Shown: in pieces, positions 1 through 64,000 of the stretch | How the letters are laid out: each line of letters begins with the position of its first letter | How positions within the stretch are numbered: the stretch's first letter is position 1 | Source of the DNA: Minisyncoccota bacterium | GTDB lineage: Bacteria > Patescibacteriota > Minisyncoccia > Phycocordibacterales > UBA9973 | Assembly (NCBI GenBank): GCA_041667145.1 | Contig: JBAYFP010000001.1 | Coordinates: forward strand, 17,958 to 81,957 | Reading direction: 5' to 3' | Length of the DNA: 64,000 nucleotides | Program-made: the position numbers and the translations under genes | Notes under the pieces: generated by a model | Told to the model about the DNA's origin: nothing | Databases searched by the model: none | Seen by the model: the letters and a program-made list of their open reading frames with translations, nothing else

Positions 1-158
1 AGGATGCATACCCTGTAGTCAGCTTTGCTGTACTACTGGGGTTCGAATAAGTTTGGTGAAAGGGTAGTAATTTACCCCATACCACTAACCACTATATCTC
101 TAGGAAGTTCACAATGTTCACATGTGCATAAGTGAACGTTGTCTTTTATTGAGAGAAA

Positions 159-440
159 TTGTATAGTTTTTGTATGGCATATCTATATGTATTTTTATTT
201 GCATTAATATTTATCACATCAGGTATCATTAATCTCAACCCTAAACTACGTGTTTGGGCTATAAACTATAACAATCAAATGAGAGGTATTAAAACCGAAA
301 TTACAGAAAAAACCCATAAAACATATTTTTACTTTGGTTTATTTTCATTAATAATTGGCATATGTATTTTAATATTTGCTATTTTATTTTCGCTAAAAAT
401 TTGTACTCTGATTACACCATTTTATTGGTGTCCTAAATAA
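159..440 (+). CDS. hypothetical small membrane protein
   Basis: 93-aa ORF with two hydrophobic segments; no recognisable motif. Confidence 0.25.
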   Translation: MYSFCMAYLYVFLFALIFITSGIINLNPKLRVWAINYNNQMRGIKTEITEKTHKTYFYFGLFSLIIGICILIFAILFSLKICTLITPFYWCPK

Positions 441-448
441 CATATCTG

Positions 449-476
449 GCTCCAGACTTGGGAGGATGTTCGAATG
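449..476 (+). repeat. 28-bp direct repeat copy A (GCTCCAGACTTGGGAGGATGTTCGAATG; SD GGGAGGA + ATG)
   Basis: near-identical copies at 1520-1547 and 2047-2074; followed by 6-codon ORF MSIIGE*. Confidence 0.8.
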
Positions 477-500
477 AGTATAATAGGGGAGTAGAAAGAG

Positions 501-535
501 ATAAAATAAAACCCCTCGACTTTCATCAAGGGGCC
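501..535 (-). terminator. rho-independent terminator downstream of pepE
   Basis: minus-strand hairpin CCCCT/AGGGG (512-516 with 529-533) followed by T-rich run (plus 501-511). Confidence 0.4.
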
Positions 536-613
536 GATAGTATATTCTATCCGATTACCTATACCTATAACCACTTTTGATTTTTATTACTATTTGGATG
601 TTTTTTCCGAAAA

Positions 614-1357
614 TTACAACATTTCTTTTTCCGGATAAGGCTTACCAGGTAGCCAAAGTGTTGGTTCTTTGGCATTTTTGAAAATAACCGCTTCTCCCTT
701 TCCCTTGAGGATGTATTCGTCATTTTCCACGACAATCCAACATCCCTCTGGCAAACCGATAACTGTTTGATTTTGGTTCCACATAAGAAATTGCTGGATT
801 CTCTCTCCACGTGTTTCCCCCATATGTTTTTCTACGAGGGCTCCAGAAACAAAATGTGGATTGATTTGGAAAGGAACTAAACCCAGAGCTTTGTCGCTTC
901 TTGGGAATATGGGGGCCATGTCATTTGTTGTCATCATGCTGGGACAAGCTACAACGGTACCAGCACTTGCGCTGATATATTTCCATTCGCAGGAACTGAC
1001 CTTTCCAAGAATTCGATGAATGAGCTCAAATTCATGAAGCCAGTACGCCAATGTCCATGTGTTGCCTCCGCCGATACAGATGGCTATGATCGAAGGATCA
1101 GAGAAACAGTCTCGAGCTGGATATGAAGTGATGTCTACGAGCTCATATCCTAGTTCGGCAAATGGTTCGGAAACCATTTTTGTATAATCTGTATAACCTG
1201 TATAACCTCCGTTTGCCTTTGCATATGGAATAAACACGATTTTATTTTTCCCTTGGATTGCGGGTCCCAAGAAATTCTTTAAGTCATCAAGACAATGACC
1301 CCAGAATTTACCATCTTGGTAGCGAGAACTACTGATTAGAAAAAGTTGTTTCATCAC
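614..1357 (-). CDS. pepE: dipeptidase E (peptidase S51, alpha-aspartyl dipeptidase)
   Basis: full-length resemblance to PepE, including GGGNT and TTNDMP-like motifs; AAGGAG SD 6 nt upstream of ATG. Confidence 0.75.
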   Translation of the reverse strand: MMKQLFLISSSRYQDGKFWGHCLDDLKNFLGPAIQGKNKIVFIPYAKANGGYTGYTDYTKMVSEPFAELGYELVDITSYPARDCFSDPSIIAICIGGGNTWTLAYWLHEFELIHRILGKVSSCEWKYISASAGTVVACPSMMTTNDMAPIFPRSDKALGLVPFQINPHFVSGALVEKHMGETRGERIQQFLMWNQNQTVIGLPEGCWIVVENDEYILKGKGEAVIFKNAKEPTLWLPGKPYPEKEML

Positions 1358-1519
1358 TATCTCCTTAATTGATTGTGAATTTTTTATTTATATTATTTGT
1401 AGCAACCAAATTTTTATAAAGAAACGTATTAGACAAAACGTAGAAAAACTTTTATCTCAAAGAATTGTATTTAATTACAAATTACCACATATTTAATTAT
1501 GAGTCAATTTTCCCACGAT

Positions 1520-1547
1520 GCTCCAGACTTGGGAGGATGTTCGAATG
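1520..1547 (+). repeat. 28-bp direct repeat copy B
   Basis: identical to copy A; followed by 8-codon ORF MEMIKMNN* and a hairpin. Confidence 0.8.
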
Positions 1548-1573
1548 GAAATGATAAAAATGAATAACTGAAA

Positions 1574-1604
1574 AAGCCTGTCCCCTCATAGAGAGGACAG
1601 GCTT
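1574..1604 (+). terminator. perfect 10-bp hairpin AAGCCTGTCC..GGACAGGCTT
   Basis: stem 1574-1583 with 1595-1604, 11-nt loop, followed by GTATTTG. Confidence 0.35.
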
Positions 1605-2046
1605 GTATTTGACAGTTCTATATCAACATATAATCGCCTTATTTAGAGATGTCAGCTCTGCATAGGCAATGGGAATCAGTCAAAATATATCTCGGAAGGA
1701 ATCTTAGAATGTGATTCCCTAGATCTTCCAGAACCATCCGAGACATAGCTCAGTTTAAAAAAATAGAATCTCCGACATTACTGAGCATCATTCGGGATAA
1801 TGAAGACTAATATGACTGCACTGGCGTATCTTAAAAGTTGTCTTCGAAACTCTTAAGATAAAAAACATAGGCCCTTACAGTTTAGATAATAAAGAACTAC
1901 AACAAATGTAGAAGGAGGCAAATATCACCTAACTCCTACATAATCAGGATAGCATATTCTGATTTAAAAGTCAAGCATTTTTAAAATACTTTTTTGAAAC
2001 ATAAATAATTCTTATAAAATAAGGCTACATTGAATTGCTCCAAACT

Positions 2047-2074
2047 TGGGAGGATGTTCGAATGGCTATACTTA
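2047..2074 (+). repeat. 28-bp direct repeat copy C (one substitution)
   Basis: GCTCCAAACTTGGGAGGATGTTCGAATG; followed by 10-codon ORF. Confidence 0.8.
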
Positions 2075-2206
2075 ACGAAAAAGAGCCCGTGTGATTATTT
2101 AATAATCCACAGAAATTATAAAAATATTTCTCTATAATAATAGTTAACTTAAAAGTTATTAACAACGAAAACTTGTTATTTTGCGTGATTTTGGTATATT
2201 GACAAT

Positions 2207-2806
2207 ATGGTCAAATTGGTCAATCGTACAGATTTTGTGTCTAAAATTAAGGCTAAAAAGATTAGTCTTTTTTCTGGACGTGAGATTCAAACATTATTTG
2301 GAGTTTCTAAGGTTGCTACCACTGGCATATTGCATCGTTATAGCAAGCAAGGTTTTATCATCCAAATTAAACGAGGTTTGTATGCGTTTCCTGATGCTTT
2401 ACCTCCTGAATTGTATCTTGCTAATAAACTCTATGATCCATCCTATATCTCAAGAGAGTTTGCTCTGTCATATCGTGGGATAATTCCTGAGATGGTATAT
2501 GAAATTACATCAGTGACAACTAAGGCTACACAAAAATTTAAAGCATTAGGTAAAATATATTCTTATCGTACGATTAAAAAATCTGCTTTTACTGGGTACA
2601 CAGTAGAGAAACAGCAAGGTTTTACTTTTCGCATAGCAGATGCAGAAAAAGCATTTGTTGATACTCTTTATTATCGCGTTATTTTTGGAAAAAAACCTAT
2701 AAGTCGTTTTAATAAAGAAAAAATAAATAAAAATAAAGCACTTAAATATGGTGAACTTTTTGATAATCCTAAACTTATTGGTATACTAAAGAGAACATTA
2801 TCATGA
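2207..2806 (+). CDS. AbiEi-family antitoxin / transcriptional regulator (type IV TA)
   Basis: N-terminal wHTH-like pattern ...LFGVSKVATTGILHRYSKQGFIIQIKRGLYAFPD typical of AbiEi; stop overlaps start of the next gene (ATGA). Confidence 0.55.
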   Translation: MVKLVNRTDFVSKIKAKKISLFSGREIQTLFGVSKVATTGILHRYSKQGFIIQIKRGLYAFPDALPPELYLANKLYDPSYISREFALSYRGIIPEMVYEITSVTTKATQKFKALGKIYSYRTIKKSAFTGYTVEKQQGFTFRIADAEKAFVDTLYYRVIFGKKPISRFNKEKINKNKALKYGELFDNPKLIGILKRTLS

Positions 2807-3567
2807 TTGGACCAGAACTATTAGAAAATATTGCACGACAGGAACAAACAAGCATATTCCCGAATATTGTTCGTGAATATGTGCAACATTTGTTTTTAAC
2901 CGAGTTATATCAACTTCCAGAATCGGAGAAATTGCTTTTTAAAGGTGGCACTGCTCTGCGTATAGTTTATAATTCGCCACGTTTTTCAGAAGATTTAGAC
3001 TTTTCTTTATTTGGAGTTCCTTCTAATGAAATTGGATCATTTGTTGATCGTTTATTTCTTGACGTTCTTGCAAAACTTGAAAGTACAGGTATTCACATAG
3101 AAATCGATAATAAATCTGCTCGGACATCTGGTGGATACTTTGGTCTAGCTACTCTCAATACAAATGGTTATCCTCCTATAAACATTGAAATCAATATATC
3201 ATCTAGAGGTGGAAATCATATTCAAGGAGAAATAGATAGTATCACAAATAATTTTGTACCAACGTATACGCTTTATCATTTACCACAAAAAGATATGGTT
3301 GATGAAAAAATATTTGGTGCATTGATTGATAGGAAAAAACCTCGTGATTATTATGATTTATATTTTTTGATGCGTAAGGGGATGTTGTCTCCAGAGCAAA
3401 AAAAACATCTTAGTGAAGTTGCAAAAGAAATCATTGATAGTTCTAAACAAGTTGATTTTCAAGGAGAACTTGGAATATTTTTACCTGCAAGCCAACAATC
3501 TATTATACGTGATTTTCCCCAAACATTAGAAAGAGAAATGCGTAATCAACTTTCCTTTAATCAATAA
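2803..3567 (+). CDS. AbiEii/AbiGii-family nucleotidyltransferase toxin (abortive infection)
   Basis: hallmark FKGGTALRIVYNSPRFSEDLDFS motif of the DUF1814/AbiEii NTase family; 4-bp overlap with upstream AbiEi. Confidence 0.75.
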   Translation: MIGPELLENIARQEQTSIFPNIVREYVQHLFLTELYQLPESEKLLFKGGTALRIVYNSPRFSEDLDFSLFGVPSNEIGSFVDRLFLDVLAKLESTGIHIEIDNKSARTSGGYFGLATLNTNGYPPINIEINISSRGGNHIQGEIDSITNNFVPTYTLYHLPQKDMVDEKIFGALIDRKKPRDYYDLYFLMRKGMLSPEQKKHLSEVAKEIIDSSKQVDFQGELGIFLPASQQSIIRDFPQTLEREMRNQLSFNQ

Positions 3568-3664
3568 AATTGTTATTTAATATAATATTCTATTACAGAA
3601 GATACGACTCTATTTTTTTAGTTATTAAATAATATGTAAATACTAAAAGTACTTTAATTAAAAT

Positions 3665-4948
3665 ATGGCTGATCCAATACGCACCAAAAAAGTTAGCATT
3701 TTTGCTGAAACTAAAGTAGTTGTAGAAGGCAAAGAATTACTTATAAAACTAAATACTCTAGTTGACGCAGATAAATTTCTTGCACTATCAGAAGAGGAGA
3801 AAAAAACCTTTTTACTCCAAGAGGCAAATAAAACATCACCAACACCAGTTAGTGGTATTTTTACCCTAAACTCATCTTTCAAGTATGTTAACCCAAGTTT
3901 TTTGAAAGAATTTAATTATGGAAATGTTTTAGTTGAATTAAATATTCCATATTGCTTACATATTCCAAATGGATATGAGCTAGAAGTTATGTTTTCAAAA
4001 GACACAAAACAAATGGCACTTATAATCCCTTCAAAAATTTGGACTCAAAAAGCACAAACCAACAAAGAACGATCTGATGAAACAGATTTTTTTGCTGATG
4101 ACAGAGTTCTCTATTTTCGCAAAAATGCAATAGTGGGTCCTAAAATGCCCTTAGACTTATCAGAGGGTTGGGAGCAAAATTATACAGGTTTTAATGTGAA
4201 TAGAATAAAAGATAGAAATGGAAGATTTCGCTTTACGCATTTATATATACAGTTTGATTTAACTGCTACTGAAAAAGAGTTAGAAAATAAGTTTAATTCT
4301 AATATAGTAATTGAAAAAGTAAAAGACATAACATTCCAAGTAGTTAATAAACTTATAGATGCCTATAGATTTACAACAAACGAAGAATATATCACTAGGC
4401 TTGGAGAAGTTAGTTTAACTATGATTTATTTCATTGATTTAAATCAAGGTATTTATTTATCACAAGTAAATACAGAGGTGGCACCAATGAATAGGTCTAA
4501 ACCAGAAATAGAAAAAATAGAAGAAATGTTAGATAAAGGAGATAGCCCAGATTTATATACTTTACTATTATTAGACGCACAGAACTCTTTCAATACCAAA
4601 AACTATCCTCTCGCTGTAGTCCAATCATTTCAAGCACTAGAAATCTTTATTGAAAATTTTTTAATTAAAGGATTTATTGATGTTGGTAAAACAGAAATAG
4701 AAGCTTCTGATTATATAATTCAAAGTAATAATTGGATGACTAAAACCAGATTAAAAGAGTTACTTAAAGAAATTAAAGGAAAATCTTTACAAGAAATAGA
4801 TCAATCTCTTTGGGATAAATGGTGCACCACCTACGATGTAGTAAGAACTGCTGTCATACACAAAGGTAAAGAACCTATTGTCTCTGAAATAAAAAATACT
4901 CTTGAAAATAATTTTCAAGTTATTGAGTTACTAAAATCATTGGTTTAA
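3665..4948 (+). CDS. hypothetical protein, possible C-terminal HEPN-like domain (Rx4H)
   Basis: 427 aa, no known catalytic motif except C-terminal VVRTAVIH (R-x4-H) preceded by helix-like ALEIFIENFL; sits in a defense island. Confidence 0.3.
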   Translation: MADPIRTKKVSIFAETKVVVEGKELLIKLNTLVDADKFLALSEEEKKTFLLQEANKTSPTPVSGIFTLNSSFKYVNPSFLKEFNYGNVLVELNIPYCLHIPNGYELEVMFSKDTKQMALIIPSKIWTQKAQTNKERSDETDFFADDRVLYFRKNAIVGPKMPLDLSEGWEQNYTGFNVNRIKDRNGRFRFTHLYIQFDLTATEKELENKFNSNIVIEKVKDITFQVVNKLIDAYRFTTNEEYITRLGEVSLTMIYFIDLNQGIYLSQVNTEVAPMNRSKPEIEKIEEMLDKGDSPDLYTLLLLDAQNSFNTKNYPLAVVQSFQALEIFIENFLIKGFIDVGKTEIEASDYIIQSNNWMTKTRLKELLKEIKGKSLQEIDQSLWDKWCTTYDVVRTAVIHKGKEPIVSEIKNTLENNFQVIELLKSLV

Positions 4949-5160
4949 GTAATTTTTATTTTCATAATAAAAACTATTCAGTTAATTGAATAATTCAAAT
5001 AATACTATTTTTTATTTTTTGTTATAATGATAATAATCAGCCGAAAGTTAAAAGCTGTTTTTAACTTACTTACCCTTCTTTAATATAGACCTAACAGTAA
5101 AAGTCGCTTCTAGCTTCTTGTTTTATTAGGTCCTAATATTATTAAATAAAATTAAAAAAT

Positions 5161-5562
5161 ATGTCTACAATAAAACAAAAAAAACTAGCAAAAGAAATAG
5201 TAAATAATATGAAAAGAACAAAACCCATTAATAAAGGAAAATTGGTGGAAATGGTTGGATATAGTAAAATAACAGCGGAAACAAAACCCGGAGAAATAAT
5301 TCATCAAAAAGGTGTTCAAGAAGAATTAAAAGAATTAGGTTTTGATGAAGATTCTGCAAAAAAGGTTGTTAGTGAAATAATGAATAATCCAAAAGCAGAA
5401 CCAGGTGCTAGATTAAAAGCAACGGACCAGGTATTTAAAGTTTTGGGTTTGTATTCTCCAAAAGAACCTGTTAATAAATTTGCTGGATGGAGCAGAGAAC
5501 AATTAATAGATCTAATCCTTTCAAAAATTACAAACAAATCAATTCATGTAGTTAGTCATTAG
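5161..5562 (+). CDS. phage terminase small subunit-like HTH protein
   Basis: N-terminus KQKKLAKEIV..GKLVEMVGYSKITAETKPGEIIHQKGVQEEL follows the Terminase_2 pattern (KQxxFxxEY..AGYSxKTA..). Confidence 0.35.
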   Translation: MSTIKQKKLAKEIVNNMKRTKPINKGKLVEMVGYSKITAETKPGEIIHQKGVQEELKELGFDEDSAKKVVSEIMNNPKAEPGARLKATDQVFKVLGLYSPKEPVNKFAGWSREQLIDLILSKITNKSIHVVSH

Positions 5563-5565
5563 AAG

Positions 5566-5973
5566 CTATTTTAAAAGACTTAGAAGAGGTAATAATGTTG
5601 CAGGAGAAATAATAAATATTGTATTTGATACAAACATAAGAATATTAATAAATACTAATAAAATCATAATCCATTTCTCTATTTCTCTTTCTTCATCAAT
5701 TTTAAAGATAGCTATTATTCCAAAAATAGCTGATATAAATATAGGCATTACATAAAAAATATAAAAAGGCACCCAATCTAAAAAATCTGGAACAGATAAA
5801 ATTTGAGATACAGATAAATGTTTATATATAAATTTAGGTACCCATTCATCTGGTATATATATCCCTAATAAATGTGATACAGAATATTCACCAACAAGCA
5901 AATAAAATATTGTAAAAATTACTGCCAGAATTGAAAATTTATTTATCTTTTTAAGCATGTGTTTATAAAACAA
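5566..5973 (-). CDS. hypothetical membrane protein
   Basis: 135 aa, 4 hydrophobic helices. Confidence 0.4.
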   Translation of the reverse strand: MFYKHMLKKINKFSILAVIFTIFYLLVGEYSVSHLLGIYIPDEWVPKFIYKHLSVSQILSVPDFLDWVPFYIFYVMPIFISAIFGIIAIFKIDEEREIEKWIMILLVFINILMFVSNTIFIISPATLLPLLSLLK

Positions 5974-7119
5974 TTACTGCTCATGTATAGCTGAATAATT
6001 AATAATAGAACCTAAGCTCTCTAATTCACCTACAGTTACAGATGTTGGTATACCAAACCAACAACCATTCTTTTTTAAGAAAGCTCCTCCACCAGAATTA
6101 CCATGTTCTATCTTAGCTGATGTCTTAATCATATATCCCTCAAATCCGCTTATAACTCCCTCTGTGGCAGTAATAGTGTCACCTCCTACTCCTGGATAAC
6201 CCAAAATTATGATTTCATCACCTAACTTAATACTACTAGATCGACAAAGGTTATGTGCAACTGTACTAACACTGTCTGGAAGAGTCTGTATTGGTTTAAG
6301 TAAGGCAATATCTAAAGTTGGGACGGTAGAAGCAACACTGGTGTCATACCAACGTACGGGAGATTTCTTTATATCATCTGTAACCCCCACACTGCATAAA
6401 ACTGAGTCTTTTACTACATGTAAGTTAGTTAAAATAAATTTATTTAACCCGAAAATAGTTCCACTCCCTACAACAAAATTTTCAGAAGATCCATCAGAAC
6501 AGATTATCCTAACTATATATTTTGCTAAGTCACTCGCAAGCAGTGAACTGTTTGCCTGAGTAGAAGTGATAATTTTTTGTGGTTTGTTTTTGAGTATTTC
6601 TACTTCTTGTCTTAAATTTTCAACTTCTAGATTTTTTAATTTTTGTGTTTCTTTATCTTTTTTTTCTTTATTAATCTTTTCAATTTCATCTACTAGATTT
6701 ATTTTTTCTTTATTCAATACTTCCTTAAATATTTTTATGTCTTCTTCTGTAAAATTCTTTACTAATTTATTTACTTCATCGTTTTTATCTTCTCTTATAA
6801 GTTTTTGTACCCTCAAAACAACAGGAAACATTCTTTTTTCAGCTTGATAATTTTGATAGTACTTAAAGCCAAAATAACTAGCACCACCAATAACAACCAT
6901 ACTCAAAAATAGTATAGGGATAAACCACTTGTATTTTAAATATTTTATTTTAATCCCTTTTGATTTCAAAAACCTGAATATAAAATACGAAGTCAAAATG
7001 AGAAACAGAAAGACAATAAAATAAATGATCTCATTAGTAGAAATACTACTTTTCTGATGTGTAGTTTCTAAAATCGTAGGTGAAACTTCTTCTTTTGGAA
7101 ATTCATAAGGTATTATCAT
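5974..7119 (-). CDS. membrane-anchored trypsin-like serine peptidase (S1 family) with coiled-coil
   Basis: N-terminal TM, KE-rich coiled coil, C-terminal domain with TNLHVV (His), DIALL (Asp), GNSGG (Ser) motifs. Confidence 0.6.
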   Translation of the reverse strand: MIIPYEFPKEEVSPTILETTHQKSSISTNEIIYFIVFLFLILTSYFIFRFLKSKGIKIKYLKYKWFIPILFLSMVVIGGASYFGFKYYQNYQAEKRMFPVVLRVQKLIREDKNDEVNKLVKNFTEEDIKIFKEVLNKEKINLVDEIEKINKEKKDKETQKLKNLEVENLRQEVEILKNKPQKIITSTQANSSLLASDLAKYIVRIICSDGSSENFVVGSGTIFGLNKFILTNLHVVKDSVLCSVGVTDDIKKSPVRWYDTSVASTVPTLDIALLKPIQTLPDSVSTVAHNLCRSSSIKLGDEIIILGYPGVGGDTITATEGVISGFEGYMIKTSAKIEHGNSGGGAFLKKNGCWFGIPTSVTVGELESLGSIINYSAIHEQ

Positions 7120-7123
7120 AATT

Positions 7124-7726
7124 TTAATTTTCTATTTCATAATAAAAGTCTTTCCCATTTTCTCGTTTACAAAATGATGAATAATAATTTCCATTATTAA
7201 TGAATAATATAGTTAATCCATCTGATTTCCAAAATAAACATAATAATTCCTCGTCATTTTTTATTGCTTCAAGAGAATATTTTTTTGAAAGCCCATACAA
7301 AAACTCATAAGAGTAATAAATAACTATTATTAATAGTGACAATATAGTAAACCATTGCTTTTCAAAAATTGAGGATAAAAGTAAAACAACAAACGAGATA
7401 TTGACCACATATTCTCTTGTGGGAGAATTTGGAGTTAATAAAAAGAAAGCTATTACTGAAAAAGGCAGAGTAAGAAGTAATATAAAATTACTAGTTACAA
7501 AACTATAAATTATAAGAGCTAATATCAGTACAAACGGGACTGCAGCACTAAGCATAGTTCTTGTTCTTAAATTTTTTGGCACCTTGTGTCCTGATATTAT
7601 CCAATTTAAAGCATTGCCTTTTGCTACGAGTAATTGACTTTCTTTTTTATTAAGTGATTCTTGTAATTGGTCAAAATTAGTGAAGGGAAAATTTTTTAAA
7701 TACTCAATTTTTTCAAAATTTTTCAT
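7124..7726 (-). CDS. hypothetical membrane protein
   Basis: 200 aa, several TM helices. Confidence 0.4.
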   Translation of the reverse strand: MKNFEKIEYLKNFPFTNFDQLQESLNKKESQLLVAKGNALNWIISGHKVPKNLRTRTMLSAAVPFVLILALIIYSFVTSNFILLLTLPFSVIAFFLLTPNSPTREYVVNISFVVLLLSSIFEKQWFTILSLLIIVIYYSYEFLYGLSKKYSLEAIKNDEELLCLFWKSDGLTILFINNGNYYSSFCKRENGKDFYYEIEN

Positions 7727-8203
7727 AAATTATTTACTAGAACGCAAAAAGCTCCCAGCCAGCTTGATGGTTTTTAAGCCACCCGTATCCGTTTCCAGAT
7801 ACGACACAGTGAAGTGTAAACTCTGACTAGGAGTTCTTTATTCTTCACTGTGTTTTTAACCATACCTTATAGCTTTTTAAGCAATAAGGGTTAGGTCCTG
7901 TTTATTTAATTGTATTTATATTGTAACAAAAGAGAATTTGATAGTCTAATGTTTTTTTATTTGACTTTTAAAGCTTAGGAGTTAGAATAGAAATGTAGAG
8001 TTTTTAAAAAATAAAATATATGGCTTCTATTATTCAGAGAGTTTTTGTTTTTCCGCGAGACCAATAATTTTGGATACGCGAGATAGTCTTTAAAAGATTA
8101 AACCTGAAAATTGAATGCTAAATTATTACTAAAAAGATAACTCTTTTTAGGGTGTATTTAGTGTTTAATTTTTAGCTTAGGTCTAAAAATGAACAAATAA
8201 ATT

Positions 8204-8226
8204 ACCGCCAGTCGCGGTTTTTTTAT
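8204..8226 (+). terminator. small hairpin + T7 run
   Basis: ACCGC..GCGGT stem followed by TTTTTTT. Confidence 0.3.
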
Positions 8227-8261
8227 TTGTCTAAGCACTTCTTATTATACCCTTAATTTTT

Positions 8262-8432
8262 ATGGAATTAAGTGAGAAGGCAAAAAAAGAATTAAAACAA
8301 ATTCTTCAAAAGGAAATAGGTTTCGAGAGTGTCTCAATGCTCACTGATCAAGAGATTAATCATCTTGGTGTTTTTTTTCTTTCTATTTTTACTGAATCAC
8401 TCAAAATGAAAAATCTTAAAAAAAGCATATAA
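8262..8432 (+). CDS. small ORF (56 aa) immediately upstream of the serine recombinase
   Basis: ATG 8262 to TAA 8430-8432, MELSEKAKKELKQILQKEIGFESVSMLTDQEINHLGVFFLSIFTESLKMKNLKKSI; position suggests a helper/RDF-like protein but no motif. Confidence 0.2.
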   Translation: MELSEKAKKELKQILQKEIGFESVSMLTDQEINHLGVFFLSIFTESLKMKNLKKSI

Positions 8433-8440
8433 TATAAATT

Positions 8441-10111
8441 ATGGATAAAGATTTTTATAAAAACTTAAAAGTAGCAGGTTATTCTAGAAAATCATCTGAA
8501 GCAGAAGATAGACAAGTACTTTCTATAGGCTCACAAAAAGATGAGATAGAGAAAATGAAAGAATTAAATGGAATTACAGACACAATTTATTACGAAGACA
8601 GTAAATCAGCAAAAACTCCAGGAATAAGAGATCATTTTTCAAACATGATACAGGATATAAAAAATGGTAAAAGAAATGCAATTGCATGTTGGAAACCCGA
8701 CAGACTTGCAAGAAATATGGATGAGGGTGGAGAGATTATAGATTTATTACAAAGAGGAATTATCAAATCAATAATTACGCCTAGTAAAACCTATACACCT
8801 TCTGAACCAAGCTGGTCATTACTTCTTGAATTTGGTATGGCTAATCAGTTTAGTCGTGATTTATCTGTAAACGTAAAAAGAGGTCAAAATAAAAAAGCTA
8901 GAATGGGTATTCCACATGGATTAGCAAAAATAGGTTTTTTGAATGACAAAACTGAAGAAAAAGGAAATAGAAAATGGTTGATTGACGAAAAAAGATTTCG
9001 AATAATAAAAGAGGTATTTAAGGTATATCTAACTGGTAATTATTCTGGAGGTCAAATGTATGATCTAGCAATAAGAGCCGGACTTACTACACCAAAACAC
9101 AAACATAGTGGTGGTAATTCAATAACCCATTCTAGAATATATACAATATTAAAAGATACAATATATGCTGGTTTTTTTCATCAAGGAGGAGAAAGATACG
9201 AGTTAGATAAAACCTTACCTAGAATTATTACCGAAGATGAACACGAGAAAGTACTTAGAATGCTTTCTGGTAAAAATATACCAAAAACACAAACTCATCA
9301 ATCGATGTATGGCGGTTTTATAATATCACCTCAAAATAAATCCATAGGTACAGACTGTAAATTTCAAATTATATGTGAGTGTAAATACAAATTTTCTTAT
9401 ATTAATAAAACTCATTGTCCAAAATGTGGAAAAGAAATAATTTTAATAAAAAATCCAAAATATCTTGAGTATGAATATTATTACAATGTTGCCTTGAAAA
9501 AGAAAAAGTGGTCAATTAAAAATATTTCACAAAGTAAAGTTACTGATTTTTTATTAGAATTTGCGGATAAGTTTTCAATGTCCCCCGCTCTTGCAAATTG
9601 GTCCAGACGCCATATCCATGAAATTCATGATTCTGAAGTTGAATCAAAATTAGTGGTTGTAGAAAGTCAAAAGGAAAGGATTGAACAACTAGAAACAAAA
9701 AAGGAAAGATACCGTAATATGTTAGCTGATGAGATGATAGAAAGAGAAGAATACGAACATGACACAAAGAAATTTAGCGCCGAAATAGAAAAAATTAAAC
9801 AAAATTCACAAAACCAAGTAAATTGGCTACAAGAAGCTGAAAAAATAATTGACTTGGGGTTAGAAATGAAAAAAATAATCAAAAATGGAACCACAATGGC
9901 AAAAAGAGAGATACTTTCTAAACTCGGTTCGAACCTAATCTGGGACGAGGAAGAACTCAATATTATCAACAAAAAACCAATCCAAGTGCTGATCGATGGA
10001 CTTCTTTGGGCCAAACAAAAAAATCCTAAGTTCGAACCTAGTTCTATAGTTGATACATCAAGTCAGAATGATGTTTTTGAGGACATTCGTCCTATCTTGC
10101 TCCGGGGGTAG
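8441..10111 (+). CDS. large serine recombinase (resolvase/invertase catalytic domain + recombinase domain + zinc ribbon)
   Basis: N-terminal AGYSRKSSEAEDRQ..SIGSQ catalytic-serine motif, DRLAR, C-terminal CPKCGKE zinc ribbon; 556 aa; 3' end overlaps the tRNA 3' end. Confidence 0.85.
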   Translation: MDKDFYKNLKVAGYSRKSSEAEDRQVLSIGSQKDEIEKMKELNGITDTIYYEDSKSAKTPGIRDHFSNMIQDIKNGKRNAIACWKPDRLARNMDEGGEIIDLLQRGIIKSIITPSKTYTPSEPSWSLLLEFGMANQFSRDLSVNVKRGQNKKARMGIPHGLAKIGFLNDKTEEKGNRKWLIDEKRFRIIKEVFKVYLTGNYSGGQMYDLAIRAGLTTPKHKHSGGNSITHSRIYTILKDTIYAGFFHQGGERYELDKTLPRIITEDEHEKVLRMLSGKNIPKTQTHQSMYGGFIISPQNKSIGTDCKFQIICECKYKFSYINKTHCPKCGKEIILIKNPKYLEYEYYYNVALKKKKWSIKNISQSKVTDFLLEFADKFSMSPALANWSRRHIHEIHDSEVESKLVVVESQKERIEQLETKKERYRNMLADEMIEREEYEHDTKKFSAEIEKIKQNSQNQVNWLQEAEKIIDLGLEMKKIIKNGTTMAKREILSKLGSNLIWDEEELNIINKKPIQVLIDGLLWAKQKNPKFEPSSIVDTSSQNDVFEDIRPILLRG

Positions 10112-10416
10112 GGATCGAACCTACGACCAATCGCTTACACTTTATCTTCTATTACTAGAAGTGTGGACTATATCATCTCCATGTTCATAACTTATGAATT
10201 TAGGAGCAAGGCGCTTCGCGCTCTAATAAATATTAGAGAGCTACTCCAAAATGGATAGTCTCTACACCTTCCTCAATTTTGTAATTGAGGCTTGGCTCGG
10301 GATTACCCTAAAAGGGCTTCCCCGAATTCACCTTGTTGTTCAACCTACCTTTTGATAGGAAGCTGCGTAATTTTTTATCGACACAGGCGACCGCTCTACC
10401 GCTGAGCTACCCCGGA
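10100..10416 (-). tRNA. tRNA (probably Asn-GUU) interrupted by a group I intron in the anticodon loop
   Basis: 5' exon TCCGGGGTAGCTCAGCGGTAGAGCGGTCGCCTGT (10383-10416) and 3' exon TAAGCGATTGGTCGTAGGTTCGATCCCTACCCCCGGAG (10100-10137) fold into a 72-nt cloverleaf with anticodon loop CUGUUAA; exact splice junction not resolvable by eye. Confidence 0.7.
10138..10382 (-). ncRNA. group I intron (IC3-like, Azoarcus/cyanobacterial tRNA intron type)
   Basis: contains AATCCCGAGCCAAGCC and GGAAGGTGTAGAGACTATCC, matching the conserved P7/P3 region (GAGCCAAGC, GAAGGUGUAGAGACUA) of Azoarcus tRNA-Ile and cyanobacterial tRNA-Leu introns. Confidence 0.7.
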
Positions 10417-10561
10417 ATGTATTTAATTAATGAAAGAACTTTAATTATCTTAACAGAAAATGAGTAAAAAACAATAGAGTAGATTTATTATTGAATTTAA
10501 AGTATAATATGAATTATATTATTAATAATCAAAATCATAACCGTTTAAGGCGGTAAATTAT

Positions 10562-10687
10562 ATGGCAAAAAGAAGTACAACCCTTGGTCCAAAAAAGAAA
10601 TCACGACGTTCACATAAGACAAAGAAAAGATTAGAAATTAAAAGGCTTATGCTAGCTAAAAAGGCTACTAAAAGAAAACATAAGTAA
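10562..10687 (+). CDS. small highly basic protein (41 aa), ribosomal-protein-like
   Basis: MAKRSTTLGPKKKSRRSHKTKKRLEIKRLMLAKKATKRKHK; AAGGCGG SD upstream; the LAKKATKRKHK tail loosely resembles bL35. Confidence 0.3.
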   Translation: MAKRSTTLGPKKKSRRSHKTKKRLEIKRLMLAKKATKRKHK

Positions 10688-10689
10688 AT

Positions 10690-11136
10690 ATGAAGTCTAT
10701 ACTTAATTTTTTTGATAAACTTGAAGATAGAATCAGAGCTCAGTTGAGTCATTACCCTATACTTTATGCATTTATTGGTGGGGTAGGGATAGTTATCTTT
10801 TGGCGTGGTGTTTGGCATACGGCAGATTTTTTTACTACAATTATTGTTTTATACCAACAAAATGAATCAATTGATTTAGGTATTCTCCCTTGGTGGGATG
10901 GACCGTTGTCTCTCGTTGTTGGGAGTGCATTGCTTTTATCCACTGGTTTATTTGTATTTGATTTCATTGGTAGTCAGTCTATCATTTCAGGGCTTAAGGG
11001 AGAGAAAAAATTAGAAGAGAAAACAGAAGAAGAAGTCAGAGAAGAAACTGGTACAATAAAAGAGATAAAAGATGAAGTAAAAAAGATATCACGTCATTTA
11101 GATGAAATTGAAAAGGAATTAGAAGAAAAAAAATAG
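10690..11136 (+). CDS. hypothetical membrane protein with C-terminal coiled coil
   Basis: two TM segments then EEK-rich tail. Confidence 0.4.
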   Translation: MKSILNFFDKLEDRIRAQLSHYPILYAFIGGVGIVIFWRGVWHTADFFTTIIVLYQQNESIDLGILPWWDGPLSLVVGSALLLSTGLFVFDFIGSQSIISGLKGEKKLEEKTEEEVREETGTIKEIKDEVKKISRHLDEIEKELEEKK

Positions 11137-11169
11137 AGTCGTTTTTATTAGTTTAATTTAGTAAATTTT

Positions 11170-11844
11170 ATGGAAAACACAAAGAGTTATAGTAAGTTGT
11201 TGATAGGTATAGCATTATTAGTTTTTTCTGTAGTCTTTTTTCTTTCTGCTCAGAATTTTTCGAAACAGGGGTCTTATATTGAGGTGAAAGGATTGTCAGA
11301 GAAAATAGTTAAAGCAGATACAGCAATCTGGTCAATCAACTTTGAAGTTAAGTCAAACAATGTTGATTCTTTGTATGCTGATATAGAAAAGAATGTTACA
11401 ACAATTAAAAATTTCTTGAAGACAAAAGGTTTTGAAGATTCGGAAATAAACATTGCTCCAGTCAATACATATCAGGATACATATAAAGATGCATTATTTA
11501 GATATAATTCTACGACACAGCTCTCTGTTTATACGAAAAAAGTAGATTTAGTGAAGTCTGCTTCTAAGGATACTTTGATTTTAGTTAAAAATGGGATAGT
11601 TATGAATCAGAATTCAGTAAATTTTGAGTTTTCAGACATAAATAGTGTCAAACCTGAAATGTTGGCTGAAGCCTTAAAGAATGCGAAGGATACAGCTCAA
11701 AAAATTGCTCAAGATTCCGGGTCTAGTTTGGGTGGCTTGCATCGAGGGAATCAAGGAGTGTTTGATATTACAGATAAAGATTCTGGTTCACCTGAATACA
11801 AAAAGATACGTTTAGTTTCTACTTTACAGTTTTTGTTAAAATAA
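11170..11844 (+). CDS. SIMPL-domain (DUF541/BP26-like) protein
   Basis: signal anchor followed by the SIMPL-type pattern (KADTAIWSINFEV .. KNAKDTAQKIAQDSG). Confidence 0.55.
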   Translation: MENTKSYSKLLIGIALLVFSVVFFLSAQNFSKQGSYIEVKGLSEKIVKADTAIWSINFEVKSNNVDSLYADIEKNVTTIKNFLKTKGFEDSEINIAPVNTYQDTYKDALFRYNSTTQLSVYTKKVDLVKSASKDTLILVKNGIVMNQNSVNFEFSDINSVKPEMLAEALKNAKDTAQKIAQDSGSSLGGLHRGNQGVFDITDKDSGSPEYKKIRLVSTLQFLLK

Positions 11845-11849
11845 ATCAT

Positions 11850-11965
11850 AAAAAGTGAAGAACGAATATTTTTGCCGGTACGGATTTTTTGAAGCTTAAA
11901 AAATCCTGAAGTTTTCGCGCCGTCGCGCTCAAAACCCCTTAAAAACATTGTTCTTCACTTTTTAT
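11850..11965. repeat. structured repeat element copy 1: conserved 71-nt core inside a locus-specific long inverted repeat
   Basis: core 11876-11946 CGGTACGGATTTTTTGAAGCTTAAAAAATCCTGAA..AAACCCCTTAAAAAC shared with 27798-27869; flanks AAAAAGTGAAGAAC / GTTCTTCACTTTTT pair. Confidence 0.7.
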
Positions 11966-12135
11966 TTTTCACAAAACTTGTCGTAGGCGTACTTATTAGA
12001 AAACATTGCGCAGGAGCTTAGAAAATAAAGGAGGTATCCCGGACTATTATTTTCTTGAGTGACGAGCATAGCAATCCGCCAGCTGGCGGATATGCGTGTT
12101 TTATAATAAGTATGCCAAGTAAAAAGATTTGTGAT

Positions 12136-12621
12136 TTATAGGAAAAGTTTTTGAATTTTTTCCCAAGGGATAGCGACGAGCATCGTTCCCAAGACTACCA
12201 AAAAAAGACCGATACCTGTTTGCAAAGTGACGCCTTCTGTCAAAACGACGACTGCAAGTATTGCTGTAAAGACTATGGAAAGTTTATCAATGACTGTCAC
12301 AGCGACAGTCGGTCCTACTGATAATGCTTGATAAAAGAAAATCCAAGACAAAGCTCCACCGAGCCCAGAGAGAATCACAAAAATCCATTGTTTTGTAGAA
12401 AGTGATGATATTGCCGTTACTGTGAGTTTTCCAAATGATAATGCAGCGATAGACACAATGATGGCCATTATGATGCCTCGAATCGCTGTCAATAAATTTG
12501 CGTCAACCCCTTTAAGTCCTAATTTAGCAAAAATAGTTCCCATGCTTGCCATAATTGCACCCAACAATGCGTATATTATATACATGGGTTTTATTATATC
12601 AAACACATTGAAATAAAGCAT
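12136..12621 (-). CDS. EamA/DMT-superfamily small transporter (4-TM)
   Basis: hydrophobic 4-helix protein with EamA-like pattern; true start probably the internal Met at 12585. Confidence 0.5.
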   Translation of the reverse strand: MLYFNVFDIIKPMYIIYALLGAIMASMGTIFAKLGLKGVDANLLTAIRGIIMAIIVSIAALSFGKLTVTAISSLSTKQWIFVILSGLGGALSWIFFYQALSVGPTVAVTVIDKLSIVFTAILAVVVLTEGVTLQTGIGLFLVVLGTMLVAIPWEKIQKLFL

Positions 12622-12641
12622 TTTAGGTGTAATATATATGT

Positions 12642-14402
12642 ATGAAAAGCGAGACGAAGCAATGTCAAAACTGCAAACAAGACTTTACAATAGAACCAGA
12701 AGATTTTAATTTCTATGAGAAAATAAAGGTTCCTCCACCGACTTTTTGCCCACTTTGTAGGGCAGAAAGGCGATTTACTTTTAGGAATGAACGTAAGCTT
12801 TTTAAAGTAAAAGATTTTTATACTGATAAGGATATTTTTTCTTTATATCCAGCACGTGATAGTAAAAAAAATTTTACTCAAGAAGAGTGGTTTAGTGACA
12901 ATTGGGATGCATTAGAATATGGTCGTGATTATGATTTTTCTATACCATTTTTTAAACAATTTTTTGATTTAGAAAAAGTAGTTCCAGTTTGGCCGCTTCG
13001 AGTTGAATACGTCGTAAATAGTCCATATAGTGCTAATGCCTCAGCACTTAAAAATTGTTATTTATGTTTTAATTCAAGTCAATCAAAAGATTGTATGTAT
13101 AATAATGCAATAGACTTCAGTACAGACTGTATTGATAATTCCCATATTTTTCAATCAGAACGATGCTATGAATGTTTTTGGACGGATAATTCCTACCAAT
13201 GTTATTATTCTATAATTTGTAAAGAATCCCATAATCTTTATTTTTGTAAAAATTGTCTCGGATGCTCGGATTGTTTTGGATGTGTAGATTTAAGGAAATC
13301 CTCGTATTGTATTTTTAATAAGCAATATACAAAAGAGGATTATAAAAAGGAGATAGAGAATATGAAATTAAATACCATTTCTGGAGTTTCAAGAGCAAGA
13401 GAGAAGGCTCGAGTTTTTTGGTTGACTATGCCAACAAAATATCATCAAGGTTTAAAAAATTACGATTCGACTGGTTCTTATGTAACGAATTGCAAAAACG
13501 TAAAAGAAAGTTTTCTAATGAGAGAAGGAGAAAATATTAAATATTCTCAATATTTACAAGTTCCGAAAAATAAAGATTGTTATGATGCTACTGCATGGGG
13601 ACAGAATATGGAACTTAATTATGAAACTTGTCTTTGTGGGGAAAATTCTTTTAATATAAAATTTTGTTCAGATTGCTGGCCTAATTTTAAAGATTCTGAA
13701 TATTGTATAAGTATGTTTAGTTGCTCGGATTGTTTTGGATGTGTTGGTTTAAAGAAAAAACAATATTGTATTTTGAATAAACAATATACAAAAGAAGAAT
13801 ATAAAATTTTAGTAGAAAAAATTAAAAAACATATGGATGATATGCCTTTTGTTGACAGTAAAGAAAGGATATATAAATATGGAGAATTTTTTCCTATAGA
13901 ATTTTCTCCATTTGGTTATAACAATACAACAGCAATTCAGTATTTTAAAATGACAAAGGAAGAAGCAGAAAAAAAGGGTTATCCATGGAAAGAAATTGAA
14001 AGGGGTGAATATAATATCACTAAAAAAGTATCAGAACTTTCTGATTCTATTAACGATGTTGATGATTCTATCTTAAAAGAAGTAATAGAATGTGAAAACT
14101 GTAAGAGACCTTATCGTATTTTAAAGAATGAATTTATTTTTTATAAAAAAGAAAATTTACCTCTACCTGATTTGTGTGATGAATGTCGTTTTAGAAGAAG
14201 AATTAATGACAGGCTGGGGATTAAGTTGTATGAAAGGTCCTGTATGTGTAAAAGCGATTCTGATGAAACAGGTGTCTATAAAAATACTGTAGAACATATA
14301 CATGGTAATGAACCTTGTGGTGAAATATTTAAAACTGGATATAGCCCTGATTCTAAAGAGATAGTATACTGTGAGAAATGTTATCAGCAGGAGGTTTATT
14401 AA
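12642..14402 (+). CDS. cysteine-rich protein, paralog 1 (about 60 Cys; N- and C-terminal zinc-ribbon-like CxxC pairs; internal repeats)
   Basis: CQNCKQDF..CPLCR N-terminal ribbon; internal duplicated blocks ..CKNCLGCSDCFGCV.. and ..CSDCFGCVGLKKKQYCILNKQYTKEEY..; C-terminal CENCK..CDECR..CEKCY. Confidence 0.6.
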   Translation: MKSETKQCQNCKQDFTIEPEDFNFYEKIKVPPPTFCPLCRAERRFTFRNERKLFKVKDFYTDKDIFSLYPARDSKKNFTQEEWFSDNWDALEYGRDYDFSIPFFKQFFDLEKVVPVWPLRVEYVVNSPYSANASALKNCYLCFNSSQSKDCMYNNAIDFSTDCIDNSHIFQSERCYECFWTDNSYQCYYSIICKESHNLYFCKNCLGCSDCFGCVDLRKSSYCIFNKQYTKEDYKKEIENMKLNTISGVSRAREKARVFWLTMPTKYHQGLKNYDSTGSYVTNCKNVKESFLMREGENIKYSQYLQVPKNKDCYDATAWGQNMELNYETCLCGENSFNIKFCSDCWPNFKDSEYCISMFSCSDCFGCVGLKKKQYCILNKQYTKEEYKILVEKIKKHMDDMPFVDSKERIYKYGEFFPIEFSPFGYNNTTAIQYFKMTKEEAEKKGYPWKEIERGEYNITKKVSELSDSINDVDDSILKEVIECENCKRPYRILKNEFIFYKKENLPLPDLCDECRFRRRINDRLGIKLYERSCMCKSDSDETGVYKNTVEHIHGNEPCGEIFKTGYSPDSKEIVYCEKCYQQEVY

Positions 14403-14405
14403 ATA

Positions 14406-14460
14406 CCCAGACGTTGGACATCTGGGGATTATCCATAGTTCCAGATGTCCAACATCTGGG
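14406..14460 (+). other. pair of GC-rich hairpins (inverted copies of a 21-nt unit) between the Cys-rich paralogs
   Basis: CCCAGACGTTGGACATCTGGG (14406-14426) and CCAGATGTCCAACATCTGG (14441-14459), each self-complementary. Confidence 0.5.
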
Positions 14461-14471
14461 TGAAGAAAATC

Positions 14472-16238
14472 ATGGAGTATAAAAATGAAAATAAAATATG
14501 TCAAAACTGTAAACAAGATTTTACAATAGAGCCAGAAGATTTCAATTTTTATGAAAAAATAAAGGTACCTTCACCGACGTTTTGTCCACTTTGTAGGGCA
14601 CAGAGAAGATTTGCTTTTAGAAATGAAAAAAAATTTTTTCGTACAAAAAGCGCATTTTCTAATAAGGACATTTTTTCTTTATTACCCAAAGAAAGTCAAA
14701 GAAAAATTGTGACCGAAGAAGAGTGGCATGGAGATACATGGGACGCGATGGAATATGCTAGTGAAATAGATTTTTCAAAACCATTTTTGAAACAAATTTT
14801 AGATTTAGAAAAACTAATACCCATTTATAATCTAAATTGTCAATTTATGGTAAATAGTCAGTATTCAGGGAATGCGACAGCCCTTAGAAATTGTTATCTT
14901 TGTTTTAATTCTAACCATTCTGAAGATTCTATGTATGGGAATGCAATCGATAGCTCAAAGGATTGTGTAGATAATTCACATGTAAACCATTCTGAAAGAT
15001 GTTATGAATGTTTTTGGTTAGAAAATTGTTATCAATGTTATTTTTCGATAATATGTAAAGATTCTTTTAATCTATATTTTTGTAAGAATTGCGTAGGATC
15101 TTCAAATTGTTTTGGGTGTATGAATTTAAGTAAATCATCTTTCTGTATTTTTAATAAACAATATACAAAAGAAGAATATGAAATTGAAATAGAAAAAATG
15201 AAATTGAACACAATTTCAGGAATTTCAAAAGCTAGAGAAAAAGCACGTATATTCTGGTTAACTAAACCAGTAAAAAATCATCAGGGTTTGAAGAATTTGA
15301 ATTCAACAGGTTCTTATGTGACAAATTGTAAAAACGTAAATGATAGTTATTTAATTAGGGAGAGTGAAAATATGCGTTATTGTCAGTATATGCAGGTTTC
15401 AGGTAACAAGGATTGTTATGATACCTCTATTTGGGGAGAACACATGGAGTTGGATTATGAGACTTGTCTTTCTGGTGAAAATTCTTACAATTTAAAATTC
15501 TGCTTAAATTGTTGGCCAGCTTGTCGGAATAATGAATATTGTATTAATCTTTTTAGTACGACGGATTGTTTTGGTTGTGTTGGTTTGAAAAAGAAACAGT
15601 ATTGTATCTTAAATAAACAATATACAAAAGAAGAATACGAAATTTTGGTAGAAAAAATTAAGAACCATATGTATGAAATGCCATATGTTGATTCACAAGG
15701 TCTTGTTTATAAATATGGGGAGTTTTTCCCAATAGAATTTTCAGCATATGGATACAACAATTCGATTGCTTTTCAACATTTCCCGATTACGAAAGATGAG
15801 GCAGAAAAAAGGGGATATTTATGGATTGAAGTTCCTCATGGAGAATATACTATTACGAAAAAAGTTTCGGATCTCCCAGATTCGATTGATGATGTTGATG
15901 ATAATTTTTTAAGGGAAGTTGTAGAATGTGAAAATTGTAAAAATGCTTTTCGTGTCTTAGAGGATGAATTAAATTTTTTACAAAAAGAGAAACTTCCTTT
16001 ACCGACGATGTGTCATGATTGTAGACATAAAAGAAGGATAAGTGATAGATTGGAAATAAAATTATATGAAAGATCTTGTATGTGCAAGGGGGACTTTGAT
16101 GAAACTGGTGTTTATAAAAATACTGTAAAACATATACATAGTGATGAACCTTGCGGTGAAATATTTAAAACTGGATATAATCCTGATTCAAAAGAAATAG
16201 TATATTGTGAAAAATGTTATCAGCAGGAGGTATATTAA
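14472..16238 (+). CDS. cysteine-rich protein, paralog 2 (tandem duplicate of 12642-14402)
   Basis: roughly two-thirds identical to paralog 1 along full length; start moved to the Met aligned with paralog 1 (the ORF-track start 14445 overlaps the hairpin). Confidence 0.6.
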   Translation: MEYKNENKICQNCKQDFTIEPEDFNFYEKIKVPSPTFCPLCRAQRRFAFRNEKKFFRTKSAFSNKDIFSLLPKESQRKIVTEEEWHGDTWDAMEYASEIDFSKPFLKQILDLEKLIPIYNLNCQFMVNSQYSGNATALRNCYLCFNSNHSEDSMYGNAIDSSKDCVDNSHVNHSERCYECFWLENCYQCYFSIICKDSFNLYFCKNCVGSSNCFGCMNLSKSSFCIFNKQYTKEEYEIEIEKMKLNTISGISKAREKARIFWLTKPVKNHQGLKNLNSTGSYVTNCKNVNDSYLIRESENMRYCQYMQVSGNKDCYDTSIWGEHMELDYETCLSGENSYNLKFCLNCWPACRNNEYCINLFSTTDCFGCVGLKKKQYCILNKQYTKEEYEILVEKIKNHMYEMPYVDSQGLVYKYGEFFPIEFSAYGYNNSIAFQHFPITKDEAEKRGYLWIEVPHGEYTITKKVSDLPDSIDDVDDNFLREVVECENCKNAFRVLEDELNFLQKEKLPLPTMCHDCRHKRRISDRLEIKLYERSCMCKGDFDETGVYKNTVKHIHSDEPCGEIFKTGYNPDSKEIVYCEKCYQQEVY

Positions 16239-16275
16239 GAGGAGGCCGGACCTTTTTAGAAGGTCCGGCCTCCTC
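16239..16275 (+). terminator. 16-bp GC-rich perfect hairpin right after the paralog-2 stop
   Basis: GAGGAGGCCGGACCTT / AAGGTCCGGCCTCCTC; no T-run follows. Confidence 0.4.
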
Positions 16276-16290
16276 TAGTTATCCACAATT

Positions 16291-16812
16291 ATGAAAAATG
16301 AAAAAAAAAATCCCAGTACTAGAGCAAAGCTCAGTACAGGACAAGGGAAGATAGTAGTAGTTAGTGGGGGATTTGATCCACTTCATATTGGACATATTCG
16401 CTATATGCAAGAGGCAAAAAAACTGGGCGATAAATTAATTGTCATTTTAAACAATGATAATTGGAAAAGACAAAAAAGAAAGCATGTTTTTATGCCTGAT
16501 CACGAACGCAAAGAAATTATAGAAGCTTTAGCTTGTGTAGACAGGGTAATTATTAGCGGACACTCTAAAAATACAAAAGGTCCTAAAAATATGAGTGTGA
16601 GCAAAGAGTTGCTTAAAATTAAACCGCATATTTTCGCCAATGGTGGAGACAGGAATGAAGAAGATGCCAAAGATCCAAACTCCTCCCAATATTTTGATGT
16701 GGAAATGTGTAAGAAACTTGGTATCCAAATGGTTTTTAACGTAGGTAGAGGCGGAAAAATCAGGAGCTCGTCTGAACTTCTCAAAGAATATTCAAAAAAA
16801 ATAAAGAAATAA
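16291..16812 (+). CDS. cytidylyltransferase-like nucleotidyltransferase (HldE/RfaE domain II / TagD-like)
   Basis: VSGGFDPLHIGHIRYMQEAKKLGD (HxGH motif), ISGHS..; N-terminus includes a palindromic GTACT element. Confidence 0.6.
   Translation: MKNEKKNPSTRAKLSTGQGKIVVVSGGFDPLHIGHIRYMQEAKKLGDKLIVILNNDNWKRQKRKHVFMPDHERKEIIEALACVDRVIISGHSKNTKGPKNMSVSKELLKIKPHIFANGGDRNEEDAKDPNSSQYFDVEMCKKLGIQMVFNVGRGGKIRSSSELLKEYSKKIKK
16312..16340. repeat. GTACT-family palindromic element (short-loop form) inside the CDS N-terminus
   Basis: CCCAGTACTAGAGCAAAGCTCAGTACAGG; compare 44881-44916 and 50562-50594. Confidence 0.55.
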
Positions 16813-16875
16813 ACTTTTTTGTTTATTTATATTCTTTTTAGTGTTATTATACTTACATAATAAAGCTCGAGTATT

Positions 16876-17991
16876 ATGGTAAAAATACTAAAGAAACAGG
16901 GGAAAATAGTCAAAGTCAAAAAACAAAACAAAAAAACTGTTTCACTTAAAACTCGTAAAAAAGGCAAAAAAATAATTAAAATAGCGAAACTTAAAAGATT
17001 TTCGCATAATCCAATTATTGAGCCTAGCCCATATCCTTGGGAATCCAAAGCTACATTTAATCCAACTGCCTTTTTAGTGGATGGAAAAATTCATCTTATT
17101 TATCGAGCAATCGGTGATGATGATGTATCAGTTTTAGGATATGCTTCTAGTTTAGATGGTTCTAAAATAAAAGAAAGGTTTGCATATTCTATTTATAATA
17201 AATTTGGAAAATTTGTAAAATCTGGAGAGCCTATAAACTATATTTCAGGAGGGGGGTGGAATGGTGGTTGTGAAGATCCACGTGTTACTTTGATAGATAA
17301 TGTAGTTTATATGATTTATACAGCTTTTGATGGTTGGGGATCTTTACGAATGGCTTTAACTTCTATCAAACTAGATGATTTTAAAAAAAAGAAATGGAAC
17401 TGGGAAAAACCAATTTTAATTTCTCCTCCTGGTGAAATTCATAAAAATTGGGTTTTATTTCCAGAAAAAATAAATGGTAAATTTGCGATTTTGCATAGTA
17501 TCTCTCCTAAAGTTTTAATAGATTATGTGAAAAATTTTGATGAATTTGATGGTACTAAATTTATAAAAAGTTATCACAGTAGCACTCCTTCTTGGGGAAA
17601 TTCATGGGATAATATAGTGAGAGGCGTAGGCCCAACGCCAATAAAAATCAAAATAGGTTGGCTTGTTTTATATCATGCCATGGATAGAAACGATCCCAAC
17701 AGATATAAATTGGGGGCTATGATTTTAGACCTCAAGGATCCAACAAAAGTTTTGTATCGTTCTCCTTGTCCAATATTAGAGCCAGATGAAGATTATGAGA
17801 ATGAAGGATTTAAAGCTGGTGTCATATATTCCTGTGGTGCAGTAGTGAAAGACGGACAGCTTTTTGTATACTATGGTGGGGCTGATAGTGTAGTTTGTGT
17901 AGCTTCTATAAAACTATCAGATTTGATAAATAATCTTGTGAAAAATAAAAATATTAAATTAGAAAAAAATAAAAAATTTGAACTTAATTAA
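16876..17991 (+). CDS. glycoside hydrolase family 130 (beta-mannoside phosphorylase-like, DUF377)
   Basis: GCEDPRV, YTAFDG, YYGGAD hallmark motifs. Confidence 0.7.
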   Translation: MVKILKKQGKIVKVKKQNKKTVSLKTRKKGKKIIKIAKLKRFSHNPIIEPSPYPWESKATFNPTAFLVDGKIHLIYRAIGDDDVSVLGYASSLDGSKIKERFAYSIYNKFGKFVKSGEPINYISGGGWNGGCEDPRVTLIDNVVYMIYTAFDGWGSLRMALTSIKLDDFKKKKWNWEKPILISPPGEIHKNWVLFPEKINGKFAILHSISPKVLIDYVKNFDEFDGTKFIKSYHSSTPSWGNSWDNIVRGVGPTPIKIKIGWLVLYHAMDRNDPNRYKLGAMILDLKDPTKVLYRSPCPILEPDEDYENEGFKAGVIYSCGAVVKDGQLFVYYGGADSVVCVASIKLSDLINNLVKNKNIKLEKNKKFELN

Positions 17992-17997
17992 AATTAT

Positions 17998-19929
17998 ATG
18001 TTTGTTGTAAAAAAATCAGAACACAATCCTATACTTGTTCCCAATGAAGATCATTATTGGGAAGAATTTGCGAGTTTTAATCTTTGTCCGGTTAGACATA
18101 ATAAATCGATTTATGGACTTTACAGAGCCATCTCTGCAGTCGATATTTTACAAAATCCTCGTCAAAGATCTATCATAGGGATTACTCAGAGTAAAGATGG
18201 AATACATTTTAAAAATCGTGTGCCGTTTATTGTTCCTAAAGAAGAGTGGGATCAATTTGGTTGTGAAGATCCGCGGGTGACATATTTTGAAGGTGTTTTT
18301 TACACTTTTTATACGGCGCTTTCAGAGTATCCTTTCAACGCAAAAGGAATCAAGGTGGCCGTCGCAATATCTCGAGATTTAAAGAAGATTGACGAAAGAC
18401 ATTTAGTGACACCTTTTAACGCTAAAGCCATGACTCTCTTTCCAGAACGTATAAATGGAAAGATTGTTGTTGTTTTTTCTTACCACACTGATTCTCCTCC
18501 GACAAAAATAGCATTTGCGATGTTGGATAAGATAGAAGATTTGTGGTCGCAAACATTTTGGGAAAAATGGGAAAATAAAGTTGATGATTATACAATTGAT
18601 TTGAAACGTACACAGTATGATCATATCGAAGTCGGAGCTCCACCACTTAAAACAAAATACGGCTGGCTTTTTATTTATTCGCATATTCAAAATTATTTTC
18701 AATCACCTAATAATTTAGACAGAATTTTCGGTATTGAAGCGGTGTTGCTTGATTTAAAAGATCCAAGAAAGATAATTGCTAGAACTTCTGGACCGATGAT
18801 CGTTCCAGAAGAGTCTTATGAACTTTCAGGATATGTTCCAGATATAGTTTTCCCGACTGGCGCACTAATAGAAAAAGATACTCTTACGATATATTATGGT
18901 GCAGCTGATACTACGGTTTGCTCTGCAAAGGTTTGTTTGTCTGATCTTATTTCAAACATGCTTCCTAAGTTTAGAGAGGGCTCTCGTTTCAAGCGTTCTC
19001 TTAAAAATCCTATTATTGTTCCAATAAAAGAAAATAAATGGGAAGAGCAATCTACATTTAATCCCGCGTCAATATTACTTAATGGAAAGATACATATAGT
19101 GTATCGTGCAATGTCGCAGGACAATACATCTACACTTGGATATGCAATGACAAAGAATGGTGTTGATGTGATAGAACGTTTATCTTTACCCATCTATGTT
19201 CCTCGTGAAGATTTTGAAAATAAAAAAGTCAGTAATGGTAATTCTGGTTGTGAAGATCCGAGACTAACAAAGATTGGTAAGAATATTTATTTGTGTTATA
19301 CAGCTTTTGATAGTATTGGCCCTCCTAGGGTAGCTATCTCATCTATTACGGAAAAAGATTTTATTTCTCATAATTGGAGATGGGAAAAACCATTTTTAAT
19401 AACGCCACAAGGAATGGATGACAAAGATGCTTGTCTTTTTCCTAATAAATTTAAATTAGGTTATTTTATTTTGCATCGTTTAGACAATGAAATTTGTGGT
19501 GATTATTTAAACACTTTAGACTTTAAACATGAAGCTGTAAAAAAATGTATAAGAATTATTGGGCCTCGAGTAAACACATGGGACAGTGCTAAAGTAGGTA
19601 TCTCTGCTCCACCGATTAAAACAAAATATGGCTGGCTTTTGCTCTATCATGGAGTATCCAAAAGTCATAGTACTTATCGCATTGGGTGTGTTTTACTTGA
19701 TCTTAAAGATCCTGGCATTGTGCTTGCACGTAGTACTGAACCAATTTTTGAACCTGAAGAACAGTATGAAAAAATTGGTGTAGTTAATAATGTTGTATTT
19801 CCATGTGGAATGATAGTAAAAAATAAATTACTTTATATTTATTATGGAGGAGGAGATCGTGTGGTGGGGGTAGCCACGATGAAGCTTGATGTCATTTTGA
19901 AGGTACTTTTACATGGTACAAAATTATGA
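17998..19929 (+). CDS. tandem double GH130 domain protein
   Basis: two full repeats each with GCEDPR(V/L), YTA(L/F), YYG(A/G)(A/G)D motifs; 643 aa. Confidence 0.7.
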   Translation: MFVVKKSEHNPILVPNEDHYWEEFASFNLCPVRHNKSIYGLYRAISAVDILQNPRQRSIIGITQSKDGIHFKNRVPFIVPKEEWDQFGCEDPRVTYFEGVFYTFYTALSEYPFNAKGIKVAVAISRDLKKIDERHLVTPFNAKAMTLFPERINGKIVVVFSYHTDSPPTKIAFAMLDKIEDLWSQTFWEKWENKVDDYTIDLKRTQYDHIEVGAPPLKTKYGWLFIYSHIQNYFQSPNNLDRIFGIEAVLLDLKDPRKIIARTSGPMIVPEESYELSGYVPDIVFPTGALIEKDTLTIYYGAADTTVCSAKVCLSDLISNMLPKFREGSRFKRSLKNPIIVPIKENKWEEQSTFNPASILLNGKIHIVYRAMSQDNTSTLGYAMTKNGVDVIERLSLPIYVPREDFENKKVSNGNSGCEDPRLTKIGKNIYLCYTAFDSIGPPRVAISSITEKDFISHNWRWEKPFLITPQGMDDKDACLFPNKFKLGYFILHRLDNEICGDYLNTLDFKHEAVKKCIRIIGPRVNTWDSAKVGISAPPIKTKYGWLLLYHGVSKSHSTYRIGCVLLDLKDPGIVLARSTEPIFEPEEQYEKIGVVNNVVFPCGMIVKNKLLYIYYGGGDRVVGVATMKLDVILKVLLHGTKL

Positions 19930-19942
19930 TAGAATAGGGACA

Positions 19943-20013
19943 CTTGTCCCGTACTAAATTTTTGATTACGGGATATAAGGATAAAGATTATTAGTTAAAA
20001 TTTTAGTACTGGG
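19943..20013 (+). promoter_or_regulatory. GTACT-family long hairpin abutting the hpf start codon
   Basis: arms CTTGTCCCGTACTAAATTTTTGA / AAAATTTTAGTACTGGG, then ATG; same arms recur at 48408-48480. Confidence 0.55.
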
Positions 20014-20412
20014 ATGAAAATAAATTTACAAGGTAAAAATTTAGAAATTACTCCGGCTATTAATGATTATGTGGTAAAAAGAATGACCAATCTAGGTCGG
20101 TTGCTTTCGGAGATTGAAGAAAAAGGTGGAGATATTTTAGTTCGTTTTAATGTTTCAAAAACAACAAATCATCACAGAGCAGGAGATGTTTTTGAGGCTG
20201 ATTGTTCTATAAGTATAAAAGGAGAGAACTTTTATTCTAAAGTTGTGATGGAAGATCTTTATCAAGCGATAGATATGGTGAAAGAAAATCTTTTTAATGA
20301 TATTGAGAAAAATAAAGATCGTAGGCAGACACTTTTTAGGAGAGGGGCGGCGAGTGTCAAAAAGATGATGAAAGGTCTTTCAAAGCGAAATCCTTTTACG
20401 TCGAAATATTAA
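20014..20412 (+). CDS. hpf: ribosome hibernation promoting factor / RaiA (S30AE family)
   Basis: typical S30AE fold sequence (LEITPAINDYVVKRM, VRFNVSK). Confidence 0.75.
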   Translation: MKINLQGKNLEITPAINDYVVKRMTNLGRLLSEIEEKGGDILVRFNVSKTTNHHRAGDVFEADCSISIKGENFYSKVVMEDLYQAIDMVKENLFNDIEKNKDRRQTLFRRGAASVKKMMKGLSKRNPFTSKY

Positions 20413-21317
20413 TTTTTATAATCTATCTCTTTTCCCCCTTCTGGAATAATCTTTTTTATTATAAACTGGTTATTTTCAAGTATCGCATCTGTAATTATTA
20501 TTCTTTTGCCATTCTTAAAAAAGAAAGTTCGGGGCCAAGTAGCATAAGCTCTGAATTTATTATAATTATTTACCCCATCATCATTTAAATTTATAAACCC
20601 GTCTTCTTTCTTAATTTTCTTGCAATAGGTGGCTTGAGATTCGTTTTGTTTTTCTCCCCCTGCGAAGGGGGAGTGTCCAGAGGACGAGGGGGTCTTTAAT
20701 ATTTTTACTAAAAGTTCTCCCCCAATTTTTATCATACGTTTACGTAATTCTCCTGCTTTTTCATCTGGCTTAATTTCTATTTTTTCTACAGCTATGATAG
20801 GTCCTGTATCCATCTTGTATTCCATCTTTTGGATAGTGACGCCCGTTTCTGTATCCCCATTTAATATAGCTGATTCTACAGGAGAGGCTCCACGATATTT
20901 GGGAAGTAGAGAATAATGAATGTTTATAGAAACTAGTTTAGGTAGATTTATTAAATCTTCTGGAATTATTTTTCCATAGGCGACTACCAGAAAGAAATCT
21001 GGTAAGGATTTGCTTTTAGCGGGTGTCTCGCAGGCTGACGAGCCGAGAGGCAGCGCTGTGCCAGTAGGCACAGACAGCGACCCGATAAAAGTAGAATCCT
21101 TACCAGATAGAATCTCGGGTTGCAGATAGGGGACATTGTTATTTATTGCCCAAACTTTTACGGGTGGGGGAGTTATGAGCATTTTACGTCCTTGTGGTTT
21201 ATCGGGAGCAGTGATTATAAGCGATGGCATATAGCCGTTTTCTTTTAGAATTTCTAATGTTTCGGAAGCGACATCTGGTGTTCCCCAGAATATGAAATTT
21301 AAATTTTTTGTATTCAC
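20409..21317 (-). CDS. fmt: methionyl-tRNA formyltransferase
   Basis: HYSLLPKYRGASP motif, N-terminal formyltransferase domain; carries two GC-rich palindromic inserts. Confidence 0.85.
   Translation of the reverse strand: MNTKNLNFIFWGTPDVASETLEILKENGYMPSLIITAPDKPQGRKMLITPPPVKVWAINNNVPYLQPEILSGKDSTFIGSLSVPTGTALPLGSSACETPAKSKSLPDFFLVVAYGKIIPEDLINLPKLVSINIHYSLLPKYRGASPVESAILNGDTETGVTIQKMEYKMDTGPIIAVEKIEIKPDEKAGELRKRMIKIGGELLVKILKTPSSSGHSPFAGGEKQNESQATYCKKIKKEDGFINLNDDGVNNYNKFRAYATWPRTFFFKNGKRIIITDAILENNQFIIKKIIPEGGKEIDYKN
20654..20673. repeat. GC-rich hairpin CTCCCCCTGCGAAGGGGGAG inside fmt
   Basis: 8-bp perfect stem in AT-rich coding context; encodes extra low-complexity residues. Confidence 0.45.
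21054..21079. repeat. GC-rich palindrome CGCTGTGCCAGTAGGCACAGACAGCG inside fmt
   Basis: 7-bp stem CTGTGCC/GGCACAG inside an insertion encoding GSLSVPTGTALPLGSS. Confidence 0.4.
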
Positions 21318-21349
21318 TTTACAACTTTAAGAACTTTTTACTTTATAAA

Positions 21350-21931
21350 CTATTTTACAGGTAGCTCCTCTTTTATATCTTTAGCATGGTCGATAAAGAG
21401 GATACCTTTTAGGTGATCTGTTTCATGTTGGAATATTTGAGCTAGAAGGCCAGATGCACCTCTTTGGAATTTTTTGCTGTTTTCATCATAAGCAGTAATT
21501 AGAGCCTTTTTTGATCTATGAGTTTTTCCATAGAGCCATCTGACGGACAAACATCCTTCAGGAAGCCATTCTTTTTCACGAGATAATTTTGAAATTTTTG
21601 GATTGATAAAAACTAGATCTTTTAGCATTTCTTCATTTTGGATTTTTTCAAATTCTTGTTGGCCTCCTACAAAATCTTTGTGAAAAATCTTTCCTGATAC
21701 TACGAAAATAGAAAGTTTGTATCCTATCTGAGGGGCAGCGATAGCTACCCCGTCACTTTGGCTTTTCAAAGCTTGAGACATTTCTTTTATTATTTTTCTT
21801 ATCTTAAGAGTTTTAATCTCGCCAATCGGTACATCTTTTGTATTTTGATGTAAAACTCTATCTTCCCCGCCTGCAACGCTATGCGTAGCATTGCGGGCAG
21901 GTTTTTGATTAGCTTGTAAAATTTTCTTCAT
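21350..21931 (-). CDS. def: peptide deformylase
   Basis: GVAIAAPQIG, EGCLS, HETDHL motifs; def-fmt operon order. Confidence 0.85.
   Translation of the reverse strand: MKKILQANQKPARNATHSVAGGEDRVLHQNTKDVPIGEIKTLKIRKIIKEMSQALKSQSDGVAIAAPQIGYKLSIFVVSGKIFHKDFVGGQQEFEKIQNEEMLKDLVFINPKISKLSREKEWLPEGCLSVRWLYGKTHRSKKALITAYDENSKKFQRGASGLLAQIFQHETDHLKGILFIDHAKDIKEELPVK
21866..21901. repeat. 36-bp GC-rich palindromic element in frame inside def (family B)
   Basis: CCCGCCTGCAACGCTATGCGTAGCATTGCGGGCAGG; near-identical copy at 58111-58146 inside valS. Confidence 0.7.
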
Positions 21932-21938
21932 GATTTGG

Positions 21939-23249
21939 TTATTTGATTTCTTTCAAATATTCTAAAAGTTTTCCTAATTTTACGGTCTCTTGGGACCTGT
22001 TGGACATATCACGTACGATGACTGAATCATCAAGCGCTTCTTTTACTCCGAAAATAAGTGCATAAGGCACATTTAATTTTTCAGCGATAGCTAGTTGAGA
22101 TCCTAAACTATCTTTTGAAAGCGATTGAGCGATAGGTACATGTGCTTTACGCAATATCTCTATTATATTTAGACTTTTTAGTTTTGCTTCGGACCCAAGC
22201 TGAATGAAATATATTTTTGGTTTTTTCATTATGCGAGGAGAAAGTTTTTTATACCAAGGAGATGAAATGATCCTGTCTACTCCAATTGAAAAGCCGACAG
22301 CTGGCACGTCTTTTTTACTACCGAGTTGTTTTGCTAGATAATCATATCGTCCGCCTCCAGCGAGGGTGAGAGGTGTGCCATCTTCAGATCCACCTTGCTC
22401 TATTATTTCAAAAACAGTACGTGTGTAATAAGAAAGTCCGCGTACGAGATTTTTATTAATAGTATATGCAATATTCATTTCTTCTAAGTATTCTAATACC
22501 TCTTTAAAATGTTTCTTACATGAAGCACAGAGGAAACTTACAGCATCTGGTGCATTCTCATTTATTTCTTTAGTTTTTTCTTCTTTTGAATCTAATATTC
22601 TGAGTGGATTTGTTTTTAGACGTTCACGATCGATATGTGCTAGGTCATTAATATGTTTTCTATAATAACTTGTGAGTTCTTTTAGATATGTGTGTCTACA
22701 TTCTTTATCACCTATAGAATTGATATCAACTGAAAGATTGGTAGCGCCGGCTTCTTCTAAAATACTCATTCCAACCTTAATCACGAGTGCGTCCATGATA
22801 CTCTTATCACTTCCTAGAGAATCTAAATCAAATTGCCAAAATTGTCGATAACGTCCGCGTTGGGGATTGTCATGTCTAAAGACGGGGCCATATTGATAAA
22901 ACATTACAGGCTGGGGCATATTTTGCATTCCTTTTTCAATATAAGATCTCATAAGAGATGCTGTATGTTCTGGTTTTAATGCTAAATGATCTCCACCTTT
23001 TGTTTTGAGTGTATACATTTCCTTATCGACTATATCTGTTCCCTCACCAATGCCGGAAGTAAAAGTCTCTATGTGTTCAAGTAGGGGAGTTTCAATAGGT
23101 TTAAAACCGTAATAAACTGCGACTTCCTGTGCCTTTTCAAAAAAACCTTGGAAGCAATAATAGTCGTCATTAATGATGTCTCTCATTCCTTTTGGTGATG
23201 TGAGGTTTTTTGTTTTGTTTTGTTTCACTTTTTTCATGGCTCTACTCAA
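21939..23249 (-). CDS. hisS: histidyl-tRNA synthetase
   Basis: class II motifs, including FRHDNPQRGRYRQFWQ. Confidence 0.85.
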   Translation of the reverse strand: MSRAMKKVKQNKTKNLTSPKGMRDIINDDYYCFQGFFEKAQEVAVYYGFKPIETPLLEHIETFTSGIGEGTDIVDKEMYTLKTKGGDHLALKPEHTASLMRSYIEKGMQNMPQPVMFYQYGPVFRHDNPQRGRYRQFWQFDLDSLGSDKSIMDALVIKVGMSILEEAGATNLSVDINSIGDKECRHTYLKELTSYYRKHINDLAHIDRERLKTNPLRILDSKEEKTKEINENAPDAVSFLCASCKKHFKEVLEYLEEMNIAYTINKNLVRGLSYYTRTVFEIIEQGGSEDGTPLTLAGGGRYDYLAKQLGSKKDVPAVGFSIGVDRIISSPWYKKLSPRIMKKPKIYFIQLGSEAKLKSLNIIEILRKAHVPIAQSLSKDSLGSQLAIAEKLNVPYALIFGVKEALDDSVIVRDMSNRSQETVKLGKLLEYLKEIK

Positions 23250-23255
23250 TTAGAT

Positions 23256-23861
23256 TTATTCGACTTGTTTATAATTACCTGGCAGGATACCTATCTTGTT
23301 TAGTGGGAATAGACGTAAGAATACTTTTCCTATTAAGAGTTTCTTTGGTACTGCACCCCAATATCTTGAATCTGAACTAGCAGATCTGTTGTCTCCCATT
23401 ACAAAATATTCGTCAGATTTTAACACAAAATGAGTATCATTGTTTGAAGTGTTTTCTAAATATGATTGATCAAGGATTAGCCCGGAGGGATGATTTTTAT
23501 TTGTTATTGTCACAGTGTTTCCTTTTATGTCTACTGTTTCATTTGGAAGCCCGATTATTCTTTTTATAAAAAACTTTGTTGTATCATTCGGATATCTAAA
23601 AACTATTACGTCGTCTCTTTGTGGATCATTAAATCTATAAGATATTTCATCTATTATTAAATATTGCCCATCTTGAAATGTAGGTATCATTGAAGAACCA
23701 GAAACGATAAATGGTTGGGCGATGTATACACGTATAGGTATAACAATAGCGACTGCTATTATTGTAAAGCGTACAAGTTCCCAAAATGATTTCTTGTCAA
23801 ACTTTTTTTCATCTTGACTCACGGAGATAGGTGTTATATTTTCTTGTTCTTTTGATTCCAT
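23256..23861 (-). CDS. lepB: signal peptidase I
   Basis: N-terminal TM, SGSSM (Ser), GDNRSASSDSR box. Confidence 0.8.
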   Translation of the reverse strand: MESKEQENITPISVSQDEKKFDKKSFWELVRFTIIAVAIVIPIRVYIAQPFIVSGSSMIPTFQDGQYLIIDEISYRFNDPQRDDVIVFRYPNDTTKFFIKRIIGLPNETVDIKGNTVTITNKNHPSGLILDQSYLENTSNNDTHFVLKSDEYFVMGDNRSASSDSRYWGAVPKKLLIGKVFLRLFPLNKIGILPGNYKQVE

Positions 23862-23991
23862 GTTGCTATTTTAGCACAAAAAAGTCTTGACACAATGGGG
23901 GAATATGTTTTGGAATAAATTATTCCCCTACACCAGGTGAAGGGGAATCACCACCCCCAACCCCCTCCTCCACAAGGAGGGGATGAAGTTA

Positions 23992-24000
23992 TGTTATAAT
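23992..24000 (+). promoter_or_regulatory. extended -10 TGTTATAAT 6 nt upstream of the pth ATG (leaderless-type)
   Basis: TGTTATAAT-agaatt-ATG; identical architecture at gap and rpiB. Confidence 0.5.
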
Positions 24001-24006
24001 AGAATT

Positions 24007-24537
24007 ATGAAATTAATCGTTGGCTTGGGCAATCCAGGCGAAGAATATAAAAATACCAGACACAATACTGGGTATATTATGCTTGATATGGTTGAGAAAA
24101 AAATAGATTTGAAAGATAAAGTTAGATTTGTTTATCCAGATAAATTTATGAATAATTCTGGTAAAGTAGTCGGACCCTTGATAAAATCAAAAAAAGATTT
24201 GAAAGATCTTGTAGTGATTTATGATGACATTGATTTGCCAATAGGGAAAATGAAGATATCTTTCAATAGATCCTCGGGTGGACATAATGGTTTAGGTTCT
24301 ATAATAAAAGCATTAAAGTCTGAAGAATTTGTACGTATTCGTATTGGTATATCTAAAGCGACTCCTTCAGGAAAAATAAGAAAACCAAAAGGGGAGAAAG
24401 AAGTGCTAAAATTTTTACTTGGTGAATACAAAAAGAATGAGTTAGATGAACTTAAAAAACTTTCAAAAAAAGTGATTTTAGCTATTGAAACTATTTTTAC
24501 TGAAAGTAAAGATAAAGCGATGAGTTTGTATAATTAA
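24007..24537 (+). CDS. pth: peptidyl-tRNA hydrolase
   Basis: MKLIVGLGNPG..YKNTRHNTG motif; start moved to the internal Met. Confidence 0.85.
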   Translation: MKLIVGLGNPGEEYKNTRHNTGYIMLDMVEKKIDLKDKVRFVYPDKFMNNSGKVVGPLIKSKKDLKDLVVIYDDIDLPIGKMKISFNRSSGGHNGLGSIIKALKSEEFVRIRIGISKATPSGKIRKPKGEKEVLKFLLGEYKKNELDELKKLSKKVILAIETIFTESKDKAMSLYN

Positions 24538-27500
24538 ATCGCTTTCACTGCCTCTATAATTATACTTTTTTCGCCATTGCGAAGAGAAACTTTGCCGGAG
24601 AGGGCGATACATTTTTCGGGGACGAGTATGTCTACTGATTCTTTGAATATAGAAGGGAATGCGACGGCTTCTATCGATCCAGTAAAGTCAGAAATTTTTA
24701 AGAATGCCATGCGGTCATTGTTTTTTGTGATGACGACTCTAGCTGTCTCTATTATTCCAGCTATGGTGACAGGAATACCGTTTCCTAATTTTTCTTTTAT
24801 TTTTTTAATATTTATATCTCTGCTTTCTAATTTTTCGCGAACTCTGTCTAATGGATGTCCCGAAATATATAGTCCCAGCAATTCTTTTTCCCAAAGTAAT
24901 TTATCTGCCTGAGTTGCCGGTGGGGCTTCTTTTAATTTAAAAGTAGAAATGTCGGATTGTGGCAAGCCACCAAAGAGAGAAGTTTGATTTTCATTTTGGT
25001 TAAATGATTCTTTATTAAAGAGAAGCATATCCTCAAGGTTTGCAAGTAAAACTCCTCGATCAGCCCATTCATCCATACTGCCGGATTTGATCAAAGCTTC
25101 CATGGATTTTTTATTTAAATTTTTGTGTTTAATTCTTTTTAAGAAATCTGTAATGGATTTAAATTTGCCGTTTAATTTTCTCTCCGCTATTATCGCGTCT
25201 GAAATATCTGTACCGAGATTTTTAATCGTATAGAAACCAAATCTTATTTTTTCGCTAATATTTTTTTCTTCATCCCTTATTACCGTAAAGCCGCCATAGT
25301 TTTCATTTATGTTTGGAGGGAGAACTGGGATATTCATATTTTTGCATTCATTAATTATTTCAGAAATCTTTTCTACGTCGCCTGATTCAGCTGTAAGGAT
25401 GGCTGTCATATATTCGACAGGGTAATTGGCTTTCATATAGGCTGTCTGATAAGCGACGCGTCCATAGCTTGCGGCATGAGCTTTGTTGAAACCGTAGGCT
25501 TGGAATGGTTCAAAAAGTTTCCAAAGTTTCTCAGCAAATTCTGGAGTTTGTCCATTTGAAATAATTCCCTTAGTAAATTTTTCTCTTTGAGCTGCCATTT
25601 CTTTTGGAATTTTTTTACCGACAGCTTTTCTGAATTTATCTGCTTCTTCCCAGTTGTATCCGGCTAGCTCTATAGCACAAAAGAGGAGGTCGTCTTGATA
25701 AACGATAAGCCCGTATGATTCACCTAAGAATTTCTTCATTCGAGGATCTAAATATTTTACAAGATTTCTATTGTGTTTACGTTTAATATATTCTGGAATT
25801 GATTCCATAGGTCCAGGGCGGTATAGGGCGACCATTGCATTGATATCATGAATAGAAGTAGGTTTAAGCTCTTTTAAATATCTTGTCATTCCTGCACCGT
25901 TTAATTGGAATAGTCCTTCTGTTTGCCCACTAGCCAAAAGTGAGAAAGTTTTTTTGTCATTGAGGGGGATACGTTCTATGTCTATATCTATATTATAAAA
26001 TCTTTTGACTAGACTTATAGCGTCTCCTAATATTGCCAAGTTTCTAATACCCAAAAAATCAAATTTCAAAAGTCCGGCATCTTCGACACTGTACATATCA
26101 TATTGGGTAATTATTTTTCCACCCTTAGGGTCAAATTGAGTAGGTACATATTCATAAAGAGGTTTTGGAGCGATGACGACCCCGGCGGCATGTACTGAAA
26201 TGTGTCGTACACATCCTTCCAATTTTTTTGCTAGGTCTATAATTTTTTTAGTATCTTTTTCATCTTTATATGCTCCTTTTAATTCTGGAACCATTTCCAT
26301 CGCGTGGTCTATGGTCATTGGCATTCCCTGAGAACCCATTGGGATCATTTTTGAAATTCTGTCACCAATACTGTATGGGTAGCCTAATGCTCGAGCGACA
26401 TCACGCACGGCACCTCTGGCCATCATCGTACCAAATGTACCTATTTGTGCCACTTTATCCTCGCCATATTTCTTTTTCGCATATTCGATCATTTCGTCTC
26501 GTCTATTGTCGGCGTAGTCCATATCTATATCAGGAGGAGAAGGACGAAATGGGTTTAAAAATCTTTCAAAGGGAAGTTTGTATTCTATGGGGTTTACATT
26601 AGTAATACCAAGAAGATAGGTAACCATAGATCCGGCGACAGAACCTCGAATAGTCGTCAAAATACCATTATCTTTTGCATAATCTAATAAATCATCAACT
26701 ACTAGAAAATATGGTGAATATCCTTTTTTAAAAATAATTTTTAATTCATATTCTACTCTTTCAATAATTTCTGGTGTTTGTTTTATTCCTATATTTTCAA
26801 AACCAGCATAAGTAAGCTCGCGTAATTTTTCGTCATATGTCATACCTGCCTCAATTTTAAAATCTGGGAAAACCCAACTCCCGAGCTCGAGTTCAAGATC
26901 ACACATATCGGCTATTTTTTGAGTATTTGTCACAGCTTCAGGAATATCTTTAAAGATTTTTAAGGCTTCCTTTGTATCTATCAATGAAAAATCATCATCT
27001 GAAAATTCAAATTTTGATGTTTCTTTATTGTCTCCTTGTGTATTTATTTGAAGCAATGTATGGTGTGCCTCATGGTCTTCACTACATGGATAATGAGAGT
27101 CCTGTGTAGCAACGACAGGGATGTTGTGTTTCTTTGCGAGTTTCACCAATGTGTCACGCACATGTTTGTCATTTTCTACAGATGGGTGACATTGTATTTC
27201 TATAAAATAATTTTCCTTACCAAATATTTTTTGATATTCAGAAATAATTTTTTCTGCTTTTATCATATCATTACGAGCGATACTTTGAGACAATTCTCCT
27301 CCAAGACAACCCGAGAGAGCAATGACGCCTTCGTGATATTGCTCTAAAATTTCTTTATCCATTCTTGGTTTGTAATAATATCCTTCTAGATTTGAAATAG
27401 TGACGAGTCTGATGAGATTTTTGTACCCTTGTAAATTTTTTGCTAGAAGAGTGAGGTGATAATAACGTTTGCCGCCATCTGATTCTGTCGTTCTGTCTTT

Positions 27501-27746
27501 TCGAGAACCTGCTGTCATATATGCCTCGACTCCAATGATGGGTTTGATGCCTTCTTTTTTTGCTAATTTATAAAATTCTATAGCGCCATACATATTGCCA
27601 TGGTCAGTGACAGCTATAGCGGGCATGTTGTTTTTTTTAGCGAGGGCGACTAAATCTTTAAGCTTAGAAAGCCCATCCAAGAGAGAATAATGGCTGTGTG
27701 TATGTAGGTGTATGAAGCTTGTTTCTGATTTTTCCATTTTTAACAT
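24534..27746 (-). CDS. dnaE: DNA polymerase III alpha subunit
   Basis: PHP domain HLHTHSHYSLLDG, polymerase core, 1070 aa. Confidence 0.9.
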   Translation of the reverse strand: MLKMEKSETSFIHLHTHSHYSLLDGLSKLKDLVALAKKNNMPAIAVTDHGNMYGAIEFYKLAKKEGIKPIIGVEAYMTAGSRKDRTTESDGGKRYYHLTLLAKNLQGYKNLIRLVTISNLEGYYYKPRMDKEILEQYHEGVIALSGCLGGELSQSIARNDMIKAEKIISEYQKIFGKENYFIEIQCHPSVENDKHVRDTLVKLAKKHNIPVVATQDSHYPCSEDHEAHHTLLQINTQGDNKETSKFEFSDDDFSLIDTKEALKIFKDIPEAVTNTQKIADMCDLELELGSWVFPDFKIEAGMTYDEKLRELTYAGFENIGIKQTPEIIERVEYELKIIFKKGYSPYFLVVDDLLDYAKDNGILTTIRGSVAGSMVTYLLGITNVNPIEYKLPFERFLNPFRPSPPDIDMDYADNRRDEMIEYAKKKYGEDKVAQIGTFGTMMARGAVRDVARALGYPYSIGDRISKMIPMGSQGMPMTIDHAMEMVPELKGAYKDEKDTKKIIDLAKKLEGCVRHISVHAAGVVIAPKPLYEYVPTQFDPKGGKIITQYDMYSVEDAGLLKFDFLGIRNLAILGDAISLVKRFYNIDIDIERIPLNDKKTFSLLASGQTEGLFQLNGAGMTRYLKELKPTSIHDINAMVALYRPGPMESIPEYIKRKHNRNLVKYLDPRMKKFLGESYGLIVYQDDLLFCAIELAGYNWEEADKFRKAVGKKIPKEMAAQREKFTKGIISNGQTPEFAEKLWKLFEPFQAYGFNKAHAASYGRVAYQTAYMKANYPVEYMTAILTAESGDVEKISEIINECKNMNIPVLPPNINENYGGFTVIRDEEKNISEKIRFGFYTIKNLGTDISDAIIAERKLNGKFKSITDFLKRIKHKNLNKKSMEALIKSGSMDEWADRGVLLANLEDMLLFNKESFNQNENQTSLFGGLPQSDISTFKLKEAPPATQADKLLWEKELLGLYISGHPLDRVREKLESRDINIKKIKEKLGNGIPVTIAGIIETARVVITKNNDRMAFLKISDFTGSIEAVAFPSIFKESVDILVPEKCIALSGKVSLRNGEKSIIIEAVKAI

Positions 27747-27773
27747 AATAGCATAAAATTAGATTATTAAAAT

Positions 27774-27887
27774 AAAAGAGCAAAAGATAAATTTTTGTCG
27801 GTACGGATTTTTTGAAGCTTAAAAAATCCTGAAATTCTCGGCTCGACAGCCTCGAAACCCCTTAAAAACTTATCTTTTGCTCTTTTA
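27774..27887. repeat. structured repeat element copy 2 (core 27798-27869 inside a 23-bp perfect locus-specific inverted repeat)
   Basis: flanks AAAAGAGCAAAAGATAAATTTTT / AAAAACTTATCTTTTGCTCTTTT; second internal hairpin shows compensatory changes vs copy 1. Confidence 0.7.
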
Positions 27888-27894
27888 TTTTGTA

Positions 27895-27903
27895 TGTTAT
27901 AAT
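27895..27903 (+). promoter_or_regulatory. extended -10 TGTTATAAT 6 nt upstream of the gap ATG
   Basis: TGTTATAAT-attctt-ATG. Confidence 0.5.
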
Positions 27904-27909
27904 ATTCTT

Positions 27910-28935
27910 ATGAAGAAAATTAAAGTAGCCATTAATGGCTTTGGGAGAATAGGTAGAGCATTTTTAAAAATAGCTTGGGACAGACCAGAGATTGAAATAG
28001 TTGCAGTAAATGATTTAGGTTCGATAGAAAGTCTCGCTTATTTACTTCGTCATGATACCGTTTACAGAAATTGGAATCACAAGGTAGAAATTTCTGGTAC
28101 TGATTTATTAATAGATGGAAAAGTTATTAAATTTATTTCAGAAAAAGATACTACAAAACTCCCATGGAAAGAATTAGGCATCGATGTAGTTGTAGAATCA
28201 ACAGGATTATTTACTTCTTATGACAAGGCTGAATTTCATATCAAACAAGGCGCAAAGAAAGTTGTCATTTCTGCTCCATCTAAGGGAGCAGAAGGAAATG
28301 TAAAAGGGGAAACCATATTGCTTGGAATCAATGAAGATAAATTTGGTACTTGTGATATTACTTCCAATGCTTCTTGTACGACAAACGCTGCCTCACCACT
28401 TATTTCGATATTACACGAAGCTTTAGGTATAGAAAAAGCAATTTTAAATACTGTTCATGGGTATACAGCTTCTCAAGCACTTGTCGATGGTCCAAGTAGA
28501 AAAGATTTAAGAGAAGGACGTGCAGCAGCACAGAATATTGTACCGAGTTCTACTGGGGCAGCCATAGCTGTGACAGAAGCATTTCCAGAATTAAAAGGTT
28601 TATTTGATGGTATTTCTATTCGTGTGCCTGTGCCTGCTGGATCAATCGTAGATATCACTTTTATTTCTAAGAAAAATACAACTAAAGAAGAGGTGAATAG
28701 TATTTTAGAAAAAGCTTCGAAAGATAAAAAATGGGAAAAGATTTTTTCTGTCACTAAAGAGCCGTTAGTTTCTTCAGATATTTTAGGGGAATCACATGCG
28801 TGTATCGCAGACCTTGAAATGACTCGCGTCGTAGGGGGAAATCTCGTAAAAGTTCTCGGCTGGTACGATAACGAAATGGGGTATACGTATACCCTAGTTG
28901 ATCATGTAATTAAAACAGGGGGAACGATTAAATAA
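27910..28935 (+). CDS. gap: glyceraldehyde-3-phosphate dehydrogenase (type I)
   Basis: VAINGFGRIGR, SNASCTTN motifs; start moved to MKKIKVAING. Confidence 0.9.
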   Translation: MKKIKVAINGFGRIGRAFLKIAWDRPEIEIVAVNDLGSIESLAYLLRHDTVYRNWNHKVEISGTDLLIDGKVIKFISEKDTTKLPWKELGIDVVVESTGLFTSYDKAEFHIKQGAKKVVISAPSKGAEGNVKGETILLGINEDKFGTCDITSNASCTTNAASPLISILHEALGIEKAILNTVHGYTASQALVDGPSRKDLREGRAAAQNIVPSSTGAAIAVTEAFPELKGLFDGISIRVPVPAGSIVDITFISKKNTTKEEVNSILEKASKDKKWEKIFSVTKEPLVSSDILGESHACIADLEMTRVVGGNLVKVLGWYDNEMGYTYTLVDHVIKTGGTIK

Positions 28936-28943
28936 AAATTAAT

Positions 28944-29852
28944 ATGGAAGAAAATAGAAAATTTAATAATACTTCGGTTGAATCTTCTAAAAAAAGTTTA
29001 ATGTCCAGACGTCATTTTTTAAAGTTAGGTATTTTTGCTGGTGCTGGTGCTGTTTTGGGTTATCCTAAAATCAAGAATGAAATTTTAAACATACTTGATG
29101 AGAATGGTTTGAAAGAAAATATAAAAAGTTTAAAAAATTTTTTATATTCTAATTACAATTTAAATGCTGAACTGGATATTAGCAAAATTCCATCCATTGG
29201 TCATTCGATTAAAAGCGAAAGTACATCTTTAGCCGAACAATCTGAATTTCTTATTTGGATTTGTAAGGAAATAACTAAGTATCCGTTAGATTTTATCAAA
29301 AATTCGGGTTTAAAATCAATTTATTGTACTAAGGCTTTGGAACTTGATGGAACTATCGTCACAAGTTTTGCGTATGGAAATATTTTTTTTATATCTATTG
29401 GTCTATATGGGATTCTTGATAATTTGTATGCTAGTCATTCAGGTGTTACAGAAGATTTTCATCATGAATTATTTCATGTTGCAGACAGAATAAATAATGT
29501 TGAATGGGCTAAATTAAACGAAAAGGGTGATAAAGTCTATATGAGAACTTGGCAACATAATTTGTCTTGGGATGAGCTATATAAAGAATTAACCACAAGT
29601 CGACCAGAAGGATTTGCTGACAGATATGGCTTGAAAAATGAAGGGGAAGATAAAGCTACAATAGCTATGATGTTAATGACCGATCCGGTAAGAGCTTTTT
29701 CTTTAGCTGAAACTGATCTTGTTTTTTCTAAAAAGTTGGAAATTTGTAAAAAGTTATTTAAGGAATTAAGTGATGGCAAAATGGATGAAGTTTTTTGGAA
29801 AGATCTTAGTTTAGGTAATGTAGGTAAAGATTATTGGCAAAATAAAAAATAA
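28944..29852 (+). CDS. putative Tat-secreted protein with HExxH motif
   Basis: SRRHFLKLG twin-arginine-like signal; FHHELFHVADR. Confidence 0.35.
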   Translation: MEENRKFNNTSVESSKKSLMSRRHFLKLGIFAGAGAVLGYPKIKNEILNILDENGLKENIKSLKNFLYSNYNLNAELDISKIPSIGHSIKSESTSLAEQSEFLIWICKEITKYPLDFIKNSGLKSIYCTKALELDGTIVTSFAYGNIFFISIGLYGILDNLYASHSGVTEDFHHELFHVADRINNVEWAKLNEKGDKVYMRTWQHNLSWDELYKELTTSRPEGFADRYGLKNEGEDKATIAMMLMTDPVRAFSLAETDLVFSKKLEICKKLFKELSDGKMDEVFWKDLSLGNVGKDYWQNKK

Positions 29853-29883
29853 TTAATTTCTGTACATCAGGAATGGTTTGATA

Positions 29884-30675
29884 TTAATCGATTTCCCCTT
29901 TGAATACAAATTCGGCTGGGCCGCGGAGAATTATTTCATTTTTTTCATTTTCTGATAGGTAAAGTTTTCCGCCTGGAAATTCTAAGGTTATTTCTTTATT
30001 TTCAGCTAGGCCTTGCCTAGATAATATTGCATACACAGCACAAGCACCCGTACCACAGGCAAGTGTCGCACCACAACCACGCTCCCAGACTTTTACTTTA
30101 AAATAATCATCTGCCACCTTTTCCACAAATTCAGTATTTATTTTATTTGGAAAATGTGAGTCGTTTTCTATTTTAGGACCGATTTGTGATAAATCTATTT
30201 TAGAAATATCTTTTACAATACCAACAGCATGAGGATTACCCATGGAAACAAATTGAAATAAAATATTTTCTATAGTTGTTGGTTTACTAGGGAAGTCAGC
30301 ATGAGAAAAAATCGGGGCTCCCATGTTTACCGAAAAACTTTTATCATTATTACAAATTATTTTTTTTATCCCAGCTCTGGTATCTATCGATAATTCTTTT
30401 TTATTTGATTTTGTTTGTTCTAAAAAAAATTTTGCTAAGCATCTTACTCCGTTACCACACATTTCAGCCAAAGTGCCGTCACTATTGTAATAATTCATAA
30501 AACAATCTGCCTTTAGGGAATTCTCAAGAAGTATTATGCCGTCGGCTCCAATCCCAAAACGTCGATAACAGAGTAGCCTTATGTTATCTGTATTTTTTTC
30601 ATCAAAAGCCTTATCCCGATTGTCTATCATTATAAAGTCATTTCCAGCTCCGTGGTATTTATAAAATTTTATCAT
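29884..30675 (-). CDS. dapF: diaminopimelate epimerase
   Basis: YHGAGNDFIMID and CGNGVRC motifs; start moved to MIKFYKYHG. Confidence 0.8.
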   Translation of the reverse strand: MIKFYKYHGAGNDFIMIDNRDKAFDEKNTDNIRLLCYRRFGIGADGIILLENSLKADCFMNYYNSDGTLAEMCGNGVRCLAKFFLEQTKSNKKELSIDTRAGIKKIICNNDKSFSVNMGAPIFSHADFPSKPTTIENILFQFVSMGNPHAVGIVKDISKIDLSQIGPKIENDSHFPNKINTEFVEKVADDYFKVKVWERGCGATLACGTGACAVYAILSRQGLAENKEITLEFPGGKLYLSENEKNEIILRGPAEFVFKGEID

Positions 30676-30753
30676 GGTATTATATAGATTACTATATAAC
30701 AATGGCGCTCGGACATCAAACAAATAAACTATTTGCTTGTGCTCCTCGCTTAT

Positions 30754-30762
30754 TGTTATAAT
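30754..30762 (+). promoter_or_regulatory. extended -10 TGTTATAAT 6 nt upstream of the rpiB ATG
   Basis: TGTTATAAT-aatact-ATG. Confidence 0.5.
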
Positions 30763-30768
30763 AATACT

Positions 30769-31251
30769 ATGAAAATTTTTATTGGTACAGATCACGCAGG
30801 GTATGTATTAAAAGAAAAACTTGTCTCTTTTTTAAAAGCTCAAGGTCATGAAGTGATAGATGAAGGTGCTTATGTTTATGATGAGGATGATGATTACCCC
30901 GATTTTGTTTCCAAAGTCGCCCGTGAAGTTTCGAAGGATCCAAACTCAAATAGAGTGAGGGGTATTATTTTGGGTGGTACAGGACAAGGGGAAGCTATCG
31001 TGGCAAACAGATTCCCTCATGTTAGAGCCATAGTTTATTATGGCAGAGCAAAGGCTGTAGTAGAAAACGAATCAGGAATTCTTGCTAGATCTAGAAATCA
31101 CAATGATGCTAACATTCTTTCTCTTGGTGCTAGATATTTTACAGAAGAAGATATGGTAGAGATAGTTAATTATTGGCTTAATGCTCCTTTCAGTGAAGGC
31201 GAGAGGCATATTCGTCGTTTAGGAAAAATAGATGCAATAAAAGTTGATTAA
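30769..31251 (+). CDS. rpiB: ribose-5-phosphate isomerase B
   Basis: MKIFIGTDHAGY, RpiB/LacAB family length and motifs. Confidence 0.8.
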   Translation: MKIFIGTDHAGYVLKEKLVSFLKAQGHEVIDEGAYVYDEDDDYPDFVSKVAREVSKDPNSNRVRGIILGGTGQGEAIVANRFPHVRAIVYYGRAKAVVENESGILARSRNHNDANILSLGARYFTEEDMVEIVNYWLNAPFSEGERHIRRLGKIDAIKVD

Positions 31252-31978
31252 GACCATGATTGAAATAATTCCAGTAATTTTACCGAAAAATTATGAAGAT
31301 TTAAAAAACAAAATCGCACTAGTGCGAGGAATTGTTCCTATTGTGCAAGTGGATATTTGTGATGGTATTTTTGTATCGAGTGTTACATGGCCATTTTTGT
31401 CTGCTGGAGGAAAATTTAATGCAGAGAAAGCTGACCTTGATGAACATTTTAATAAAATTTTGAATGAAGAAGAAGGAATGCCTTTTTGGGAAGATATTGA
31501 TTTTGAACTTGACCTATTGGTGAAAGATGCAGTAGAGAATTTTGATATTTATACTAAATTAGGACCAAAAAGAATTATTTTCCATATTGAGGCAGTTGGT
31601 GATCTTGAAGATTTTAGGTATTTCTTAGAAGGGATAGATATGTATACTAGAGATAGTATAGAGATAGGTATTGCCATAAATCCTTCTACCCCTATAGAGC
31701 AGGCCTTCTCCTTAATTTCATGTGTAGATTTTGTTCAATTTATGGGGAACGATAAGATCGGGTATCAAGGAGTGACTTTAGATGAAAAAATTTACAAAAA
31801 GATTAAAGATTTTAGAGAAAAATATTTCGATATCCCCATTGCTGTCGATATCGGGGTGAATAAAAAGACAGCTCCACTTTTGATAAAAGCAGGAGTCACA
31901 AAGCTCATCATGGGTTCGGCGATCTTTAATACAGATGATGTTGTCGGAACGATAGAAGAATTTAAGAATTTAGAATAA
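31244..31978 (+). CDS. rpe: ribulose-phosphate 3-epimerase-like TIM-barrel protein
   Basis: VDICDGIFV (cf. DVMDGHFV), operon with rpiB. Confidence 0.5.
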   Translation: MIKTMIEIIPVILPKNYEDLKNKIALVRGIVPIVQVDICDGIFVSSVTWPFLSAGGKFNAEKADLDEHFNKILNEEEGMPFWEDIDFELDLLVKDAVENFDIYTKLGPKRIIFHIEAVGDLEDFRYFLEGIDMYTRDSIEIGIAINPSTPIEQAFSLISCVDFVQFMGNDKIGYQGVTLDEKIYKKIKDFREKYFDIPIAVDIGVNKKTAPLLIKAGVTKLIMGSAIFNTDDVVGTIEEFKNLE

Positions 31979-31983
31979 AACAT

Positions 31984-32592
31984 ATGATTAAATTGATCAT
32001 GTTTGATTTTGATGGAGTCATAGATAACAATTATGATTTGCATTTTGGTTTAAGTGAAAAGAAATTTACAGATATTACAAGAGAAGAACACAGGAAATTG
32101 TTTGAAGGCAACATTCATATTGAGAGAGAAAAATTGAAACACAGAGATACCGGTTTTGATTTTTTGAAACATCTAAGTGATACAAGAAAAGACAGAAAAA
32201 TAGAAAAAAATATAGAAAAAACTTTAAAAATATTAGCTCAAGATTATAATTTAGGGATAGTTTCTTCTTGTCATGAATATGGAATAAAAGAATATCTTCA
32301 AAATAATAAAATAGAAAACTTATTTTCTTTTCTTTATGGGCTTGAGACGCATAAATTAAAAACCCATAAATTTAAAAAAGTTTTAGGGGAATTTAATCTG
32401 AAAGAAGAAGAATGTATTTTTATAACAGATACATTGGGAGACATACTCGAGGCCAATGAAGCTGGGATAGATACTGTGGCTGTTGATTTCGGTTATCACG
32501 AAAGAGAGAGGCTAAAAAAGGGCAATCCTAAGAAAATAATTTCAGATTTTAAGGAGTTGATTGAAGTTCTAAAAAATATTGAGAATTTATAG
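31984..32592 (+). CDS. HAD-superfamily hydrolase
   Basis: motif I FDFDGVI; C-terminal D-containing motif. Confidence 0.55.
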   Translation: MIKLIMFDFDGVIDNNYDLHFGLSEKKFTDITREEHRKLFEGNIHIEREKLKHRDTGFDFLKHLSDTRKDRKIEKNIEKTLKILAQDYNLGIVSSCHEYGIKEYLQNNKIENLFSFLYGLETHKLKTHKFKKVLGEFNLKEEECIFITDTLGDILEANEAGIDTVAVDFGYHERERLKKGNPKKIISDFKELIEVLKNIENL

Positions 32593-32642
32593 GTTTTTGT
32601 GATTGACTGAAGAAATTTATGTAGGTATACTTAAAGATATAA

Positions 32643-33995
32643 ATGAACTTCTTGGGTAGAAAAAAAGAGGGTAGGAAGCTGTCTGGGAATATTTTATTTT
32701 TCTTGATTTTTTTTGTTTTTATTTTTGGGTTAGTGTTTTTCTCTGTTGTAGAGGCAGATTTTACAAGTACTAATTTTAAGCTCGAAAATCCAATTAATAT
32801 AATTAGCGGAGAACAATCAACATCACCGAGTTTTAAATATCTATCTACTACTTCTCAGTTAGTGCAAGGCCAGAGTACTAGTACTAATTTTACTCAAAAC
32901 GCAGGTTTTTTATATTTTCCAATAGCTACCTCACCTGTCTTATCTGCAACAGCCGGAGATGCACAGGTAGTTTTAAATTGGACTTCTGCTATAGGAATTT
33001 TAGCTAACATAACAAGTTATGAAGTGGGAATAAGTACTAGCTCGGGTGGAACATATACGTATACTTCAGTTGGAAATGTTCTGACTGATACGAAAACATC
33101 TCTTACAAACGGGACTCCATATTATTTTAAAATTCGTTCTTTTACTGCAGGACTTTTGTTAAGTGAATCTGCTATTGTGAGTGCGACACCTGTAGCTACA
33201 ATTATTCCTCCTCCAGGTGGCGGAGGCGGTGGAGGTGGAGGTGGAGTCCCACCACCAGCTCAAACGGGAGTAATTTTTTCTGGTAGAGCGTATCCATTAA
33301 GTAAAGTTAGTTTTCTAAAAGATGGACAACTAGCGCTTTCAACTATTGCTGGTCCGGATAGTAATTTTACTGGAAGTTTGACTAATCTTTCAGCAGGTAA
33401 TTATAACTTTTCTGTATATGGTGAAGATAAAAATGGTTTACGTTCAACTCCATTTAGTTTCCAGGTATTTGTGACATCAGGAGCGACTACAAACATTAGT
33501 GGGATATTTATTGCTCCGACGATTGCTGTAGATAAAAGTGAAGTAAAAAAAGGAGATAATATAGCTATCTTTGGACAAAGCGCTCCTTCATCAGAAATTG
33601 TCATCAGTATAAATTCTGCACAAGAATTTTTTAATAGTGCAGCTAGTGATAATAATGGTATATACTTACACAATTTTGATACATCTGTTCTCGAGCTTGG
33701 TAATCACTCCACAAAATCTAAAGCTTTAAAAAATGGTGAGATCAGTTCTTTTAGTAATATAGTAGGTTTTATTGTTGGAACAAAAAATATACTTGCAAAA
33801 GCACCAGAAAAAAGTGATAAATGTGATTTGAATGAAGATGGGCGTTGTAATCTTGTAGATTTTTCTATTGCAGCATTTTGGTATAAAAAACCTCTAAGTG
33901 AAGAATTCAAATTGAGAGAAAAGAAACATTTAAATGGAGACGGGAAAGTCGATTTGGTTGATTTTAGTATAATGGCCTTTTATTGGACAGGGTAA
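32643..33995 (+). CDS. secreted/anchored protein with fibronectin type III domain, Gly/Pro linker and C-terminal dockerin repeats
   Basis: FN3-like VVLNWTSA..YEVGISTSSGG..YYFKIRSF; PPPGGGGGGGGGGVPPP; dockerin pair DLNEDGRCNLVDFSI / LNGDGKVDLVDFSIM. Confidence 0.55.
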   Translation: MNFLGRKKEGRKLSGNILFFLIFFVFIFGLVFFSVVEADFTSTNFKLENPINIISGEQSTSPSFKYLSTTSQLVQGQSTSTNFTQNAGFLYFPIATSPVLSATAGDAQVVLNWTSAIGILANITSYEVGISTSSGGTYTYTSVGNVLTDTKTSLTNGTPYYFKIRSFTAGLLLSESAIVSATPVATIIPPPGGGGGGGGGGVPPPAQTGVIFSGRAYPLSKVSFLKDGQLALSTIAGPDSNFTGSLTNLSAGNYNFSVYGEDKNGLRSTPFSFQVFVTSGATTNISGIFIAPTIAVDKSEVKKGDNIAIFGQSAPSSEIVISINSAQEFFNSAASDNNGIYLHNFDTSVLELGNHSTKSKALKNGEISSFSNIVGFIVGTKNILAKAPEKSDKCDLNEDGRCNLVDFSIAAFWYKKPLSEEFKLREKKHLNGDGKVDLVDFSIMAFYWTG

Positions 33996-34011
33996 TATTA
34001 TAAAAATTATT

Positions 34012-34887
34012 ATGAAAAAATTTAGTCTAGTTTTATTTTTAATATTTTTTTTACCATTAGTATCTTTTGCTGCTAATATTTCTTTTGATTCAAATAAAGA
34101 TACCTTTTCTCAAGGTGAAGAATTTTTAGTGCAAGTTTTGTTAGACACAAAAGATGTGTCAGTGAATGCAGTAGAAGGAACTATCACATTTTCAGCTGAA
34201 TTTTTAGAACTAAAAGAGGTCAGAGATGGAAATTCGACTATTAATTTTTGGATAGAAAAACCTAATAATAAAAATGGAAATATTTCTTTTTCTGGTATCA
34301 CCACTGGTGGTTTTTCGGGGAGTAAAATGTTTTTATTTGGAATGGTATTCAAAACGAAAAAAGATGGAAACAGTCAAATGAATTTTAATAATGTAAGAAT
34401 TTTAGAGAATGATGGTATAGGTACAAAAATATCTACAAAAGAAATTCCTTTTAATTTTTCTATATCAAAAGATTTAAGTGGAAATAAAGTGGAAGATCTA
34501 ACCCTAAATGATAATGAAATGCCAGAAGATTTCACGCCATTCATAGGGAATGATTCTACTTTGTTTGGTGGGAAATATTTTATTGTATTTAGTACTGTAG
34601 ATAAAAGATCTGGCATAGACCATTATGAGGTACGAGAAAGTCCTTGGTATTTATTTGGATTTTTTGGAGGAAAATATGTAGTTACAGACAGCCCATATCT
34701 TTTGAGAGATCAAACACTTAAGGATACAATATATGTTAAAGCAATAGACAAAGCTAATAATGAGAGAATAGTAAAGATCGGAGCTCAAAACAGGCTAGCT
34801 CTATTGGAACAATGTTTAATTGTTGGTATACTTCTAAGCATATGTATTTTCTTATTCAAAAAATATGGACCAAATTTATTACGCTAA
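34012..34887 (+). CDS. cohesin-domain protein (secreted)
   Basis: signal peptide; cohesin-like beta-sandwich pattern GEEFLVQVLLDTKDVSVNAVEGTITFSAEFLELKEV. Confidence 0.45.
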   Translation: MKKFSLVLFLIFFLPLVSFAANISFDSNKDTFSQGEEFLVQVLLDTKDVSVNAVEGTITFSAEFLELKEVRDGNSTINFWIEKPNNKNGNISFSGITTGGFSGSKMFLFGMVFKTKKDGNSQMNFNNVRILENDGIGTKISTKEIPFNFSISKDLSGNKVEDLTLNDNEMPEDFTPFIGNDSTLFGGKYFIVFSTVDKRSGIDHYEVRESPWYLFGFFGGKYVVTDSPYLLRDQTLKDTIYVKAIDKANNERIVKIGAQNRLALLEQCLIVGILLSICIFLFKKYGPNLLR

Positions 34888-36001
34888 GAAAAAAATAATC
34901 AAAAAGCTTTTAATCTTAGCAATATTTTTGGGAATATTTGTTTTTTCCCCGTTTTTTGCAGAAGCTGCGACTCTATCTTTGAGTCCTTCGACTGGTATTT
35001 TTGAAACGGGTGAAAGAGTGGCTGTCAAAGTATTGGTGACATCAAACAATGTTCCTTTTAATGCAGTTTCGGGGATACTTTCTTTTCCATCTATTTTTTC
35101 TGTAGAATCTGTTTCGAAAACAAATTCAGCTCTTAACTTTTGGGTGACAGAGCCGACTATCAGTGGAGGGTCAGTAAAATTTGAAGGTATCGCTTTAGGT
35201 GGTTTTACTGGTTCTACAGGTAATGTCGTTACAATAAATCTTCGTGCGACAAAAGTAGGTGAAGGACAGGTATCTTTTAAATCTGGACAAATACTAGCTA
35301 ACGATGGAGACGGTACAGATATTACAGGTAATCTAATAGGTGCAAATTATTCTATAAAAGAAGCGACACAAAAAGCTCCACAGCCTAAACCAGAACCTAT
35401 ACCAACGCCTGAACCAGAACCAGTAGCCCCAGAAATAATCCAACCAGCTCCTTCTCTTAAAGCTCCAGAGATTATGCTTGGTGCTAAATATGGTTCACCA
35501 GCTATCATCGGAACATCTGAATATCCTGAAGCTCAAGTTTTAATGACATTCATTGCTGAGGATGGAGTAAAAGTATTCATACTAGGTGATGCAGATGTAG
35601 AAGGTAGCTTTAATATGCTGGTTCCAAATTCGTTGAAACATGGTTTATATACTGTGACAGCTGTGATGATAAAGACAGATAAGACAAATAGTCAAACTTC
35701 AAATGAAATAGTTATAAAAGTTGGTAATATTTTTTCTGATATTGGCTATGAGATATATTGGCTCATTTTGATCCTTATCCTTTTGATTTTGTATCTCGTA
35801 GCACGTATTATTTTCCATTTTAAAGACAAAAGTATAAATAAAAACTTAAAGAAAGAATTACATGAAGCTGAAGATATAATTCATAAGTCTTTTGATATTC
35901 TTCGTGAGGATGAGGTAGAGCATAAGAGTGTATCTGAGATAAAGAAAGATATTAATGAAGCGGAAAAAATAATAACTAAGGAAATTAAAGATATTGAATA
36001 G
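34865..36001 (+). CDS. membrane-anchored cohesin-domain scaffold-like protein with Pro-rich linker
   Basis: signal peptide, cohesin-like domain (GERVAVKVLVTSNNVPFNAVSGILSFPSIFSVESV), PQPKPEPIPTPEPEP linker, C-terminal TM + charged tail. Confidence 0.45.
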   Translation: MDQIYYAKKKIIKKLLILAIFLGIFVFSPFFAEAATLSLSPSTGIFETGERVAVKVLVTSNNVPFNAVSGILSFPSIFSVESVSKTNSALNFWVTEPTISGGSVKFEGIALGGFTGSTGNVVTINLRATKVGEGQVSFKSGQILANDGDGTDITGNLIGANYSIKEATQKAPQPKPEPIPTPEPEPVAPEIIQPAPSLKAPEIMLGAKYGSPAIIGTSEYPEAQVLMTFIAEDGVKVFILGDADVEGSFNMLVPNSLKHGLYTVTAVMIKTDKTNSQTSNEIVIKVGNIFSDIGYEIYWLILILILLILYLVARIIFHFKDKSINKNLKKELHEAEDIIHKSFDILREDEVEHKSVSEIKKDINEAEKIITKEIKDIE

Positions 36002-36048
36002 AGATAAATTTAGTTTCTTTTTTGTCTTTATTTTGTTAACATAAATTT

Positions 36049-37035
36049 ATGCTAAGTATTGGAATCGTGGGGTTGCCTAATGTCGGGAAATCGACGCTTT
36101 TTAATGCGCTTACAAAGAAAAGCGTGCCAGCGGAGAATTATCCTTTTTGTACTATAGATCCATCTGTGGGCATTGTTCCTGTGCCAGATGAAAGAGTACA
36201 GAAACTATCTGAATTTTCTAAATCTAAAAAAACTATCCCCGCAGTGATCGAGTTTGTGGATATCGCAGGGCTTGTGGCTGGAGCTTCCAAGGGTGAAGGT
36301 TTGGGAAATAAATTTTTAACAAATATTCGTGAGGTAGATGCTATAGCACATGTCGTGCGTGTTTTTCAGGATAATTCTGTGATTCACGTTGCTAATAAAG
36401 TTGACCCAATGCAAGATGTAGGAGTTATTAATTTAGAATTAGCTTTGGCTGACTTTGAAACAGTACAAAAAAGAATTTCTAGTATTCAAAAAGATGTCAA
36501 AAAAAATGATAAAGATGCGCTAAGTGAAGAAATTGTTTTAAAAAAAGTAGAGAAAGTGTTGGAAGAAGGGAAAATGGCGACTGACGCAAAATTGAGCGAA
36601 GATGAAAAGTTTAAAATAAAATCATTAAATTTGCTTACATTAAAACCAATGCTTTATGTTTTGAATACTTCAGAAGCGAGTGAGAACGTTGATATAAAAT
36701 TATCCGGGATGTCTGTAAAAGTCGATCCAGTTTTTGGACAAGGTTTTGATGAATTAATTAAGAAAAGTTATGAACTTTTAGGTCTTGAGACGTTTTTAAC
36801 AACAGGAGAAGACGAGACACGTGCTTGGACTATAAAGATAGGATCTACTGCACCTCTCGCAGGGATGGCCATTCATACAGATTTTAAAGAGAAATTTATT
36901 CGTGCAGAGGTGATAAGATGGGATAAATTATTAGAAGCTGGTTCACATTCTAAGGCTAAAGAAAAGGGATGGGTGAGAACAGAGGGTAAAGACTATATTG
37001 TTCAGGATGGAGATGTTATAGAATTCTTGATTTAA
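36049..37035 (+). CDS. ychF: ribosome-binding ATPase YchF (Obg-like)
   Basis: GIVGLPNVGKSTLFNALT P-loop; C-terminal TGS-like EGKDYIVQDGDVIEF. Confidence 0.8.
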   Translation: MLSIGIVGLPNVGKSTLFNALTKKSVPAENYPFCTIDPSVGIVPVPDERVQKLSEFSKSKKTIPAVIEFVDIAGLVAGASKGEGLGNKFLTNIREVDAIAHVVRVFQDNSVIHVANKVDPMQDVGVINLELALADFETVQKRISSIQKDVKKNDKDALSEEIVLKKVEKVLEEGKMATDAKLSEDEKFKIKSLNLLTLKPMLYVLNTSEASENVDIKLSGMSVKVDPVFGQGFDELIKKSYELLGLETFLTTGEDETRAWTIKIGSTAPLAGMAIHTDFKEKFIRAEVIRWDKLLEAGSHSKAKEKGWVRTEGKDYIVQDGDVIEFLI

Positions 37036-37043
37036 AAAATAAA

Positions 37044-38000
37044 ATGAAAAATGAAATTAAAATTTTTTGTGTAAAAGATTGGAAAGACTATGAGCTTTTA
37101 GATACTGGTGAAGGGGAAAAATTGGAAAGATTTGGTCCGTATACTTTTGTGCGTCCATATGAGGATGCTGTTTGGCTGAAAACTTTAGAAAACAAAGAAT
37201 GGGCGAAAGCTGATGGTAAATTTTGGAGTTCAAAAGTTGGTGCAAAGCCTGGATGGAAGATGAATAATAAAATTGAGAAGAAATGGGAGATGGAATATAA
37301 AGGGGTTAAATTTTTTGCTTCTCCTACATCTTTTAGACATTTAAGTTTCTTTCCTGAACAGGCGTATCATTGGGATTCTATATATGAAAAGATTACTTCA
37401 CAGAATGAGACTTTTTCTCGGGTCCTCGAGGCAGAGCCCCAGACCAGCTCAAAAAAGTCTCATTCTGTTTCGTTAGATTTAAAAAAAATAAAATTTCTGA
37501 ATCTTTTTGGTTACACTGGGGTCGCTAGTTTGTTTGCTTTGAAGGCTGGGGCAGAAGTGACGCATGTCGATGCTTCAAAATCTTCTATTGAACAGGCAAA
37601 AGAAAATCAGAAAATAAATATTGAATTGGCTGAAGCGCCTATGCGGGCTATTTGTGATGATGTACTTAAGTTTTTAGAAAGGGAAGTAAAGAGAGGAAAT
37701 AAATATGATGCTGTTGTTATGGATCCACCTAAATTTGGTCGCGGGCCTAAAGGAGAAATTTGGGAAATTGAAAAAGATTTACCGAAACTTCTTTCGTTGG
37801 TTCGTAAAATTTTGAGTGATAAACCACTTTTTGTTATTTTGAATTCTTATGCCATAGATTCATCCTCGCTTTCTTTAGGTTATGCCCTAGAGGATGCCAT
37901 GAAGGTTTTAGATGGCGAAGTTTCTGTTGGTGAGCTTTGCCTCTTAGAAAAATCTAATAATAGAACTATTTCTCTTTCAAATACTGCTATTTGGTGCTAA
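37044..38000 (+). CDS. class I SAM-dependent methyltransferase (RlmI/YccW-like)
   Basis: FGYTGVASL (motif I), VVMDPPKF (DPPxF motif IV). Confidence 0.5.
   Translation: MKNEIKIFCVKDWKDYELLDTGEGEKLERFGPYTFVRPYEDAVWLKTLENKEWAKADGKFWSSKVGAKPGWKMNNKIEKKWEMEYKGVKFFASPTSFRHLSFFPEQAYHWDSIYEKITSQNETFSRVLEAEPQTSSKKSHSVSLDLKKIKFLNLFGYTGVASLFALKAGAEVTHVDASKSSIEQAKENQKINIELAEAPMRAICDDVLKFLEREVKRGNKYDAVVMDPPKFGRGPKGEIWEIEKDLPKLLSLVRKILSDKPLFVILNSYAIDSSSLSLGYALEDAMKVLDGEVSVGELCLLEKSNNRTISLSNTAIWC
37428..37459. repeat. GC-rich element (family E: GGTCCTCGAG..CCCAGACCA) inside the MTase CDS
   Basis: CGGGTCCTCGAGGCAGAGCCCCAGACCAGCTC; cf. 40438-40467 and 60754-60798. Confidence 0.45.
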
Positions 38001-38011
38001 AATAAAAGACT

Positions 38012-38587
38012 ATGGAAACAAAACCAAAGGTTTTAAAGTGGGCGCTTATTATAGGTATTGTAGTGGTGTTAAATTTATTTTTTAATTATACTATTTCTCT
38101 TTTTTATAAAGAGCCAGATTATAATACTTTTTTCCCACAGCAACAAGTCGTGGAGCCGATAACTAATAAAGATGCATGTCTCAAAGTCGGTGGGCAGTGG
38201 ATTGAAAGCCCTGTATATAAAGATGGGAAGACTGTTCCAGTTCCAGCAGGTTCTCCACAAGTGATGAGTTATTGTAATCCTGATTTTACCAAACAGCAGG
38301 AATTTAGTGATGCGCAAAAGGTTTACCAAAGAAACATTTTTATAATACTTGTCGTACTTGGTGTCCTATCTCTCGTTTTAGGTGTGTTTCTTGCCAATGA
38401 AATTATTACCTTAGGTCTTTCATGGGGTGGAGTTCTTTCACTTGTCATTGCTTCAATGCGATATTGGTCAACTGCAGACAATCTTATAAAAGTTCTGATA
38501 TTAGGATTTGCATTAGCTGCACTTGTTTGGTTGGCTGTCAGAAAGTTTGGGAAAAATATTAGTTCTGATGAAAAATTACAACCATAA
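38012..38587 (+). CDS. hypothetical membrane protein
   Basis: N- and C-terminal TM helices. Confidence 0.4.
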   Translation: METKPKVLKWALIIGIVVVLNLFFNYTISLFYKEPDYNTFFPQQQVVEPITNKDACLKVGGQWIESPVYKDGKTVPVPAGSPQVMSYCNPDFTKQQEFSDAQKVYQRNIFIILVVLGVLSLVLGVFLANEIITLGLSWGGVLSLVIASMRYWSTADNLIKVLILGFALAALVWLAVRKFGKNISSDEKLQP

Positions 38588-40946
38588 AACAATTGAATTA
38601 AAAATCCAGAGGGAATGGGAAAAGAAAAAAATTTATTCTGTCTCTGAAAAATCTAAAAAACTAAAATTTTATGGTTTGGTTGAATTTCCATATCCTTCAG
38701 GAGAGGGTTTGCATATTGGGCACCCTCGTTCGTACACAGCAATGGATATTATTGCACGTAAACGAAGAATGGAAGGGATGAATGTTTTGTATTCAATCGG
38801 CTGGGATGCTTTTGGATTGCCTACAGAAAATTATGCTATTAAGACTGGAATTCAGCCGGCGATTGTTACAAAGAAAAATACAGATACATTTCGCAAACAA
38901 TTAAAAAGTTTGGGATTTTCATTTGATTGGTCTAGGGAAATAAATACAACTGATCCGAAATATTATAAATGGACACAGTGGATTTTCTTACAGTTTTTCA
39001 AAAAGGGCTTAGCATATAAAGCAAAATCTTACATAAATTGGTGTCCGAAAGATAAAATAGGATTAGCTAATGAAGAGGCTGTGGGTGGTATTTGTGATCG
39101 TTGTGGAAGTGCTACAGAAAAGCGTGAAAAAGAACAGTGGATGCTTGCTATCACAAAGTATGCAGATAGACTCGATAAAGATTTAGATTTAGTTGATTAT
39201 CCTGAGCGAGTAAAAATACAACAAAAAAATTGGATAGGGAAAAGTGAAGGAAGTGAGATTTTATTTAAAATTCCTCTTAGCTCTTTTTTTGTAAAAGTAT
39301 TTACTACTAGGCCTGATACACTTTTTGGTGTTACGTATGTTGTGCTTGCGCCAGAGCATCAATTAGTTGCAAAACTTTTTGATCAAATCGAAAATAAAAA
39401 GGAAGTTCAAAAATTTATTGAGGATACTAAAAAGAAAACTGAGTTAGAAAGGACAGCAGAGAACAAAAATAAAACGGGGATTGAATTAAAAGGTATTAAA
39501 GCTTTAAATCCTGCAAATAATGAAGAGGTGCCTGTCTGGATAGCTGATTATGTATTAGCAGATTATGGTACAGGGGCGGTAATGGCTGTACCACAACATG
39601 ACGCACGAGATAGAGAATTTGCAGAAAAATATAATTTACCGATAATAGATAAGCCTTTAGTTGATGCAAAAGAAATTACTAAAAAAGTCGGTGGGAAAAT
39701 TGTTACAAAATTTAAATTACGAGATTGGGTGTTTTCAAGGCAGAGGTATTGGGGTGAGCCGATACCGATAATAAATTGCGAAAAATGTGGCTCTGTGCCA
39801 GTGCCAGAAAAAGATTTACCTGTGAAATTACCAGAAGTGAAAAGTTATAAGCCAACGAATAATGGAGAGTCTCCACTTGCTAGTATTTTAAAATGGGTGA
39901 ATGTAAAATGTCCTAAATGTAAAGGTAAAGCAAAGAGGGAAACAGACACCATGCCTAATTGGGCAGGAAGCTCTTGGTATTATTTAAGATATACTGATCC
40001 TAAAAATAATAAGGTTTTTGCAGACCCTAAAAAAATGAAATATTGGCTTGGGAACAAATCGGGGCAGGGCGGTGTAGATTGGTATAACGGAGGAATGGAA
40101 CACACTACTCTTCATTTATTGTATTCTCGTTTTTGGCATAAATTTTTGTATGATTTAAAACTTGTGCCGACTATTGAGCCGTATCAAAAAAGGACTTCAC
40201 ATGGGATGATTTTGGGTGAAGGGGGAGTAAAAATGTCTAAATCTTTAGGCAATGTGGTAAATCCAGATGATATTGTGAAAACTTACGGTGCGGATACTTT
40301 ACGAGTATATGAAATGTTTATTGGGCCTTTTGAAGAATCTGTAGCTTGGAGTACAGAAAGTATTATCGGTTCGAGAAGGTTTATAGAAAAAGTTTGGAGG
40401 TTGAGAAATAAAGCGGAAGAGAGTCCAAAGAATTTTTCAGGTCCTCGAGATAAATCCCAGACCATTCAAAATCCTTCGGCCTCTCTCCCGCTTCAAAAAC
40501 TTTTACATAAAACTATTAAAAAAGTGGGAGAAGATATAGAAAATATGCGTTTTAATACTGCTATTTCTGCAATGATGATACTTGCAACAGAGATGGAGAA
40601 AGTAGAAACTGTTGATGTAGAGGATTTTAAAAAGTTTTTACAAATTTTAGCTCCATTTGCTCCACATATTGTTGAAGAAATTTGGCAAAATTTAAGAGAA
40701 AAAAAATCTATTAGTTTTTCAGAATGGCCTAAATATGATGAAAATCTAATAAAAGATAAAGAAATAAAAATAGCCGTGCAAGTAAATGGTAAATTTAGAA
40801 CTGAGATTCTAATAGAGGTAGATGAGAAAGAAGAAATTGTAAAAAATAAAGCTTTGAAAAATGAAATAGTTTTGAAATATATGATGGGTGGATCTCCTAA
40901 AAAGGTGATTTATGTAAAAAATAGACTTATCAACATATTAACCTAG
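38568..40946 (+). CDS. leuS: leucyl-tRNA synthetase
   Basis: HIGH (HIGHPRSY) and KMSKS (VKMSKSLGNVV) motifs, CP1/zinc region; start moved to MKNYNHK. Confidence 0.85.
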   Translation: MKNYNHKTIELKIQREWEKKKIYSVSEKSKKLKFYGLVEFPYPSGEGLHIGHPRSYTAMDIIARKRRMEGMNVLYSIGWDAFGLPTENYAIKTGIQPAIVTKKNTDTFRKQLKSLGFSFDWSREINTTDPKYYKWTQWIFLQFFKKGLAYKAKSYINWCPKDKIGLANEEAVGGICDRCGSATEKREKEQWMLAITKYADRLDKDLDLVDYPERVKIQQKNWIGKSEGSEILFKIPLSSFFVKVFTTRPDTLFGVTYVVLAPEHQLVAKLFDQIENKKEVQKFIEDTKKKTELERTAENKNKTGIELKGIKALNPANNEEVPVWIADYVLADYGTGAVMAVPQHDARDREFAEKYNLPIIDKPLVDAKEITKKVGGKIVTKFKLRDWVFSRQRYWGEPIPIINCEKCGSVPVPEKDLPVKLPEVKSYKPTNNGESPLASILKWVNVKCPKCKGKAKRETDTMPNWAGSSWYYLRYTDPKNNKVFADPKKMKYWLGNKSGQGGVDWYNGGMEHTTLHLLYSRFWHKFLYDLKLVPTIEPYQKRTSHGMILGEGGVKMSKSLGNVVNPDDIVKTYGADTLRVYEMFIGPFEESVAWSTESIIGSRRFIEKVWRLRNKAEESPKNFSGPRDKSQTIQNPSASLPLQKLLHKTIKKVGEDIENMRFNTAISAMMILATEMEKVETVDVEDFKKFLQILAPFAPHIVEEIWQNLREKKSISFSEWPKYDENLIKDKEIKIAVQVNGKFRTEILIEVDEKEEIVKNKALKNEIVLKYMMGGSPKKVIYVKNRLINILT
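40438..40467. repeat. family E GC-rich element inside leuS
   Basis: CAGGTCCTCGAGATAAATCCCAGACCATTC. Confidence 0.45.
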
Positions 40947-41043
40947 CTAATATATTGTTAAATATATTAGGTTTGTAGTATGATATGGGTATCAATAAAG
41001 TCGTTGAAACTTTTATTAGTATTTTAATGTTAGTATAAAAAAT

Positions 41044-43122
41044 ATGTTATCAAATATTTTAGATAGAATCTCTTTTTGGTCACTTTTTGTGGTCGTTGTC
41101 CTGTTGCCAGTTTTTTTCTTACCATTTACTCAGATCCCCGTCGAGACATCGAAGGGTCTTATTTTAGTTATAGGTTTGGCAGTGTCTGTCATTTTCTGGA
41201 TAGCTGCTAGATTTTCAGATGGAAGGGTAGTTATCCCGAAGTCTCGCCTTTTACTTGCTGGGGTTGCTGTTTTATTAGTTACGCTTATTTCTGCTTTATT
41301 TTCTTCTACTTCGCAATTGTCTCTTTTTGGTATAATGCTTGATCTTGGGACTTTCTATTTCATATTGGCAGCCTTTCTTTTAATGTTCTTTGCATCTATG
41401 ATCTTGAAAGATACCAAAGATGCCAAGAAAGTTTTCTGGGGAGTGATAATTTCTTCAGCAGTTTTATTTGTATTTCAGATTTTTCACTTGTTTTTCCCTC
41501 AGTTTTTGTCTCTAGGAGTTTTAGGAAGTAAGACGGAGACCATCTTGGGTTCTTGGAATGCGTTTGGTTTGTTTGCTGGTTTCTCGGCTGTCATGTCTCT
41601 TTTTATTGTTGAATTTTTTTCAATTTCAAAAAATATTAAATGGTTCTTGGGTGTTTTGATTGCAATTTCTGTCCTATTGTCTGCTGCAGTCAACTTCCCA
41701 CTAGTTTGGGAGCTTCTCGGAGTTTTTGCTTTGATTATCTTTGTTTATAAGATTTCATATTCATTTGGTGAGAAACAAGAAGAAGGAAAGAAAAGAAATT
41801 TCCCAGCTTTTTCGTTTGCAGTTGTTATGATTTCCTTATTGTTCTTTATATCAGGTCAATTTATAGGAGGACTTTTACCAAATGCTCTTAATTTATCAAA
41901 CATTGAGATCAGGCCTTCTTTTAGTGCCACTATGTCAGTGACGAAAGATGCGATTATGAAAAATCCAGTTTTGGGAGTAGGTCCAAATAAATTTTCTGAA
42001 GTATGGGCAATGTATAAACCAGCTGTTATTAATTCTACTCAATTTTGGGATTCATCTTTTAATTTTGGTTCTGGCTTGTTGCCGACTTTTGCTTCTACGA
42101 CTGGTATTTTAGGTATATTAGCTTGGTTAGCATTCTTTGTTTTATTTATACTTGCAGGTGTCAAATCTCTTTTTTCTAGTATTAAGAATAATATGAGTTG
42201 GGAGGTGGTAGCATTCTTCGTAGCTTCATTATACTTGTTTGTTTCCTCTTTCTTTTATTCTACTGGATCAGTTTTGTTTTTATTGGCTTTTGCTTTCTTG
42301 GGAGCATTTATAGGGATATCTTCAAATAATTCTAACAAAGAAATTTCATTTTCATTTTTAGATGATCCTAGGAAAAGTTTTTTCTCGATATTATTTCTTG
42401 TGGTGTTGATGATCGTTTCTGCGGCTGCTGGATTTAAATATGTAGAGAGATTAGCTTCCGTATCATATTTAGGGGAGACACTTTCCACTTCGACAATTTC
42501 TGTCGCGGAAGATTCAATCACTAAAGCTATTTCTCTTAACCAAAATGATTTGTATTTGCGTACTTATGCTCAAGTTTATATTGCAAAAATTAATTCTTTA
42601 GTTGCTAAGGGTTCTTCTTTGACTGATGAAGAAAAAGCTAGTTTACAGACAAGTTTTGATCAAGCATTAAACGGTGCAAATCTAGCGATAGTTTATGATA
42701 AGACAAATTATTTAAATTATATTTCTTTAGGATCTGTATATAATACAGTCGGTGGACTCGGCGTGCAGGATGCTTACACAAAAGCTGTCGAAGCATATAA
42801 AACAGCTTCGATTCTTAATCCATTGAATCCGGGAATAAAACTTACAATAGCACGTATATTATTTACAGATGGAAAAATAAAAGAAGCTAGAGATTTTGCA
42901 AAAGAAGCTCTCTCCTTAAAACCCGATTATTTGGAAGCATTGATTACTATGTCTCAAATAGAAAAGAAAGATGGTAATAATACGATCGCTATTACTTATG
43001 CTGAGACAGCACTCTCTCTTGCCCCTACTAATAAGGATTTGATTCAATATGTTGCTTCATTAAAAAAGGGAGATACTACAGTTACACCACCAGCTACAAG
43101 TAATAATAAAAAAACACAATAA
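41044..43122 (+). CDS. polytopic membrane protein, O-antigen ligase (Wzy_C)-like with C-terminal TPR repeats
   Basis: more than 10 TM helices then TPR-like repeats (..AYTKAVEAYKTASILNP..). Confidence 0.4.
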   Translation: MLSNILDRISFWSLFVVVVLLPVFFLPFTQIPVETSKGLILVIGLAVSVIFWIAARFSDGRVVIPKSRLLLAGVAVLLVTLISALFSSTSQLSLFGIMLDLGTFYFILAAFLLMFFASMILKDTKDAKKVFWGVIISSAVLFVFQIFHLFFPQFLSLGVLGSKTETILGSWNAFGLFAGFSAVMSLFIVEFFSISKNIKWFLGVLIAISVLLSAAVNFPLVWELLGVFALIIFVYKISYSFGEKQEEGKKRNFPAFSFAVVMISLLFFISGQFIGGLLPNALNLSNIEIRPSFSATMSVTKDAIMKNPVLGVGPNKFSEVWAMYKPAVINSTQFWDSSFNFGSGLLPTFASTTGILGILAWLAFFVLFILAGVKSLFSSIKNNMSWEVVAFFVASLYLFVSSFFYSTGSVLFLLAFAFLGAFIGISSNNSNKEISFSFLDDPRKSFFSILFLVVLMIVSAAAGFKYVERLASVSYLGETLSTSTISVAEDSITKAISLNQNDLYLRTYAQVYIAKINSLVAKGSSLTDEEKASLQTSFDQALNGANLAIVYDKTNYLNYISLGSVYNTVGGLGVQDAYTKAVEAYKTASILNPLNPGIKLTIARILFTDGKIKEARDFAKEALSLKPDYLEALITMSQIEKKDGNNTIAITYAETALSLAPTNKDLIQYVASLKKGDTTVTPPATSNNKKTQ

Positions 43123-43134
43123 TAATTAATAAAA

Positions 43135-44829
43135 ATGCAGAGGATCTTGAAAATTTTCAGTAAGGAATATGGAAATATAAATCAAGCTGCTCTTCTTTTA
43201 GGCTGTTTTACTCTTCTTTCTCAAGTATTGGCACTTTTTCGTGATAGAAGTATTGCACATTTTATAGGTCCTGGATCTGAACTAGATGCCTATTATGCGG
43301 CTTTTAGAGTTCCAGATCTTATCTTTATCTCTATTGCTTCTCTTGCTTCTATCACTGTACTTATCCCATTCATAGTATCAAAAATGGATGGTGAAAAAGT
43401 TACTGGGGAGGCTCGTAAATTATTAAATGATGTTTTTACAGTTTTTTTAGTAGCTATGGTATTTGTTTCTTTTTTAGCTTTTATCTTGATGCCTTATTTG
43501 ACATCTTTTATCGCTCCAGGTTTTACACCAGTAATGCAAGCTAAGGTAGTTTTACTTTCACGGATAATGTTGCTCTCTCCGATACTGATGGGGCTTTCAA
43601 ATCTCTTTGGTACCGTCACTCAACTTTTTCGAAAGTTTTTTATTTATTCTTTGAGTCCAATATTTTATAATTTGGGTATTATCATTGGTGTAGTTTTTCT
43701 GTACCCAATTTTTGGAATTGTTGGAATGGTTTTAGGTGTGGTATTAGGTGCATTAATGCATTTTCTAATTCAAGTGTTTGCTTCTTTTGGATGTGGTTTT
43801 ACTTTGAGATTGTCTTTAGGTTATGGTGCAAGTGCTATTAATTTCAAGGAAATAAAATGTATAGCTTTTACGTCACTTCCTAGAACACTTGGTCTTTCTT
43901 TTAACAATATCGCTCTAATTTCAATAATTGCTTTTGCTTCTTATTTGGCAAGTGGTTCAATTTCAATTTTTAATCTCTCATTCAATCTACAATCTGTACC
44001 ACTTAACATAATTGGAGTATCTTATGCTGTCGCCGCTTTCCCAACCTTAGTAAAATCTTTTGGATATGAGAAAAAAGAAGAATTTAGAAATCACTTAAAA
44101 TCTACAGCTAGACAGATAGTATTTTGGTCTCTTCCGGTGATATTTCTTTTTATTGTGATTAGAGCACAGATCGTCCGTGTGGTATTAGGTTCTGGATCTT
44201 TTTCTTGGGAAAATACTCGTCTTGTTGCAGCATCTTTGGCTGTTTTTTCTATTTCGATTCTTGCTCAAGGTATGACTGCTCTTTTATCTAGAGCTTATTA
44301 TGCAGCGGGAGATACAAAACAACCCCTAACAGTAAATCTATCTTGTTCTATTTTGATTATAATTTTATCTTTTGTATTTTTGCATATTTTTGAAAACATT
44401 CCGATGTTTCGTTATTTTATTGAATCATTATTGAAAGTCACAGATATTCCTGGGACAGAAGTGTTAATGTTGCCACTTGCATATTCTACAGGCACTATCA
44501 TTAATGCGATTTTACATTGGTATTTTGTTAGAAGAGATTTTATGGAGCATGAGTCATTTATTACTAAAACTTTTTTTCAAAGTCTAGGTGCTTCATTCTC
44601 GCTTGGAGTAGTGGCTTATATAAGTTTAAATATTCTCTCTCCGATTTTTGGTACTACCACAGGCTGGGGAGTATTTTTGCAGGGATTTATTTCTGGAATT
44701 TTAGGTATTTGTGCTGGCTTTTTGGTATTGTATCTTTTAAAAAATGAGGAGCTTAAAGATCTTGTAAAAGTTCTTAAAACTAAATTTTGGCGTACAAAAG
44801 TTCTCATTTCTCCTCAAGAAGAACTCTAA
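43135..44829 (+). CDS. murJ: lipid II flippase MurJ/MviN
   Basis: N-terminal LALFRDRSIAHFIGPGSELDAYYAAFRVPDLIF pattern, 14-TM topology. Confidence 0.75.
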   Translation: MQRILKIFSKEYGNINQAALLLGCFTLLSQVLALFRDRSIAHFIGPGSELDAYYAAFRVPDLIFISIASLASITVLIPFIVSKMDGEKVTGEARKLLNDVFTVFLVAMVFVSFLAFILMPYLTSFIAPGFTPVMQAKVVLLSRIMLLSPILMGLSNLFGTVTQLFRKFFIYSLSPIFYNLGIIIGVVFLYPIFGIVGMVLGVVLGALMHFLIQVFASFGCGFTLRLSLGYGASAINFKEIKCIAFTSLPRTLGLSFNNIALISIIAFASYLASGSISIFNLSFNLQSVPLNIIGVSYAVAAFPTLVKSFGYEKKEEFRNHLKSTARQIVFWSLPVIFLFIVIRAQIVRVVLGSGSFSWENTRLVAASLAVFSISILAQGMTALLSRAYYAAGDTKQPLTVNLSCSILIIILSFVFLHIFENIPMFRYFIESLLKVTDIPGTEVLMLPLAYSTGTIINAILHWYFVRRDFMEHESFITKTFFQSLGASFSLGVVAYISLNILSPIFGTTTGWGVFLQGFISGILGICAGFLVLYLLKNEELKDLVKVLKTKFWRTKVLISPQEEL

Positions 44830-44880
44830 TTTTGGAATCAAAAGCTTTTCTGCTAATATGAATTTATGGATTTAAAACAC

Positions 44881-44916
44881 CCCGGTACTAGAGCAAAGCT
44901 TCAGTACGGGGCAGGC
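44881..44916 (+). promoter_or_regulatory. GTACT-family palindromic element (short-loop form) upstream of lepA
   Basis: CCCCGGTACTAGAGCAAAGCTTCAGTACGGGGCAGG. Confidence 0.55.
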
Positions 44917-44927
44917 ATTAGAAATTT

Positions 44928-46811
44928 ATGAAATTAGGAAATATTAGAAACTTCAGCATAATAGCTCATATTGATCATGGGAAGAGTACCTTGGCAGATC
45001 GAATGCTTGAGATTACTCATACTATTCCAGAACGTAAAATGCGCGACCAGGTGTTAGATACTATGGAGCTTGAACGTGAACGTGGAATTACTATCAAAAT
45101 GCAACCTGTGAGGATGGAATTTTCCCCGAATTCCCCGAAACCAGGTTTAGGGGGAATTCCCCTAAACCTGGTTTCGGGGAAAAATGAGACTTATGTTTTA
45201 AACCTTATAGACACTCCTGGACATATAGATTTCTCTTATGAGGTATCTCGCGCCCTAAAGGCTGTAGAGGGGTCTATTTTGTTGGTTGATGCAACACAGG
45301 GAGTACAGGCGCAAACACTTACTACGCTTAATATGGCGCGTGAGGGAGGCATCAAGATCATCCCTGTTCTGTCTAAAATAGATTCACCTTTGGCCCGTGT
45401 GGAAGAGGTAAAAAAGGAGGTTATAGAGCTTTTAAATTGTGATTCTAATGATGTTCTTATGGTCTCAGGACGTACAGGTGAAGGAGTGGAAAATTTGTTA
45501 CAAGAGATCATAAAACGTGTTCCACCACCAAAAGAAAATTACCAACAAGGTGAAAATATTTTACGTGCTCTTGTTTTTGATTTTAAATATTCAAGCCATA
45601 AAGGTGTGATAGTTTTTATTCGATTACTTGATGGGCAAGTAAAGAAAGGAGAGAGTTTAATTTTTTCAGTTTCAGGAGAGAAATTTAGTTCTCTTGAAGT
45701 TGGTACTTTTTCTCCTGAAGAAACTCCTAGGGATTTTTTGTCAGCAGGAGACACAGGATACATTGTCACAGGTATTAAAAGGCCAGGTATAGCTTCTGTT
45801 GGAGATACCATTACTAAAGAAAAAAATCCATTACCTCCGCTTCCTGGATACATGCAACCGATGCCTGTCGTTTGGGCTTCTGTTTTTCCTGAAGACGCGG
45901 ATGACTTTATGGAGTTAAAGGCCTCATTAGGTAAATTAAAACTTTCGGATTCTTCTTTTTCTTATGAGGAAGAATCTTCAGGTTCATTGGGGCGGGGTTT
46001 TCGTTGTGGATTTTTAGGAATGTTACATTTGGAAATAATTACAGAAAGATTAAGACGAGAATTTAATTTAAAATTAGTAATCACAACACCTTCTATTACT
46101 TACGAAGTTGTTATGAAAAATCCTTCTATAGTTTCAGGGCATTTTGGTAAAAAAGTAAAAATATATTCTCCATATTTTTTCCCAGATGATGGAAATATAG
46201 AAACAGTTCAAGAGCCTTGGGTTGATGTAAAAATAATTTCTCCAGCAAAATTTTTAGGTAATATTATGCAACTTCTTTTCGACCATGAAGCGGAAGTAAG
46301 AGAAACAGATAATTTTGGTAATAATCGTTCTTCTTTATCTGTCAGAATGCCACTTCGTGAACTTATGCGTAATTTTTTTGATGAATTAAAAAGTGTAACA
46401 TCTGGCTATGGATCTATTTCTTATAAAATAGGGGAAATGAGAGAAGCGAATGTCACTCGACTCGATATTCTTGTAGCGGATGAAGTCGTTCCAGCTTTTT
46501 CGAGAGTTATAGCAAAAAAGAGAGCGGAAGAAGAAGCAGAAAAAGCTGTTGAAAGGCTAGAAGGTATTTTACCAAGACAGATGTTTACTTTAAAAATACA
46601 GGGTAGAGCTTTAGGGCGTATTATTTCTTCACGTACAATGTCTGGCATGAAAAAAGATGTCACCCAGCACATGTATGGTGGAGATATCACTCGTAAAATG
46701 AAGCTTCGTGAGAAACAGAAAAAAGGGAAGAAGAAAATGAAAGAGCGAGGCAGGGTAAATATCCCACAGGATGTATTCTTAAAAATGATGCGTTCGGGGA
46801 ATGATAATTAG
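44928..46811 (+). CDS. lepA: elongation factor 4 (LepA)
   Basis: GTPase motifs AHIDHGKST, DTPGH; LepA C-terminal domain; carries in-frame palindromic insert. Confidence 0.9.
   Translation: MKLGNIRNFSIIAHIDHGKSTLADRMLEITHTIPERKMRDQVLDTMELERERGITIKMQPVRMEFSPNSPKPGLGGIPLNLVSGKNETYVLNLIDTPGHIDFSYEVSRALKAVEGSILLVDATQGVQAQTLTTLNMAREGGIKIIPVLSKIDSPLARVEEVKKEVIELLNCDSNDVLMVSGRTGEGVENLLQEIIKRVPPPKENYQQGENILRALVFDFKYSSHKGVIVFIRLLDGQVKKGESLIFSVSGEKFSSLEVGTFSPEETPRDFLSAGDTGYIVTGIKRPGIASVGDTITKEKNPLPPLPGYMQPMPVVWASVFPEDADDFMELKASLGKLKLSDSSFSYEEESSGSLGRGFRCGFLGMLHLEIITERLRREFNLKLVITTPSITYEVVMKNPSIVSGHFGKKVKIYSPYFFPDDGNIETVQEPWVDVKIISPAKFLGNIMQLLFDHEAEVRETDNFGNNRSSLSVRMPLRELMRNFFDELKSVTSGYGSISYKIGEMREANVTRLDILVADEVVPAFSRVIAKKRAEEEAEKAVERLEGILPRQMFTLKIQGRALGRIISSRTMSGMKKDVTQHMYGGDITRKMKLREKQKKGKKKMKERGRVNIPQDVFLKMMRSGNDN
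45124..45179. repeat. 46-bp near-perfect palindrome inserted in frame in lepA (family C)
   Basis: CCCCGAAACCAGGTTTAGGGG-gaatt-CCCCTAAACCTGGTTTCGGGG (45133-45179), with a partial extra half-copy 45124-45132; adds about 14 aa before DTPGH. Confidence 0.75.
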
Positions 46812-46819
46812 ATTAAGAC

Positions 46820-46912
46820 AGGCCACTCTTGAAAGAATTTTCGAAACTGCGCCCTCGGAGTCATAAGGACAGGGAACCCACACGTTTCTTAAAATTCTTT
46901 CAAGAGTGGCCT
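46820..46912 (+). terminator. long hairpin (22-bp perfect stem, about 49-nt GC-rich loop) just after the lepA stop
   Basis: AGGCCACTCTTGAAAGAATTTT / AAAATTCTTTCAAGAGTGGCCT, followed by TTTTCAGTTATTT. Confidence 0.5.
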
Positions 46913-47051
46913 TTTCAGTTATTTAAGTTGAAAAATAGGGGAATAGAGTAAAATCATACTGATGATGATCAATACGCAGACTACTGCCCAGATAATTTGT
47001 ATTTTCTTTTGGTGTTTTTTATTGAAAAACATGTAATAATGATAGCATATT

Positions 47052-47429
47052 ATGCGAAGTTTTCAAAAAGGAGGAAGGTTAAAACATATGATGCAGTCAA
47101 AAATCTTTTTGATATTTTTAGGTGTTTTAATTCTTGTTTTCTTTTATAATATGTTCGGTCTTTTGGGAAAAATGGAGGAAACTAGAAAAAATAGACAGAT
47201 AGTGGAAGATAAAATTGCAGAATTAGAAAAAACTAAAGAAAAATTAAATTCTGAAATTACCTCTTTGAAAACTGAAAAAGGAGTAGAAGAAAGTATAAGA
47301 GAGAAATTTGGTTTAGCAAAAGAAGGGGAAGGTATGATTATGGTGGTAGACGAAAAACCCCAAAAAGAAGTAGAAAAAACTTCAAATTCTTCTACTTTCT
47401 TTTCTTTTTTTACTAATTTGTTTAAATAA
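47052..47429 (+). CDS. septum formation initiator (FtsB/DivIC-like)
   Basis: TM + coiled coil + IREKFGLAKEGE (cf. FtsB ARERLGLVKPGE). Confidence 0.55.
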   Translation: MRSFQKGGRLKHMMQSKIFLIFLGVLILVFFYNMFGLLGKMEETRKNRQIVEDKIAELEKTKEKLNSEITSLKTEKGVEESIREKFGLAKEGEGMIMVVDEKPQKEVEKTSNSSTFFSFFTNLFK

Positions 47430-47450
47430 GTAATGTGATATAATAAAGTA

Positions 47451-48404
47451 ATGAAAATAGCATTTTTTTATAAGTCTGAGGAAGTTCGAGAACTTTTAGA
47501 AGATTCTTTTCCTGGCAATGAAGTGTCTTTTTTTAACGAAAAATTAAGTGAGAGTAATGTTGATAAAATAAAAGAATTTGAGATTATTTCAGTATTTATA
47601 GATTCAGAAGTTAATAAGAATATTATTGACAATTTGCCAAACCTAAAATATATTACCACTCGATCGACAGGTTATGATCATATCGATTGTAAGTATGCAG
47701 AGAGTAAGGGTATAAAAGTTTCAAATGTTCCAGTTTATGGTTCAAGTACAGTAGCTGAATTTGCTTTTGCTCTTTTGTTAAATCTTTCTAGAAAAATTAG
47801 TGAAGCAGGTAAACAATTAAAAGAAGGTGGTGATTTTGAAACATCTGAGAAATGTGAAGGTTTTGATCTTGATGGAAAAACTATAGGAGTTATTGGTACA
47901 GGTAAAATTGGTAAAAATATAATTCGTATCGCTAAAGCTTTCAATATGAAAGTATTAGCTTATGATTTATATCCAGATGTTAATTTCGCAAGAGAAAATG
48001 GATTTGAATATAAAGATTTTGAAGAGATTCTTTCTGTGTCAGATGTAGTTACTTTGCATGCACCTTATACAAAAGAAAATCATCATCTTATAAACAAAGA
48101 AAATATTTTAAAAATGAAAAAAGGCGTTTACATTATAAACACTGCTCGTGGTGAACTTGTAGATAATGATGCATTACTTTTAGGTATCAATGAGGGCATT
48201 GTCGGGGGTGTCGGATTAGATGTTTTGGAAGGGGAACGTAACATTAAAAAGGGTGACAAAATTTCTCTTTTAGATAAACCTAATGTAATTATTACTCCTC
48301 ATGTAGCTTTTTATTCTAAAGAAGCGATGATGAGAATTATGCAAACGACTGTGGAAAACATAAAAGGATTCATATCTGGAAATTTACAAAATCTGGTTAG
48401 ATAA
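47451..48404 (+). CDS. D-isomer-specific 2-hydroxyacid dehydrogenase (glycerate/hydroxypyruvate reductase-like)
   Basis: GKTIGVIGTGKIGKNI Rossmann motif, catalytic R/E/H pattern. Confidence 0.75.
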   Translation: MKIAFFYKSEEVRELLEDSFPGNEVSFFNEKLSESNVDKIKEFEIISVFIDSEVNKNIIDNLPNLKYITTRSTGYDHIDCKYAESKGIKVSNVPVYGSSTVAEFAFALLLNLSRKISEAGKQLKEGGDFETSEKCEGFDLDGKTIGVIGTGKIGKNIIRIAKAFNMKVLAYDLYPDVNFARENGFEYKDFEEILSVSDVVTLHAPYTKENHHLINKENILKMKKGVYIINTARGELVDNDALLLGINEGIVGGVGLDVLEGERNIKKGDKISLLDKPNVIITPHVAFYSKEAMMRIMQTTVENIKGFISGNLQNLVR

Positions 48405-48407
48405 AAA

Positions 48408-48480
48408 ACTTGTCCCGTACTAAATTTTTGAGTAAAACAAATGGTCAATATTAATAACAATTTAAAATTTTAGTACTGGG
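48408..48480 (+). promoter_or_regulatory. GTACT-family long hairpin abutting the glycerate kinase start codon
   Basis: arms identical to 19943-20013 (CTTGTCCCGTACTAAATTTTTGA .. AAAATTTTAGTACTGGG-ATG), loop differs. Confidence 0.55.
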
Positions 48481-49776
48481 ATGAATGAAAGACTTATCAA
48501 AAATTTTGACGATTTAGCAACGACAGAAAATCGCAAGATAGCTTTAGAAATAATAGAAGCAGGGCTTGGTGCTATAAATACGAGCAAAGTGATTAGTTCT
48601 CTGGTTTCTCTTACTGGTGATGTTTTATCAGTTGCAGGTAAAAAATTTGATCTTACTAAGTATAAAAATATAAAAGTTGTTGGTTTTGGTAAATCTTCTT
48701 GTGAGGGAGCTTTAGCAATAGAGAAAATTTTGGGAGCTAGGATAACTAGCGGAGCTGTGATTGGACTTCAGAAGGCTGATTGTAAATATATTGAAACTTT
48801 TGCTGGCACACACCCAAAGCCATCCGAGGAAAACATTAAAGCAGGGGAAAAGATATATGAGATTATAAATGGTTCAAAAGAGGATGACCTTATTATTGTG
48901 CTTGTCTCTGGTGGGGGTTCTTCACTCCTTTGTTACCCTGAAAGTGAATATAAAGAAGGAGCTAGACTCTATGATGCTTTTCTAAAATCTGGCAAAACGA
49001 TAACAGAAATAAACACAGTTAGGAAACATCTCTCATTGTTTAAAGGTGGAGGATTAGCAAAAATAGCATATCCTGCGACTATCGTTGGGCTTATTTTTTC
49101 AGATATTCCTGGAAATGATTTTAAAAATGTTGCTTCTGGTGCGACATATAAAGATGACACTACTATAGAAGATGCTCAAAAAATTATTATAGAAAATAAC
49201 TTAGGGGAATTTAATTTAATTGAAACACCAAAAGAAGATAAATATTTTGAAAATGTTTTTAATTTTATTCTTGTTTCAGATAAAACTGCGGTAGATGCGA
49301 TGGCTCAAAAGTCGAGAGAGTTTAATTTGGGAGTAAATATTCTTTCTACTGAATTATACGATGAGGTAGATGAAGCGCTCGGAAAAATATTTAAAGATAA
49401 AAGTGATAGTTCTGTCGTTTTGGCTGCTGGTGAGCCTAGAATTGTTGTAAAAAAAGAAGCGGGTAAAGGTGGGAGAAGTCTTCATATGGCTCTTTCTGTA
49501 GTTGCCAAAAAACTTATAAACAAAGAAGATTTTATGAATTCTGTTTTTATATCCTTTGCCTCTGACGGTATGGACAATAGTGATGCCGCGGGAGCTATTG
49601 TCGATAAAAATACAATAGAGAAAATAGAGAAATTAAATTTAAATGTTGATGATGCTTTAGAGCGTTTTGATTCCTACCCAGTTTTCGAAAAATCAGGTGA
49701 TATGATCATGACAGGTCCTACAGGTGCAAATGTTTCAGATTTGATGTTACTTTTGACGAAAAAAAATAATTTATGA
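48481..49776 (+). CDS. glycerate 2-kinase (MOFRL family)
   Basis: MOFRL-type N- and C-terminal domains (..VVGFGKSS.., ..LVSGGGSSLL..). Confidence 0.6.
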   Translation: MNERLIKNFDDLATTENRKIALEIIEAGLGAINTSKVISSLVSLTGDVLSVAGKKFDLTKYKNIKVVGFGKSSCEGALAIEKILGARITSGAVIGLQKADCKYIETFAGTHPKPSEENIKAGEKIYEIINGSKEDDLIIVLVSGGGSSLLCYPESEYKEGARLYDAFLKSGKTITEINTVRKHLSLFKGGGLAKIAYPATIVGLIFSDIPGNDFKNVASGATYKDDTTIEDAQKIIIENNLGEFNLIETPKEDKYFENVFNFILVSDKTAVDAMAQKSREFNLGVNILSTELYDEVDEALGKIFKDKSDSSVVLAAGEPRIVVKKEAGKGGRSLHMALSVVAKKLINKEDFMNSVFISFASDGMDNSDAAGAIVDKNTIEKIEKLNLNVDDALERFDSYPVFEKSGDMIMTGPTGANVSDLMLLLTKKNNL

Positions 49777-50270
49777 AAAATAATGAAGATAACGTTGCAT
49801 ATATAGATGGAGCAAATCTACACAAGGGAATGAAGGCTCTAGATTGGGAATTTGATTACGGGCGTTTTAGAGTTTGGTTAAAAGAAAAATATCGTATTCA
49901 ACAAGCTTATTTATTTTTAGGATTTATTCCAAAATATAAAGATCTTTATACAAAATTACAAGAACAAGGGTACACTCTTGTTTTTAAAGAAGTTATTTTT
50001 GATGGTGATGGAAAAGCAAAAGGAAATTGTGATGCAGATATCGTTGTTCACGCCATGCAAGATGCCTATGAGAATAAATTTAATAAAGTGGTTTTGATTT
50101 CTAGTGATGGTGACTATGCTCCATTAGTTAAATTCCTGAAAGAAAAAAATAAAATTGAATTTATTTTATCTCCATATGATACAAAAAAGTGTTCGATTTT
50201 ATTAAAAAGAACTGGAGTAAAAATATCTTATATTTCTGACCAGAAAAATATTCTTAAAAAGAGTACTTAA
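49773..50270 (+). CDS. NYN-domain (LabA-like) protein
   Basis: VAYIDGANL, CDADIVVHAM, LISSDGDYAPLV. Confidence 0.6.
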   Translation: MKNNEDNVAYIDGANLHKGMKALDWEFDYGRFRVWLKEKYRIQQAYLFLGFIPKYKDLYTKLQEQGYTLVFKEVIFDGDGKAKGNCDADIVVHAMQDAYENKFNKVVLISSDGDYAPLVKFLKEKNKIEFILSPYDTKKCSILLKRTGVKISYISDQKNILKKST

Positions 50271-50290
50271 AAAGAAAAAGCCCCCGATGT

Positions 50291-50327
50291 GGACTAACCA
50301 CATAAGGGTCTTTTTCGTAAGGATGTG
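50291..50327 (+). terminator. rho-independent terminator
   Basis: CCCgATGTGG..CCACATaaGGG stem then TCTTTTTCG. Confidence 0.5.
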
Positions 50328-50403
50328 TATATTATATCAAAATGTCAGACAAAAAGTCAATAGTTATCCACAGGTAGTAAAATATAGTATAATCAATTAA
50401 ATT

Positions 50404-51717
50404 ATGGATAAAAAGATTACAAAAATTGTGGGAGAAGAGATTAAGGATTCGAGAGGGAACCCGACTATTAAAGTGACTGTTTGGGTAGGTGATGAATCAG
50501 GCAGTTTTGCTGTGCCGTCTGGAGCCTCTACGGGGGCTCATGAAGCTCATGAATTAAGAGACCCCGAACCAGAGCAAGCTCGGTACGGGGCAGGTCCAGA
50601 TGGCAAGGGTGGTATGAAGAAAGCTATTTGGAACGTAGAGAATATAATTGCTCCGGCATTGATTGGTCAAAATGTTTTAAATCAAGAAGTAATAGATAGA
50701 ATGATGATTAAATTAGATGGCACTCCAAATAAAGACAATCTCGGAGGGAATGCTCTTATTGGTGTCTCTATCGCTTGTGCTAAAGTAGCAGCAAAAGTTT
50801 TTAGTTTAGAAACTTTTGAGTATTTGCGAACTTTAGCAAAAATAAAACCTTCAAGAAAAATTCCTTATTTGTATATGAATTTAATAAATGGGGGGAAGCA
50901 TGCGAAAAATGAGTTGGCCTTCCAAGAATATCACATAGTACCTAGCACTGAAGATGTAAGCGAAGCAATGGAAATGGGTATCAAAATACAAAATAGTTTG
51001 AAAGAAATTATTAGTAAAGACCTTGGGGGAGAATCAATAGTATTTGGTGATGAGGGTGGTTTTGCTCCTAAAATAAGCGACGTTAAAAAACCTTTAGAAT
51101 ATCTAAGTAAAGCAATAAAACAAAATAATCTTGTAGACAAAGTACGTTTAGCATTAGACGTCGCTAGTTCTTCATTTTTTGAAAATCCTGCCCGCAATGC
51201 TTCAGGCATAGCTGATGCAGGCGGGGGGAAATATAAAATTGATAGTAAAGAAATAACGAAAGAAGAGTTGATAAGTGTTTATAATTCTTTAATTAGGGAA
51301 TTTGATTTACTTTCAATAGAAGATCCGTTTGATGAGGAAGATTTTTCCAGTTTTAGAAAATTAAGAGAAAATAATAAAAAATTATTTAGACCTAGGTCTA
51401 GTCTTTTAGTGGTAGGGGATGACCTGACTGTCACAAATAAAATTTTATTGGAAAAAGCGATAGGAGAAAAGAGTATTAATGCAATGATAATTAAACCAAA
51501 TCAGATAGGTACTCTTACGGAAACTCTTGAAACGATGAAAAAAGCACGAGAGAATGATGTTGAGTTGATTATTAGCCACCGAAGCGGGGAAACGGAGGAT
51601 GATTTTATTGCTGACCTTGCCTATGCTTTTGGTTGTTTTGGATTAAAAGCTGGTTCTCCCCAAAAACCTGAAAGAATGGTGAAGTATAAAAGATTAATTA
51701 AAATTTCAGAAATGTAA
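50404..51717 (+). CDS. eno: enolase
   Basis: DSRGNPTIKV, VGDDLTVTN, SHRSGETED motifs; carries GTACT-family insertion. Confidence 0.9.
   Translation: MDKKITKIVGEEIKDSRGNPTIKVTVWVGDESGSFAVPSGASTGAHEAHELRDPEPEQARYGAGPDGKGGMKKAIWNVENIIAPALIGQNVLNQEVIDRMMIKLDGTPNKDNLGGNALIGVSIACAKVAAKVFSLETFEYLRTLAKIKPSRKIPYLYMNLINGGKHAKNELAFQEYHIVPSTEDVSEAMEMGIKIQNSLKEIISKDLGGESIVFGDEGGFAPKISDVKKPLEYLSKAIKQNNLVDKVRLALDVASSSFFENPARNASGIADAGGGKYKIDSKEITKEELISVYNSLIREFDLLSIEDPFDEEDFSSFRKLRENNKKLFRPRSSLLVVGDDLTVTNKILLEKAIGEKSINAMIIKPNQIGTLTETLETMKKARENDVELIISHRSGETEDDFIADLAYAFGCFGLKAGSPQKPERMVKYKRLIKISEM
50562..50594. repeat. GTACT-family element in frame inside eno
   Basis: CCCCGAACCAGAGCAAGCTCGGTACGGGGCAGG, same loop (AGAGCAA(A)GCTC) and right arm (GTACGGGGCAGG) as 44881-44916. 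Confidence 0.55.
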
Positions 51718-51879
51718 GAAGATTCAGAGTATCAAAAGATAAAAAGAAACATATTGAAAAATATGGGGAAATTGCAGATAATCCATATTTAATACGTCTG
51801 CCGTTTATTTTAGTATAAAATATGTTATACTTGAATCTGAATTAAAAATTCTTTTATTCAACTTATACAATGGTGAATT

Positions 51880-52071
51880 ATGTCAGAAACTGATATGATG
51901 TTTCTTCGTAATCCTGTTGTTTCAACGTTATTGATTTTTGTGATGCTTAGCTTAGGGGTTTATATCGTCATGGGGATCATAAACATAAATAGGCAATTAC
52001 GAAAAGGAATTCAGAAACGAAATGATCGTGCTGCAGAAGAAGTACTTTTAAGGAAGTCTAAAAAAAGATGA
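51880..52071 (+). CDS. small membrane protein
   Basis: 63 aa, one TM. Confidence 0.3.
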   Translation: MSETDMMFLRNPVVSTLLIFVMLSLGVYIVMGIININRQLRKGIQKRNDRAAEEVLLRKSKKR

Positions 52072-52199
52072 CTTCAGGGATTTTTAAAAAAATGGTAGAA
52101 CTGAAGTTTTACCATTTTTTATTTTTTAGAATAGCATAAATTATGCTATAATATTTGTATATATTTAATGGGTATTGATTATTATTAATTTAGTAATTT

Positions 52200-54611
52200 A
52201 TGACAGAAGAAAAAAATAATTTTGTAAAGTGGTATAGCGAAGTGGGTATTGCAGATGTTCCGTCAGTTGGAGGGAAAAATGCAGCATTAGGAGAAATGTA
52301 TTCAAATCTTGTGCCACTTGGAGTAAATATACCGGATGGTTTTGCTTTGACGGCAGATGCATATCGACATTTCTTTAAAGAAACAGGACTAGATGAAGAA
52401 ATAAAGAAAATCTTGGCTGATCTCGATACAAAAAATATTAAAAATCTTCAAATTCGTGGGAAAAAAGTTAGAGAGACTATTTTGAAGGCATCCTTACCAC
52501 AAGATTTGCAAGATGTTATTACAAAATCATATGCAGAGTTAGGTAGAAAATATGGGAAAGATAGTGATGTAGCTGTGCGTTCTTCTGCTACGGCCGAAGA
52601 TCTTCCAGGTGCTTCTTTTGCCGGACAACAGGAGACTTTTTTAAACGTTCACGGTATTGAAAATATTCTTATTGCCACTAAAAAATGTATAGCTTCACTT
52701 TTTACTGACCGAGCTATTTCTTATAGGGTAGATAAAGGTTTCTCACATTTTGATGCCGCTTTATCTGTCGGTGTTCAAATAATGGTTCGTTCCGACCTTT
52801 CTGCCTCTGGCGTTGCTTTTACTTTAGACACGGAGACAGGTTTTGATAAAGTTATTTTAATAAATGGTATTTATGGGCTTGGTGAATTCATCGTTCAAGG
52901 GAAAGTTATCCCAGATGAGTTTATAATCTTCAAGCCCACATTAGAAAGTGGTAAAAATCCGATCATTGGTAAAAATATTGGTAAGAAAAATATTAAACTT
53001 ATTTATGCGAAAGATGGTACGAAACAAGAAAAAGTTTCCTTACAAGAACAACAAAAATTTTGTATTACAGACGAAGAGGCAATAAAGCTCGGTAAATGGT
53101 GTTTGCAAATAGAAAAATATTTTTCTGAAAAACACAATCGCTATCAGCCGATGGATATCGAATGGGCAAAGGATGGAAAAACTGGCCAGCTTTTTATTGT
53201 ACAAGCTCGTCCTGAGACTGTTCGTTCTGGTGAAGATAGAAATATTTTAAAAGAATATCAATTACAAAAAGCAGGCAAAGTGTTGGTAAGTGGTATTGCT
53301 GTCGGTTCTAAGATTGGCAGTGGAAAAGTTCGTATCTTGCGCAGTGCTAAAAATATTTCTTCTTTCCAAAAAGGGGAAGTATTGGTGACAGAAATAACCG
53401 ACCCAGATTGGGAACCTATCATGAAGATAGCGAGCGCTATTGTGACGGATAAGGGCGGGCGTACATCTCATGCCGCTATCGTTTCTCGTGAGCTTGGTAT
53501 TCCTTGTATTGTAGGGTCAAATAATGCCACTAAGGCTCTTAAAAATGGTCAGGACGTGACTGTAGACGCTTCAGGAGGCCAAGTAGGCAATGTTTATGAA
53601 GGCATTATCCCATTTAAAATTATAGAACATCAGCTAGACAAAATACCAAAAATAGAGACAAAAATCATGGTAAATATCGGTTCTCCAGATGAAGCTTTTA
53701 AGAATTATCATCTTCCTACACAAGGTGTGGGTTTGGGGAGACTAGAATTTATTATTGCTTCACATATTCGTGTTCATCCAAATGTATTGATTAACTATAA
53801 AAAATTAAAAGAAGGCAAAAAAACTTCTGCAATAAATAAAGTTCTAAAAGAAGTTGAAAATCTTACTCCTCTTTATAAAGATAAAACACAATTTTATGTG
53901 GATGAGCTTGCGCGAGGTATAGCAAAGATTGGAGCCACGTTTTTCCCTAATAAAGTTATTATTCGTTTTTCTGATTTTAAAACAAATGAATATCGTACAT
54001 TGCTCGGTGGAGATATGTATGAACCACATGAGGAGAATCCAATGCTTGGTTGGCGTGGGGCATCTCGATATTACGATCCAAAATTTAAAGAGGCTTTTGG
54101 CCTCGAATGTGTCGCGATGAAACGCGTGCGAGAAGATATGGGCCTTACGAATGTCATACCTATGGTTCCGTTTTGTCGAACTCCTGAAGAGGGAAAACAA
54201 GTGATAGAAACAATGAAAGAATATGGTTTAGACAGAGAGAAAGATAAAGAACTTAAAGTTTATGTGATGTGTGAAATCCCTTCCAACATTCTTTTAGCCG
54301 ACGAATTCCTTGAAATTTTTGACGGCATGTCTATAGGATCTAACGATTTGACACAGCTTACCTTAGGACTTGATCGTGATTCAGGAATAGTTACACATAT
54401 AGCAAATGAGAACAACGCAGCAGTTAAGAAACTTGTAGCTCAAATTATTCATAAATGTAAAGAAAAAGGGAAGTATATAGGTATTTGTGGGCAGGCACCT
54501 TCAGATTATCCAGAATTTGCAAAGTTTTTAGTGAGTGAGGGAATAGAAAGTATGTCGCTCAACCCTGATACTGTTATTAAAATTATTATGGCTTTGAGTG
54601 AAAATAAATAA
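52200..54611 (+). CDS. ppsA: phosphoenolpyruvate synthase (pyruvate, water dikinase)
   Basis: N-terminal PPDK-N domain, GGRTSHAAIVSRELGIPCIVG phospho-His domain, C-terminal PEP-utilizing TIM barrel. Confidence 0.85.
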   Translation: MTEEKNNFVKWYSEVGIADVPSVGGKNAALGEMYSNLVPLGVNIPDGFALTADAYRHFFKETGLDEEIKKILADLDTKNIKNLQIRGKKVRETILKASLPQDLQDVITKSYAELGRKYGKDSDVAVRSSATAEDLPGASFAGQQETFLNVHGIENILIATKKCIASLFTDRAISYRVDKGFSHFDAALSVGVQIMVRSDLSASGVAFTLDTETGFDKVILINGIYGLGEFIVQGKVIPDEFIIFKPTLESGKNPIIGKNIGKKNIKLIYAKDGTKQEKVSLQEQQKFCITDEEAIKLGKWCLQIEKYFSEKHNRYQPMDIEWAKDGKTGQLFIVQARPETVRSGEDRNILKEYQLQKAGKVLVSGIAVGSKIGSGKVRILRSAKNISSFQKGEVLVTEITDPDWEPIMKIASAIVTDKGGRTSHAAIVSRELGIPCIVGSNNATKALKNGQDVTVDASGGQVGNVYEGIIPFKIIEHQLDKIPKIETKIMVNIGSPDEAFKNYHLPTQGVGLGRLEFIIASHIRVHPNVLINYKKLKEGKKTSAINKVLKEVENLTPLYKDKTQFYVDELARGIAKIGATFFPNKVIIRFSDFKTNEYRTLLGGDMYEPHEENPMLGWRGASRYYDPKFKEAFGLECVAMKRVREDMGLTNVIPMVPFCRTPEEGKQVIETMKEYGLDREKDKELKVYVMCEIPSNILLADEFLEIFDGMSIGSNDLTQLTLGLDRDSGIVTHIANENNAAVKKLVAQIIHKCKEKGKYIGICGQAPSDYPEFAKFLVSEGIESMSLNPDTVIKIIMALSENK

Positions 54612-54840
54612 CATGGATACACTAATAATAATTCAAATCATCTTCTATATACTAGCCTCCATAGCTATTTTGGCTGTGGGGATTTTGTTAGTAATTATGC
54701 TTTATTATTTGATAGGCATATTGAAAAATACTCGGAATCTTTCAGACGATATAAACCAAACTTACGTAAAGATTAAAAAACATATTAAAAAAATTATTAA
54801 TTCGTTAACAAATAATAAAAAAGATGAAAAAAGTAAATAA
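54598..54840 (+). CDS. small membrane protein
   Basis: 80 aa, one TM. Confidence 0.3.
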   Translation: MKINNMDTLIIIQIIFYILASIAILAVGILLVIMLYYLIGILKNTRNLSDDINQTYVKIKKHIKKIINSLTNNKKDEKSK

Positions 54841-55093
54841 AATTAAGAAACAAGAGAAAAAGAGTTCAAAATTTATAAAAGGTGCTTTGATAGGTGTAGC
54901 TTTAGGTGCAGCGGCTGGAGCGTTTGCTACTTCTAAAAAGGGGAAGAAAATAGGTAAAGATATAAAAGATGAATCTATGAAGCTTTATAAAAAATTTGAA
55001 CCAGAAATAAAAAAAGTAAAAGAGATGGGTGAAAAAGAGTATAAGAAATTTCTAAAAACTGCTGTGAGTGAATATAAAAAGAGGAAGAAATGA
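54824..55093 (+). CDS. YtxH-like small protein
   Basis: GALIGVALGAAAGAF then K-rich helix. Confidence 0.35.
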   Translation: MKKVNKIKKQEKKSSKFIKGALIGVALGAAAGAFATSKKGKKIGKDIKDESMKLYKKFEPEIKKVKEMGEKEYKKFLKTAVSEYKKRKK

Positions 55094-55115
55094 GATCTTT
55101 GATATGAAAGTGTAA

Positions 55116-55147
55116 AAGCGGTTTTGTCTTATTCGACAAAACCGCTT
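55116..55147. terminator. bidirectional terminator hairpin (13-bp perfect stem)
   Basis: AAGCGGTTTTGTC ttattc GACAAAACCGCTT between convergent genes. Confidence 0.45.
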
Positions 55148-55161
55148 ATTGTTTCTGAATT

Positions 55162-55833
55162 TTATTTCAGATATAGTGGGCAGTCGCTAAAATCCCAGTT
55201 TTTTATCGATACTGCCGGTGACGAATTATTTTTACAAAGTGGACACTCATCAGGTACCCATTTTGATATCTTGCGATTGACAAGTGCAAGAATTTCTTTG
55301 TTGTTGCCAGTCCTTATCCCGGATTGATTCATAAAGGTAGCAACATATGGTAGGACATTTCCACCACTTTCCATGATGATACTGTCAATCAAAGGAATAT
55401 CCGAAAATATTGTTTCGGAGAAGAAGTTTGTAATTAGTAAAATTTCTTCTCCGGTTCGGATATCCATTGATGGGCGAGATGGTAAATTGCATTCTTCAAT
55501 AACATACCCGCCATGAAGACATGTGTTGCCATATTGTGGTATTTGCCCGAGGCGGAGTGCCATATTGTAGGCGATGATGTTTGATCTTAAATCAAGGCTT
55601 AATATTTTTTTAATTCTTTTGATGTTGCCAATCTTAGACCAAGTTATTGTGATAAGATCATTACAGATTTCATTAAGGAAATCTGGATCCTTAGTGATTA
55701 TCTCTGGTCTTGTAAAACCATCTGAATGTCTTCCCGAATGAAGAATAGCATGAGGTTTTTTTGGATCTCCACTATAATCATAGAACCAAATAATACCTCT
55801 TTTCGCTAATTCTTCTTTATGATCTAAATGCAT
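55162..55833 (-). CDS. hypothetical protein
   Basis: 223 aa, no confident motif. Confidence 0.35.
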   Translation of the reverse strand: MHLDHKEELAKRGIIWFYDYSGDPKKPHAILHSGRHSDGFTRPEIITKDPDFLNEICNDLITITWSKIGNIKRIKKILSLDLRSNIIAYNMALRLGQIPQYGNTCLHGGYVIEECNLPSRPSMDIRTGEEILLITNFFSETIFSDIPLIDSIIMESGGNVLPYVATFMNQSGIRTGNNKEILALVNRKISKWVPDECPLCKNNSSPAVSIKNWDFSDCPLYLK

Positions 55834-55940
55834 GGTTGTTCCTTTCTTTTATTGTATTCTGTTTTCAATGAGGGTTAATTTTTTTAAATTACAATAAAAA
55901 AGACAAAAAAGCAAGGGCAAAATAGAAAATATAATTTTTG

Positions 55941-56011
55941 TGCGGGATGGGGTAATCGAAACCCCGTCTAATCCTTGGGAAGGACTCATTCTACCACTAA
56001 ACTAATCCCGC
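55941..56011 (-). tRNA. tRNA-Gly (CCC)
   Basis: GCGGGAT acceptor, anticodon loop UUCCCAA, T-arm GGGGT TTCGATT ACCCC; 71 nt. Confidence 0.8.
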
Positions 56012-56106
56012 ATTCATAAAATATATCGTTATTTTGCTTTTTGAGCAAGTGTTTAAATTAAACTGGTTAATGCTTGTTGTTGTCAATAAATTACACTTGA
56101 CACGTA

Positions 56107-56115
56107 TGCTATAAT
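56107..56115 (+). promoter_or_regulatory. extended -10 TGCTATAAT 8 nt upstream of the grx ATG
   Basis: TTGACA just upstream but too close for a -35. Confidence 0.4.
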
Positions 56116-56123
56116 ATAAATAT

Positions 56124-56357
56124 ATGAAAAATATAACAATATATTCGACACCGTCTTGTCACTTTTGCCACATGGCAAAAGATTTTTTTAAGGCGAATAA
56201 CGTAGCTTACACAGAATATGATGTAGCTAGCAACTTAGAAAAAAGAAAAGAAATGGTAGATAAAAGCGGGCAAATGGGTGTGCCTGTGATCATTATAGAT
56301 AATGATATCATCGTAGGTTTCGATAAACCTCAAATATCTAAATTATTAGGACTTTAA
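56124..56357 (+). CDS. glutaredoxin-like protein (NrdH/Grx, CxxC)
   Basis: TIYSTPSCHFCHMAK thioredoxin-fold CxxC, 77 aa. Confidence 0.7.
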   Translation: MKNITIYSTPSCHFCHMAKDFFKANNVAYTEYDVASNLEKRKEMVDKSGQMGVPVIIIDNDIIVGFDKPQISKLLGL

Positions 56358-56365
56358 TAAATTTG

Positions 56366-56437
56366 TGTCCTCGCCGGGAGTCGAACCTGGATCAGCTCGT
56401 TAGGAGTGAGCTATTCTATCCATTGAACTACGAGGAC
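56366..56437 (-). tRNA. tRNA-Arg (CCU) candidate
   Basis: GTCCTCG/CGAGGAC acceptor, anticodon loop CUCCUAA; one A-C mismatch each in anticodon and T stems. Confidence 0.55.
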
Positions 56438-56522
56438 TAACTTTAGGAACTCTTATAATTTAACACAAAAAAGCTAATTTTAAAAATTGGCTTTTTTGGG
56501 ATGTGTATGATAAAATACCAAA

Positions 56523-56783
56523 ATGGATCCAGAATCTAAGCAATTGTTACAAAACACATTAGCACTTGCTGAAGAAAACAATAAAATGCTTCATAAGATT
56601 AGAGGCGCCCAGAGGAGGGAAGTCGTTTGGCGAACATTAAAGATTCTTGTGATAATAGCGATAGCTTTCGGATCTTTTTATTTCGTAGAACCATATCTAA
56701 ACAAAGTGATGGATATGTATAATTCAGTTGTTGGTGTACAACAGAAGTTAAATAGTGGTTCTGATTTATTGAAAAAATTATAG
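56523..56783 (+). CDS. hypothetical small membrane protein
   Basis: 86 aa, central TM. Confidence 0.3.
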   Translation: MDPESKQLLQNTLALAEENNKMLHKIRGAQRREVVWRTLKILVIIAIAFGSFYFVEPYLNKVMDMYNSVVGVQQKLNSGSDLLKKL

Positions 56784-56786
56784 AAT

Positions 56787-56859
56787 GCTTGGGTAGCTCA
56801 GTTAGTAGAGCATTCCCCTGAAGAGGGAAGGGTCGGCAGTGCGATTCTGCCCCCAAGCA
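56787..56859 (+). tRNA. tRNA-Phe (GAA)
   Basis: GCTTGGG acceptor, D-arm GCTC AGTTAGTA GAGC, anticodon loop CUGAAGA; 73 nt. Confidence 0.85.
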
Positions 56860-56866
56860 CAAATTT

Positions 56867-56893
56867 AAAAAACTGCAGGTTCTGCAGTTTTTT
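56867..56893. terminator. bidirectional terminator AAAAAACTGCAG-gtt-CTGCAGTTTTTT
   Basis: 12-bp stem with A/T-run tails on both strands, between tRNA-Phe (+) and hsp20 (-). Confidence 0.6.
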
Positions 56894-56899
56894 AAATTC

Positions 56900-57361
56900 T
56901 TATATTGATTTGACTTTTATTGTACTTCTTTTTTCTTTATCTACTTTTTGGATTTTGACAGTCAATAGTCCATGTTTTTCTACTGCTTCGACTTCTTCTG
57001 GCTCTACTTCTTGGGGGAGAAGTATCGAGCGGGAAAATTTACCCCAATAAAGTTCTTTTACGAAGTAATTTTCCTCATCTATTGTTCTGTTTTCTTCCCT
57101 TTTGCCTTTGATGGTGATCATATCTCTCGTCACAGCAAGTTCTAGATCTTCTGGTTTAACTCCAGCAACCATGGTTTGCAATATTATATCTGTAGGTGTC
57201 TGATAGACATCTACAGCTAGCTCTAATTCATCATTTTCTTCTTCCATCCATCCATTTCCATTTTTTTTATCTCCTTTTACAGAAACATTTTTTATTTCCT
57301 CTTCATCCTCATGTACACCACCAGTTAGTCTTTCAAAAAAACTTCTTTTTTTATTTTGCAT
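56900..57361 (-). CDS. Hsp20/alpha-crystallin small heat-shock protein
   Basis: alpha-crystallin domain pattern (..VDVYQTPTD..AVTRDMITIKGKRE..GLLTVKIQK). Confidence 0.75.
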   Translation of the reverse strand: MQNKKRSFFERLTGGVHEDEEEIKNVSVKGDKKNGNGWMEEENDELELAVDVYQTPTDIILQTMVAGVKPEDLELAVTRDMITIKGKREENRTIDEENYFVKELYWGKFSRSILLPQEVEPEEVEAVEKHGLLTVKIQKVDKEKRSTIKVKSI

Positions 57362-57368
57362 ATATTTT

Positions 57369-58079
57369 TTATTCTACGCTCATTCTTCTTAATTTTTCAA
57401 AAAGTAACATAATAATAATTGTGACGACCCAAAGAAAACCTAACACACTTAAAGAATTACTTCCGTTATTCTCCATTATAAAAAAATTAAACGCACTATG
57501 CAAGGTGATAGCCAAGATAATACCTACAAAAACATAAATATACTTAGTAAATTTACCCATAAAGAAGGAAAGTCCTAATGCTATACCTATGATACCAGTC
57601 GATACAGCGTGAAGGAGCGTGGATCCAAGGAATCTAAGCTGTCCTGTGAGTAAGCCTACAGTCGTTTGGTCTAGTGATAATGGTTTTATTAAAAAAAGAG
57701 TATTTTCGAGGGCTGCGAATCCTAATGCTGCTGTAATCAAGAATACTGGCCAGTCTACAGGTTCATCTACGCGGTTTGTCTTGTAGAGTAGGATAACCAC
57801 ACATAGATATTTTACTAATTCTTCGATGCTTGCCCAGCCAATGATTTGCCATTCGTGTGAACTTACATTATTTTGAATTAATTTTTGGAGTGGTATAACG
57901 ATGATAATAGAAAACATCCCAAGAAAAAATATTGCAGTTAAAAGTCCTTTGGGTTCGGGCTTGTTTTGGTCGTCTTCTCTAAGCCAAAACCAAAGCCAAA
58001 AGAGTGCTGGGGCTATGCCTCCTAAAAGTGCTAAACCTAAAATTTTTGGATCAGTTGTCATTAAGGGGCCATTTAGCAA
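57369..58079 (-). CDS. PrsW-family intramembrane protease
   Basis: polytopic; EELVKY (EExxK), FAALENTLF (FxxxE) and HxxxN-type motifs. Confidence 0.6.
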   Translation of the reverse strand: MLNGPLMTTDPKILGLALLGGIAPALFWLWFWLREDDQNKPEPKGLLTAIFFLGMFSIIIVIPLQKLIQNNVSSHEWQIIGWASIEELVKYLCVVILLYKTNRVDEPVDWPVFLITAALGFAALENTLFLIKPLSLDQTTVGLLTGQLRFLGSTLLHAVSTGIIGIALGLSFFMGKFTKYIYVFVGIILAITLHSAFNFFIMENNGSNSLSVLGFLWVVTIIIMLLFEKLRRMSVE

Positions 58080-60249
58080 TCATTAATAAATCATTCTTCT
58101 CTCGTTTTTTCCCGCCTGCATCACTATGCGAAGCATTGCGGGCAGGAATTATAGACCAGATTTCTTCAGTGACAAAAGGCATAAATGGATGGAGAATTAT
58201 CAAAAGTGTATTTAAGTGAGTAAATAAAAGTGTTTTTGCTGAAAGAGAATTTTGGTTTTTAATAATTTTTGTTTTTGATCTTTCTATTAAAATATCTGCA
58301 AAAGTATGCCAGAAATAATGATAAAGCTTTTCAGCAACGATTGAAAAACGGAATTCATTCATTTCTTTAGAGATTTCAGAAACGAGTTTATTTAGTTCTT
58401 CATGACTTTCTTTATCTTCAGTGTCTAGATTATCTAAATTTATAGAATTTAAGTCTTTTGTGTTTTCTATAACAAATCGTGAAGCATTCCAGATTTTATT
58501 AGCAAATTTCTTATAACCACGGATATCGTCCTCATTTAATTTTAGATCATTCCCGGGAGTATTGCCGACGACCATAGCCATGCGTAAAGCATCATTGCCA
58601 TGTTTTTCTATTATATCTAATGGATCTATTGCTTTATCTCCCATTGATTTGGACATCTTTTTTCCATCGGCTGTCCGGATCATTCCGTGTAGATATACAT
58701 TTTTAAATGGTATGTCACCCAATAAATATTGTGACATAAGTATCATTCGAGCAATCCAAAAAAATAAAATATCATGTCCTGTTTCAAGTACGCTTATAGG
58801 ATGATATGTTTTAAGATCTTTTGTCTGTTCTGGCCAACCTAGGGTAGAGAAAGTCCAAAGTCCAGAGGAAAACCAAGTATCTAATGTATCTTCATCTTGT
58901 TTCCATTCAGAACCTACAGGAGCCTCTATGTTACAATATATTTCATCTTGTTTGTACCACACAGGGATTCTATGTCCATACCATATTTGGCGAGATATAC
59001 ACCAGTCGTGTAGGTTTTCAATCCAATTATAGTAGACTTTTTCAAAATGATTGGGAATTATTTTTATTTTTCCGTCACGTACTGGTTCGAGCATCAATTC
59101 TTTTAGAGATTTATTACTACGGGAAGAAATTTTCTTATTTACATCTATAAACCATTGGAGCATTATTTGTGGTTCTATAATTCCACCAGTTCGTTCAGCA
59201 GTAGCAACTCTGTTTATATAATTTTCATCAACAGATATAAGTAACCCTTTGCTCTTTAATTTTTCAACAATTTTTTCACGTGCATCTAGGATTTTCATCC
59301 CCGCAAACTCCTGAGCTATAGGAAGCAATTTGCCATATTTGTCTATTATTTGTTCTTTGTCCAATTTGTATTTTTCTGCTAGAGCAAAGTCTTCATGTGA
59401 ATGCCATGGAGTGATGGTCATGACTCCAGTACCAAACTCCATGTCGATCATTTCATCTTTTATGATAGTCGCTTCTATAGGCCCATTTATCCATTCAAGT
59501 TTTATTTTTTGCATGTGCTTCCAGTCTTTATATCTTTTATCATCTGGATGCATCACCACATATTTATCTCCAAATTTTGTTTCAGGTCGCGCTGTACTTA
59601 TCTCAAATGGGCCATATTTAAAAGTATAAAATTTGTTTTTTCTTTCTTCGTATACTATTTCGTCATCTGAGATGACTGTTTGACCCTTTGGGTCCCAATT
59701 GACCATACGATTCCCTCGATAAATAAGACCATCGTCATACATTTGTTTGAATGCAGTTTTAACAGCGAGATTGCGTTTTTCATCGAGAGTAAAAGCTTCT
59801 CTAGACCAGTCGAGAGAAGCTCCCATTTTTTTTGCTTGGCCAACTATTGTGTTGTGTGAATCTTGAGCATATTTTTCTACTTTTTTTAGAAATTCTTCAC
59901 GGCCTATATCATTTTTACGAATACCTTCTTTTTCTAACAGTTTTTCGACTTTTGATTGAGTAGCTATAGCTGCATGGTCTGTCCCAGGCAACCATAAAGT
60001 ATTTTTACCATTCATTCGAGCATAGCGGATCATGATATCTTCAATGATTAAAGTGAGTGCATGTCCTGTGTGTAGACTACCTGTCACATTCGGTGGAGGA
60101 AGGACTATAGAAAAAGATTCTGTATTAGATTTTGTTATTCCATTTTTTATGCAAATATCTGGATTAAAAAAACCAGACTCTTCCCAGAGCTTGTATATTT
60201 TATCCTCAGTTTCTTTTGGGTCGTAGGGCTTTAGTAATCTCTCATCCAT
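58051..60249 (-). CDS. valS: valyl-tRNA synthetase
   Basis: HIGH (SLHTGHAL), KMSKS (KMSKSMGD), WCISRQIWYGHRIPVWY; C-terminal tail carries family B palindromic element. Confidence 0.8.
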   Translation of the reverse strand: MDERLLKPYDPKETEDKIYKLWEESGFFNPDICIKNGITKSNTESFSIVLPPPNVTGSLHTGHALTLIIEDIMIRYARMNGKNTLWLPGTDHAAIATQSKVEKLLEKEGIRKNDIGREEFLKKVEKYAQDSHNTIVGQAKKMGASLDWSREAFTLDEKRNLAVKTAFKQMYDDGLIYRGNRMVNWDPKGQTVISDDEIVYEERKNKFYTFKYGPFEISTARPETKFGDKYVVMHPDDKRYKDWKHMQKIKLEWINGPIEATIIKDEMIDMEFGTGVMTITPWHSHEDFALAEKYKLDKEQIIDKYGKLLPIAQEFAGMKILDAREKIVEKLKSKGLLISVDENYINRVATAERTGGIIEPQIMLQWFIDVNKKISSRSNKSLKELMLEPVRDGKIKIIPNHFEKVYYNWIENLHDWCISRQIWYGHRIPVWYKQDEIYCNIEAPVGSEWKQDEDTLDTWFSSGLWTFSTLGWPEQTKDLKTYHPISVLETGHDILFFWIARMILMSQYLLGDIPFKNVYLHGMIRTADGKKMSKSMGDKAIDPLDIIEKHGNDALRMAMVVGNTPGNDLKLNEDDIRGYKKFANKIWNASRFVIENTKDLNSINLDNLDTEDKESHEELNKLVSEISKEMNEFRFSIVAEKLYHYFWHTFADILIERSKTKIIKNQNSLSAKTLLFTHLNTLLIILHPFMPFVTEEIWSIIPARNASHSDAGGKKREKNDLLMIAKWPLNDN
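58111..58146. repeat. 36-bp family B palindromic element in frame at the valS C-terminus
   Basis: CCCGCCTGCATCACTATGCGAAGCATTGCGGGCAGG; encodes PARNASHSDAGG, cf. def PARNATHSVAGG. Confidence 0.7.
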
Positions 60250-60281
60250 TACTCGATAATAACATAAAATATTGACGTTTT

Positions 60282-61427
60282 CTACTTTAGACGTAAGTTT
60301 CCCTTCGCTTTAATTTTTGAGGTTTTGGCTAGTTTATCTTTGTTTTTTAAAAACTGTAAATATCCGACTATCCCTATCATTATAGAGTTATCTCCTGATA
60401 ATTCCTTTTTTGGGAAAAATAATTTTGTGTTTTTATCCATAACCTTTTTCATTTGCCTCTGTAGGTGTCTATTACAAGCAACTCCACCGGCAACAATTAA
60501 AGTTTTAGCTTTATATTTTTCTTTTGCCTTGATTGTTTTATAAATTAGAGTTTCTACGACAGCGTTTTCAAATTCTAAAGCTATAGCTTGTTTTGTTTTT
60601 TCATCTTTTAAAATATTTGGATTTTCTTTTTCTAAGTCACGTATTAAATAGAGTACCGCTGTTTTTAATCCTGAAAATGAGAAATCAAAATTTTTACTAT
60701 AAAGCATAGGGCGGGGAAGAGAATTTTTTTTAGCTTTGCCTGTATGCTTTTGTGAATGGTCTGGCCGGGGTAGGGGACCCGGGGAACCGAGGACCTGAGC
60801 AAAAGCATCGGGCAAGGCTAATCTTGCCTCCTCAGCTAATTTTGAAATTTTTGGGCCACCAGGGTATTCTAACCCGAGCATTCGTGCGACTTTATCGTAT
60901 GCTTCACCAGCTGCGTCATCTAAGGTTTCACCGATGATTTTATATTTTTCAAAGTTTTTTGTAATAATTAGTTCTGTATGTCCTCCAGAGACAAGAAGTG
61001 ACAAAATAGGGGATTCTATTTTTGGAATATTAAACTTTCCTTTGTTTTTTCCAAAGACAGATAATATGTGTCCTTCCATATGATTTACAGGTATGAGTGG
61101 GACTTTCCATTTTTCGGCTAGTTCTTTTGCAAAGGTTATCCCAGTCCAGAGTGAAGGTTCTAGCCCTGGTCCATATGTCACAGCTATTGCATCTATTTTT
61201 TCTTTGGTGATTTTTTTTAGTACTTGCTCTAAAAGTATAGGTAGATTTTTTATATGTTCTCTTTTTGCAAGCATAGGAAAAACTCCACCATATTGTGCAT
61301 GGATTTTAACTTGTGAATTTGACACATTGGCTAGTATTTTAAAAGAGGTATTTTCTTTATTTCCCTTTACCTCCATTACGGTTAGAGCCGTGTCGTCGCA
61401 GCTTGTTTCAATACTTAAAATTCTCAT
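60282..61427 (-). CDS. tsaD: tRNA N6-adenosine threonylcarbamoyltransferase TsaD
   Basis: MRILSIETSCDDTA, HMEGH, VAGGVACN motifs; carries GC-rich insertion. Confidence 0.85.
   Translation of the reverse strand: MRILSIETSCDDTALTVMEVKGNKENTSFKILANVSNSQVKIHAQYGGVFPMLAKREHIKNLPILLEQVLKKITKEKIDAIAVTYGPGLEPSLWTGITFAKELAEKWKVPLIPVNHMEGHILSVFGKNKGKFNIPKIESPILSLLVSGGHTELIITKNFEKYKIIGETLDDAAGEAYDKVARMLGLEYPGGPKISKLAEEARLALPDAFAQVLGSPGPLPRPDHSQKHTGKAKKNSLPRPMLYSKNFDFSFSGLKTAVLYLIRDLEKENPNILKDEKTKQAIALEFENAVVETLIYKTIKAKEKYKAKTLIVAGGVACNRHLQRQMKKVMDKNTKLFFPKKELSGDNSIMIGIVGYLQFLKNKDKLAKTSKIKAKGNLRLK
60754..60798. repeat. family E GC-rich element inside tsaD
   Basis: coding strand CAGGTCCTCGG-TTCCCCGGGTCCCCTACCCCGG-CCAGACCATTC; encodes inserted GSPGPLPRPDHSQ. 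Confidence 0.45.
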
Positions 61428-61513
61428 GTGCGTTTATACTAGCAAATATAGGTATATTTGCAAAATCATTAGATGATATATGTCTAAATTAAAATTTATG
61501 TTATTATGGTTTC

Positions 61514-62786
61514 ATGAAATCACCAGAAGGCCCTAGAAAAGTAAAGAATAAAAATGAAGATGTTATTCCAGAATATGGGTTAGAAGATGGCATAAAAAAA
61601 TTAGTTAGTCTTATCCAAGAGAAAATTTCTAAAGGCATTTTGCCTGTTATTGTCAGAGTGGCTGGAGGTTCTGCTTGTGGCAAGACGACAGAAGTATCAG
61701 AGAAAATTAAAAGAATTTTTAATGAAGATGAAGTGCTTATTCTTTCCATGGATAATCATTATTTTGATAAACATCATTGGGTAAAAATGGCTAAACAAGG
61801 AATTTCTAAACCTAATGTAGATGAACCGGCTTCAATTAATTTTGCGTCAGTAGAAAAAAATGAAGAACAGTTGATAAGTGGGAAAACAATTGAAGAGCCA
61901 TTATATAGTCACAGAATGCAAGAAGCTACTAAAACAGTTACAGAACAACCGCATAATATAATTGTTGAAGAAGGTATTTTTAATCTTCTTCTTGAAAAAA
62001 AATCTGAGAGACATATCAATGTATTTGTTGATACTGATACTTATGGGAGAATGATTCGACGAGTTTATAGAGATGTAAAATATAGGATGAGACCAAATGA
62101 GACTGCAGCTGATATGCTTAAATATGTTCTTGAAACAGTTGAGCCTATGTATGAGAAGCATGTAAAGCCCACTATGGAAAATGCTGATATGATTATTAAT
62201 AATCCATTTGATCCAGAGTCTGAAACAGAAAAATTTGAGTTGAAAGAAGCGCAATTAAATTTTAAAACCGAATTAACTTCAGAAAAATTACTTGCCTTAG
62301 GTGCTAAAGTGATTGATCAAGCAGAGCAGGTAGATTATTACTATAATCCCAAAAACTTAGATGAAACTGGGGAAACTTTGAGAATTCGTCATGAATTTAG
62401 GATAGGCGAGGAAGAAAATAATGAGAAAGAAACTATTTTTTTTTGGTTACAAAGGACCTGAGAAGGGTGTTGAATCAGATTTTAGAGTACATCCAAAATT
62501 AGAATTTGAAATAGATAAAGATGCTGAAAAAAAATTTATAGAAACATTTGGTGATCATACAAAAAGAATAGAAAAAGATAGGATTTTGTACGAACTTGAT
62601 GGGGTAATGTTTTTTCTTGATGATGTTGTAAAAATTGAAAAAGGTGATGTACAGACTTATTTAGAAAAGTTTATAGAAATTAGATCAACTGATAAAGAAA
62701 TTAACGATGAAAAGATAAAATCTTTGGTTTCAAAACTTGGTCTTAAAATGGAAGATGGAATAAAAACTCCTTATTCTAAGATGTAA
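61514..62786 (+). pseudogene. P-loop kinase (uridine kinase/PRK family)-CYTH domain fusion, frameshifted at a T9 tract
   Basis: Walker A AGGSACGKTT; CYTH (ELKEAQLNFKTEL..ETLRIRHE; YKGPEKG..); frames 61514-62461 and 62421-62786 rejoin if T9 (62436-62444) is read as T8. Confidence 0.6.
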
Positions 62787-62789
62787 TGT

Positions 62790-62864
62790 GTGGGCGGCAC
62801 AGGAATCGAACCTGTTACCTTGTCTACGTCAAAGACACGCTCTAGCCAAATGAGCTAGCCGCCC
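62790..62864 (-). tRNA. tRNA-Val (GAC)
   Basis: GGGCGGC acceptor, anticodon loop UUGACGU, T-arm ACAGG TTCGATT CCTGT; 75 nt. Confidence 0.85.
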
Positions 62865-62873
62865 AAAATTTGA

Positions 62874-63623
62874 TTATACAGCAAGTTTCTCCAATATTCC
62901 AAGTTCTTCTTTTGTATTTGGCTGGAATGCTTCGATAACATTTGCCAATGGTGCTGATTCTATTTTTATGTTTTGATGACGAGCTATTTCAAGGAGATCA
63001 CCTATATAATATTCCTTTTGTGTGTTTTCATTTTTTATAGAACCAATATTTTTCCAAAGCCAATTTGAGTCAAAAGCATAGACTGCTGGATTTAGCTCTT
63101 TTATTAATTTTTCTTTTTCTGAAGTGTCTTTAAATTCGACAATACCTTCTATTGATCCATCACTTCCTCTTATTATTCTCCCAAAATGCCTTAGGCCTGA
63201 TCTCCATCCTTCAAAGTCCGGCATAGATACCGTCGCTATTGTTATTATAGATTTTTTTTCTTCGTGTTTTTTTAAAAGATGTTCGATTGTTTTTTTTGAA
63301 ATAAGTGGCTGATCGCAAGAGAGTATCAATACAGTATTGTGCTCATAGGAGATGGCTTTTTTTGCTGCAGCGACTGCATGCCCTGTTCCTAATGGCTCAT
63401 CTTGGATAGCATATAGATAATCATTCCCCAAGACCTCTTTTATTCTTTCTTTTTTATGGCACACTACGATTATTGGTTTGAGTGGTATATCTAAAGTAGA
63501 TACAGTATCGAGTATATGTTTGATAAGAGGTTTTTTCTTGAGTATTTGAAGTGCTTTTGGTTCGTCAGACTTCATGCGTGTTCCTTTTCCTCCTGCTAAT
63601 ATTATTATTTGTGTATTTTGCAT
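62874..63623 (-). CDS. sugar-phosphate nucleotidyltransferase (GlmU N-terminal domain-like)
   Basis: ILAGGKGTRMKSDEPKAL signature. Confidence 0.65.
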   Translation of the reverse strand: MQNTQIIILAGGKGTRMKSDEPKALQILKKKPLIKHILDTVSTLDIPLKPIIVVCHKKERIKEVLGNDYLYAIQDEPLGTGHAVAAAKKAISYEHNTVLILSCDQPLISKKTIEHLLKKHEEKKSIITIATVSMPDFEGWRSGLRHFGRIIRGSDGSIEGIVEFKDTSEKEKLIKELNPAVYAFDSNWLWKNIGSIKNENTQKEYYIGDLLEIARHQNIKIESAPLANVIEAFQPNTKEELGILEKLAV

Positions 63624-63751
63624 TAAATTTTTTTATTTAATTTATATTTAGTTATATTAACATTTTTATTCTCATAACGTCTAGGTGTACAATTCAGTAA
63701 GACTCTATTTTCTTTTTAGATTACTTTAAAAAAGTGATATAATTTATTCAA

Positions 63752-64000
63752 ATGACTAAGATAAATATTGTGGCGATTAATCTTCAATCAGGTGTCGGTA
63801 TGACGAAAGGTGGTTTTCATATCCCATTAAATACTTGGAAATATTGGTTGCCACATTCACATAAACCTATTTCGGATGCAGGGGAAATGATAAAGGATGA
63901 AGGTGTAGATATCGCCTGTGTGACAGAGATTACAGAAAGTTCTATACGCACAGGTTTTCGTTCACAGACGGATTTTCTTGCAAGGAAATCAGGATTGCGA
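63752..64000 (+). CDS. endonuclease/exonuclease/phosphatase-family protein (5' partial, runs off window)
   Basis: ATG 63752 preceded by TGATATAAT; N-terminal INIVAINLQ..DIACVTE pattern. Confidence 0.3.
   Translation, partial: MTKINIVAINLQSGVGMTKGGFHIPLNTWKYWLPHSHKPISDAGEMIKDEGVDIACVTEITESSIRTGFRSQTDFLARKSGLR

Follow-up and report, generated by a model that had tools for sequence, protein, structure and literature searches.

Two genes of the window, as we call the whole stretch of 64,000 nucleotides analysed here, carry long inverted repeats that end exactly at their start codons. One of them encodes an hpf-type protein and the other a protein of the glycerate kinase type. A preliminary description of this DNA had suggested that the transcripts form hairpins burying the start region, for instance for thermo- or stress-responsive control of hpf, or alternatively that the repeats are operators for a dimeric regulator. 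The locus therefore raises the question whether the two hairpins are a switch dedicated to a few genes or belong to a leader element of wider use, and how such a structure might be reconciled with translation of the adjacent gene.

The hairpins preceding the hpf and glycerate kinase genes

The left arm CTTGTCCCGTACTAAATTTTTGA was found exactly twice in the window, at 19943–19965 and 48409–48431, and not once in 100 shuffled sequences. The reported identity of the 23-nt left arms thus held, and so did the position of the hpf copy at 19943, whereas the left arm of the second copy starts at 48409 and not at 48408. The right arms AAAATTTTAGTACTGGG (19997–20013 and 48464–48480) are identical as well, and the identity between both copies reaches further, to TTAAAATTTTAGTACTGGG. 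In agreement with the preliminary description, each right arm is directly followed by ATG, at position 20014 for hpf and at 48481 for the glycerate kinase gene.

Folding of the sense RNAs resulted in a single long hairpin for both copies, with free energies of −21.3 kcal/mol (hpf) and −20.7 kcal/mol (glycerate kinase). These values correspond to z-scores of about −4.4, and none of 200 shuffled sequences was equally stable, which bears out the proposed pairing of the arms. The antisense strands reached only −11.9 and −15.1 kcal/mol, respectively. In the minimum free energy (MFE) structure, the stem runs past the GGG of the right arm, and the UUGU located just 5′ of CCC pairs with AUGA. The start codon forms the last three pairs of this predicted helix (U-A, G·U and U·G).

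Both copies differ in what precedes them. A predicted σ70-type promoter upstream of the hpf copy overlaps the stop codon of the upstream GH130 gene, and its −10 box ends 6 nt before A19942. The glycerate kinase copy follows the TAA stop codon of a 2-hydroxyacid dehydrogenase gene (48402–48404); the consensus scanner detected no promoter meeting consensus criteria in this copy. Its interior contains ATGGTC (48441–48446), a variant of the class B box ATGACC, which is −35-like and positioned 16 nt before the TAAAAT of the right arm. In the hpf interior, a weak −10-like TATAAG is present, and UACGGG might form a local pairing with the left arm. In the hpf right arm, TAAAAT (19996–20001) lies 6 nt before A20008, a possible internal start site. 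The features of the window are compiled in Table 1.

Table 1. Features of the element copies in the window and of the adjacent genes.
Feature	Position	Strand	Description
Short form	16310..16345	−	CTTGTCCTGTACT-GAGCTTTGCTC-TAGTACTGGGAT; covariance model 21 bits
Predicted σ70-type promoter, hpf copy	19908..19935	+	TTTACA, 16 nt, TG-extended TAGAAT; 10 of 12 consensus matches
AC dinucleotide opening the element, hpf copy	19942..19943	+	A19942 is the predicted transcription start, deduced from the promoter register
Left arm, hpf copy	19944..19968	+	UUGUCCCGUACUAAA.UUUUGAUUA; from MFE structure, alignments A1 and A2, and pair counts
Class A apical interior, hpf copy	19969..19991	+	CGGGAUAUAAGGAUAAAGAUUAU; class A consensus (102 copies)
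Right arm, hpf copy	19992..20013	+	Ends with GGG directly before ATG; U20010 bulged
hpf-type gene	20014..20412	+	Pfam Ribosomal_S30AE; AUG and the following A are the last stem pairs
Diverged short form	44880..44915	−	CCTGCCCCGTACT-GAAGCTTTGCTC-TAGTACCGGGG; covariance model 25.8 bits
AC and left arm, glycerate kinase copy	48408..48433	+	3 nt after the upstream TAA stop
Class B interior, glycerate kinase copy	48434..48459	+	AAAACAAAUGGUCAAUAUUAAUAACA; class B consensus (54 copies)
Right arm, glycerate kinase copy	48460..48480	+	TAAAAT at 48463–48468; U48477 bulged
DUF4147+MOFRL gene (glycerate kinase type)	48481..49776	+	AUG in the stem base

Known RNA families did not account for these structures. 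A scan of the whole window against Rfam 15 at gathering thresholds returned only LOOT, a group I intron and four tRNAs, and a permissive scan of positions 19920–20040 yielded only chance matches to miRNAs and snoRNAs (E ≥ 3.4). A full-text search of the literature found no description of the element.

Distribution, pairing and sequence context of the element

Species-representative genomes were scanned with the pattern TTGTCCYGTACT, a gap of 9–69 nt and TAGTACTGGG, with no ATG required. The scan returned 106 loci, and the titles among the matches listed were those of metagenome-assembled genomes (MAGs) of the Patescibacteria group, mostly Nomurabacteria/Paceibacterota. Matches came in two sizes with none in between, namely 33 nt (five copies, one of them in the window) and 68–72 nt together with a single match of 76 nt (106 copies). 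All 106 long copies are in sense orientation and are directly followed by ATG with 0-nt spacing. The wider search for the arms near start codons that had been proposed for the two loci thus uncovered a family. A second scan, performed on metagenomes with eight or nine positions of the stem core left free, added at least 119 further loci, while no copies were found in viral contigs. Many of the matches stem from groundwater samples of the Rifle or Hainich type.

The 179 downstream proteins fell into 95 BLAST clusters, that is, at least 95 families among the sampled copies. These clusters are unrelated to each other and mostly represent housekeeping functions. Judged from their N-termini, which were the only part read, the products include FtsA-like and YraN-like proteins, NusG, RodA/FtsW, the ribosomal proteins L15, S9 and S16, LepA, SerS and GatA, the enzymes RibE/RibH, PurA, PurF, MetK, UvrC, RecR and LigA, and ClpC, DnaJ, PilB/PilC and methionine aminopeptidase. 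No other hpf gene carries the element among the sampled copies. The set of carrier genes differs from genome to genome, and different interior classes occur at the same gene family (sampled copies). The hpf and glycerate kinase hairpins are therefore two representatives of a palindromic leader element that is dispersed, lineage-specific and about 72 nt long (ACUUGUCCCGUACUAAAUUUUUGA ... UUAAAAUUUUAGUACUGGG). It does not constitute a stress switch of hpf but a general leader of mRNAs in a lineage that initiates translation without Shine-Dalgarno (SD) sequences. Its abutment on ATG with 0-nt spacing, its reuse at about 95 gene families and the way in which its first base stands in for the A of the start codon (see below) are unusual.

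Evidence for an RNA structure came from variation within the arms. In the metagenome scan with its free core, the arms CCCGTACT/AGTACTGGG were present in 64 of 119 copies among the matches listed. Variant arms from the same matches were compensated: GTAGT was always combined with ACTAC or ACTAT (nine copies), GTATT with AATAC (two copies) and CTC with GAG (two copies). In alignment A2, the pair 15–72 occurs as CG in 92, as GC in eight and as UA in two copies. A model of 22 pairs with a conserved bulge and a U·U mismatch left 96.6% of the alignment cells paired. The covariation score of 0.057 exceeded that of the shuffled alignments (0.035; none of 500 as high) and dropped when the partners were slid against each other. 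A covariance model built from the genome copies served to find further divergent copies, which again were compensated (GTATG/CATAC in L080 and GTTAG/CTAAT in L073). A further compensated pair in L080, CCTGGTAGT/ACTACCGGG, precedes a TTG start codon, and the base opposite the first base of the start codon was changed, too. GTAGT/ACTAC was also present in the short form of L028. Both L028 and L127 carry a canonical long copy and a compensated short copy on the same contig, indicating that compensatory changes occurred copy by copy and not genome-wide.

The sense strand is favored by several observations. The covariance model scored 75–100 bits on the sense strand versus 30–43 bits on the antisense strand. 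The U·G and G·U pairs formed with the AUG are conserved, as are G25·U62 and G26·U67, the latter being present in 93 of 106 copies. Compensatory changes, G·U pairs and the strict orientation support a sense-strand RNA helix with the AUG in its base. Together with the predicted start A19942 located 5′ of the left arm, this favors the earlier proposal of a transcript hairpin that buries the start region. Variation is confined to a few positions, common ancestry may account for some variants, and homogenisation of the palindrome at the DNA level is possible in principle. All in all, the element probably is a transcribed sense-strand RNA hairpin that acts in cis on the adjacent gene.

The loops of the two copies in the window had been described as unrelated. 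They are indeed dissimilar to each other, but each represents a subfamily conserved across many genomes. Class A, to which the hpf copy belongs, has the consensus interior ...UGAUUACGGGRCAUAAAGAUAAAGAUUAUUAAUU... (102 copies). Class B, represented by the glycerate kinase copy, reads ...UGAUUAAAACAAAUGACCAYUAUUAAUAACAAUU... (54 copies), with UGGUCA replacing UGACCA in the copy of the window. Class C is characterized by ...AAGUGAUAUAAUAAUAAGUAUUAGAAUU..., and 14 of 14 clustered copies precede an FtsA-like gene. Both arms are invariant in this orthologous set, whereas its members from different species have diverged in the interior and at synonymous sites of the first codons, indicating that the arms are under selection in place. 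RNAalifold predicted no additional conserved structure inside the interiors of any class. A local hairpin of class A, CCCGUA/UACGGG, was considered as a switch and dismissed, as compensatory cases were few and 88 of 500 shuffles were as good in the percentage of paired bases and 193 of 500 in covariation. A short upstream ORF in class B (ATG ACC ... TAG) was discarded as well, given that the ATG is replaced by ATA or another triplet in many copies. The classes are associated with different surroundings in the copies sampled. In class B, 43 of 54 copies follow a stop codon and an outside promoter is present in only two. Of 28 copies with an outside promoter upstream of the element, 24 belong to class A. 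Class C carries TGATATAAT, and 14 of 16 copies have neither an upstream stop codon nor an outside promoter.

The upstream boundary of the element was deduced from the bases preceding TTGTCC, which are T in 79, A in 102 and C in 103 of 105 copies. Based on this conserved T-A-C, the unit extends from ACUUGU to CUGGG and comprises about 72 nt. No Shine-Dalgarno motif is visible upstream of the genes in the window. TAnnnT motifs in front of 693 element-free ORFs of related loci show a sharp peak, their last base lying 6 nt 5′ of the start codon's A (112 ORFs, including 61 with a TG extension). Leaderless mRNAs are hence common in related genomes. The corresponding hexamers of element copies peak at the same distance of 6 nt from the A that opens the AC (17 copies, ten with TG). 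A weight matrix trained on leaderless promoters gave scores above 6 for 11 copies at the AC register and for 0–5 copies at each other register tested. About half of 188 copies are preceded by an ORF on the same strand that ends 0–7 nt 5′ of this A, the distance peaking at 1 and 3 nt. At ordinary gene junctions, the distance between stop codon and ATG peaks at 1 and then at 3–4 nt, and T is likewise preferred at position −1.

The context 5′ of the element's A hence looks like the context 5′ of a plain ATG in these genomes. With respect to promoters and preceding stop codons, the element's first base occupies the position that the A of a start codon has otherwise. From this spacing we infer that transcription covers the entire hairpin, which would be located at the 5′ end of an RNA or within an operon transcript, the start sites being predicted ones. 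In anatomical terms, the element is inserted exactly at the −1/+1 junction of the start codon. Intrinsic terminators directly upstream of the element were considered as proof of an internal promoter. They were rejected because there are too few of them: about four in 188 copies, three of which (L064, L122 and L162) have near-identical upstream flanks.

Promoter-like sequences are also present inside the element. A promoter matrix applied along 189 copies predicted three clusters of start sites at −72 to −75, −28/−27 and −6. The first cluster results from outside promoters and the second from TGATATAAT in class C and TATAAT variants in class A. The third arises from the right-arm TAAAAT, which is found in nearly all copies and is followed after 6 nt by the A of UAC-UGGG-AUG. 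In class B, ATGACC constitutes a −35-like box 16 nt before this hexamer. Judging from these predicted sites, transcription probably starts within the element in some cases, yielding RNAs that do not contain the left arm.

The short-loop GTACT elements of the window, for which membership in one family with the long hairpins had been suggested, turned out to be members of the same family and share their ends with the long form. The consensus of the 33-nt form reads CTTGTCCYGTACT-GAGCTTTGCTC-TAGTACTGGGATT. Short copies are opposite in orientation to the nearest gene and lie 8–29 nt before its ATG. In the window, one is antisense to a cytidylyltransferase ORF (16291–16812) and overlaps its annotated N-terminal extension, and the diverged one is located 12 nt upstream of lepA (44928). 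The lepA genes of L008 and L089 carry the long sense form instead. Likewise, rplO is associated with the short form in L028 and with the long form in L014 and L104. The window genome contains another palindrome inserted in frame within lepA. The loop stem of the short form covaries (GAGC/GCTC to GAAT/ATTC in L078), and C-to-U variants give a U·G pair on the element-sense strand only. No other observation hints as strongly at a DNA-level or mobile history as the reversed orientation of the short form.

Models for the function of the element

Initiation on SD-less as well as on leaderless mRNAs needs a start codon that is unstructured or 5′-terminal. A helix of 22–25 bp with the AUG in its foot would for this reason represent a closed state. 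In the model we tentatively prefer, granting it somewhat less than an even chance, SD-less translation initiation is gated or insulated by the element. Transcription would start at the first A of the element, driven by a promoter such as that predicted for hpf, or the element would be contained in an operon RNA, a few nucleotides 3′ of an upstream stop codon, as in the case of the glycerate kinase gene. The RNA would fold into the helix of 22–25 bp, presumably occluding the AUG in its last pairs, and the downstream gene would be translated only after the lower stem has been opened or removed. Opening might be achieved by a ribosome that terminates 0–7 nt upstream and unwinds the stem, a translational coupling conceivable for the intercistronic half of the copies. 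Alternatively, endonucleolytic processing might remove the long helix. An excerpt of a published article names RNase III among the enzymes retained in CPR bacteria (PMC12641178). The structure could also be bypassed by transcription starts at about −28 (class C) or −6 (right-arm TAAAAT), giving RNAs without the left arm.

Several observations argue against a gate. The downstream genes have no common theme, and a transparent or tolerated insertion fits equally well. Promoter-proximal copies, on which no upstream ribosome terminates, need a further factor. The nearly invariant arms in about 200 copies suggest a sequence-specific partner that the gate model does not name, and the antisense placement of the short form is not accounted for. 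Covariation is limited to few positions and may in part be inherited or due to DNA-level homogenisation. The main rival is a signal for RNA processing or stability, which accounts for promoter-proximal copies and for the ATG-like context no less convincingly, although we regard it as unlikely overall. A double-strand-specific or hairpin-specific enzyme, either of the RNase III type or a nuclease acting at the 3′ base, would cut the helix, detach the downstream cistron from the RNA preceding it and generate a leaderless or nearly leaderless mRNA, the element itself being transparent; the hairpin halves may in addition shield the new RNA ends. With 22–25 bp, a conserved bulge and a U·U mismatch, the helix has the size and shape of an RNase III site. 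A cut at the stem base would explain both the 0-nt spacing to the ATG (106 of 106 copies) and the common leaderless genes. ATG-like upstream contexts are to be expected if the insert is removed from the RNA, and processing would make promoter-proximal copies translatable where a gate needs its further factor. However, RNase III usually cuts inside stems, which leaves the 0-nt spacing unexplained by this enzyme, and a promoter-proximal copy could be leaderless without any element. It is similarly unlikely that the element is a start-site device of the SD-less lineage, in which an exact cut at the 3′ foot turns operon or leadered transcripts into leaderless mRNAs with a 5′-AUG, the hairpin thus serving as a natural insulator, or a 70-nt loop-out permits hairpin-bridged reinitiation or shunting. 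In the shunting variant, a ribosome that finishes the upstream ORF or is bound at the 5′ end would restart on the AUG across the helix base.

Rather improbable is a selfish or formerly mobile miniature palindrome of the MITE, REP or Correia type that inserted at the −1/+1 junction and is tolerated since it is folded away, with arms conserved for mobilisation or by turnover and not for a host function. Such a history would be in line with the two discrete sizes, the genome-specific carrier genes spread over 95 families in the sampled copies, the occurrence of different classes or of the reversed short form at the same family (lepA and rplO), the resemblance of the upstream contexts to untouched start-codon contexts and the other in-frame palindrome inside lepA of the same genome. 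On the other hand, no target-site duplication is readable at the junctions, where the flanks are (T)AC and ATG and a direct repeat has at most one base, and we know of no transposase for the element. Moreover, all 106 copies have one orientation and reside at true start codons, none were found in viral contigs, and the 14 orthologous FtsA-like class C copies keep their arms while the interior and the synonymous sites of the gene diverge, which indicates selection in place. DNA-level function as an expression cassette or operator with an incidental RNA hairpin is improbable to a still greater degree. The right-arm TAAAAT would serve as −10 box for a start at −6, the interior would contribute a −35 box (ATGACC in class B) or an extended −10 region (class C), the left arm might be UP-like or a regulator site, and the GTACT/AGTAC palindrome might be bound by a dimeric protein. 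Predicted starts at −6 and −28/−27 within the element and the correlation of interior class with the presence of an outside promoter agree with this idea, the few copies directly following an intrinsic terminator need an internal promoter, and the short form carries the same DNA motif in opposite orientation. The dimeric operator envisaged at the outset nevertheless fits poorly, given that the GTACT and AGTAC half-sites are 49–50 bp apart, that the element is never reversed before an ATG, and that the arms covary with conserved G·U pairs. The compensatory changes maintain complementarity and not a consensus site, and strand specificity is seen both in the G·U positions and in the fold energies. 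Outside promoters that are conserved point to the element's first base, and the class B copy of the window has no consensus-criteria promoter. Finally, it is hardly credible that the hairpin is an RNA thermometer or senses stress specifically for hpf and a small number of partner genes. The helix containing the start codon does have a bulge, a mismatch and weak pairs at its end, all of which are features of RNA thermometers. Yet known thermometers are far less stable than a helix with a predicted −21 kcal/mol at 37 °C, there is no Shine-Dalgarno sequence to be masked, and the 95 unrelated housekeeping families of the sampled copies, with no further hpf among them, speak against the thermo- or stress-responsive control initially considered for this gene.

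SD-less translation initiation in CPR/Patescibacteria, most of which are uncultured, is poorly understood, and a 72-nt hairpin abutting the start codon offers a testable handle. It covers initiation, operon processing and translational coupling, and the element precedes dozens of essential genes. The bare-ATG-like upstream context raises its value as a test case. It is also a candidate for annotation as a new RNA family, since true start codons of MAGs, and possibly also the ends of transcripts, are marked by it. The element may also exemplify a palindromic repeat that was recruited into gene expression.

Comparison with known systems

In stem-loop TIGR arrays (TIGR-Tas), units with palindromic stems and box C/D motifs are arranged in tandem; their spacer pairs vary, and a tas gene is adjacent (bioRxiv 10.64898/2026.09.09.750476). 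This affiliation was rejected, since the copies described here are dispersed singletons at start codons, have interiors conserved across species and lack RUGAUGA or CUGA in their consensus.

REP, BIME and REPIN sequences are imperfect palindromes present in many copies as short singlets and longer hairpin units; they are mostly located 3′ of genes and depend on RAYT proteins. The present element also has short and longer hairpin-forming sizes, but it stands in a fixed relation to start codons (106 of 106 copies) and its long form is not a doublet of the short one. Correia elements (CREE/NEMIS) of Neisseria and the ERIC/IRU sequences of enterobacteria are small, dispersed, transcribed palindromes near genes that come in size variants, some with promoter elements. 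They form long hairpins in mRNAs, which RNase III can process. As a dispersed palindromic repeat that is predicted to be transcribed, with size variants and a long hairpin, the present element resembles them. Terminal inverted repeats and a TA duplication are characteristic of Correia elements, whose distance to start codons is not fixed. In contrast, all 106 copies of our element abut the ATG with 0-nt spacing and in sense orientation, no duplication is readable at the junctions, and the element is conserved at orthologous positions across species.

The RNase III hairpins of phage T7 early mRNAs and the intervening sequences that RNase III excises from 23S rRNA are helices of at least 20 bp with bulges or internal loops. 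They are located between cistrons or within a functional RNA and are cut or removed with no harm to expression. The element likewise forms a helix of 22–25 bp with a bulge and a mismatch, and about half of its copies are intercistronic; cleavage is a candidate process here. T7 sites lie upstream of a normal ribosome-binding site and do not constitute a multi-copy genomic family. The present element differs in both respects as it is placed against the AUG and makes up such a family.

In the rpoS leader, in RNA thermometers and in the coupling of MS2 coat and replicase genes, the start region is paired with upstream sequences and opened by a ribosome or a trans-acting factor. RNA thermometers of the ROSE and fourU types share the pairing of the start region with the element, in which AUGA is paired with UUGU. 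Their association with heat-shock, cold-shock and virulence genes was not found among the 95 downstream clusters of the sampled copies. As in translationally coupled genes, the upstream ORF of about half of the copies ends within reach of a ribosome, although the same spacing is normal at ordinary gene junctions. The likeness to occluding leaders thus comprises the pairing of AUG with UGU and the location of upstream stop codons 0–7 nt before the stem. Unlike the rpoS leader, RNA thermometers and the MS2 system, each of which masks the Shine-Dalgarno sequence of a single gene, the present element is one family found at about 95 gene families in SD-less genomes.

Translation starts

No Shine-Dalgarno motifs were visible before genes in the whole window or in the related loci L002-L226, which carry copies of the GTACT hairpin family. 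Of 693 ORFs in these related loci, 16% carry a TAnnnT box, in many cases with a TG extension, exactly 6 nt upstream of the ATG. Because of the lack of visible Shine-Dalgarno motifs and the position of these boxes, leaderless mRNAs appear to be common in the lineage of the window.

Structured RNAs and repeated sequences

Positions of the RNA elements, repeats and palindromes are compiled in the table. Around the group I intron, no tRNA was called by ARAGORN; tRNA genes of Patescibacteria with group I introns are the subject of a preprint.

Features of the window (coordinates count from its first nucleotide)
Feature	Position	Strand	Basis or description
GCTCCAGACTTGGGAGGATGTTCGAATG... repeat, three copies	449-485, 1520-1556, 2037-2073		86-89% identity
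LOOT RNA	7766-7897	-	RF03000, 77 bits
Group I intron	10145-10456	-	RF00028, 66.7 bits
Second inverted-repeat family, two copies	11848-11968, 27769-27891		intergenic
Tandem paralogues	12642-16238, 16876-19929		repeat families D1-D5, D7, D10; Pfam
Perfect palindrome, 23+23 nt	45131-45181		arms TTCCCCGAAACCAGGTTTAGGGG / CCCCTAAACCTGGTTTCGGGGAA; within lepA, in frame
Perfect inverted arms, 22 nt	46820-46912		AGGCCACTCTTGAAAGAATTTT / AAAATTCTTTCAAGAGTGGCCT; 49-nt interior

Both copies of the second inverted-repeat family, which are 77% identical, consist of 25-28-nt arms enclosing a conserved interior of ~68 nt (GCCGGTACGGATTTTTTGAAGCTTAAAAAATCCTGAA...), and neither copy reached the Rfam gathering threshold of any family. 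The element with 22-nt arms begins 9 nt past the lepA stop codon and could be a structured RNA or a further palindromic element. Successive copies of the GCTCCAGACTTGGGAGGATGTTCGAATG... repeat are spaced by 1071 and then 517 nt, and their core GTTCGAAT is similar to a tRNA T-loop. Among the tandem paralogues, ORFs 12642-14402 and 14445-16238 share 72-82% DNA identity across most of their length. The GH130-type region contains three repeated blocks.

Hairpins and palindromes within reading frames

The short hairpin, a 33-nt form of the GTACT family, reads in frame as NPSTRAKLSTGQ where the cytidylyltransferase ORF is extended at its N-terminus (window 16291-16345). In the related locus L003 (1010-1052), the same hairpin sits in a 16-codon upstream ORF (MNPSTRAKLSTGQEKL), whose TGA stop overlaps the following ATG. 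The lepA palindrome adds ~19 residues (SPNSPKPGLGGIPLNLVSG) to the GTPase domain of LepA, placed after ...VRMEF and before KNETYVLNLIDTPGH. The insert is reminiscent of the Rickettsia palindromic elements found within coding genes.

Follow-up and report, generated by a model that had tools for sequence, protein, structure and literature searches.

A 36-40-nt hairpin inserted in frame in conserved genes of a CPR bacterium, and its linkage in other genomes to a small GIY-YIG nuclease gene and tRNA genes

The window, by which we mean the whole 64,000-nt stretch of DNA that was analysed (Minisyncoccota bacterium, GCA_041667145.1 JBAYFP010000001.1:17958-81957), has a GC content of 33% and is Paceibacterota/Nomurabacteria-like CPR sequence. 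Three of its genes, which encode peptide deformylase (def), enolase (eno), and valyl-tRNA synthetase (valS), each carry one copy of a short palindromic hairpin. The host genes and hairpins are located as follows.

21350..21931, minus strand: host gene def, peptide deformylase, 193 aa; PF01327 in homologs
21866-21901, minus strand: hairpin copy 1, 36 nt, A/T subtype, in def; covariance model 65.2 bits
50404..51717, plus strand: host gene eno, enolase, 437 aa
51187-51225, plus strand: hairpin copy 3, 39-nt subtype, in enolase; covariance model 50.5 bits
58051..60249, minus strand: host gene valS, valyl-tRNA synthetase, 732 aa; Pfam tRNA-synt_1 and Anticodon_1
58111-58146, minus strand: hairpin copy 2, 36 nt, T/A subtype, one G-T wobble, in valS; covariance model 61.9 bits

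A first-pass annotation, made from the sequence alone, had reported a 36-bp palindrome at 21866-21901 and 58111-58146, identical in two minus-strand genes and read in one frame. The coordinates and the frame are right. The two copies are not identical, as the def and valS 36-mers differ at three of 36 positions (33/36 identical), and their placement in the proteins needs correction. Copy 1 (sense strand CCTGCCCGCAATGCTACGCATAGCGTTGCAGGCGGG), which had been assigned to an N-terminal extension, encodes PARNATHSVAGG as an insertion after residue 10 of peptide deformylase. Copy 2 (sense strand CCTGCCCGCAATGCTTCGCATAGTGATGCAGGCGGG), which had been assigned to a C-terminal tail, encodes PARNASHSDAGG in a loop of the ValRS anticodon-binding domain (Pfam Anticodon_1, residues 612-729), 19 codons ahead of the stop codon. 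The count of two was also incomplete: copy 3 (CCTGCCCGCAATGCTTCAGGCATAGCTGATGCAGGCGGG), which encodes PARNASGIADAGG in a surface loop of enolase, had been missed. All three copies are sense to the host gene, start at a codon boundary, and share a common frame (PARNA..AGG), though the genes lie on different strands.

A degenerate search of the window returned exactly the def and valS 36-mers and no others, and the 36-mer pattern had zero matches in 100 dinucleotide-preserving shuffles of the sequence. The enolase copy was found via a scan for GC-rich islands in the 33% GC window. When a covariance model of the hairpin family was run over the whole window with filters off, only the three copies in def, valS, and eno were recovered.

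Each copy can form a strong hairpin from either strand. For the def copy, the minimum free energy is -23.5 kcal/mol as RNA (z = -5.2) and -12.6 kcal/mol as DNA (z = -4.0). The near-perfect hairpin of the earlier annotation was thus confirmed as a strong hairpin, but the fully symmetric pairing drawn there was not, as the conserved register differs. This register reads CCTG + CCCGC / AA / TGC / T / NCGC-ATA-GCGN' / T / GCA / G / GCGGG and consists of a 5' CCTG overhang, the CCCGC/GCGGG pairing, an AA/G internal loop, the TGC/GCA pairing, a T-T mismatch, a 4-bp inner stem, and an ATA loop. Throughout the family (36-40 nt), the outer arms follow CCYGCCYGC ... GCRGGCRGG, and the inner stem-loop is variable and always base-paired.

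The variation in the inner stem is compensatory. Among 124 copies, the N/N' pair of NCGC-ATA-GCGN' is T/A in 22, A/T in 21, and G/C in 9, and the 39-nt class includes the compensatory variants TCAGC/GCTGA, ACAGC/GCTGT, CTAGT/GCTAG, and TAAGT/GCTTA. In a set of 20 distinct 36-nt variants, pair 16-26 is U-A in 10, A-U in 5, G-C in 2, and G-U in 1, and none of 500 shuffles reached the observed covariation score. Amino-acid changes in the peptides come in pairs (T..V, S..D, A..A) that are explained by base pairing and not by protein logic. In the CCAGC...GCTGG variants (L155, L163, and L203), an alternative outer helix, CCTGC/GCAGG, covaries too, and the outer register may therefore slip. No strand asymmetry of wobble pairs was seen, as non-canonical C-A is as frequent as G-U in the sense strand; because of this, the data do not decide whether RNA or DNA is the relevant form.

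The segments in def, valS, and eno are insertions, because close orthologs lack the residues (a slash marks the insertion site below). Among 120 Def homologs (70-88% identity), 115 read MKKIVQK/EDR, and the site is empty in orthologs at 86-88% identity; the remaining 5 carry the insert there. The def DNA is codon-exact, with an empty CAA AAA/GAA GAT and a filled CAA AAA/element/GAA GAT. The closest ValS homolog (P0241, 73% identity) reads EEIWSII/KKRHKDDL without an insert, and none of the 75 homologs displayed has the element. For enolase, most of 120 homologs (67-78% identity) read SSFYEN/GLYKV, 5 have PARNAxxxADAGG at the site, 3 have PARHGG or PARTGG, and a few have other short forms one codon upstream. 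Comparison of the empty AAT/GGT with the filled AAT/39 nt/GGG again shows a clean insertion at a codon boundary. The short eno allele CCTGCCCGC-CAT-GGCGGG (PARHGG) is an internal deletion that left the outer arms as a scar.

A target-site duplication is absent in every filled/empty comparison (eno, def, and the tRNA fragments described below). Identification of the element as a MITE, which needs terminal inverted repeats and a target-site duplication, was rejected because no duplication was seen.

Enolase also contains two other short GC-rich inserts, EPEQARYGAGP (~50563-50594) and KLFRPRS. The AlphaFold model of the protein has a mean pLDDT of 85.9 and a pTM of 0.88, and pLDDT falls below 50 only at residues 56-68, 265-273, and 328-330. 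These are three lineage-specific inserts, the element included, and the model predicts that the element forms a low-confidence loop.

The element is not confined to this genome. A search by exact match with both arms fixed (25 specified bases, one genome per species) located the element, in CPR and PVC genomes, at 117 or more loci. The hosts include CPR classes of Parcubacteria and Microgenomates (Nomura-, Giovannoni-, Staskawicz-, Taylor-, Moran-, and Magasanik-bacteria, and Davies-, Roizman-, Levy-, and Collier-bacteria) as well as Berkelbacteria. Among these loci, 33 at 50-62% GC belong to Lentisphaerae, Kiritimatiellia, Verrucomicrobia, and Chthoniobacterales, the PVC phyla being at 54-62% GC. 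Labels of metagenome-assembled genomes as Gammaproteobacteria or Bdellovibrionales, and one 4-kb Woesearchaeota contig, are possibly unreliable and were not relied on. BLAST searches of phage and plasmid collections gave no match to the element. In IMG/VR, two contigs carry the element and one carries the nuclease subfamily introduced below; because this collection is nearly empty of both, the system is not phage-borne. Rfam has no family for the element at gathering or permissive thresholds, the encoded peptides, compared with Pfam in two frames, matched nothing, and no description was found in the searchable literature by topic, DNA words, or peptides.

These observations bear on the rival explanation that the copies resemble each other by chance or only as proteins, that the assembly is at fault, or that the element is a stray CRISPR repeat. 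In its favour are a sub-threshold Rfam hit to CRISPR DR20 (15.9 bits against a gathering threshold of 42, E = 0.54) and a length like that of CRISPR repeats. Against it, the shuffles gave no match, the nucleotide identity goes far beyond what the peptides need, the amino-acid changes follow pairing, and genomes assembled independently in many studies contain the element. As its copies are single and in frame and do not form repeat-spacer arrays, it is not a CRISPR repeat. We consider this explanation practically ruled out.

Copies inside genes are strongly biased in frame and length, a sign of selection on those that are translated. Of 81 copies that have a multiple-of-three length and lie in an ORF of 120 codons or more, 59 are in sense frame 0. 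When ORFs in AT-rich hosts were called more strictly, clear long ORFs contained 39 of the 73 multiple-of-three copies, and 34 of these 39 are in sense frame 0 (binomial p = 3e-19 against 1/5 open frames). Most copies of 35, 37, 38, or 41 nt do not lie in a clear ORF (Fisher p = 0.008). The frame 0 peptide is polar, with Pro first and Gly-Gly last (PARNA[STA]..[DVA]AGG); the other open frames (LPAMLRIAMQA, PACIAMRSIAGR, PPASLCEALRA, and RLHRYAKHCGQ) give hydrophobic or Cys-containing peptides, and the sixth frame has a stop. Copies lie near protein ends above expectation (13/34 copies vs 19%). The sites are as a rule rich in Lys/Glu, but the insertion motif amounts only to a mild AAA/GAA-like (Lys/Glu) preference, which selection for hydrophilic sites might explain. 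Replication strand was rejected as a cause of the orientation, as copies are sense on both strands within uniform cumulative GC skew.

The conservation of the element is harder to account for. Elements at orthologous sites are 36/36, 36/39, 37/39, and 38/39 identical and keep GC-rich third positions in a 33% GC genome. Outside the element, these genes are 69-75% identical, their third positions agree at ~50%, and their synonymous codons match at 46-56%. The five Def insert alleles are polyphyletic, that is, they are scattered in the Def tree and each is nearest to an allele without the insert; an additional ILQAxQK context is common to all five. Recent co-conversion of a larger flanking tract was excluded because the codons adjoining the element differ between def alleles. 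In-place selection for the hairpin, short-patch conversion, and repeated site-specific insertion could each explain the conservation, and they cannot be separated at present.

A second rival explanation is that the hairpin is, or has become, useful to the host as a signal and is retained by selection wherever it sits. It might be bound in DNA by a nucleoid protein or one that recognises structure, serve as a tag for uptake or self-recognition, or act within the mRNA on the stability or translation of the host gene. This explanation is supported by conservation far above that of the surrounding synonymous sites, by compensatory changes that keep the stem, by the excess of copies near gene ends, and by the sense orientation in window genes on both strands. 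On the other hand, most Def, ValS, and Eno orthologs do well without the element, and in some lineages copies decay or collapse to scars (L120 and L129). The frequency of C-A relative to G-U pairs does not favour an RNA-specific structure, a near-identical sequence across unrelated phyla fits a transferable parasite better, and gene conversion among copies would yield the same conservation. We regard a host signal as unlikely.

When the ORFs of the 117 loci were clustered, the sole recurrent non-housekeeping neighbour was a small GIY-YIG protein, and at 7 of these pattern-selected loci the hairpin lies 0-70 nt from the start of its ORF. No transposase, RAYT-like or otherwise, recurred among the neighbours in this clustering, although no direct PF01797 scan was made. 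The nuclease is a stand-alone protein of 79 aa with an intact catalytic domain (PF01541 GIY-YIG, E = 8e-18). Pfam finds this domain only, and there is no separate DNA-binding domain. Its closest solved relatives are UPF0213 BH0048 and, next, the structure-specific endonuclease SLX1, and 386 intact relatives in metagenomes were confirmed by tblastn.

The linkage holds when loci are chosen without reference to the hairpin. From metagenomes, 80 nuclease loci were taken by peptide patterns inside the ORF only, of which 77 were assessable with the hairpin pattern CCYGCCYGC-N12-62-GCRGGCRGG. A family hairpin lies within 130 nt upstream of the start codon in 60 of the 77 (median gap 16 nt, range 5-58), and upstream or just downstream in 70. 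The rest of those loci contains 7 hairpins in 141 kb, a background of 0.0065 per 130 nt. The upstream enrichment is ~120-fold, and it extends over many tRNA contexts and diverged nucleases (55-74% identity). Orientation relative to the nuclease gene is random, with 22 hairpins in each direction and 12 symmetric.

The third part of the arrangement is a tRNA gene. A same-strand tRNA gene follows the 3' end of the nuclease gene in ~50 of 60 scanned loci, mostly within ~40 nt. Gln is the commonest, and Leu, Asn, Lys, Glu, Val, Thr, Ile, and Ala also occur. At 30 or more loci, the 12 nt ahead of the hairpin repeat the 5' end of the downstream tRNA, and at 26 of those the 6 nt past the hairpin continue the tRNA sequence, so that the hairpin precisely interrupts the tRNA repeat. 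The order of the cassette is therefore a tRNA 5' fragment split by the hairpin, a gap of 5-58 nt, the nuclease gene, and the intact tRNA gene. Within the fragment the hairpin is a clean insertion without duplication, and its position varies. One cassette (L175) has the tRNA duplication and lacks the hairpin. No description of a duplicated tRNA 5' fragment with an internal hairpin was found in the searchable literature.

Solo and cassette copies share assemblies, on one contig (L037/L112) or in one metagenome-assembled genome (L035/L040). No GIY-YIG gene of this family was found in the 64-kb window and 9.6 kb past its right end (~74 kb, the rest of the 203-kb contig ERZ27249449:k141_1691909 and of the genome being outside the scope), and no GIY-YIG ORF was found in the 33 GC-rich PVC loci. 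In a published survey, GIY-YIG genes were independently predicted to have passed from Patescibacteria to other bacteria (PMC12455944).

We favour the reading that the palindromes of the window are REP-like solo orphans of a family of cassettes that combine the hairpin with a GIY-YIG nuclease gene, and we give it a probability of roughly 0.6. It rests on the cassette linkage (60/77) set against the low background; mobilisation by the nuclease is inferred. In this view, the home of the family would be the small cassette beside tRNA genes in CPR bacteria, from which hairpin-only copies would scatter through the chromosome by precise insertion without target-site duplication. Where CPR genomes are gene-dense and AT-rich, the copies that survive would be the least harmful, namely those that are a multiple of three in length, sense, and in one frame. 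The survivors would sit in protein loops or near protein ends and be translated as disordered loops of 12-13 residues. The nuclease may recognise the hairpin or a cruciform, an inference for which there are no binding or cleavage data. Cutting and repair would then copy, spread, and homogenise the hairpins, a putative REP/RAYT-like logic with a different enzyme.

Several points count against this reading. No nuclease gene is present in the ~74 kb of this genome examined or in the 33 PVC loci, the hairpin occurs in both orientations to the nuclease gene (22 vs 22), and cassette L175 has no hairpin. GIY-YIG enzymes cut DNA and are not known to join it, so the copying must be borrowed from repair, and the 79-aa protein has little beyond its catalytic domain and no obvious DNA-binding module. 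The conservation of the element and the polyphyly of the Def alleles are not predicted by purely selfish, decaying insertion. Finally, the linkage could also arise if the hairpin acts as an operator or as a structured part of the 5'-UTR, or if it prefers to land there.

The last objection leads to the most serious rival, which remains possible. Here, the hairpin is an independent selfish RPE-like palindrome that owes its spread to the host or to some mechanism not yet known, for example slippage during replication or template switching at hairpins, and its placement at the nuclease gene is secondary. Upstream of the nuclease it could be an autoregulatory operator, a 5'-UTR stabiliser or terminator, a breaker of the tRNA repeat that prevents deletion of the cassette, or simply a favoured landing site. 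The GIY-YIG enzyme I-TevI represses its own gene via an operator that mimics its target. More than 90% of copies are solo, the random orientation is as expected of a purely structural role, and the hairpin-free cassette and the lack of a GIY-YIG gene in the same 74 kb and 33 PVC loci also speak for this explanation. A subset of copies in GC-rich hosts lies in the loops of unrelated hairpins, which suggests targeting of exposed single strands and not a protein-specified site. However, a ~120-fold upstream enrichment across tRNA contexts and diverged nucleases hardly fits a passive landing pad, the other intergenic DNA of the same loci is almost free of hairpins, and no alternative enzyme was found.

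Several known systems resemble the element in part. Rickettsia palindromic elements (RPE) were reportedly described by Ogata et al. 2000. Like the present element, an RPE is a repeated palindrome in a reduced AT-rich genome that is found in frame in essential genes and also in non-coding DNA, adds a surface peptide, and has no transposase inside it. RPEs are, however, ~100-150 bp long and restricted to Rickettsia, whereas this element has 36-40 nt and near-identical arms across CPR and PVC genomes. It is also GC-rich in an AT-rich host, linked to a nuclease, and better conserved than neighbouring synonymous sites. The first-pass annotation had proposed an RPE-like mobile palindromic element that tolerates in-frame insertion, and three checks support this. 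The motif is not unique, as the window contains a third copy and other genomes contain at least 117 loci; the Def, ValS, and Eno alignments showed that orthologs are without the insert residues; and the frame bias of insertion is real (34/39 clear copies in AT-rich hosts). The likeness has to be qualified, as the element is only a third as long as an RPE and is found in more than one genus. That annotation could not have seen that the element is linked to a GIY-YIG nuclease/tRNA cassette.

REP/REPIN sequences are the closest analogy to the favoured cassette reading. Both are imperfect hairpins in the 20-40 nt range whose stem adjoins a conserved tetranucleotide (CCTG/CAGG in this element). In both, a few copies flank one small nuclease-type gene while many others are solo, and copies can be nested or in tandem. 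The REP tetranucleotide, however, is GTAG, and the REP partner is a RAYT (IS200/IS605-like Y1 HUH, PF01797) in place of the GIY-YIG protein (PF01541). REPs are extragenic by definition, whereas this element lies mostly within ORFs in CPR hosts; the linked copy here sits inside a duplicated tRNA 5' fragment; and REP families are species-specific, whereas this family crosses phyla. The element therefore meets neither the RPE definition (length, host range) nor the REP definition (extragenic location, RAYT partner, GTAG).

In fungal mitochondria, GC clusters or double-hairpin elements are short GC-rich palindromes that spread in an AT-rich genome. They can sit in frame, as in yeast var1, and co-exist with GIY-YIG and LAGLIDADG genes. 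Related fungal mitochondrial examples have been published (PMC7218506, PMC6140425). These elements differ in being organellar and in having other sequences, no fixed hairpin-nuclease-tRNA cassette is known there, and the hosts here are free-living or episymbiotic bacteria.

Free-standing GIY-YIG homing genes (T4 seg, I-TevI) are likewise small ORFs beside conserved genes with presence/absence variation, and SLX1 cuts branched or hairpin-like DNA, the kind of substrate that the element would form. Known homing enzymes differ in that a distinct domain binds the DNA and in that they do not spread short hairpins, and UPF0213 proteins have no known function. As for homing by the cassette itself, the variety of tRNA hosts and the duplicated tRNA 5' fragments are only an indirect sign, with cleavage and copying inferred.

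What is new in this analysis is the third copy, the spread across phyla, the covariation, the frame statistics, the deletion scars, and, above all, the GIY-YIG/tRNA cassette. To our knowledge, no enzyme has been assigned to in-frame palindromic repeats, which have been a Rickettsia curiosity for 25 years. The phenomenon is now seen in a different bacterial branch, with an element three times shorter that is shared between phyla and linked to a candidate enzyme gene. The linkage to this gene is tight, and the mechanism is therefore testable. The results bear on how the proteins of genome-reduced bacteria gain surface loops, on UPF0213 function, and on gene flow between CPR bacteria and their neighbours.

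A bolder extension of the cassette reading is that of a two-part mobile system, in which an SLX1/UPF0213-type minigene at tRNAs and its cognate 36-40-nt hairpin cross the CPR and PVC phyla. Such a system would seed 12-13-residue loops in essential proteins and maintain them by nuclease-driven conversion or by selection. We lean slightly against this version as it stands. If it were true, it would provide the first function for UPF0213 proteins and would make the system a major source of short lineage-specific inserts in CPR proteins. With regard to annotation, many lineage-specific inserts or short GC-rich islands in CPR genes, including several more in the window, are probably elements of this kind.

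Some features are limited to part of the family. Flanking inverted repeats were found in a subset of copies only, mostly in GC-rich hosts, and are not a general feature. In the GC-rich PVC genomes, copies are mostly intergenic and are often nested in each other or in the loop of an unrelated local hairpin. Tandem abutting copies occur at two loci, L063 and L101.

The stop codon of valS lies only 19 codons past the element, and the last 29 nt of the gene (58051-58079) are shared with the beginning of the neighbouring ORF (57369..58079, a PrsW-like protease). Like its CPR orthologs, the window ValRS (732 aa) has no sequence beyond its anticodon-binding domain except a very short tail. Comparison of the Def orthologs P0121, P0134, P0175, P0197, P0216, and P0237 showed that every insert-bearing allele has additional residues, QA(N/V)Q, immediately preceding the insert, and that these are missing from insert-free alleles. 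In P0237, the QA(N/V)Q residues are present but YGKGA replaces the element.

Enolase contains a second short GC-rich insert:

50563-50594, + strand: insert encoding EPEQARYGAGP, inside enolase

The DNA of this insert consists of the hairpin CCCCGAACC..GGTACGGGG followed by CAGG. It occurs in 30 of 120 enolase orthologs, the unrelated locus L030 contains a 32-nt match, and the corresponding residues (56-68) are predicted by a model to be disordered. This insert is likely to represent a separate element family. Inserts of the L[RH]Q[GDS]SGQA type were found at three different enolase positions, varying by lineage, and the C-termini of ValS orthologs carry ..AQGKP.. tails, which appear to be the same insert DNA (TCAGGGCAAGCC) read in another frame. 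These observations, made in enolases P0002, P0023, P0031, P0036, P0042, P0094, P0101, P0103, and P0108 and in ValS proteins P0241, P0242, P0248, P0252, P0264, and others, suggest a second widespread in-frame element.

Further GC-rich hairpin-forming islands and a repeat lie inside ORFs of the window:

20651-20697, - strand: island in fmt
21015-21085, - strand: island in fmt
60750-60807, - strand: island in tsaD
23933-23986: island inside an ORF
45131-45181, + strand: perfect 23-bp inverted repeat, TTCCCCGAAACCAGGTTTAGGGG / CCCCTAAACCTGGTTTCGGGGAA, within the lepA ORF (44928..46811)

Collectively, the four islands encode SPFAGGE, a 24-aa GSLSVPTGTALPLGSSACETPAKS stretch, and LGSPGPLPRPDHSQ. Because one fmt island (fmt_a) has an 87% match to L061 and the tsaD island a 94% match to L106, both loci in other genomes, the islands look like dispersed in-frame elements too. 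The lepA repeat, in coding sequence, reaches -46 kcal/mol, and LepA length varies across orthologous loci (604, 627, and 661 aa).

Two structured RNAs were also detected:

7766-7897, - strand: LOOT RNA (Rfam RF03000; 77 bits, gathering threshold 46)
10145-10456, - strand: group I intron (RF00028, 66.7 bits)

The intron is flanked by GC-rich, tRNA-like sequence at about 10088-10129 and 10377-10420 and apparently interrupts a tRNA gene, for which ARAGORN made no call.

Cassettes, in which a hairpin-split tRNA 5' fragment precedes a small GIY-YIG nuclease gene and an intact tRNA gene, also occur in tandem, as hairpin-GIY-hairpin-GIY at L109 6869-7451. Tandem tRNA-Gln or tRNA-Val genes occur as well, with an additional hairpin-split tRNA fragment past the first tRNA (tandem loci: L109, L182, L186, and L176/L179). 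At L026 and L117, genes of a different small GIY-YIG subfamily (..LKGGxG..) are flanked by other short hairpins with GCT(T/C)AGC loops, which suggests that nuclease-hairpin pairs vary by subfamily.

In the GC-rich PVC hosts, the element is often enclosed by a 7-9-bp inverted repeat specific to the locus, whose loop it occupies, or is nested in an oppositely oriented copy of itself (L011, L020, L022, L036, L038/L094, L060, L086, and L098). Such placements hint at insertion into exposed hairpin loops.

Follow-up and report, generated by a model that had tools for sequence, protein, structure and literature searches.

Genes that stand first in an operon in this Paceibacteria (Parcubacteria, CPR) genome and in its relatives would, on the best explanation and a likely one, usually be expressed from leaderless mRNAs. 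The sign of this is an extended -10 box, TGNTANNNT (TGnTAnnnT), located 6 to 8 nucleotides ahead of the start codon. The box is found at this fixed spacing in excess over chance, is restricted to first genes, and is conserved in related genomes. The window is the whole stretch of DNA analyzed here, 64,000 nucleotides in length. Spacings between the box and the start codon are written N6, N7, and so on.

The box and the starts of pth, gap, and rpiB

Three copies of the nonamer TGTTATAAT are located at positions 23992-24000 (pth), 27895-27903 (gap), and 30754-30762 (rpiB) of the plus strand, and the ATG of each gene begins exactly six nucleotides on, at 24007, 27910, and 30769. From the first base of the box to the last base of the ATG, the three sites occupy 23992-24009, 27895-27912, and 30754-30771, and the genes extend over 24007-24537, 27910-28935, and 30769-31251, respectively. 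The intervening six nucleotides are AGAATT in pth, ATTCTT in gap, and AATACT in rpiB. None of these spacers contains a Shine-Dalgarno (SD) sequence, and their length would be too short for one at a working distance. A sequence-only reading of this DNA had described the same arrangement, and the coordinates bear it out. A fourth copy of TGTTATAAT exists in the window at position 5020. It has no nearby ATG, and the next ORF begins at 5161.

The starts given by the ORF track lie upstream of the boxes, at an ATG at 23983 for pth, a TTG at 27877 for gap, and a TTG at 30733 for rpiB. These starts overextend the proteins by 8, 11, and 12 codons, respectively. The first position of the matching Pfam profile aligns with residue 3 of the short Pth (Pept_tRNA_hydro), residue 4 of the short GAPDH (Gp_dh_N), and residue 3 of the short RpiB (LacAB_rpiB). 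Judged by these alignments and by the orthologues, the short starts are confirmed as real and the longer starts as wrong, as the sequence-only reading had held.

Other features upstream of pth and gap were considered and rejected. An AGGAGG sequence precedes the ATG at 23983 and could be the SD of a longer Pth, but it ends 2 nucleotides from that ATG and lies within a hairpin. In L009 and L015, which supply two of the four pth orthologues, no in-frame start of any kind lies upstream. A structured element of 125 nucleotides upstream of gap was considered as the gap 5' leader. This element is multi-copy and is located elsewhere in relatives, so it is no part of the gap promoter; read-through from the element into gap may occur.

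A promoter-like site on the plus strand is located at 27731-27759. Transcription from it might continue past the hairpin element and enter gap.

Other genes in the window with the box

The box is present ahead of many further genes, several of them in divergent pairs. The divergent partner of pth is lepB (signal peptidase), with TGCTAAAAT at N6 on the minus strand (23859-23876, ATG 23861). The divergent partner of gap is dnaE, with TGCTATTAT at N7 on the minus strand (27735-27753, ATG 27737). tsaD (minus strand, 61425-61444, ATG 61427) contains TGCTAGTAT at N8 and is paired with a PRK/uridine-kinase-family gene (plus strand, 61499-61516, ATG 61514) that contains TGTTATTAT at N6. An EamA-family gene (transporter; minus strand, 12583-12601, ATG 12585) has TGATATAAT at N7, and position 3 of the EamA profile aligns with residue 2 of its product. 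Its promoter stands back-to-back with that of the gene at 12642-14402 (plus strand, 12630-12644, ATG 12642) in an intergenic region of 56 nucleotides.

The remaining copies on the plus strand with N6 spacing precede an AbiEi-like gene (TGGTATATT, 2192-2209, ATG 2207), ychF (TGTTAACAT, 36034-36051, ATG 36049), a 2-hydroxyacid dehydrogenase (TGATATAAT, 47436-47453, ATG 47451), a small gene of 86 amino acids at 56523-56783 (TGATAAAAT, 56508-56525), and a 21-codon ORF ahead of lepA (TGCTAATAT, 44851-44868, ATG 44866). The TGA of this 21-codon ORF overlaps the ATG of lepA (44928). A class I tRNA synthetase gene (ValS-like) has TGTTATTAT at N6 on the minus strand (60247-60264, ATG 60249). A TPR membrane protein gene has TGTTAGTAT at N7 (plus strand, 41028-41046, ATG 41044). 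The gene at 38012-38587 has TGCTAAAAT at N8 (plus strand, 37995-38014, ATG 38012), with a box that overlaps the stop codon of the gene before it. Some window genes have a good -10 box that lacks the TG; examples are the gene at 12642, with TAATAT at N6, and a serine recombinase gene, with TATAAT at N7 (plus strand, 8428-8443, ATG 8441).

The recombinase box had been named in the sequence-only reading, together with a glutaredoxin (grx) box, TGCTATAAT at N8, which was likewise found (plus strand, 56107-56126, ATG 56124). A third box had been described as TGATATAAT at N9 ahead of an EEP gene. We take this to be the last gene, which is cut by the window end and whose fragment has no Pfam match. 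The box itself is present (plus strand, 63735-63754), and the spacing to the ATG at 63752 is 8 nucleotides, not 9. The extent of the pattern is underestimated by that reading, since the box is a property of the genome and the clade and not of three genes.

Frequency of the box in the window

The nonamer TGTTATAAT taken by itself is not significantly over-represented, with 4 copies observed and 2.05 expected (16 of 100 shuffles reach 4). The arrangement of box and start codon is another matter. TGNTANNNT-N6-ATG occurs 14 times against 3.76 +/- 2.0 expected, and TGNTANNNT-N8-ATG occurs 12 times against 3.4 expected; none of 100 shuffles reached either count. TGNTANNNT-N7-ATG is not enriched (4 against 3.6 expected), yet three of its four sites open real genes.

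An annotation-free census started from the 209 TGNTANNNT sites of the window and counted an ATG only when it opened an ORF of at least 70 amino acids. Such an ATG lies at N6, N7, and N8 of 10, 3, and 4 sites, respectively, compared with about 0.7 at each other offset. In a curated table of the upstream regions of 58 window genes, TGNTANNNT is present at N6-8 in 16 genes. The expected number, drawn from offsets 12 to 41 of the identical upstream regions, is about 0.9 (Poisson P = 4e-15). Two of the curated starts (12585 and 27737) were partly picked with the box in view, which leaves the shuffle and annotation-free counts unaffected. Both starts agree with Pfam, and that of dnaE (27737) also agrees with its orthologue in L007.

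The box is distributed unevenly between gene classes. It is present in 11 of the 18 divergent genes of the window and in 1 of the 19 tightly packed genes, defined as those within 15 nucleotides of a same-strand neighbor (P = 4e-4). With an automatic ORF call the values are 64% of divergent genes and 6% of tightly packed genes.

Conservation of the box in related genomes

A protein scan with GAPDH, limited to one genome per species, gave 80 loci. Of these, L001 to L073 are from MAGs labeled Paceibacterota, Paceibacteria, Parcubacteria, or Nomura-, Kaiser-, Adler-, Yonath-, Zambryski-, or Azambacteria. Several assemblies labeled "Saccharibacteria" are among the relatives. Their GAPDH identity to that of the window is at most 82%, equal to that of named Nomurabacteria, and they were read as Paceibacteria. 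The best GAPDH match to the window among the scanned loci is 89%. By these matches, the window belongs to a CPR/Patescibacteria genome of class Paceibacteria. The 73 related loci total 1.18 Mb, have a GC content of 31 to 57%, and contain 1,240 ORFs of at least 100 amino acids.

Among these 1,240 ORFs, TGNTANNNT is present at N6, N7, N8, and N9 in 91, 36, 38, and 23, respectively, against a background of about 4. The shorter motif TANNNT is present at N6 in 236, against a background of about 50. The N6 peak is alike in low-, mid-, and high-GC loci, and relatives with at least 48% GC have 27 sites at N6 compared with 3 or fewer at most other offsets. The sequence-only reading had proposed a census of the distance from the box to the start codon, and in the window and the 73 related loci alike this distance peaks at N6-8. 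The seven non-CPR loci of the GAPDH scan, a small sample, show no N6-8 peak.

The restriction to first genes is also found in the relatives. Across the 73 loci, TGNTANNNT at N6-8 precedes 33% of divergent first genes and 4% of tightly packed genes. TANNNT alone is present at N6-8 in 12 to 20% of internal genes of these loci, which is attributed to their AT-rich DNA. A gene downstream of rpiB served as a control, and none of its 59 orthologues has TGNTANNNT at N6-8.

The gap orthologues contain TANNNT at N6, N7, and N8 in 34, 9, and 12 cases, for a total of 55 of 68 (81%), and 25 of these include the TGn extension. Among them are genomes of 50 to 57% GC, whose composition would not lead one to expect such a box; L053, for instance, has gtgatagaatcgcgcaATG. 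In most gap orthologues, the stretch from the upstream stop codon to the ATG is free of any other in-frame start. In about one-fifth, the best -10 box is 20 to 30 nucleotides upstream, followed by an AT-rich leader without an SD. These orthologues suggest that a leadered SD-free mode also exists in the clade.

The other genes agree with gap. At N6, three of the four pth orthologues carry either TGTTATgAT or TGTTATTAT. Among the rpiB orthologues, the box accompanies a free-standing rpiB and is missing when rpiB comes immediately after gap. The dnaE gene of L007 has TGCTATTAT-N7-ATG, identical to that of dnaE in the window. In the box arrangement at N6, N7, and N8, the start codon is ATG in 111, 60, and 43 cases, GTG in 3, 4, and 3 cases, and TTG in 0, 8, and 2 cases, which, as counted among the starts with the box, hints at a preference for AUG behind it.

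Shine-Dalgarno sequences

Among the 58 window genes, just 4 have an SD-like motif ahead of them. Two cases singled out by the sequence-only reading were found as it described them: the pepE-like gene has a strong SD (AGGAG, 6 nucleotides ahead of the ATG at 1354), and the 28-nucleotide repeats contain GGGAGGA-N7-ATG.

In the 73 related loci, SD 4-mers are present in 6 to 9% of ORFs in every gene class. This is the chance level, with no noteworthy positional peak. The census was confined to the first 25 codons of each ORF, and a census by neighbor class was added; the limit was set because a motif-centered SD census is swamped by codon periodicity inside long ORFs. None of the 68 gap orthologues has an SD 4-mer. 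With SD sequences at chance level in all classes, some SD-free mechanism must serve the internal genes.

The 3' end of the 16S rRNA, which holds the anti-SD, was not found in the window or in the 80 loci. A comparison of CPR ribosomes found the 16S anti-SD motif in only 48% of Parcubacteria and noted that bS21 is often absent and that SD helices are probably not formed in those lineages (PMC9297842). That paper makes no mention of leaderless mRNAs and leaves open how translation starts.

Promoter features and proposed mechanism

The TG of the box is a feature of boxes that are close to a start codon. Of the 24 boxes at N6-8, 16 have a TG at -15/-14, compared with 9 of the 73 that lie farther upstream (P = 7.5e-7). 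A logo built from 323 N6 sites shows T at 50% and G at 49% at -15/-14, against backgrounds of 28% and 22%. The consensus of the hexamer is TATAAT, the nucleotide at -1 of the ATG is a pyrimidine in 78% of the sites, and the -35 position (17-base-pair spacer) has a weak enrichment of T. The boxes of pth, gap, and rpiB all read TGtTATAAT, and the identical nonamer TGTTATAAT at the three genes is simply the consensus. The TG of such promoters is contacted by the sigma factor, and we know of no role for it in translation. The TG at -15/-14, the pyrimidine at -1, the restriction to first genes, and the poor -35 point to a promoter and not to a translation signal.

A scan of the window for the classical -35/-10 consensus gave 26 sites against 33 expected, which is no enrichment, and listed none of the pth, gap, and rpiB boxes. 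These boxes have no -35 and are missed for that reason, so the scan is uninformative for the extended -10 class.

In pth, gap, and rpiB the triplet Y(-1)R(+1)Y(+2) is T-A-T and is centered 7 base pairs past the -10 box. In re-analyzed saturation mutagenesis of E. coli, a YRY centered 7 base pairs past the -10 falls on the transcription start site (TSS) in 93% of cases, and the preferred -10-to-TSS distance across 49 bacteria is 7 base pairs (PMC12641261). N. lyticus, the sole CPR species with TSS data (RNA-seq based), has an unusually variable -10-to-TSS distance. With the box at N6-8, the A of the ATG is the seventh or eighth base past the -10, which by the -10-to-TSS rule, borrowed here from other bacteria, would be at or close to the TSS.

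The position of the TSS and the mode of ribosome recruitment are what we infer from these features. These would be sigma-70-type promoters (TGnTAnnnT) in which the -35 is weak or missing. RNA polymerase, carrying the housekeeping sigma factor, would use the extended -10 box and start 7 (or 8) base pairs downstream. Transcription would then begin at the A of the AUG in N6 sites and 1 to 2 nucleotides ahead of it in N7 and N8 sites, whose mRNAs may carry leaders of 1 to 2 nucleotides instead of a strictly terminal AUG. For pth, gap, rpiB, and roughly 20 further genes of the window, the mRNAs would lack both a 5' UTR and an SD. The ribosome, together with initiator tRNA and IF2, would bind their 5'-terminal AUG directly, with no pairing to an SD. 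Recognition of a 5'-terminal AUG by the ribosome, initiator tRNA, and IF2 is established in E. coli, mycobacteria, and Deinococcus.

Extended -10 promoters of the sigma-70 type that give leaderless mRNAs are the best reading of the box and, in our judgment, probably the right one. For pth, gap, and rpiB themselves, we are about as confident that the mRNAs would be leaderless, with a major 5' end no more than 3 nucleotides from the AUG. The sequence-only reading had proposed the same, and every prediction examined at the level of the sequence held, which supports it by inference.

Alternative explanations

The box might instead be an SD-independent, A/U-rich landing site for the ribosome on a leadered mRNA made from a promoter farther upstream, as in group B of GeneMarkS-2. 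Internal genes do need some SD-free mechanism, given chance-level SD use in all classes, and the sequence upstream of them is A/T-rich, with TANNNT at N6-8 in 20% of them; some gap orthologues also have their -10 box 20 to 30 nucleotides upstream of the start, with an AT-rich leader between. A group B motif, however, also precedes internal genes (PMC6028130), whereas TGNTANNNT is present at 33% of first genes and 4% of internal ones and at none of the 59 orthologues of the control gene. Both the TG at -15/-14 and the -1 pyrimidine are features of transcription, and the spacing is sharply peaked at N6 instead of being spread. We consider a landing site unlikely.

Two further explanations are much less probable still. 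The identical TGTTATAAT could be an operator or regulon signal that co-regulates pth, gap, and rpiB: of the four exact copies that the window contains, three stand ahead of these genes, with equal spacing. Against this, 13 further genes of unrelated functions have variants (TGCTAAAAT, TGTTATTAT, TGATATAAT, and others) at equal spacing, the nonamer is the consensus of 323 sites, orthologues bear different variants, and the three sites share no similarity beyond the box; a shared operator is thus very improbable. Words resembling TATAAT could also fall near an ATG by chance in a genome of 33% GC, and neither the nonamer alone (4 against 2.05; 16 of 100 shuffles) nor the classical -35/-10 scan (26 against 33 expected) speaks against that. 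The arrangement does, since its N6 and N8 forms exceed all 100 shuffles, the excess in the gene table has a Poisson P of 4e-15, and the peak is also present in relatives of at least 48% GC (27 at N6 against 3 or fewer at most offsets). Chance is refuted and is the least probable of the explanations considered.

Comparison with known systems

The leaderless promoter reading has its nearest counterpart in group C of GeneMarkS-2. In the account given there, leaderless transcription has as its accepted signature a Pribnow box 6 to 8 nucleotides from the start, and group C, the genomes in which such transcription is frequent, is described for Actinobacteria (90%) and Deinococcus-Thermus (97%) (PMC6028130). 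The CPR are absent from the main text of that paper. As in M. tuberculosis and D. deserti of these phyla, TANNNT is located 6 to 8 nucleotides before operon-first genes, with no SD. The absence of a 5' UTR is known in group C; here it is predicted from the spacing peak, which is also the computational criterion of group C. The remaining genes of group C are described as using an SD (PMC6028130), whereas here the SD is at chance in every class. Unlike group C, the promoters are mostly TGn-extended and the genomes are AT-rich and very small.

A likeness to archaeal group D (haloarchaea) exists in that most first genes are leaderless, as is predicted here; the description of many archaea in PMC6028130 gives 60 to 80% of operons. 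The same description places the archaeal TATA box about 26 nucleotides upstream, with a different RNA polymerase and different initiation factors, unlike the bacterial -10 found here. Bacteroidota (group B) share the very low SD use. Their motif, by the account of group B in PMC6028130, lies in a real 5' UTR and also ahead of internal genes, unlike the box described here, which is restricted to first genes.

The box also resembles a class of sigma-70 promoters known from E. coli and Firmicutes, the extended -10 (TGn) class, with a TG one base upstream of the hexamer and a poor -35. In those organisms, such promoters normally precede a 5' UTR with an SD; the likeness is one of promoter class and not of translation mode.

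The leaderless mechanism itself is known. No description was found of its dominance in Paceibacteria in combination with SD use at chance level, nor any report of leaderless mRNAs in CPR, Patescibacteria, Saccharibacteria, or Parcubacteria; the literature coverage was incomplete, and novelty is unproven. PGAP and GeneMarkS-2 may already be modeling leaderless starts silently.

Implications for Paceibacteria

A broader reading is offered tentatively, at slightly below an even chance. Paceibacteria may have largely given up SD initiation, with operon-first genes leaderless and internal genes SD-free. Of the unambiguous first genes, about one-half in the sample of the clade and about three-quarters in the window would then be leaderless, and internal genes would start, for instance, through coupling or at A/U-rich junctions free of structure. 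If this is true, Paceibacteria would be the bacterial lineage nearest to the haloarchaeal pattern, and the leaderless genes would match, on the functional side, the loss of the 16S anti-SD and bS21 that has been reported for Parcubacteria. Leaderless divergent pairs need only about 55 to 145 nucleotides between genes, which fits genome streamlining.

The importance of the box lies mainly in the annotation of CPR gene starts and in the question of how translation starts in Parcubacteria. Gene callers that are guided by the SD or by the longest ORF will overextend CPR N-termini, and taking the -10 box as the mark of the start would put many annotations right across thousands of Parcubacteria MAGs. 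For the genetic tools now emerging for Patescibacteria, the consensus TGnTATAAT-N6-ATG is an expression signal ready for use. Widespread leaderless first genes, combined with chance-level SD use, would be a testable answer to how translation starts in Parcubacteria that lack the anti-SD.

Structured Element between dnaE and gap

A structured element of approximately 125 nucleotides lies on the plus strand at positions 27768-27892, between the divergent promoters of dnaE and gap. Its predicted fold has a z-score of -8.1. A second copy is present in the window at positions 11851-11968. Further copies were identified in two related loci from Paceibacteria, with two in L007 (positions 576-660 and 4930-5015) and two in L019 (positions 6028-6112 and 20614-20698). 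All strong copies are on the same strand as gap.

The copies share a conserved core and vary in the outer stem and the inner hairpin, where pairing is kept. Changes on both sides were counted in 19 of 27 pairs, a value matched by none of 500 shuffles, with the alignment fitted to the structure model and thus biased toward structure. A comparison of the element with Rfam returned no family match, only generic hairpins below threshold. It could represent a small RNA, or be something resembling a terminator or a REP/MITE element.

Other RNA Features and Repeats

A LOOT RNA (RF03000) was identified on the minus strand at positions 7766-7897. The match spans the full length of the model, and its score of 77 bits exceeds the gathering score of 46.4.

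A tRNA gene split by a group I intron lies on the minus strand at positions 10098-10416. The intron is approximately 250 nucleotides in length, is located inside the anticodon loop, and corresponds to an Rfam match to Intron_gpI at positions 10145-10456. ARAGORN did not detect the intron-bearing gene in place and calls a clean 73-nucleotide tRNA once the intron is taken out. Which amino acid this tRNA carries (Thr, Asn, or His) depends on the exact splice site; its acceptor stem and its discriminator G have what we take to be an Asn-like appearance.

The 28-nucleotide repeat GCTCCAGACTTGGGAGGATGTTCGAATG has three plus-strand copies (positions 449-476, 1520-1547, and 2037-2064), placed around the pepE-like and AbiEi-like genes and with unrelated flanks. 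Each contains an SD-like GGGAGGA located 7 nucleotides ahead of an ATG. A CRISPR-like array was rejected on the spacing of the copies, which is 1071 and 517 nucleotides. The GTTCGAAT segment presumably resembles a tRNA T-arm, and because of this likeness the repeats could be attachment-site remnants.

Divergent Promoters and Gene Starts

The gaps between divergent leaderless pairs are very short. Those between the EamA-family gene and gene 12642 (56 nucleotides, positions 12586-12641) and between tsaD and the kinase gene (86 nucleotides) each hold a back-to-back pair of -10 boxes and little else. A G+C-rich stretch (positions 23880-23990, plus strand), in an otherwise AT-rich genome, separates the divergent promoters of lepB and pth. 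It contains two or three hairpins, among them CCCCTCCTccacaAGGAGGGG, with a fold z-score of only -1.7.

Two unrelated genes on the plus strand share an identical 22-mer, TTAAAATTTTAGTACTGGGATG, whose last bases are their start codons (positions 19993-20016 and 48460-48483). One of them begins MKINLQGKNLEITPAINDYV, an N-terminal sequence that we take to resemble a ribosome hibernation factor; its counterpart is gene 48481. At these starts, TAAAAT is found at N12, which would give a predicted leader of 5-6 nucleotides, ACTGGG. An exception to the leaderless spacing of 6 to 8 nucleotides is dapF (MIKFYKYHGAGNDF, positions 30675-30700, minus strand), where TATAAT is just 3 nucleotides ahead of the ATG. 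A better promoter candidate, TTGATG-17-TATAGT, ends 15 nucleotides upstream and would yield a predicted leader of approximately 8 nucleotides without an SD.

A leaderless-type signal, TGCTAATAT-N6-ATG, opens a 21-codon ORF (ATG 44866) ahead of lepA on the plus strand at positions 44851-44931. This ORF contains a hairpin, and its TGA overlaps the lepA start codon (ATGA, positions 44928-44931). The short ORF may feed the SD-less lepA by translational coupling.

What the first reader, a model, noticed from the sequence alone, without database searches (positions are those of the whole stretch)
27774..27887. Second copy of the core-in-hairpin element, in the divergent dnaE/gap promoter region
Same conserved core (27798-27869) as at 11876-11946, but wrapped in a different 23-bp perfect inverted repeat. 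It lies immediately upstream of the gap extended -10 (27895-27903) and of the dnaE start (27746, minus strand), so it could influence both promoters or be a transcribed RNA.
Basis: seen in the sequence. Interest (0 to 1): 0.55.

Follow-up and report, generated by a model that had tools for sequence, protein, structure and literature searches.

The report
Mobile palindromic repeat between dnaE and gap
The hairpin between dnaE and gap is one copy of a roughly 120-bp selfish palindromic repeat that is scattered through the tiny genomes of Nomurabacteria-type (CPR) bacteria, even in frame inside protein genes, and close relatives do without it at this spot.

Summary
Window 27769-27891 is a long hairpin: 28-nt arms with one A.C mismatch, around a ~72-nt core. 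The same core recurs at 11848-11965 inside different arms.

It is not a locus-specific regulator. A pattern scan found the core in 110 loci from 48 species-level Nomurabacteria/Paceibacterota genomes, 1-11 copies each. Each copy has its own arms, and all three helices covary.

Non-canonical pairs (G.U, tandem G.A) favour one strand, the window minus strand.

In relatives with 88-92% identical GAPDH, the dnaE-gap spacer takes four states:
- empty (19-53 nt);
- filled;
- filled in the opposite orientation;
- holding decayed remnants.

The element sits between two conserved back-to-back extended -10 promoters, so it probably lies outside both mRNAs.

The family also sits in frame inside an M1 aminopeptidase gene. 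There, 46 of 120 homologues carry inserts of at least 8 core families at one site.

Cores are more alike within a genome than between genomes.

Best reading: a non-autonomous palindromic mobile repeat, like MITEs and Rickettsia palindromic elements. It is unusual in having a conserved structured core and variable arms. The mobilising enzyme and any host function are unknown. No Rfam family matched and the literature searches run here found no description.

The parts
27769..27891 (-). Copy 2 of the palindromic element (123 bp). The structurally favoured strand (R strand) is the window minus strand.
   Evidence: Inverted repeat; fold. Covariance model R1 scores 141.2 bits on the minus strand and 33.9 bits on the plus strand.
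27769..27791 (.). Outer arm (A-rich on the + strand). It pairs with 27869-27891. The sequence is specific to this copy.
   Evidence: covariation of helix P1 (23 of 28 pairs change on both sides).
27792..27796 (.). TTTTT half of the inner T5/A5 helix, which bounds the core in all family members and in sister families.
27797..27804 (.). Junction GTCGGTAC. GGT (27800-27802) can pair with ACC (27857-27859).
   Evidence: GGTAC was fixed by the search pattern; model-found copies show limited variation here.
27805..27829 (.). Hairpin P3: GGATTTTTT / loop GAAGCTT / AAAAAATCC.
   Evidence: repeat I4; 5 of 9 pairs with compensatory changes, 99.7% of cells paired.
27835..27856 (.). Hairpin P4 (subtype C): TTC-TC-GGCT-CGAC-AGCC-TC-GAA. 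On the minus strand the TC/TC internal loop is a tandem G.A/G.A.
   Evidence: 7 of 9 pairs covary; tandem GA in nearly all copies, at one of two registers.
27857..27868 (.). Junction ACCCCTT plus the AAAAA half of the T5/A5 helix.
27869..27891 (.). Outer arm (T-rich on the + strand), partner of 27769-27791. C27869 faces A27791 (A.C on +, G.U on -).
   Evidence: The equivalent alignment column is G.U in 59 of 112 copies on the R strand.
11848..11965 (-). Copy 1 of the same family (P4 subtype A-like), between the convergent SIMPL-domain and EamA genes.
   Evidence: R1 scores 132.6 bits on the minus strand.
27895..27903 (+). gap extended -10 (TGTTATAAT), 6 nt before the ATG at 27910, which suggests a leaderless mRNA. 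It is conserved in relatives with and without the element.
27745..27753 (-). dnaE extended -10 (TGCTATTAT on the minus strand), 7 nt before the ATG at 27737. It is conserved in relatives with and without the element.
   Evidence: dnaE identity.

Best explanation
**What it is.** Window 27769-27891 is one copy of a non-autonomous, roughly 120-bp palindromic interspersed repeat. It is a selfish mobile element of the MITE / Rickettsia-palindromic-element kind, and it populates Nomurabacteria/Paceibacterota (CPR) genomes.

**Architecture.** The unit has five parts in order:
- an A-rich arm;
- TTTTT;
- a ~67-nt core with two hairpins, P3 (A/U-rich) and P4 (G+C-rich, with a tandem G.A);
- AAAAA;
- a T-rich arm.

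**What is shown.**
- Copies are gained, flipped, decayed and lost at given sites.
- Copies lie in any intergenic context and in frame inside genes.
- Cores are homogenised or exchanged among the copies of a genome, while the arms at a site are inherited.
- The fold is better on one strand, the window minus strand.

**What is inferred.**
- The element spreads through a single-stranded or hairpin form of that strand, recognised by a trans-acting enzyme not identified here.
- No direct target duplication was detected, which argues against a classical DDE cut-and-paste MITE.
- Arm complementarity is kept either by selection for the hairpin or by fold-back (quasi-palindrome) templated correction.
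- Core types are swapped between copies by gene conversion through the shared T5/A5 and inner-arm sequences.

**At this locus.** The copy landed in the short spacer between the two back-to-back extended -10, probably leaderless, promoters of dnaE and gap. It is tolerated there because neither promoter depends on a -35. It is dispensable, since near relatives lack it.
For: **Spread.** 110 true loci in 48 species-level assemblies, 1-11 strict copies each, plus about 20 extra or variant copies found by the covariance model.

**Structure.** 35 of 49 pairs show changes on both sides, and 0 of 500 shuffles reach the observed values.

**Strand asymmetry.**
- G.U on the R strand versus the + strand: 59 vs 2 at the arm/T5 junction, 9 vs 1 in P3, 7 vs 2 in P4.
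- Tandem G.A in nearly all copies.
- Model scores of 141 and 133 bits on the minus strand against 34 and 23 on the plus strand.

**dnaE-gap spacer in relatives.**
- Empty: L119 (19 nt), L113/L114 (40 nt), L115 (53 nt).
- Filled, with different arms and P4 subtypes: window, L044.
- Filled in the opposite orientation relative to the genes: L073.
- Internally deleted: L121.
- Reduced to one arm: L116-L118.

**Other sites.** Other empty orthologous sites carry plain terminator hairpins or a 16-20 nt operon junction.

**Nested element.** In L056 a family-1 copy is interrupted by a family-2 hairpin element.

**In-frame copies.**
- An M1 aminopeptidase carries the element in frame in both orientations.
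- 46 of 120 homologues have inserts of at least 8 core families at the same site.

**Copying within genomes.**
- Cores differ less within a genome than between genomes (6.5 vs 8.8 differences, 0 of 2000 permutations), and rare P3 variants cluster by genome.
- Syntenic copies share arms but not core subtype.

**Known families.** No Rfam family matches. RPE, Correia and SPRITE properties are taken from PMC10969869.
Against: - No transposase or parental insertion sequence was identified, and no movement was seen directly.
- The core is about 92% identical between copies in species whose flanking genes are only 65-84% identical at the DNA level. That is unusually strong conservation for decaying selfish DNA. 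It could mean a host-level function or frequent horizontal spread.
- Arms covary even between copies at the same site, including inside a coding region. This could reflect selection for a hairpin rather than neutral templated correction.
- Orientation flips could be inversions through the arms rather than independent insertions.
- Copies were collected with a pattern that fixes 24 core positions, so conservation at those positions is by construction.
Confidence: 0.72

Rival explanations
1. The element is primarily a host-functional RNA hairpin. It would act as a bidirectional intrinsic terminator or insulator, or as an RNase III processing or stability element, with a core that binds a conserved protein. 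Its spread would be secondary.
For: - It is enriched at gene 3' ends and in convergent spacers (31 convergent vs 14 divergent). The arms abut or overlap stop codons.
- At orthologous sites other genomes have ordinary terminator hairpins, for example AAAAAAATCCCCCAACGGGGGATTTTTTT in L002 against the element in L082.
- The layout of A-rich 5' arm and U-rich 3' arm on both strands is that of a bidirectional terminator.
- The core is more conserved than neighbouring genes.
- Where it splits an operon junction, it comes with a promoter-like sequence.
Against: - Copy 2 and 13 other copies sit in divergent spacers upstream of promoters, where nothing needs terminating.
- In tandem contexts the favoured strand is more often antisense to the genes (27 vs 15).
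- Copies lie in frame inside coding genes.
- The copy at dnaE-gap is absent or decayed in near relatives.
- The simple terminator scan does not call either window copy.
- Some copies sit next to an ordinary G+C-rich terminator (L010, L109).
Confidence: 0.14
2. It is a DNA-level regulatory site for dnaE and gap. The hairpin or cruciform, or a protein bound to the core, would set the activity of the two divergent promoters.
For: - It sits exactly between two back-to-back extended -10 boxes and replaces both upstream (-35/UP) regions with T-rich arms.
- Three different fillings of this same spacer exist in relatives.
- Correia elements are known to carry promoters and IHF sites (PMC10969869).
Against: - The same promoters work in relatives with a 19-53 nt spacer and no element, and remnants decay.
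- Nothing about the element is specific to this locus.
- No promoter-like hexamers were called inside it.
Confidence: 0.07
3. It is a multi-copy gene for a trans-acting small structured RNA, possibly a ribozyme. The core would be the mature RNA and the variable arms a processing stem.
For: - All helices covary and the junction nucleotides are conserved.
- G.U and tandem G.A pairs are strand-specific.
- The core is tRNA-sized and enclosed by a long stem of the kind RNase III cleaves.
Against: - No conserved promoter lies upstream in either orientation (alignment flanks).
- Orientation relative to neighbouring genes is not fixed.
- Copies are translated within genes.
- Copy number varies from 1 to 11 or more, and individual sites are gained and lost.
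- No Rfam match, including all known self-cleaving ribozymes.
Confidence: 0.05

Closest known systems
Rickettsia palindromic elements (RPEs)
   Same: - Palindromic repeats of about 100-150 bp in a reduced-genome, host-dependent bacterium.
- Several families.
- Found in intergenic DNA and, unusually, in frame inside unrelated housekeeping genes, where they add a 30-50 aa peptide (RPE properties from PMC10969869; here).
- No known transposase.
   Different: - Different phylum (CPR, not Alphaproteobacteria). Sequence relatedness was not tested.
- Here the core is highly conserved across at least 48 species while the arms differ from copy to copy.
- Many core families reuse one site in one gene.
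Bacterial MITEs such as Correia (Neisseria), ERIC and RUP
   Same: - Small, non-coding, multi-copy and hairpin-forming.
- Show presence/absence polymorphism.
- Insert next to promoters and gene ends.
- Can invert.
- Can insert into one another (PMC10969869; here).
   Different: - MITEs are defined by conserved terminal inverted repeats matching a parental insertion sequence, and by direct target duplications.
- Here the termini are the variable part, no direct duplication was detected, and no parental element is known.
[quoted passage not shown]
   Same: Interspersed repeats that look like terminators or long hairpins. They sit at gene ends and can take the place of ordinary terminators (PMC10969869).
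   Different: - REP and REPIN units keep the palindrome itself conserved and rely on a RAYT gene (stated from my own knowledge).
- Here a 67-nt two-hairpin core is conserved and the long stem is free to vary.
- The stems are A/T-rich, not G+C-rich.

Membership tests
MITE (miniature inverted-repeat transposable element) | Small (under about 500 bp), non-coding, many dispersed copies | tested here: met
   Median length 121 bp. 110 loci in 48 genomes. Two copies in the window.
MITE (miniature inverted-repeat transposable element) | Terminal inverted repeats shared by the copies of a family | tested here: not met
   Every copy has inverted arms of about 22 bp, but their sequence differs from copy to copy. 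Only the 7-9 bp next to the core are semi-conserved.
MITE (miniature inverted-repeat transposable element) | Direct target-site duplication flanking the element | tested here: inconclusive
   No k-mer of 2-6 bp is clearly enriched as a direct repeat at the hairpin ends in 106 copies (k=4: 4 observed vs 1.1 expected). Element ends are hard to define in A/T-rich flanks.
MITE (miniature inverted-repeat transposable element) | Presence/absence polymorphism at orthologous sites | tested here: met
   dnaE-gap spacer: empty, filled, flipped and decayed states. Other sites.
MITE (miniature inverted-repeat transposable element) | Parental autonomous insertion sequence or transposase with matching ends | not tested
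   Only 8-kb blocks around copies were held. No split or ORF-carrying version appeared among the model hits.
Rickettsia palindromic elements (as a functional class) | Palindromic repeat inserted in frame in protein-coding genes and read through as peptide | tested here: met
   M1 aminopeptidase in L005, L018, L029, L099 and L050. 46 of 120 homologues carry inserts at that site. Sister hairpins in the window lie in LeuRS, LepA, Fmt and a methyltransferase.
Rickettsia palindromic elements (as a homologous family) | Sequence homology to RPE-1 to RPE-10 of Rickettsia | not tested
   No RPE sequences were compared. The host phylum differs, so this is treated as an analogue and not a member.
Rho-independent terminator | Short G+C-rich stem-loop followed by a U run, placed after a gene's 3' end | tested here: not met
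   The terminator scan calls neither copy. The stems are A/U-rich with a 67-nt structured loop. Copy 2 lies upstream of two genes, not after one.
Any Rfam 15 RNA family (riboswitches, ribozymes, sRNAs) | Score at or above the family's gathering threshold | tested here: not met
   No hit at gathering thresholds. At E<=10 only generic long-hairpin families appear, far below threshold.
REP/REPIN with RAYT | 20-40 nt conserved palindrome (singly or as an inverted doublet) plus a RAYT transposase gene in the genome | tested here: inconclusive
   The anatomy differs: the centre is conserved and the stem variable. Presence of a RAYT or Y1 transposase in these genomes could not be checked with the sequence held.
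Integron attC site | Conserved outer R/L boxes with a variable centre, next to cassette ORFs and an integrase | tested here: not met
   The opposite layout is seen: the centre is conserved and the outer arms vary. Copies are solitary and lie between housekeeping genes.

The most novel reading that the evidence does not exclude
The conserved two-hairpin core may be a strand-specific folded nucleic acid (single-stranded DNA or RNA) recognised by a dedicated machinery, so far unknown, that is specific to these bacteria. That machinery would place or exchange 'core cassettes' inside hairpin landing pads bounded by TTTTT/AAAAA.

This would explain three findings:
- many unrelated cores occupy one identical site in the aminopeptidase gene;
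- the arms at a site stay while the core changes;
- the core is conserved far beyond the neighbouring genes.

It would amount to a new class of mobile element, or a new ribozyme or protein-binding RNA carried by one.
Probability: 0.2. Interest if true: 0.8.

Novelty: new variant of a known kind. Interest (0 to 1): 0.58.

Why it matters
CPR bacteria have some of the smallest and most streamlined genomes known and are usually described as poor in mobile DNA. This work points to a superfamily of palindromic repeats that:
- persists across at least 48 species;
- invades housekeeping genes in frame;
- replaces ordinary terminators;
- splits operons.

If confirmed, this would be a significant force in CPR genome and protein evolution. 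It would partly explain the many unexplained insertions seen in CPR proteins.

The inverted logic of the element, with a conserved structured core and free arms, together with the reuse of single sites by many core types, hints at a mobilisation or exchange mechanism that has not been described.

For annotation, recognising these repeats prevents them from being read as locus-specific regulators, small-RNA genes or odd protein domains.

Tried and rejected
- **Rfam.** Searches at gathering thresholds and at E<=10 gave only generic hairpin hits.
- **Viral contigs.** The pattern scan returned 0 hits.
- **Exact-protein look-up of gap.** One attempt used the wrong frame. A second, including the stop codon, found nothing. 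The source contig was later reached through the homologue search.
- **Hammerhead and other ribozyme cores.** Considered by eye and rejected: CUGAAGU/CAAAAC do not fit CUGAUGA/GAAA, and there is no Rfam hit.
- **attC, CRISPR or TIGR array, riboswitch or 5' UTR element.** Rejected on anatomy and on the variable gene context.
- **Element ends from minimum-free-energy folds.** These over-extended the stems. They were replaced by anchored stem extension, which showed no direct target duplication.
- **'One arm is ancestral host sequence, the other an inverted copy made at insertion'.**
  - Some coding and stop-codon-overlapping copies suggested it.
  - The dnaE-gap comparison suggests both arms came in with the element.
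  - Left unresolved.
- **Apparent direct duplication of a 'x-K-I-N' coding segment around the aminopeptidase insert.** It is not shared by the other insert families, so it was not used.
- **TTTTTAAAAA as the target site.** Not seen in the empty dnaE-gap spacers.
- **Synteny screen at 60% flank identity.** This was too permissive in A/T-rich DNA, so only the top pairs were used.
- **Literature.** Six full-text searches found no description of such repeats in Nomurabacteria, Parcubacteria, Patescibacteria or CPR.

Full report
**1. The observation.**
- Reading the window and the repeat finder confirm a long hairpin at 27769-27891.
- Its arms, 27769-27796 and 27864-27891, are 28 nt and 96% complementary. 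They break down as 22 perfect pairs, one A.C mismatch (27791/27869), then a TTTTT/AAAAA helix.
- The arms enclose a ~67-nt core. The same core occurs at 11848-11965 inside different arms.
- A 34-nt exact stretch is found only at these two places, with none expected by chance.
- Both strands fold far better than shuffles: RNA z = -9.3 and -9.6 for copy 2; DNA parameters give -31 and -32 kcal/mol.
- The flanking genes are DNA polymerase III alpha (24534..27746, minus strand) and GAPDH (ATG at 27910).
- The window comes from a 203-kb contig of a 'Candidatus Paceibacterota' metagenome-assembled genome.

**2. It is a widespread family.**
- No Rfam family matches, at gathering thresholds or at E<=10.
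- I scanned one genome per species with a gapped pattern taken from the core. It returned 111 loci. One, from a Bacteroidetes genome, is a chance match.
- The other 110 come from 48 assemblies labelled Nomurabacteria, Paceibacterota, Patescibacteria or Parcubacteria, plus some probably mislabelled bins. Each carries 1-11 strict copies.
- Every copy is wrapped in its own inverted repeat, with an A-rich 5' arm and a T-rich 3' arm. Only the 7-9 bp next to the core are semi-conserved.
- A covariance model built from 112 copies finds only the two copies in the window. In the related loci it finds about 20 more, including variants at positions the pattern had fixed.
- The pattern fixes 24 positions, so conservation at those positions is by construction.

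**3. Anatomy and strand.**
- On the alignment (A2), the proposed structure has four helices:
  - P1, made of the arms plus T5/A5, 28 bp;
  - a 2-3 bp junction helix;
  - P4, G+C-rich;
  - P3, A/U-rich.
- It is strongly supported. 35 of 49 pairs change on both sides, 83% of cells are paired against 73% in shuffles, and no shuffle or slid version comes close.
- Non-canonical pairs single out one strand, the window minus strand ('R strand'):
  - G.U at the arm/T5 junction in 59 copies, against 2 for the other strand;
  - 9 vs 1 in P3;
  - 7 vs 2 in P4.
- In nearly all copies P4 contains a tandem G.A/G.A, which would be U.C/C.U on the other strand. It sits at one of two registers while the helix length stays constant.
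- The model scores 141 and 133 bits on the minus strand, against 34 and 23 on the plus strand.
- So a single-stranded form of that strand, RNA or DNA, has mattered in the family's history.

**4. Context.**
- Oriented by the R strand, the copies divide as follows: 31 in convergent spacers, 27 and 15 in the two tandem arrangements, and 14 in divergent spacers.
- Arms abut or overlap stop codons, and lie about 20-28 nt from start codons.
- There is no fixed orientation relative to transcription. This argues against a 5' UTR element or a one-way terminator.

**5. The dnaE-gap spacer in close relatives (GAPDH 88-92% identical).**
- Both genes have conserved extended -10 boxes: TGCTATTAT for dnaE (27753-27745) and TGTTATAAT for gap (27895-27903).
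- Each box lies 6-7 nt before an ATG, which suggests leaderless mRNAs. It also suggests that dnaE starts at 27737.
- The spacer takes several states in relatives:

| State | Loci | Detail |
|---|---|---|
| Empty | L119, L113/L114, L115 | the two start codons are 19, 40 and 53 nt apart |
| Filled | window | its own arms, P4 subtype C |
| Filled | L044 | other arms, P4 subtype A |
| Filled, opposite orientation relative to the genes | L073 | other arms, P4 subtype B |
| Decayed | L121 | keeps L044-like arms but has lost most of the core |
| Decayed | L116-L118 | keep only one arm |

- The site has therefore been filled, possibly more than once, then flipped, eroded and emptied.
- The element is not needed for dnaE or gap.
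- Because it lies upstream of both -10 boxes, it is probably not part of either mRNA (inference).

**6. Other sites.**
- At orthologous positions, some genomes carry the element where others carry an ordinary terminator hairpin (L082 vs L002; L055 vs L004 and L041; L002 vs L020). Elsewhere the alternative is a 16-20 nt operon junction (L024, L012, L071, L094 and L072 vs L053 and L016). In that last case the element comes with a promoter-like sequence.
- In L056 a family-1 copy is cut short by a hairpin element with a different core. That core type also occurs in the window at 40404-40500 and 37383-37485.

**7. In-frame copies.**
- The R strand has one open frame (FLRG..ISGFFKLQKIRTGKN).
- Family-1 copies lie in frame inside an M1 aminopeptidase gene in L005, L018, L029 and L099.
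- In L050 the copy is inverted. There a compensated P3 variant removes the stop codon of the other strand.
- Among 120 homologues of this enzyme, 74 have no insert and 46 carry a 20-55 aa insert at the same position.
- The inserts belong to at least 8 different peptide (core) families. Many begin ..FL and end ..KKF or ..KKV, which is what the T5 and A5 runs would encode.
- The window's own long hairpins lie in frame in LeuRS, LepA, Fmt and a methyltransferase. Like family 1, they have a T4-6/A4-6 inner helix around a G+C-rich core.
- This is the behaviour described for Rickettsia palindromic elements (PMC10969869).

**8. Dynamics.**
- Element length has a median of 121 bp, with arms of about 22 bp. 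No direct target duplication stands out.
- Copies at syntenic sites share arms (up to 0.9 identity, against 0.65 for random pairs). Their cores are no more alike than those of random pairs (0.92), and P4 subtypes differ between syntenic copies.
- Within a genome, cores are more alike than between genomes (6.5 vs 8.8 differences; 0 of 2000 permutations).
- Rare P3 variants cluster by genome, yet several P4 subtypes coexist in one genome.
- This points to intragenomic copying, by transposition or gene conversion, after the species diverged. It also points to exchange of cores within stable arms.

**9. Interpretation.**
- The best-supported reading is a non-autonomous palindromic mobile repeat of the MITE/RPE kind.
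- Shown: wide distribution, structure, strand asymmetry, site polymorphism, decay, nesting, in-frame insertion and concerted evolution.
- Inferred: the way it moves. The strand-specific fold and the lack of a direct duplication lean towards a single-strand or hairpin-based mechanism rather than classical cut-and-paste.
- Arm complementarity may be kept by fold-back templated correction, by selection for a hairpin, or by both.
- Cores may be swapped by gene conversion through the shared T5/A5 and inner-arm sequences.
- A host role as a bidirectional terminator is plausible for the many copies at gene ends. It cannot apply to copy 2.

**10. What remains odd.**
- The core is about 92% identical between species whose neighbouring genes are only 65-84% identical at the DNA level.
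- One codon-level site in one gene has been occupied by many core families.
- Both points leave room for an undescribed machinery that recognises the core or the hairpin. I put this at about 0.2.

**11. Limits.**
- No expression data were available and no whole genomes were searched, so no transposase search was possible.
- Copies were ascertained by a pattern.
- Literature searches cover only the open-access library.

Noticed in passing
window 40404-40500 (LeuRS aa 628-660), 37383-37485 (methyltransferase aa 114-148), 20992-21113 (Fmt aa 69-109), 45118-45194 (LepA aa 64-89): Four further long, near-perfect hairpins lie inside real protein-coding genes and are read through in frame. The first two share a core (GGTCTGGG..CTCGAGGACC). 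The Fmt one has a P4-like GGCTGACGAGCC hairpin. The LepA one is a 23-bp perfect G+C-rich palindrome inside the GTPase domain. They look like sister families of the element studied.
   Followed up: partly
window 46809-46923, 14393-14473, 16225-16289: More long perfect hairpins (18-22 bp stems) at gene junctions, with other or no cores. They may be further members of the hairpin superfamily or unusually long terminators.
   Followed up: no
related loci L005, L018, L029, L050, L099 and proteins P0121-P0240: One site in the M1 aminopeptidase (after ..IWQIP.., before ..KINFGETGFYR..) carries inserts in 46 of 120 homologues. The inserts come from at least 8 different palindromic-element families, in either orientation. 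This is a striking insertion or exchange hot spot.
   Followed up: partly
window 27745-27753 (-) and 27895-27903 (+), with 27737 and 27910: dnaE and gap both appear to use extended -10 promoters placed 6-7 nt from the ATG, which suggests leaderless mRNAs. The arrangement is conserved in relatives, and in L119 the two start codons are only 19 nt apart. The dnaE ATG at 27746 overlaps the -10 and is probably not the true start.
   Followed up: partly
window 7766-7897 (-): A full-length match to the Rfam LOOT RNA (77 bits, gathering score 46).
   Followed up: no
window 10145-10456 (-): Group I intron match (66.7 bits). The unaligned insert near its 5' end contains a tRNA-like 5' half (GGGGUAGCUCAGCGGUAGAGCGGUCGCCUGUGU). 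This suggests an intron-split tRNA, but ARAGORN calls no tRNA at 9900-10700.
   Followed up: partly
window 11978-12135; also L054 6564 onward and L074 7931 onward: Next to copy 1 lies a 170-nt non-coding stretch beginning TTGTCGTAGGCGTACTTATTAGAAAACATTGCGCAG. This start is conserved next to element copies in other genomes. The stretch has no Rfam match and contains a CCGCCAGCTGGCGG hairpin. It may be another conserved RNA.
   Followed up: partly
L056 3579-3731: A family-1 element is truncated within P3 by a complete family-2 hairpin element, that is, one element nested in or replacing another.
   Followed up: partly
L074, L084, L102, L107 (JAMPXW01) and several 'Saccharibacteria'-labelled assemblies: Contigs carrying this Nomurabacteria-type element belong to a MAG labelled Burkholderiales and to TPA MAGs labelled Saccharibacteria. 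These are probably mis-binned or mislabelled.
   Followed up: no
L092 7049-7172, L080 7242-7374, L083 6889-7014, L094 6145-6263, L060 4558-4692: Weaker model hits are sister families. They keep the P4 module (GCGAGCGCGACGGCGCGAGC, with tandem GA) and an A/U-rich second hairpin, but have different junctions. The cores appear modular.
   Followed up: no
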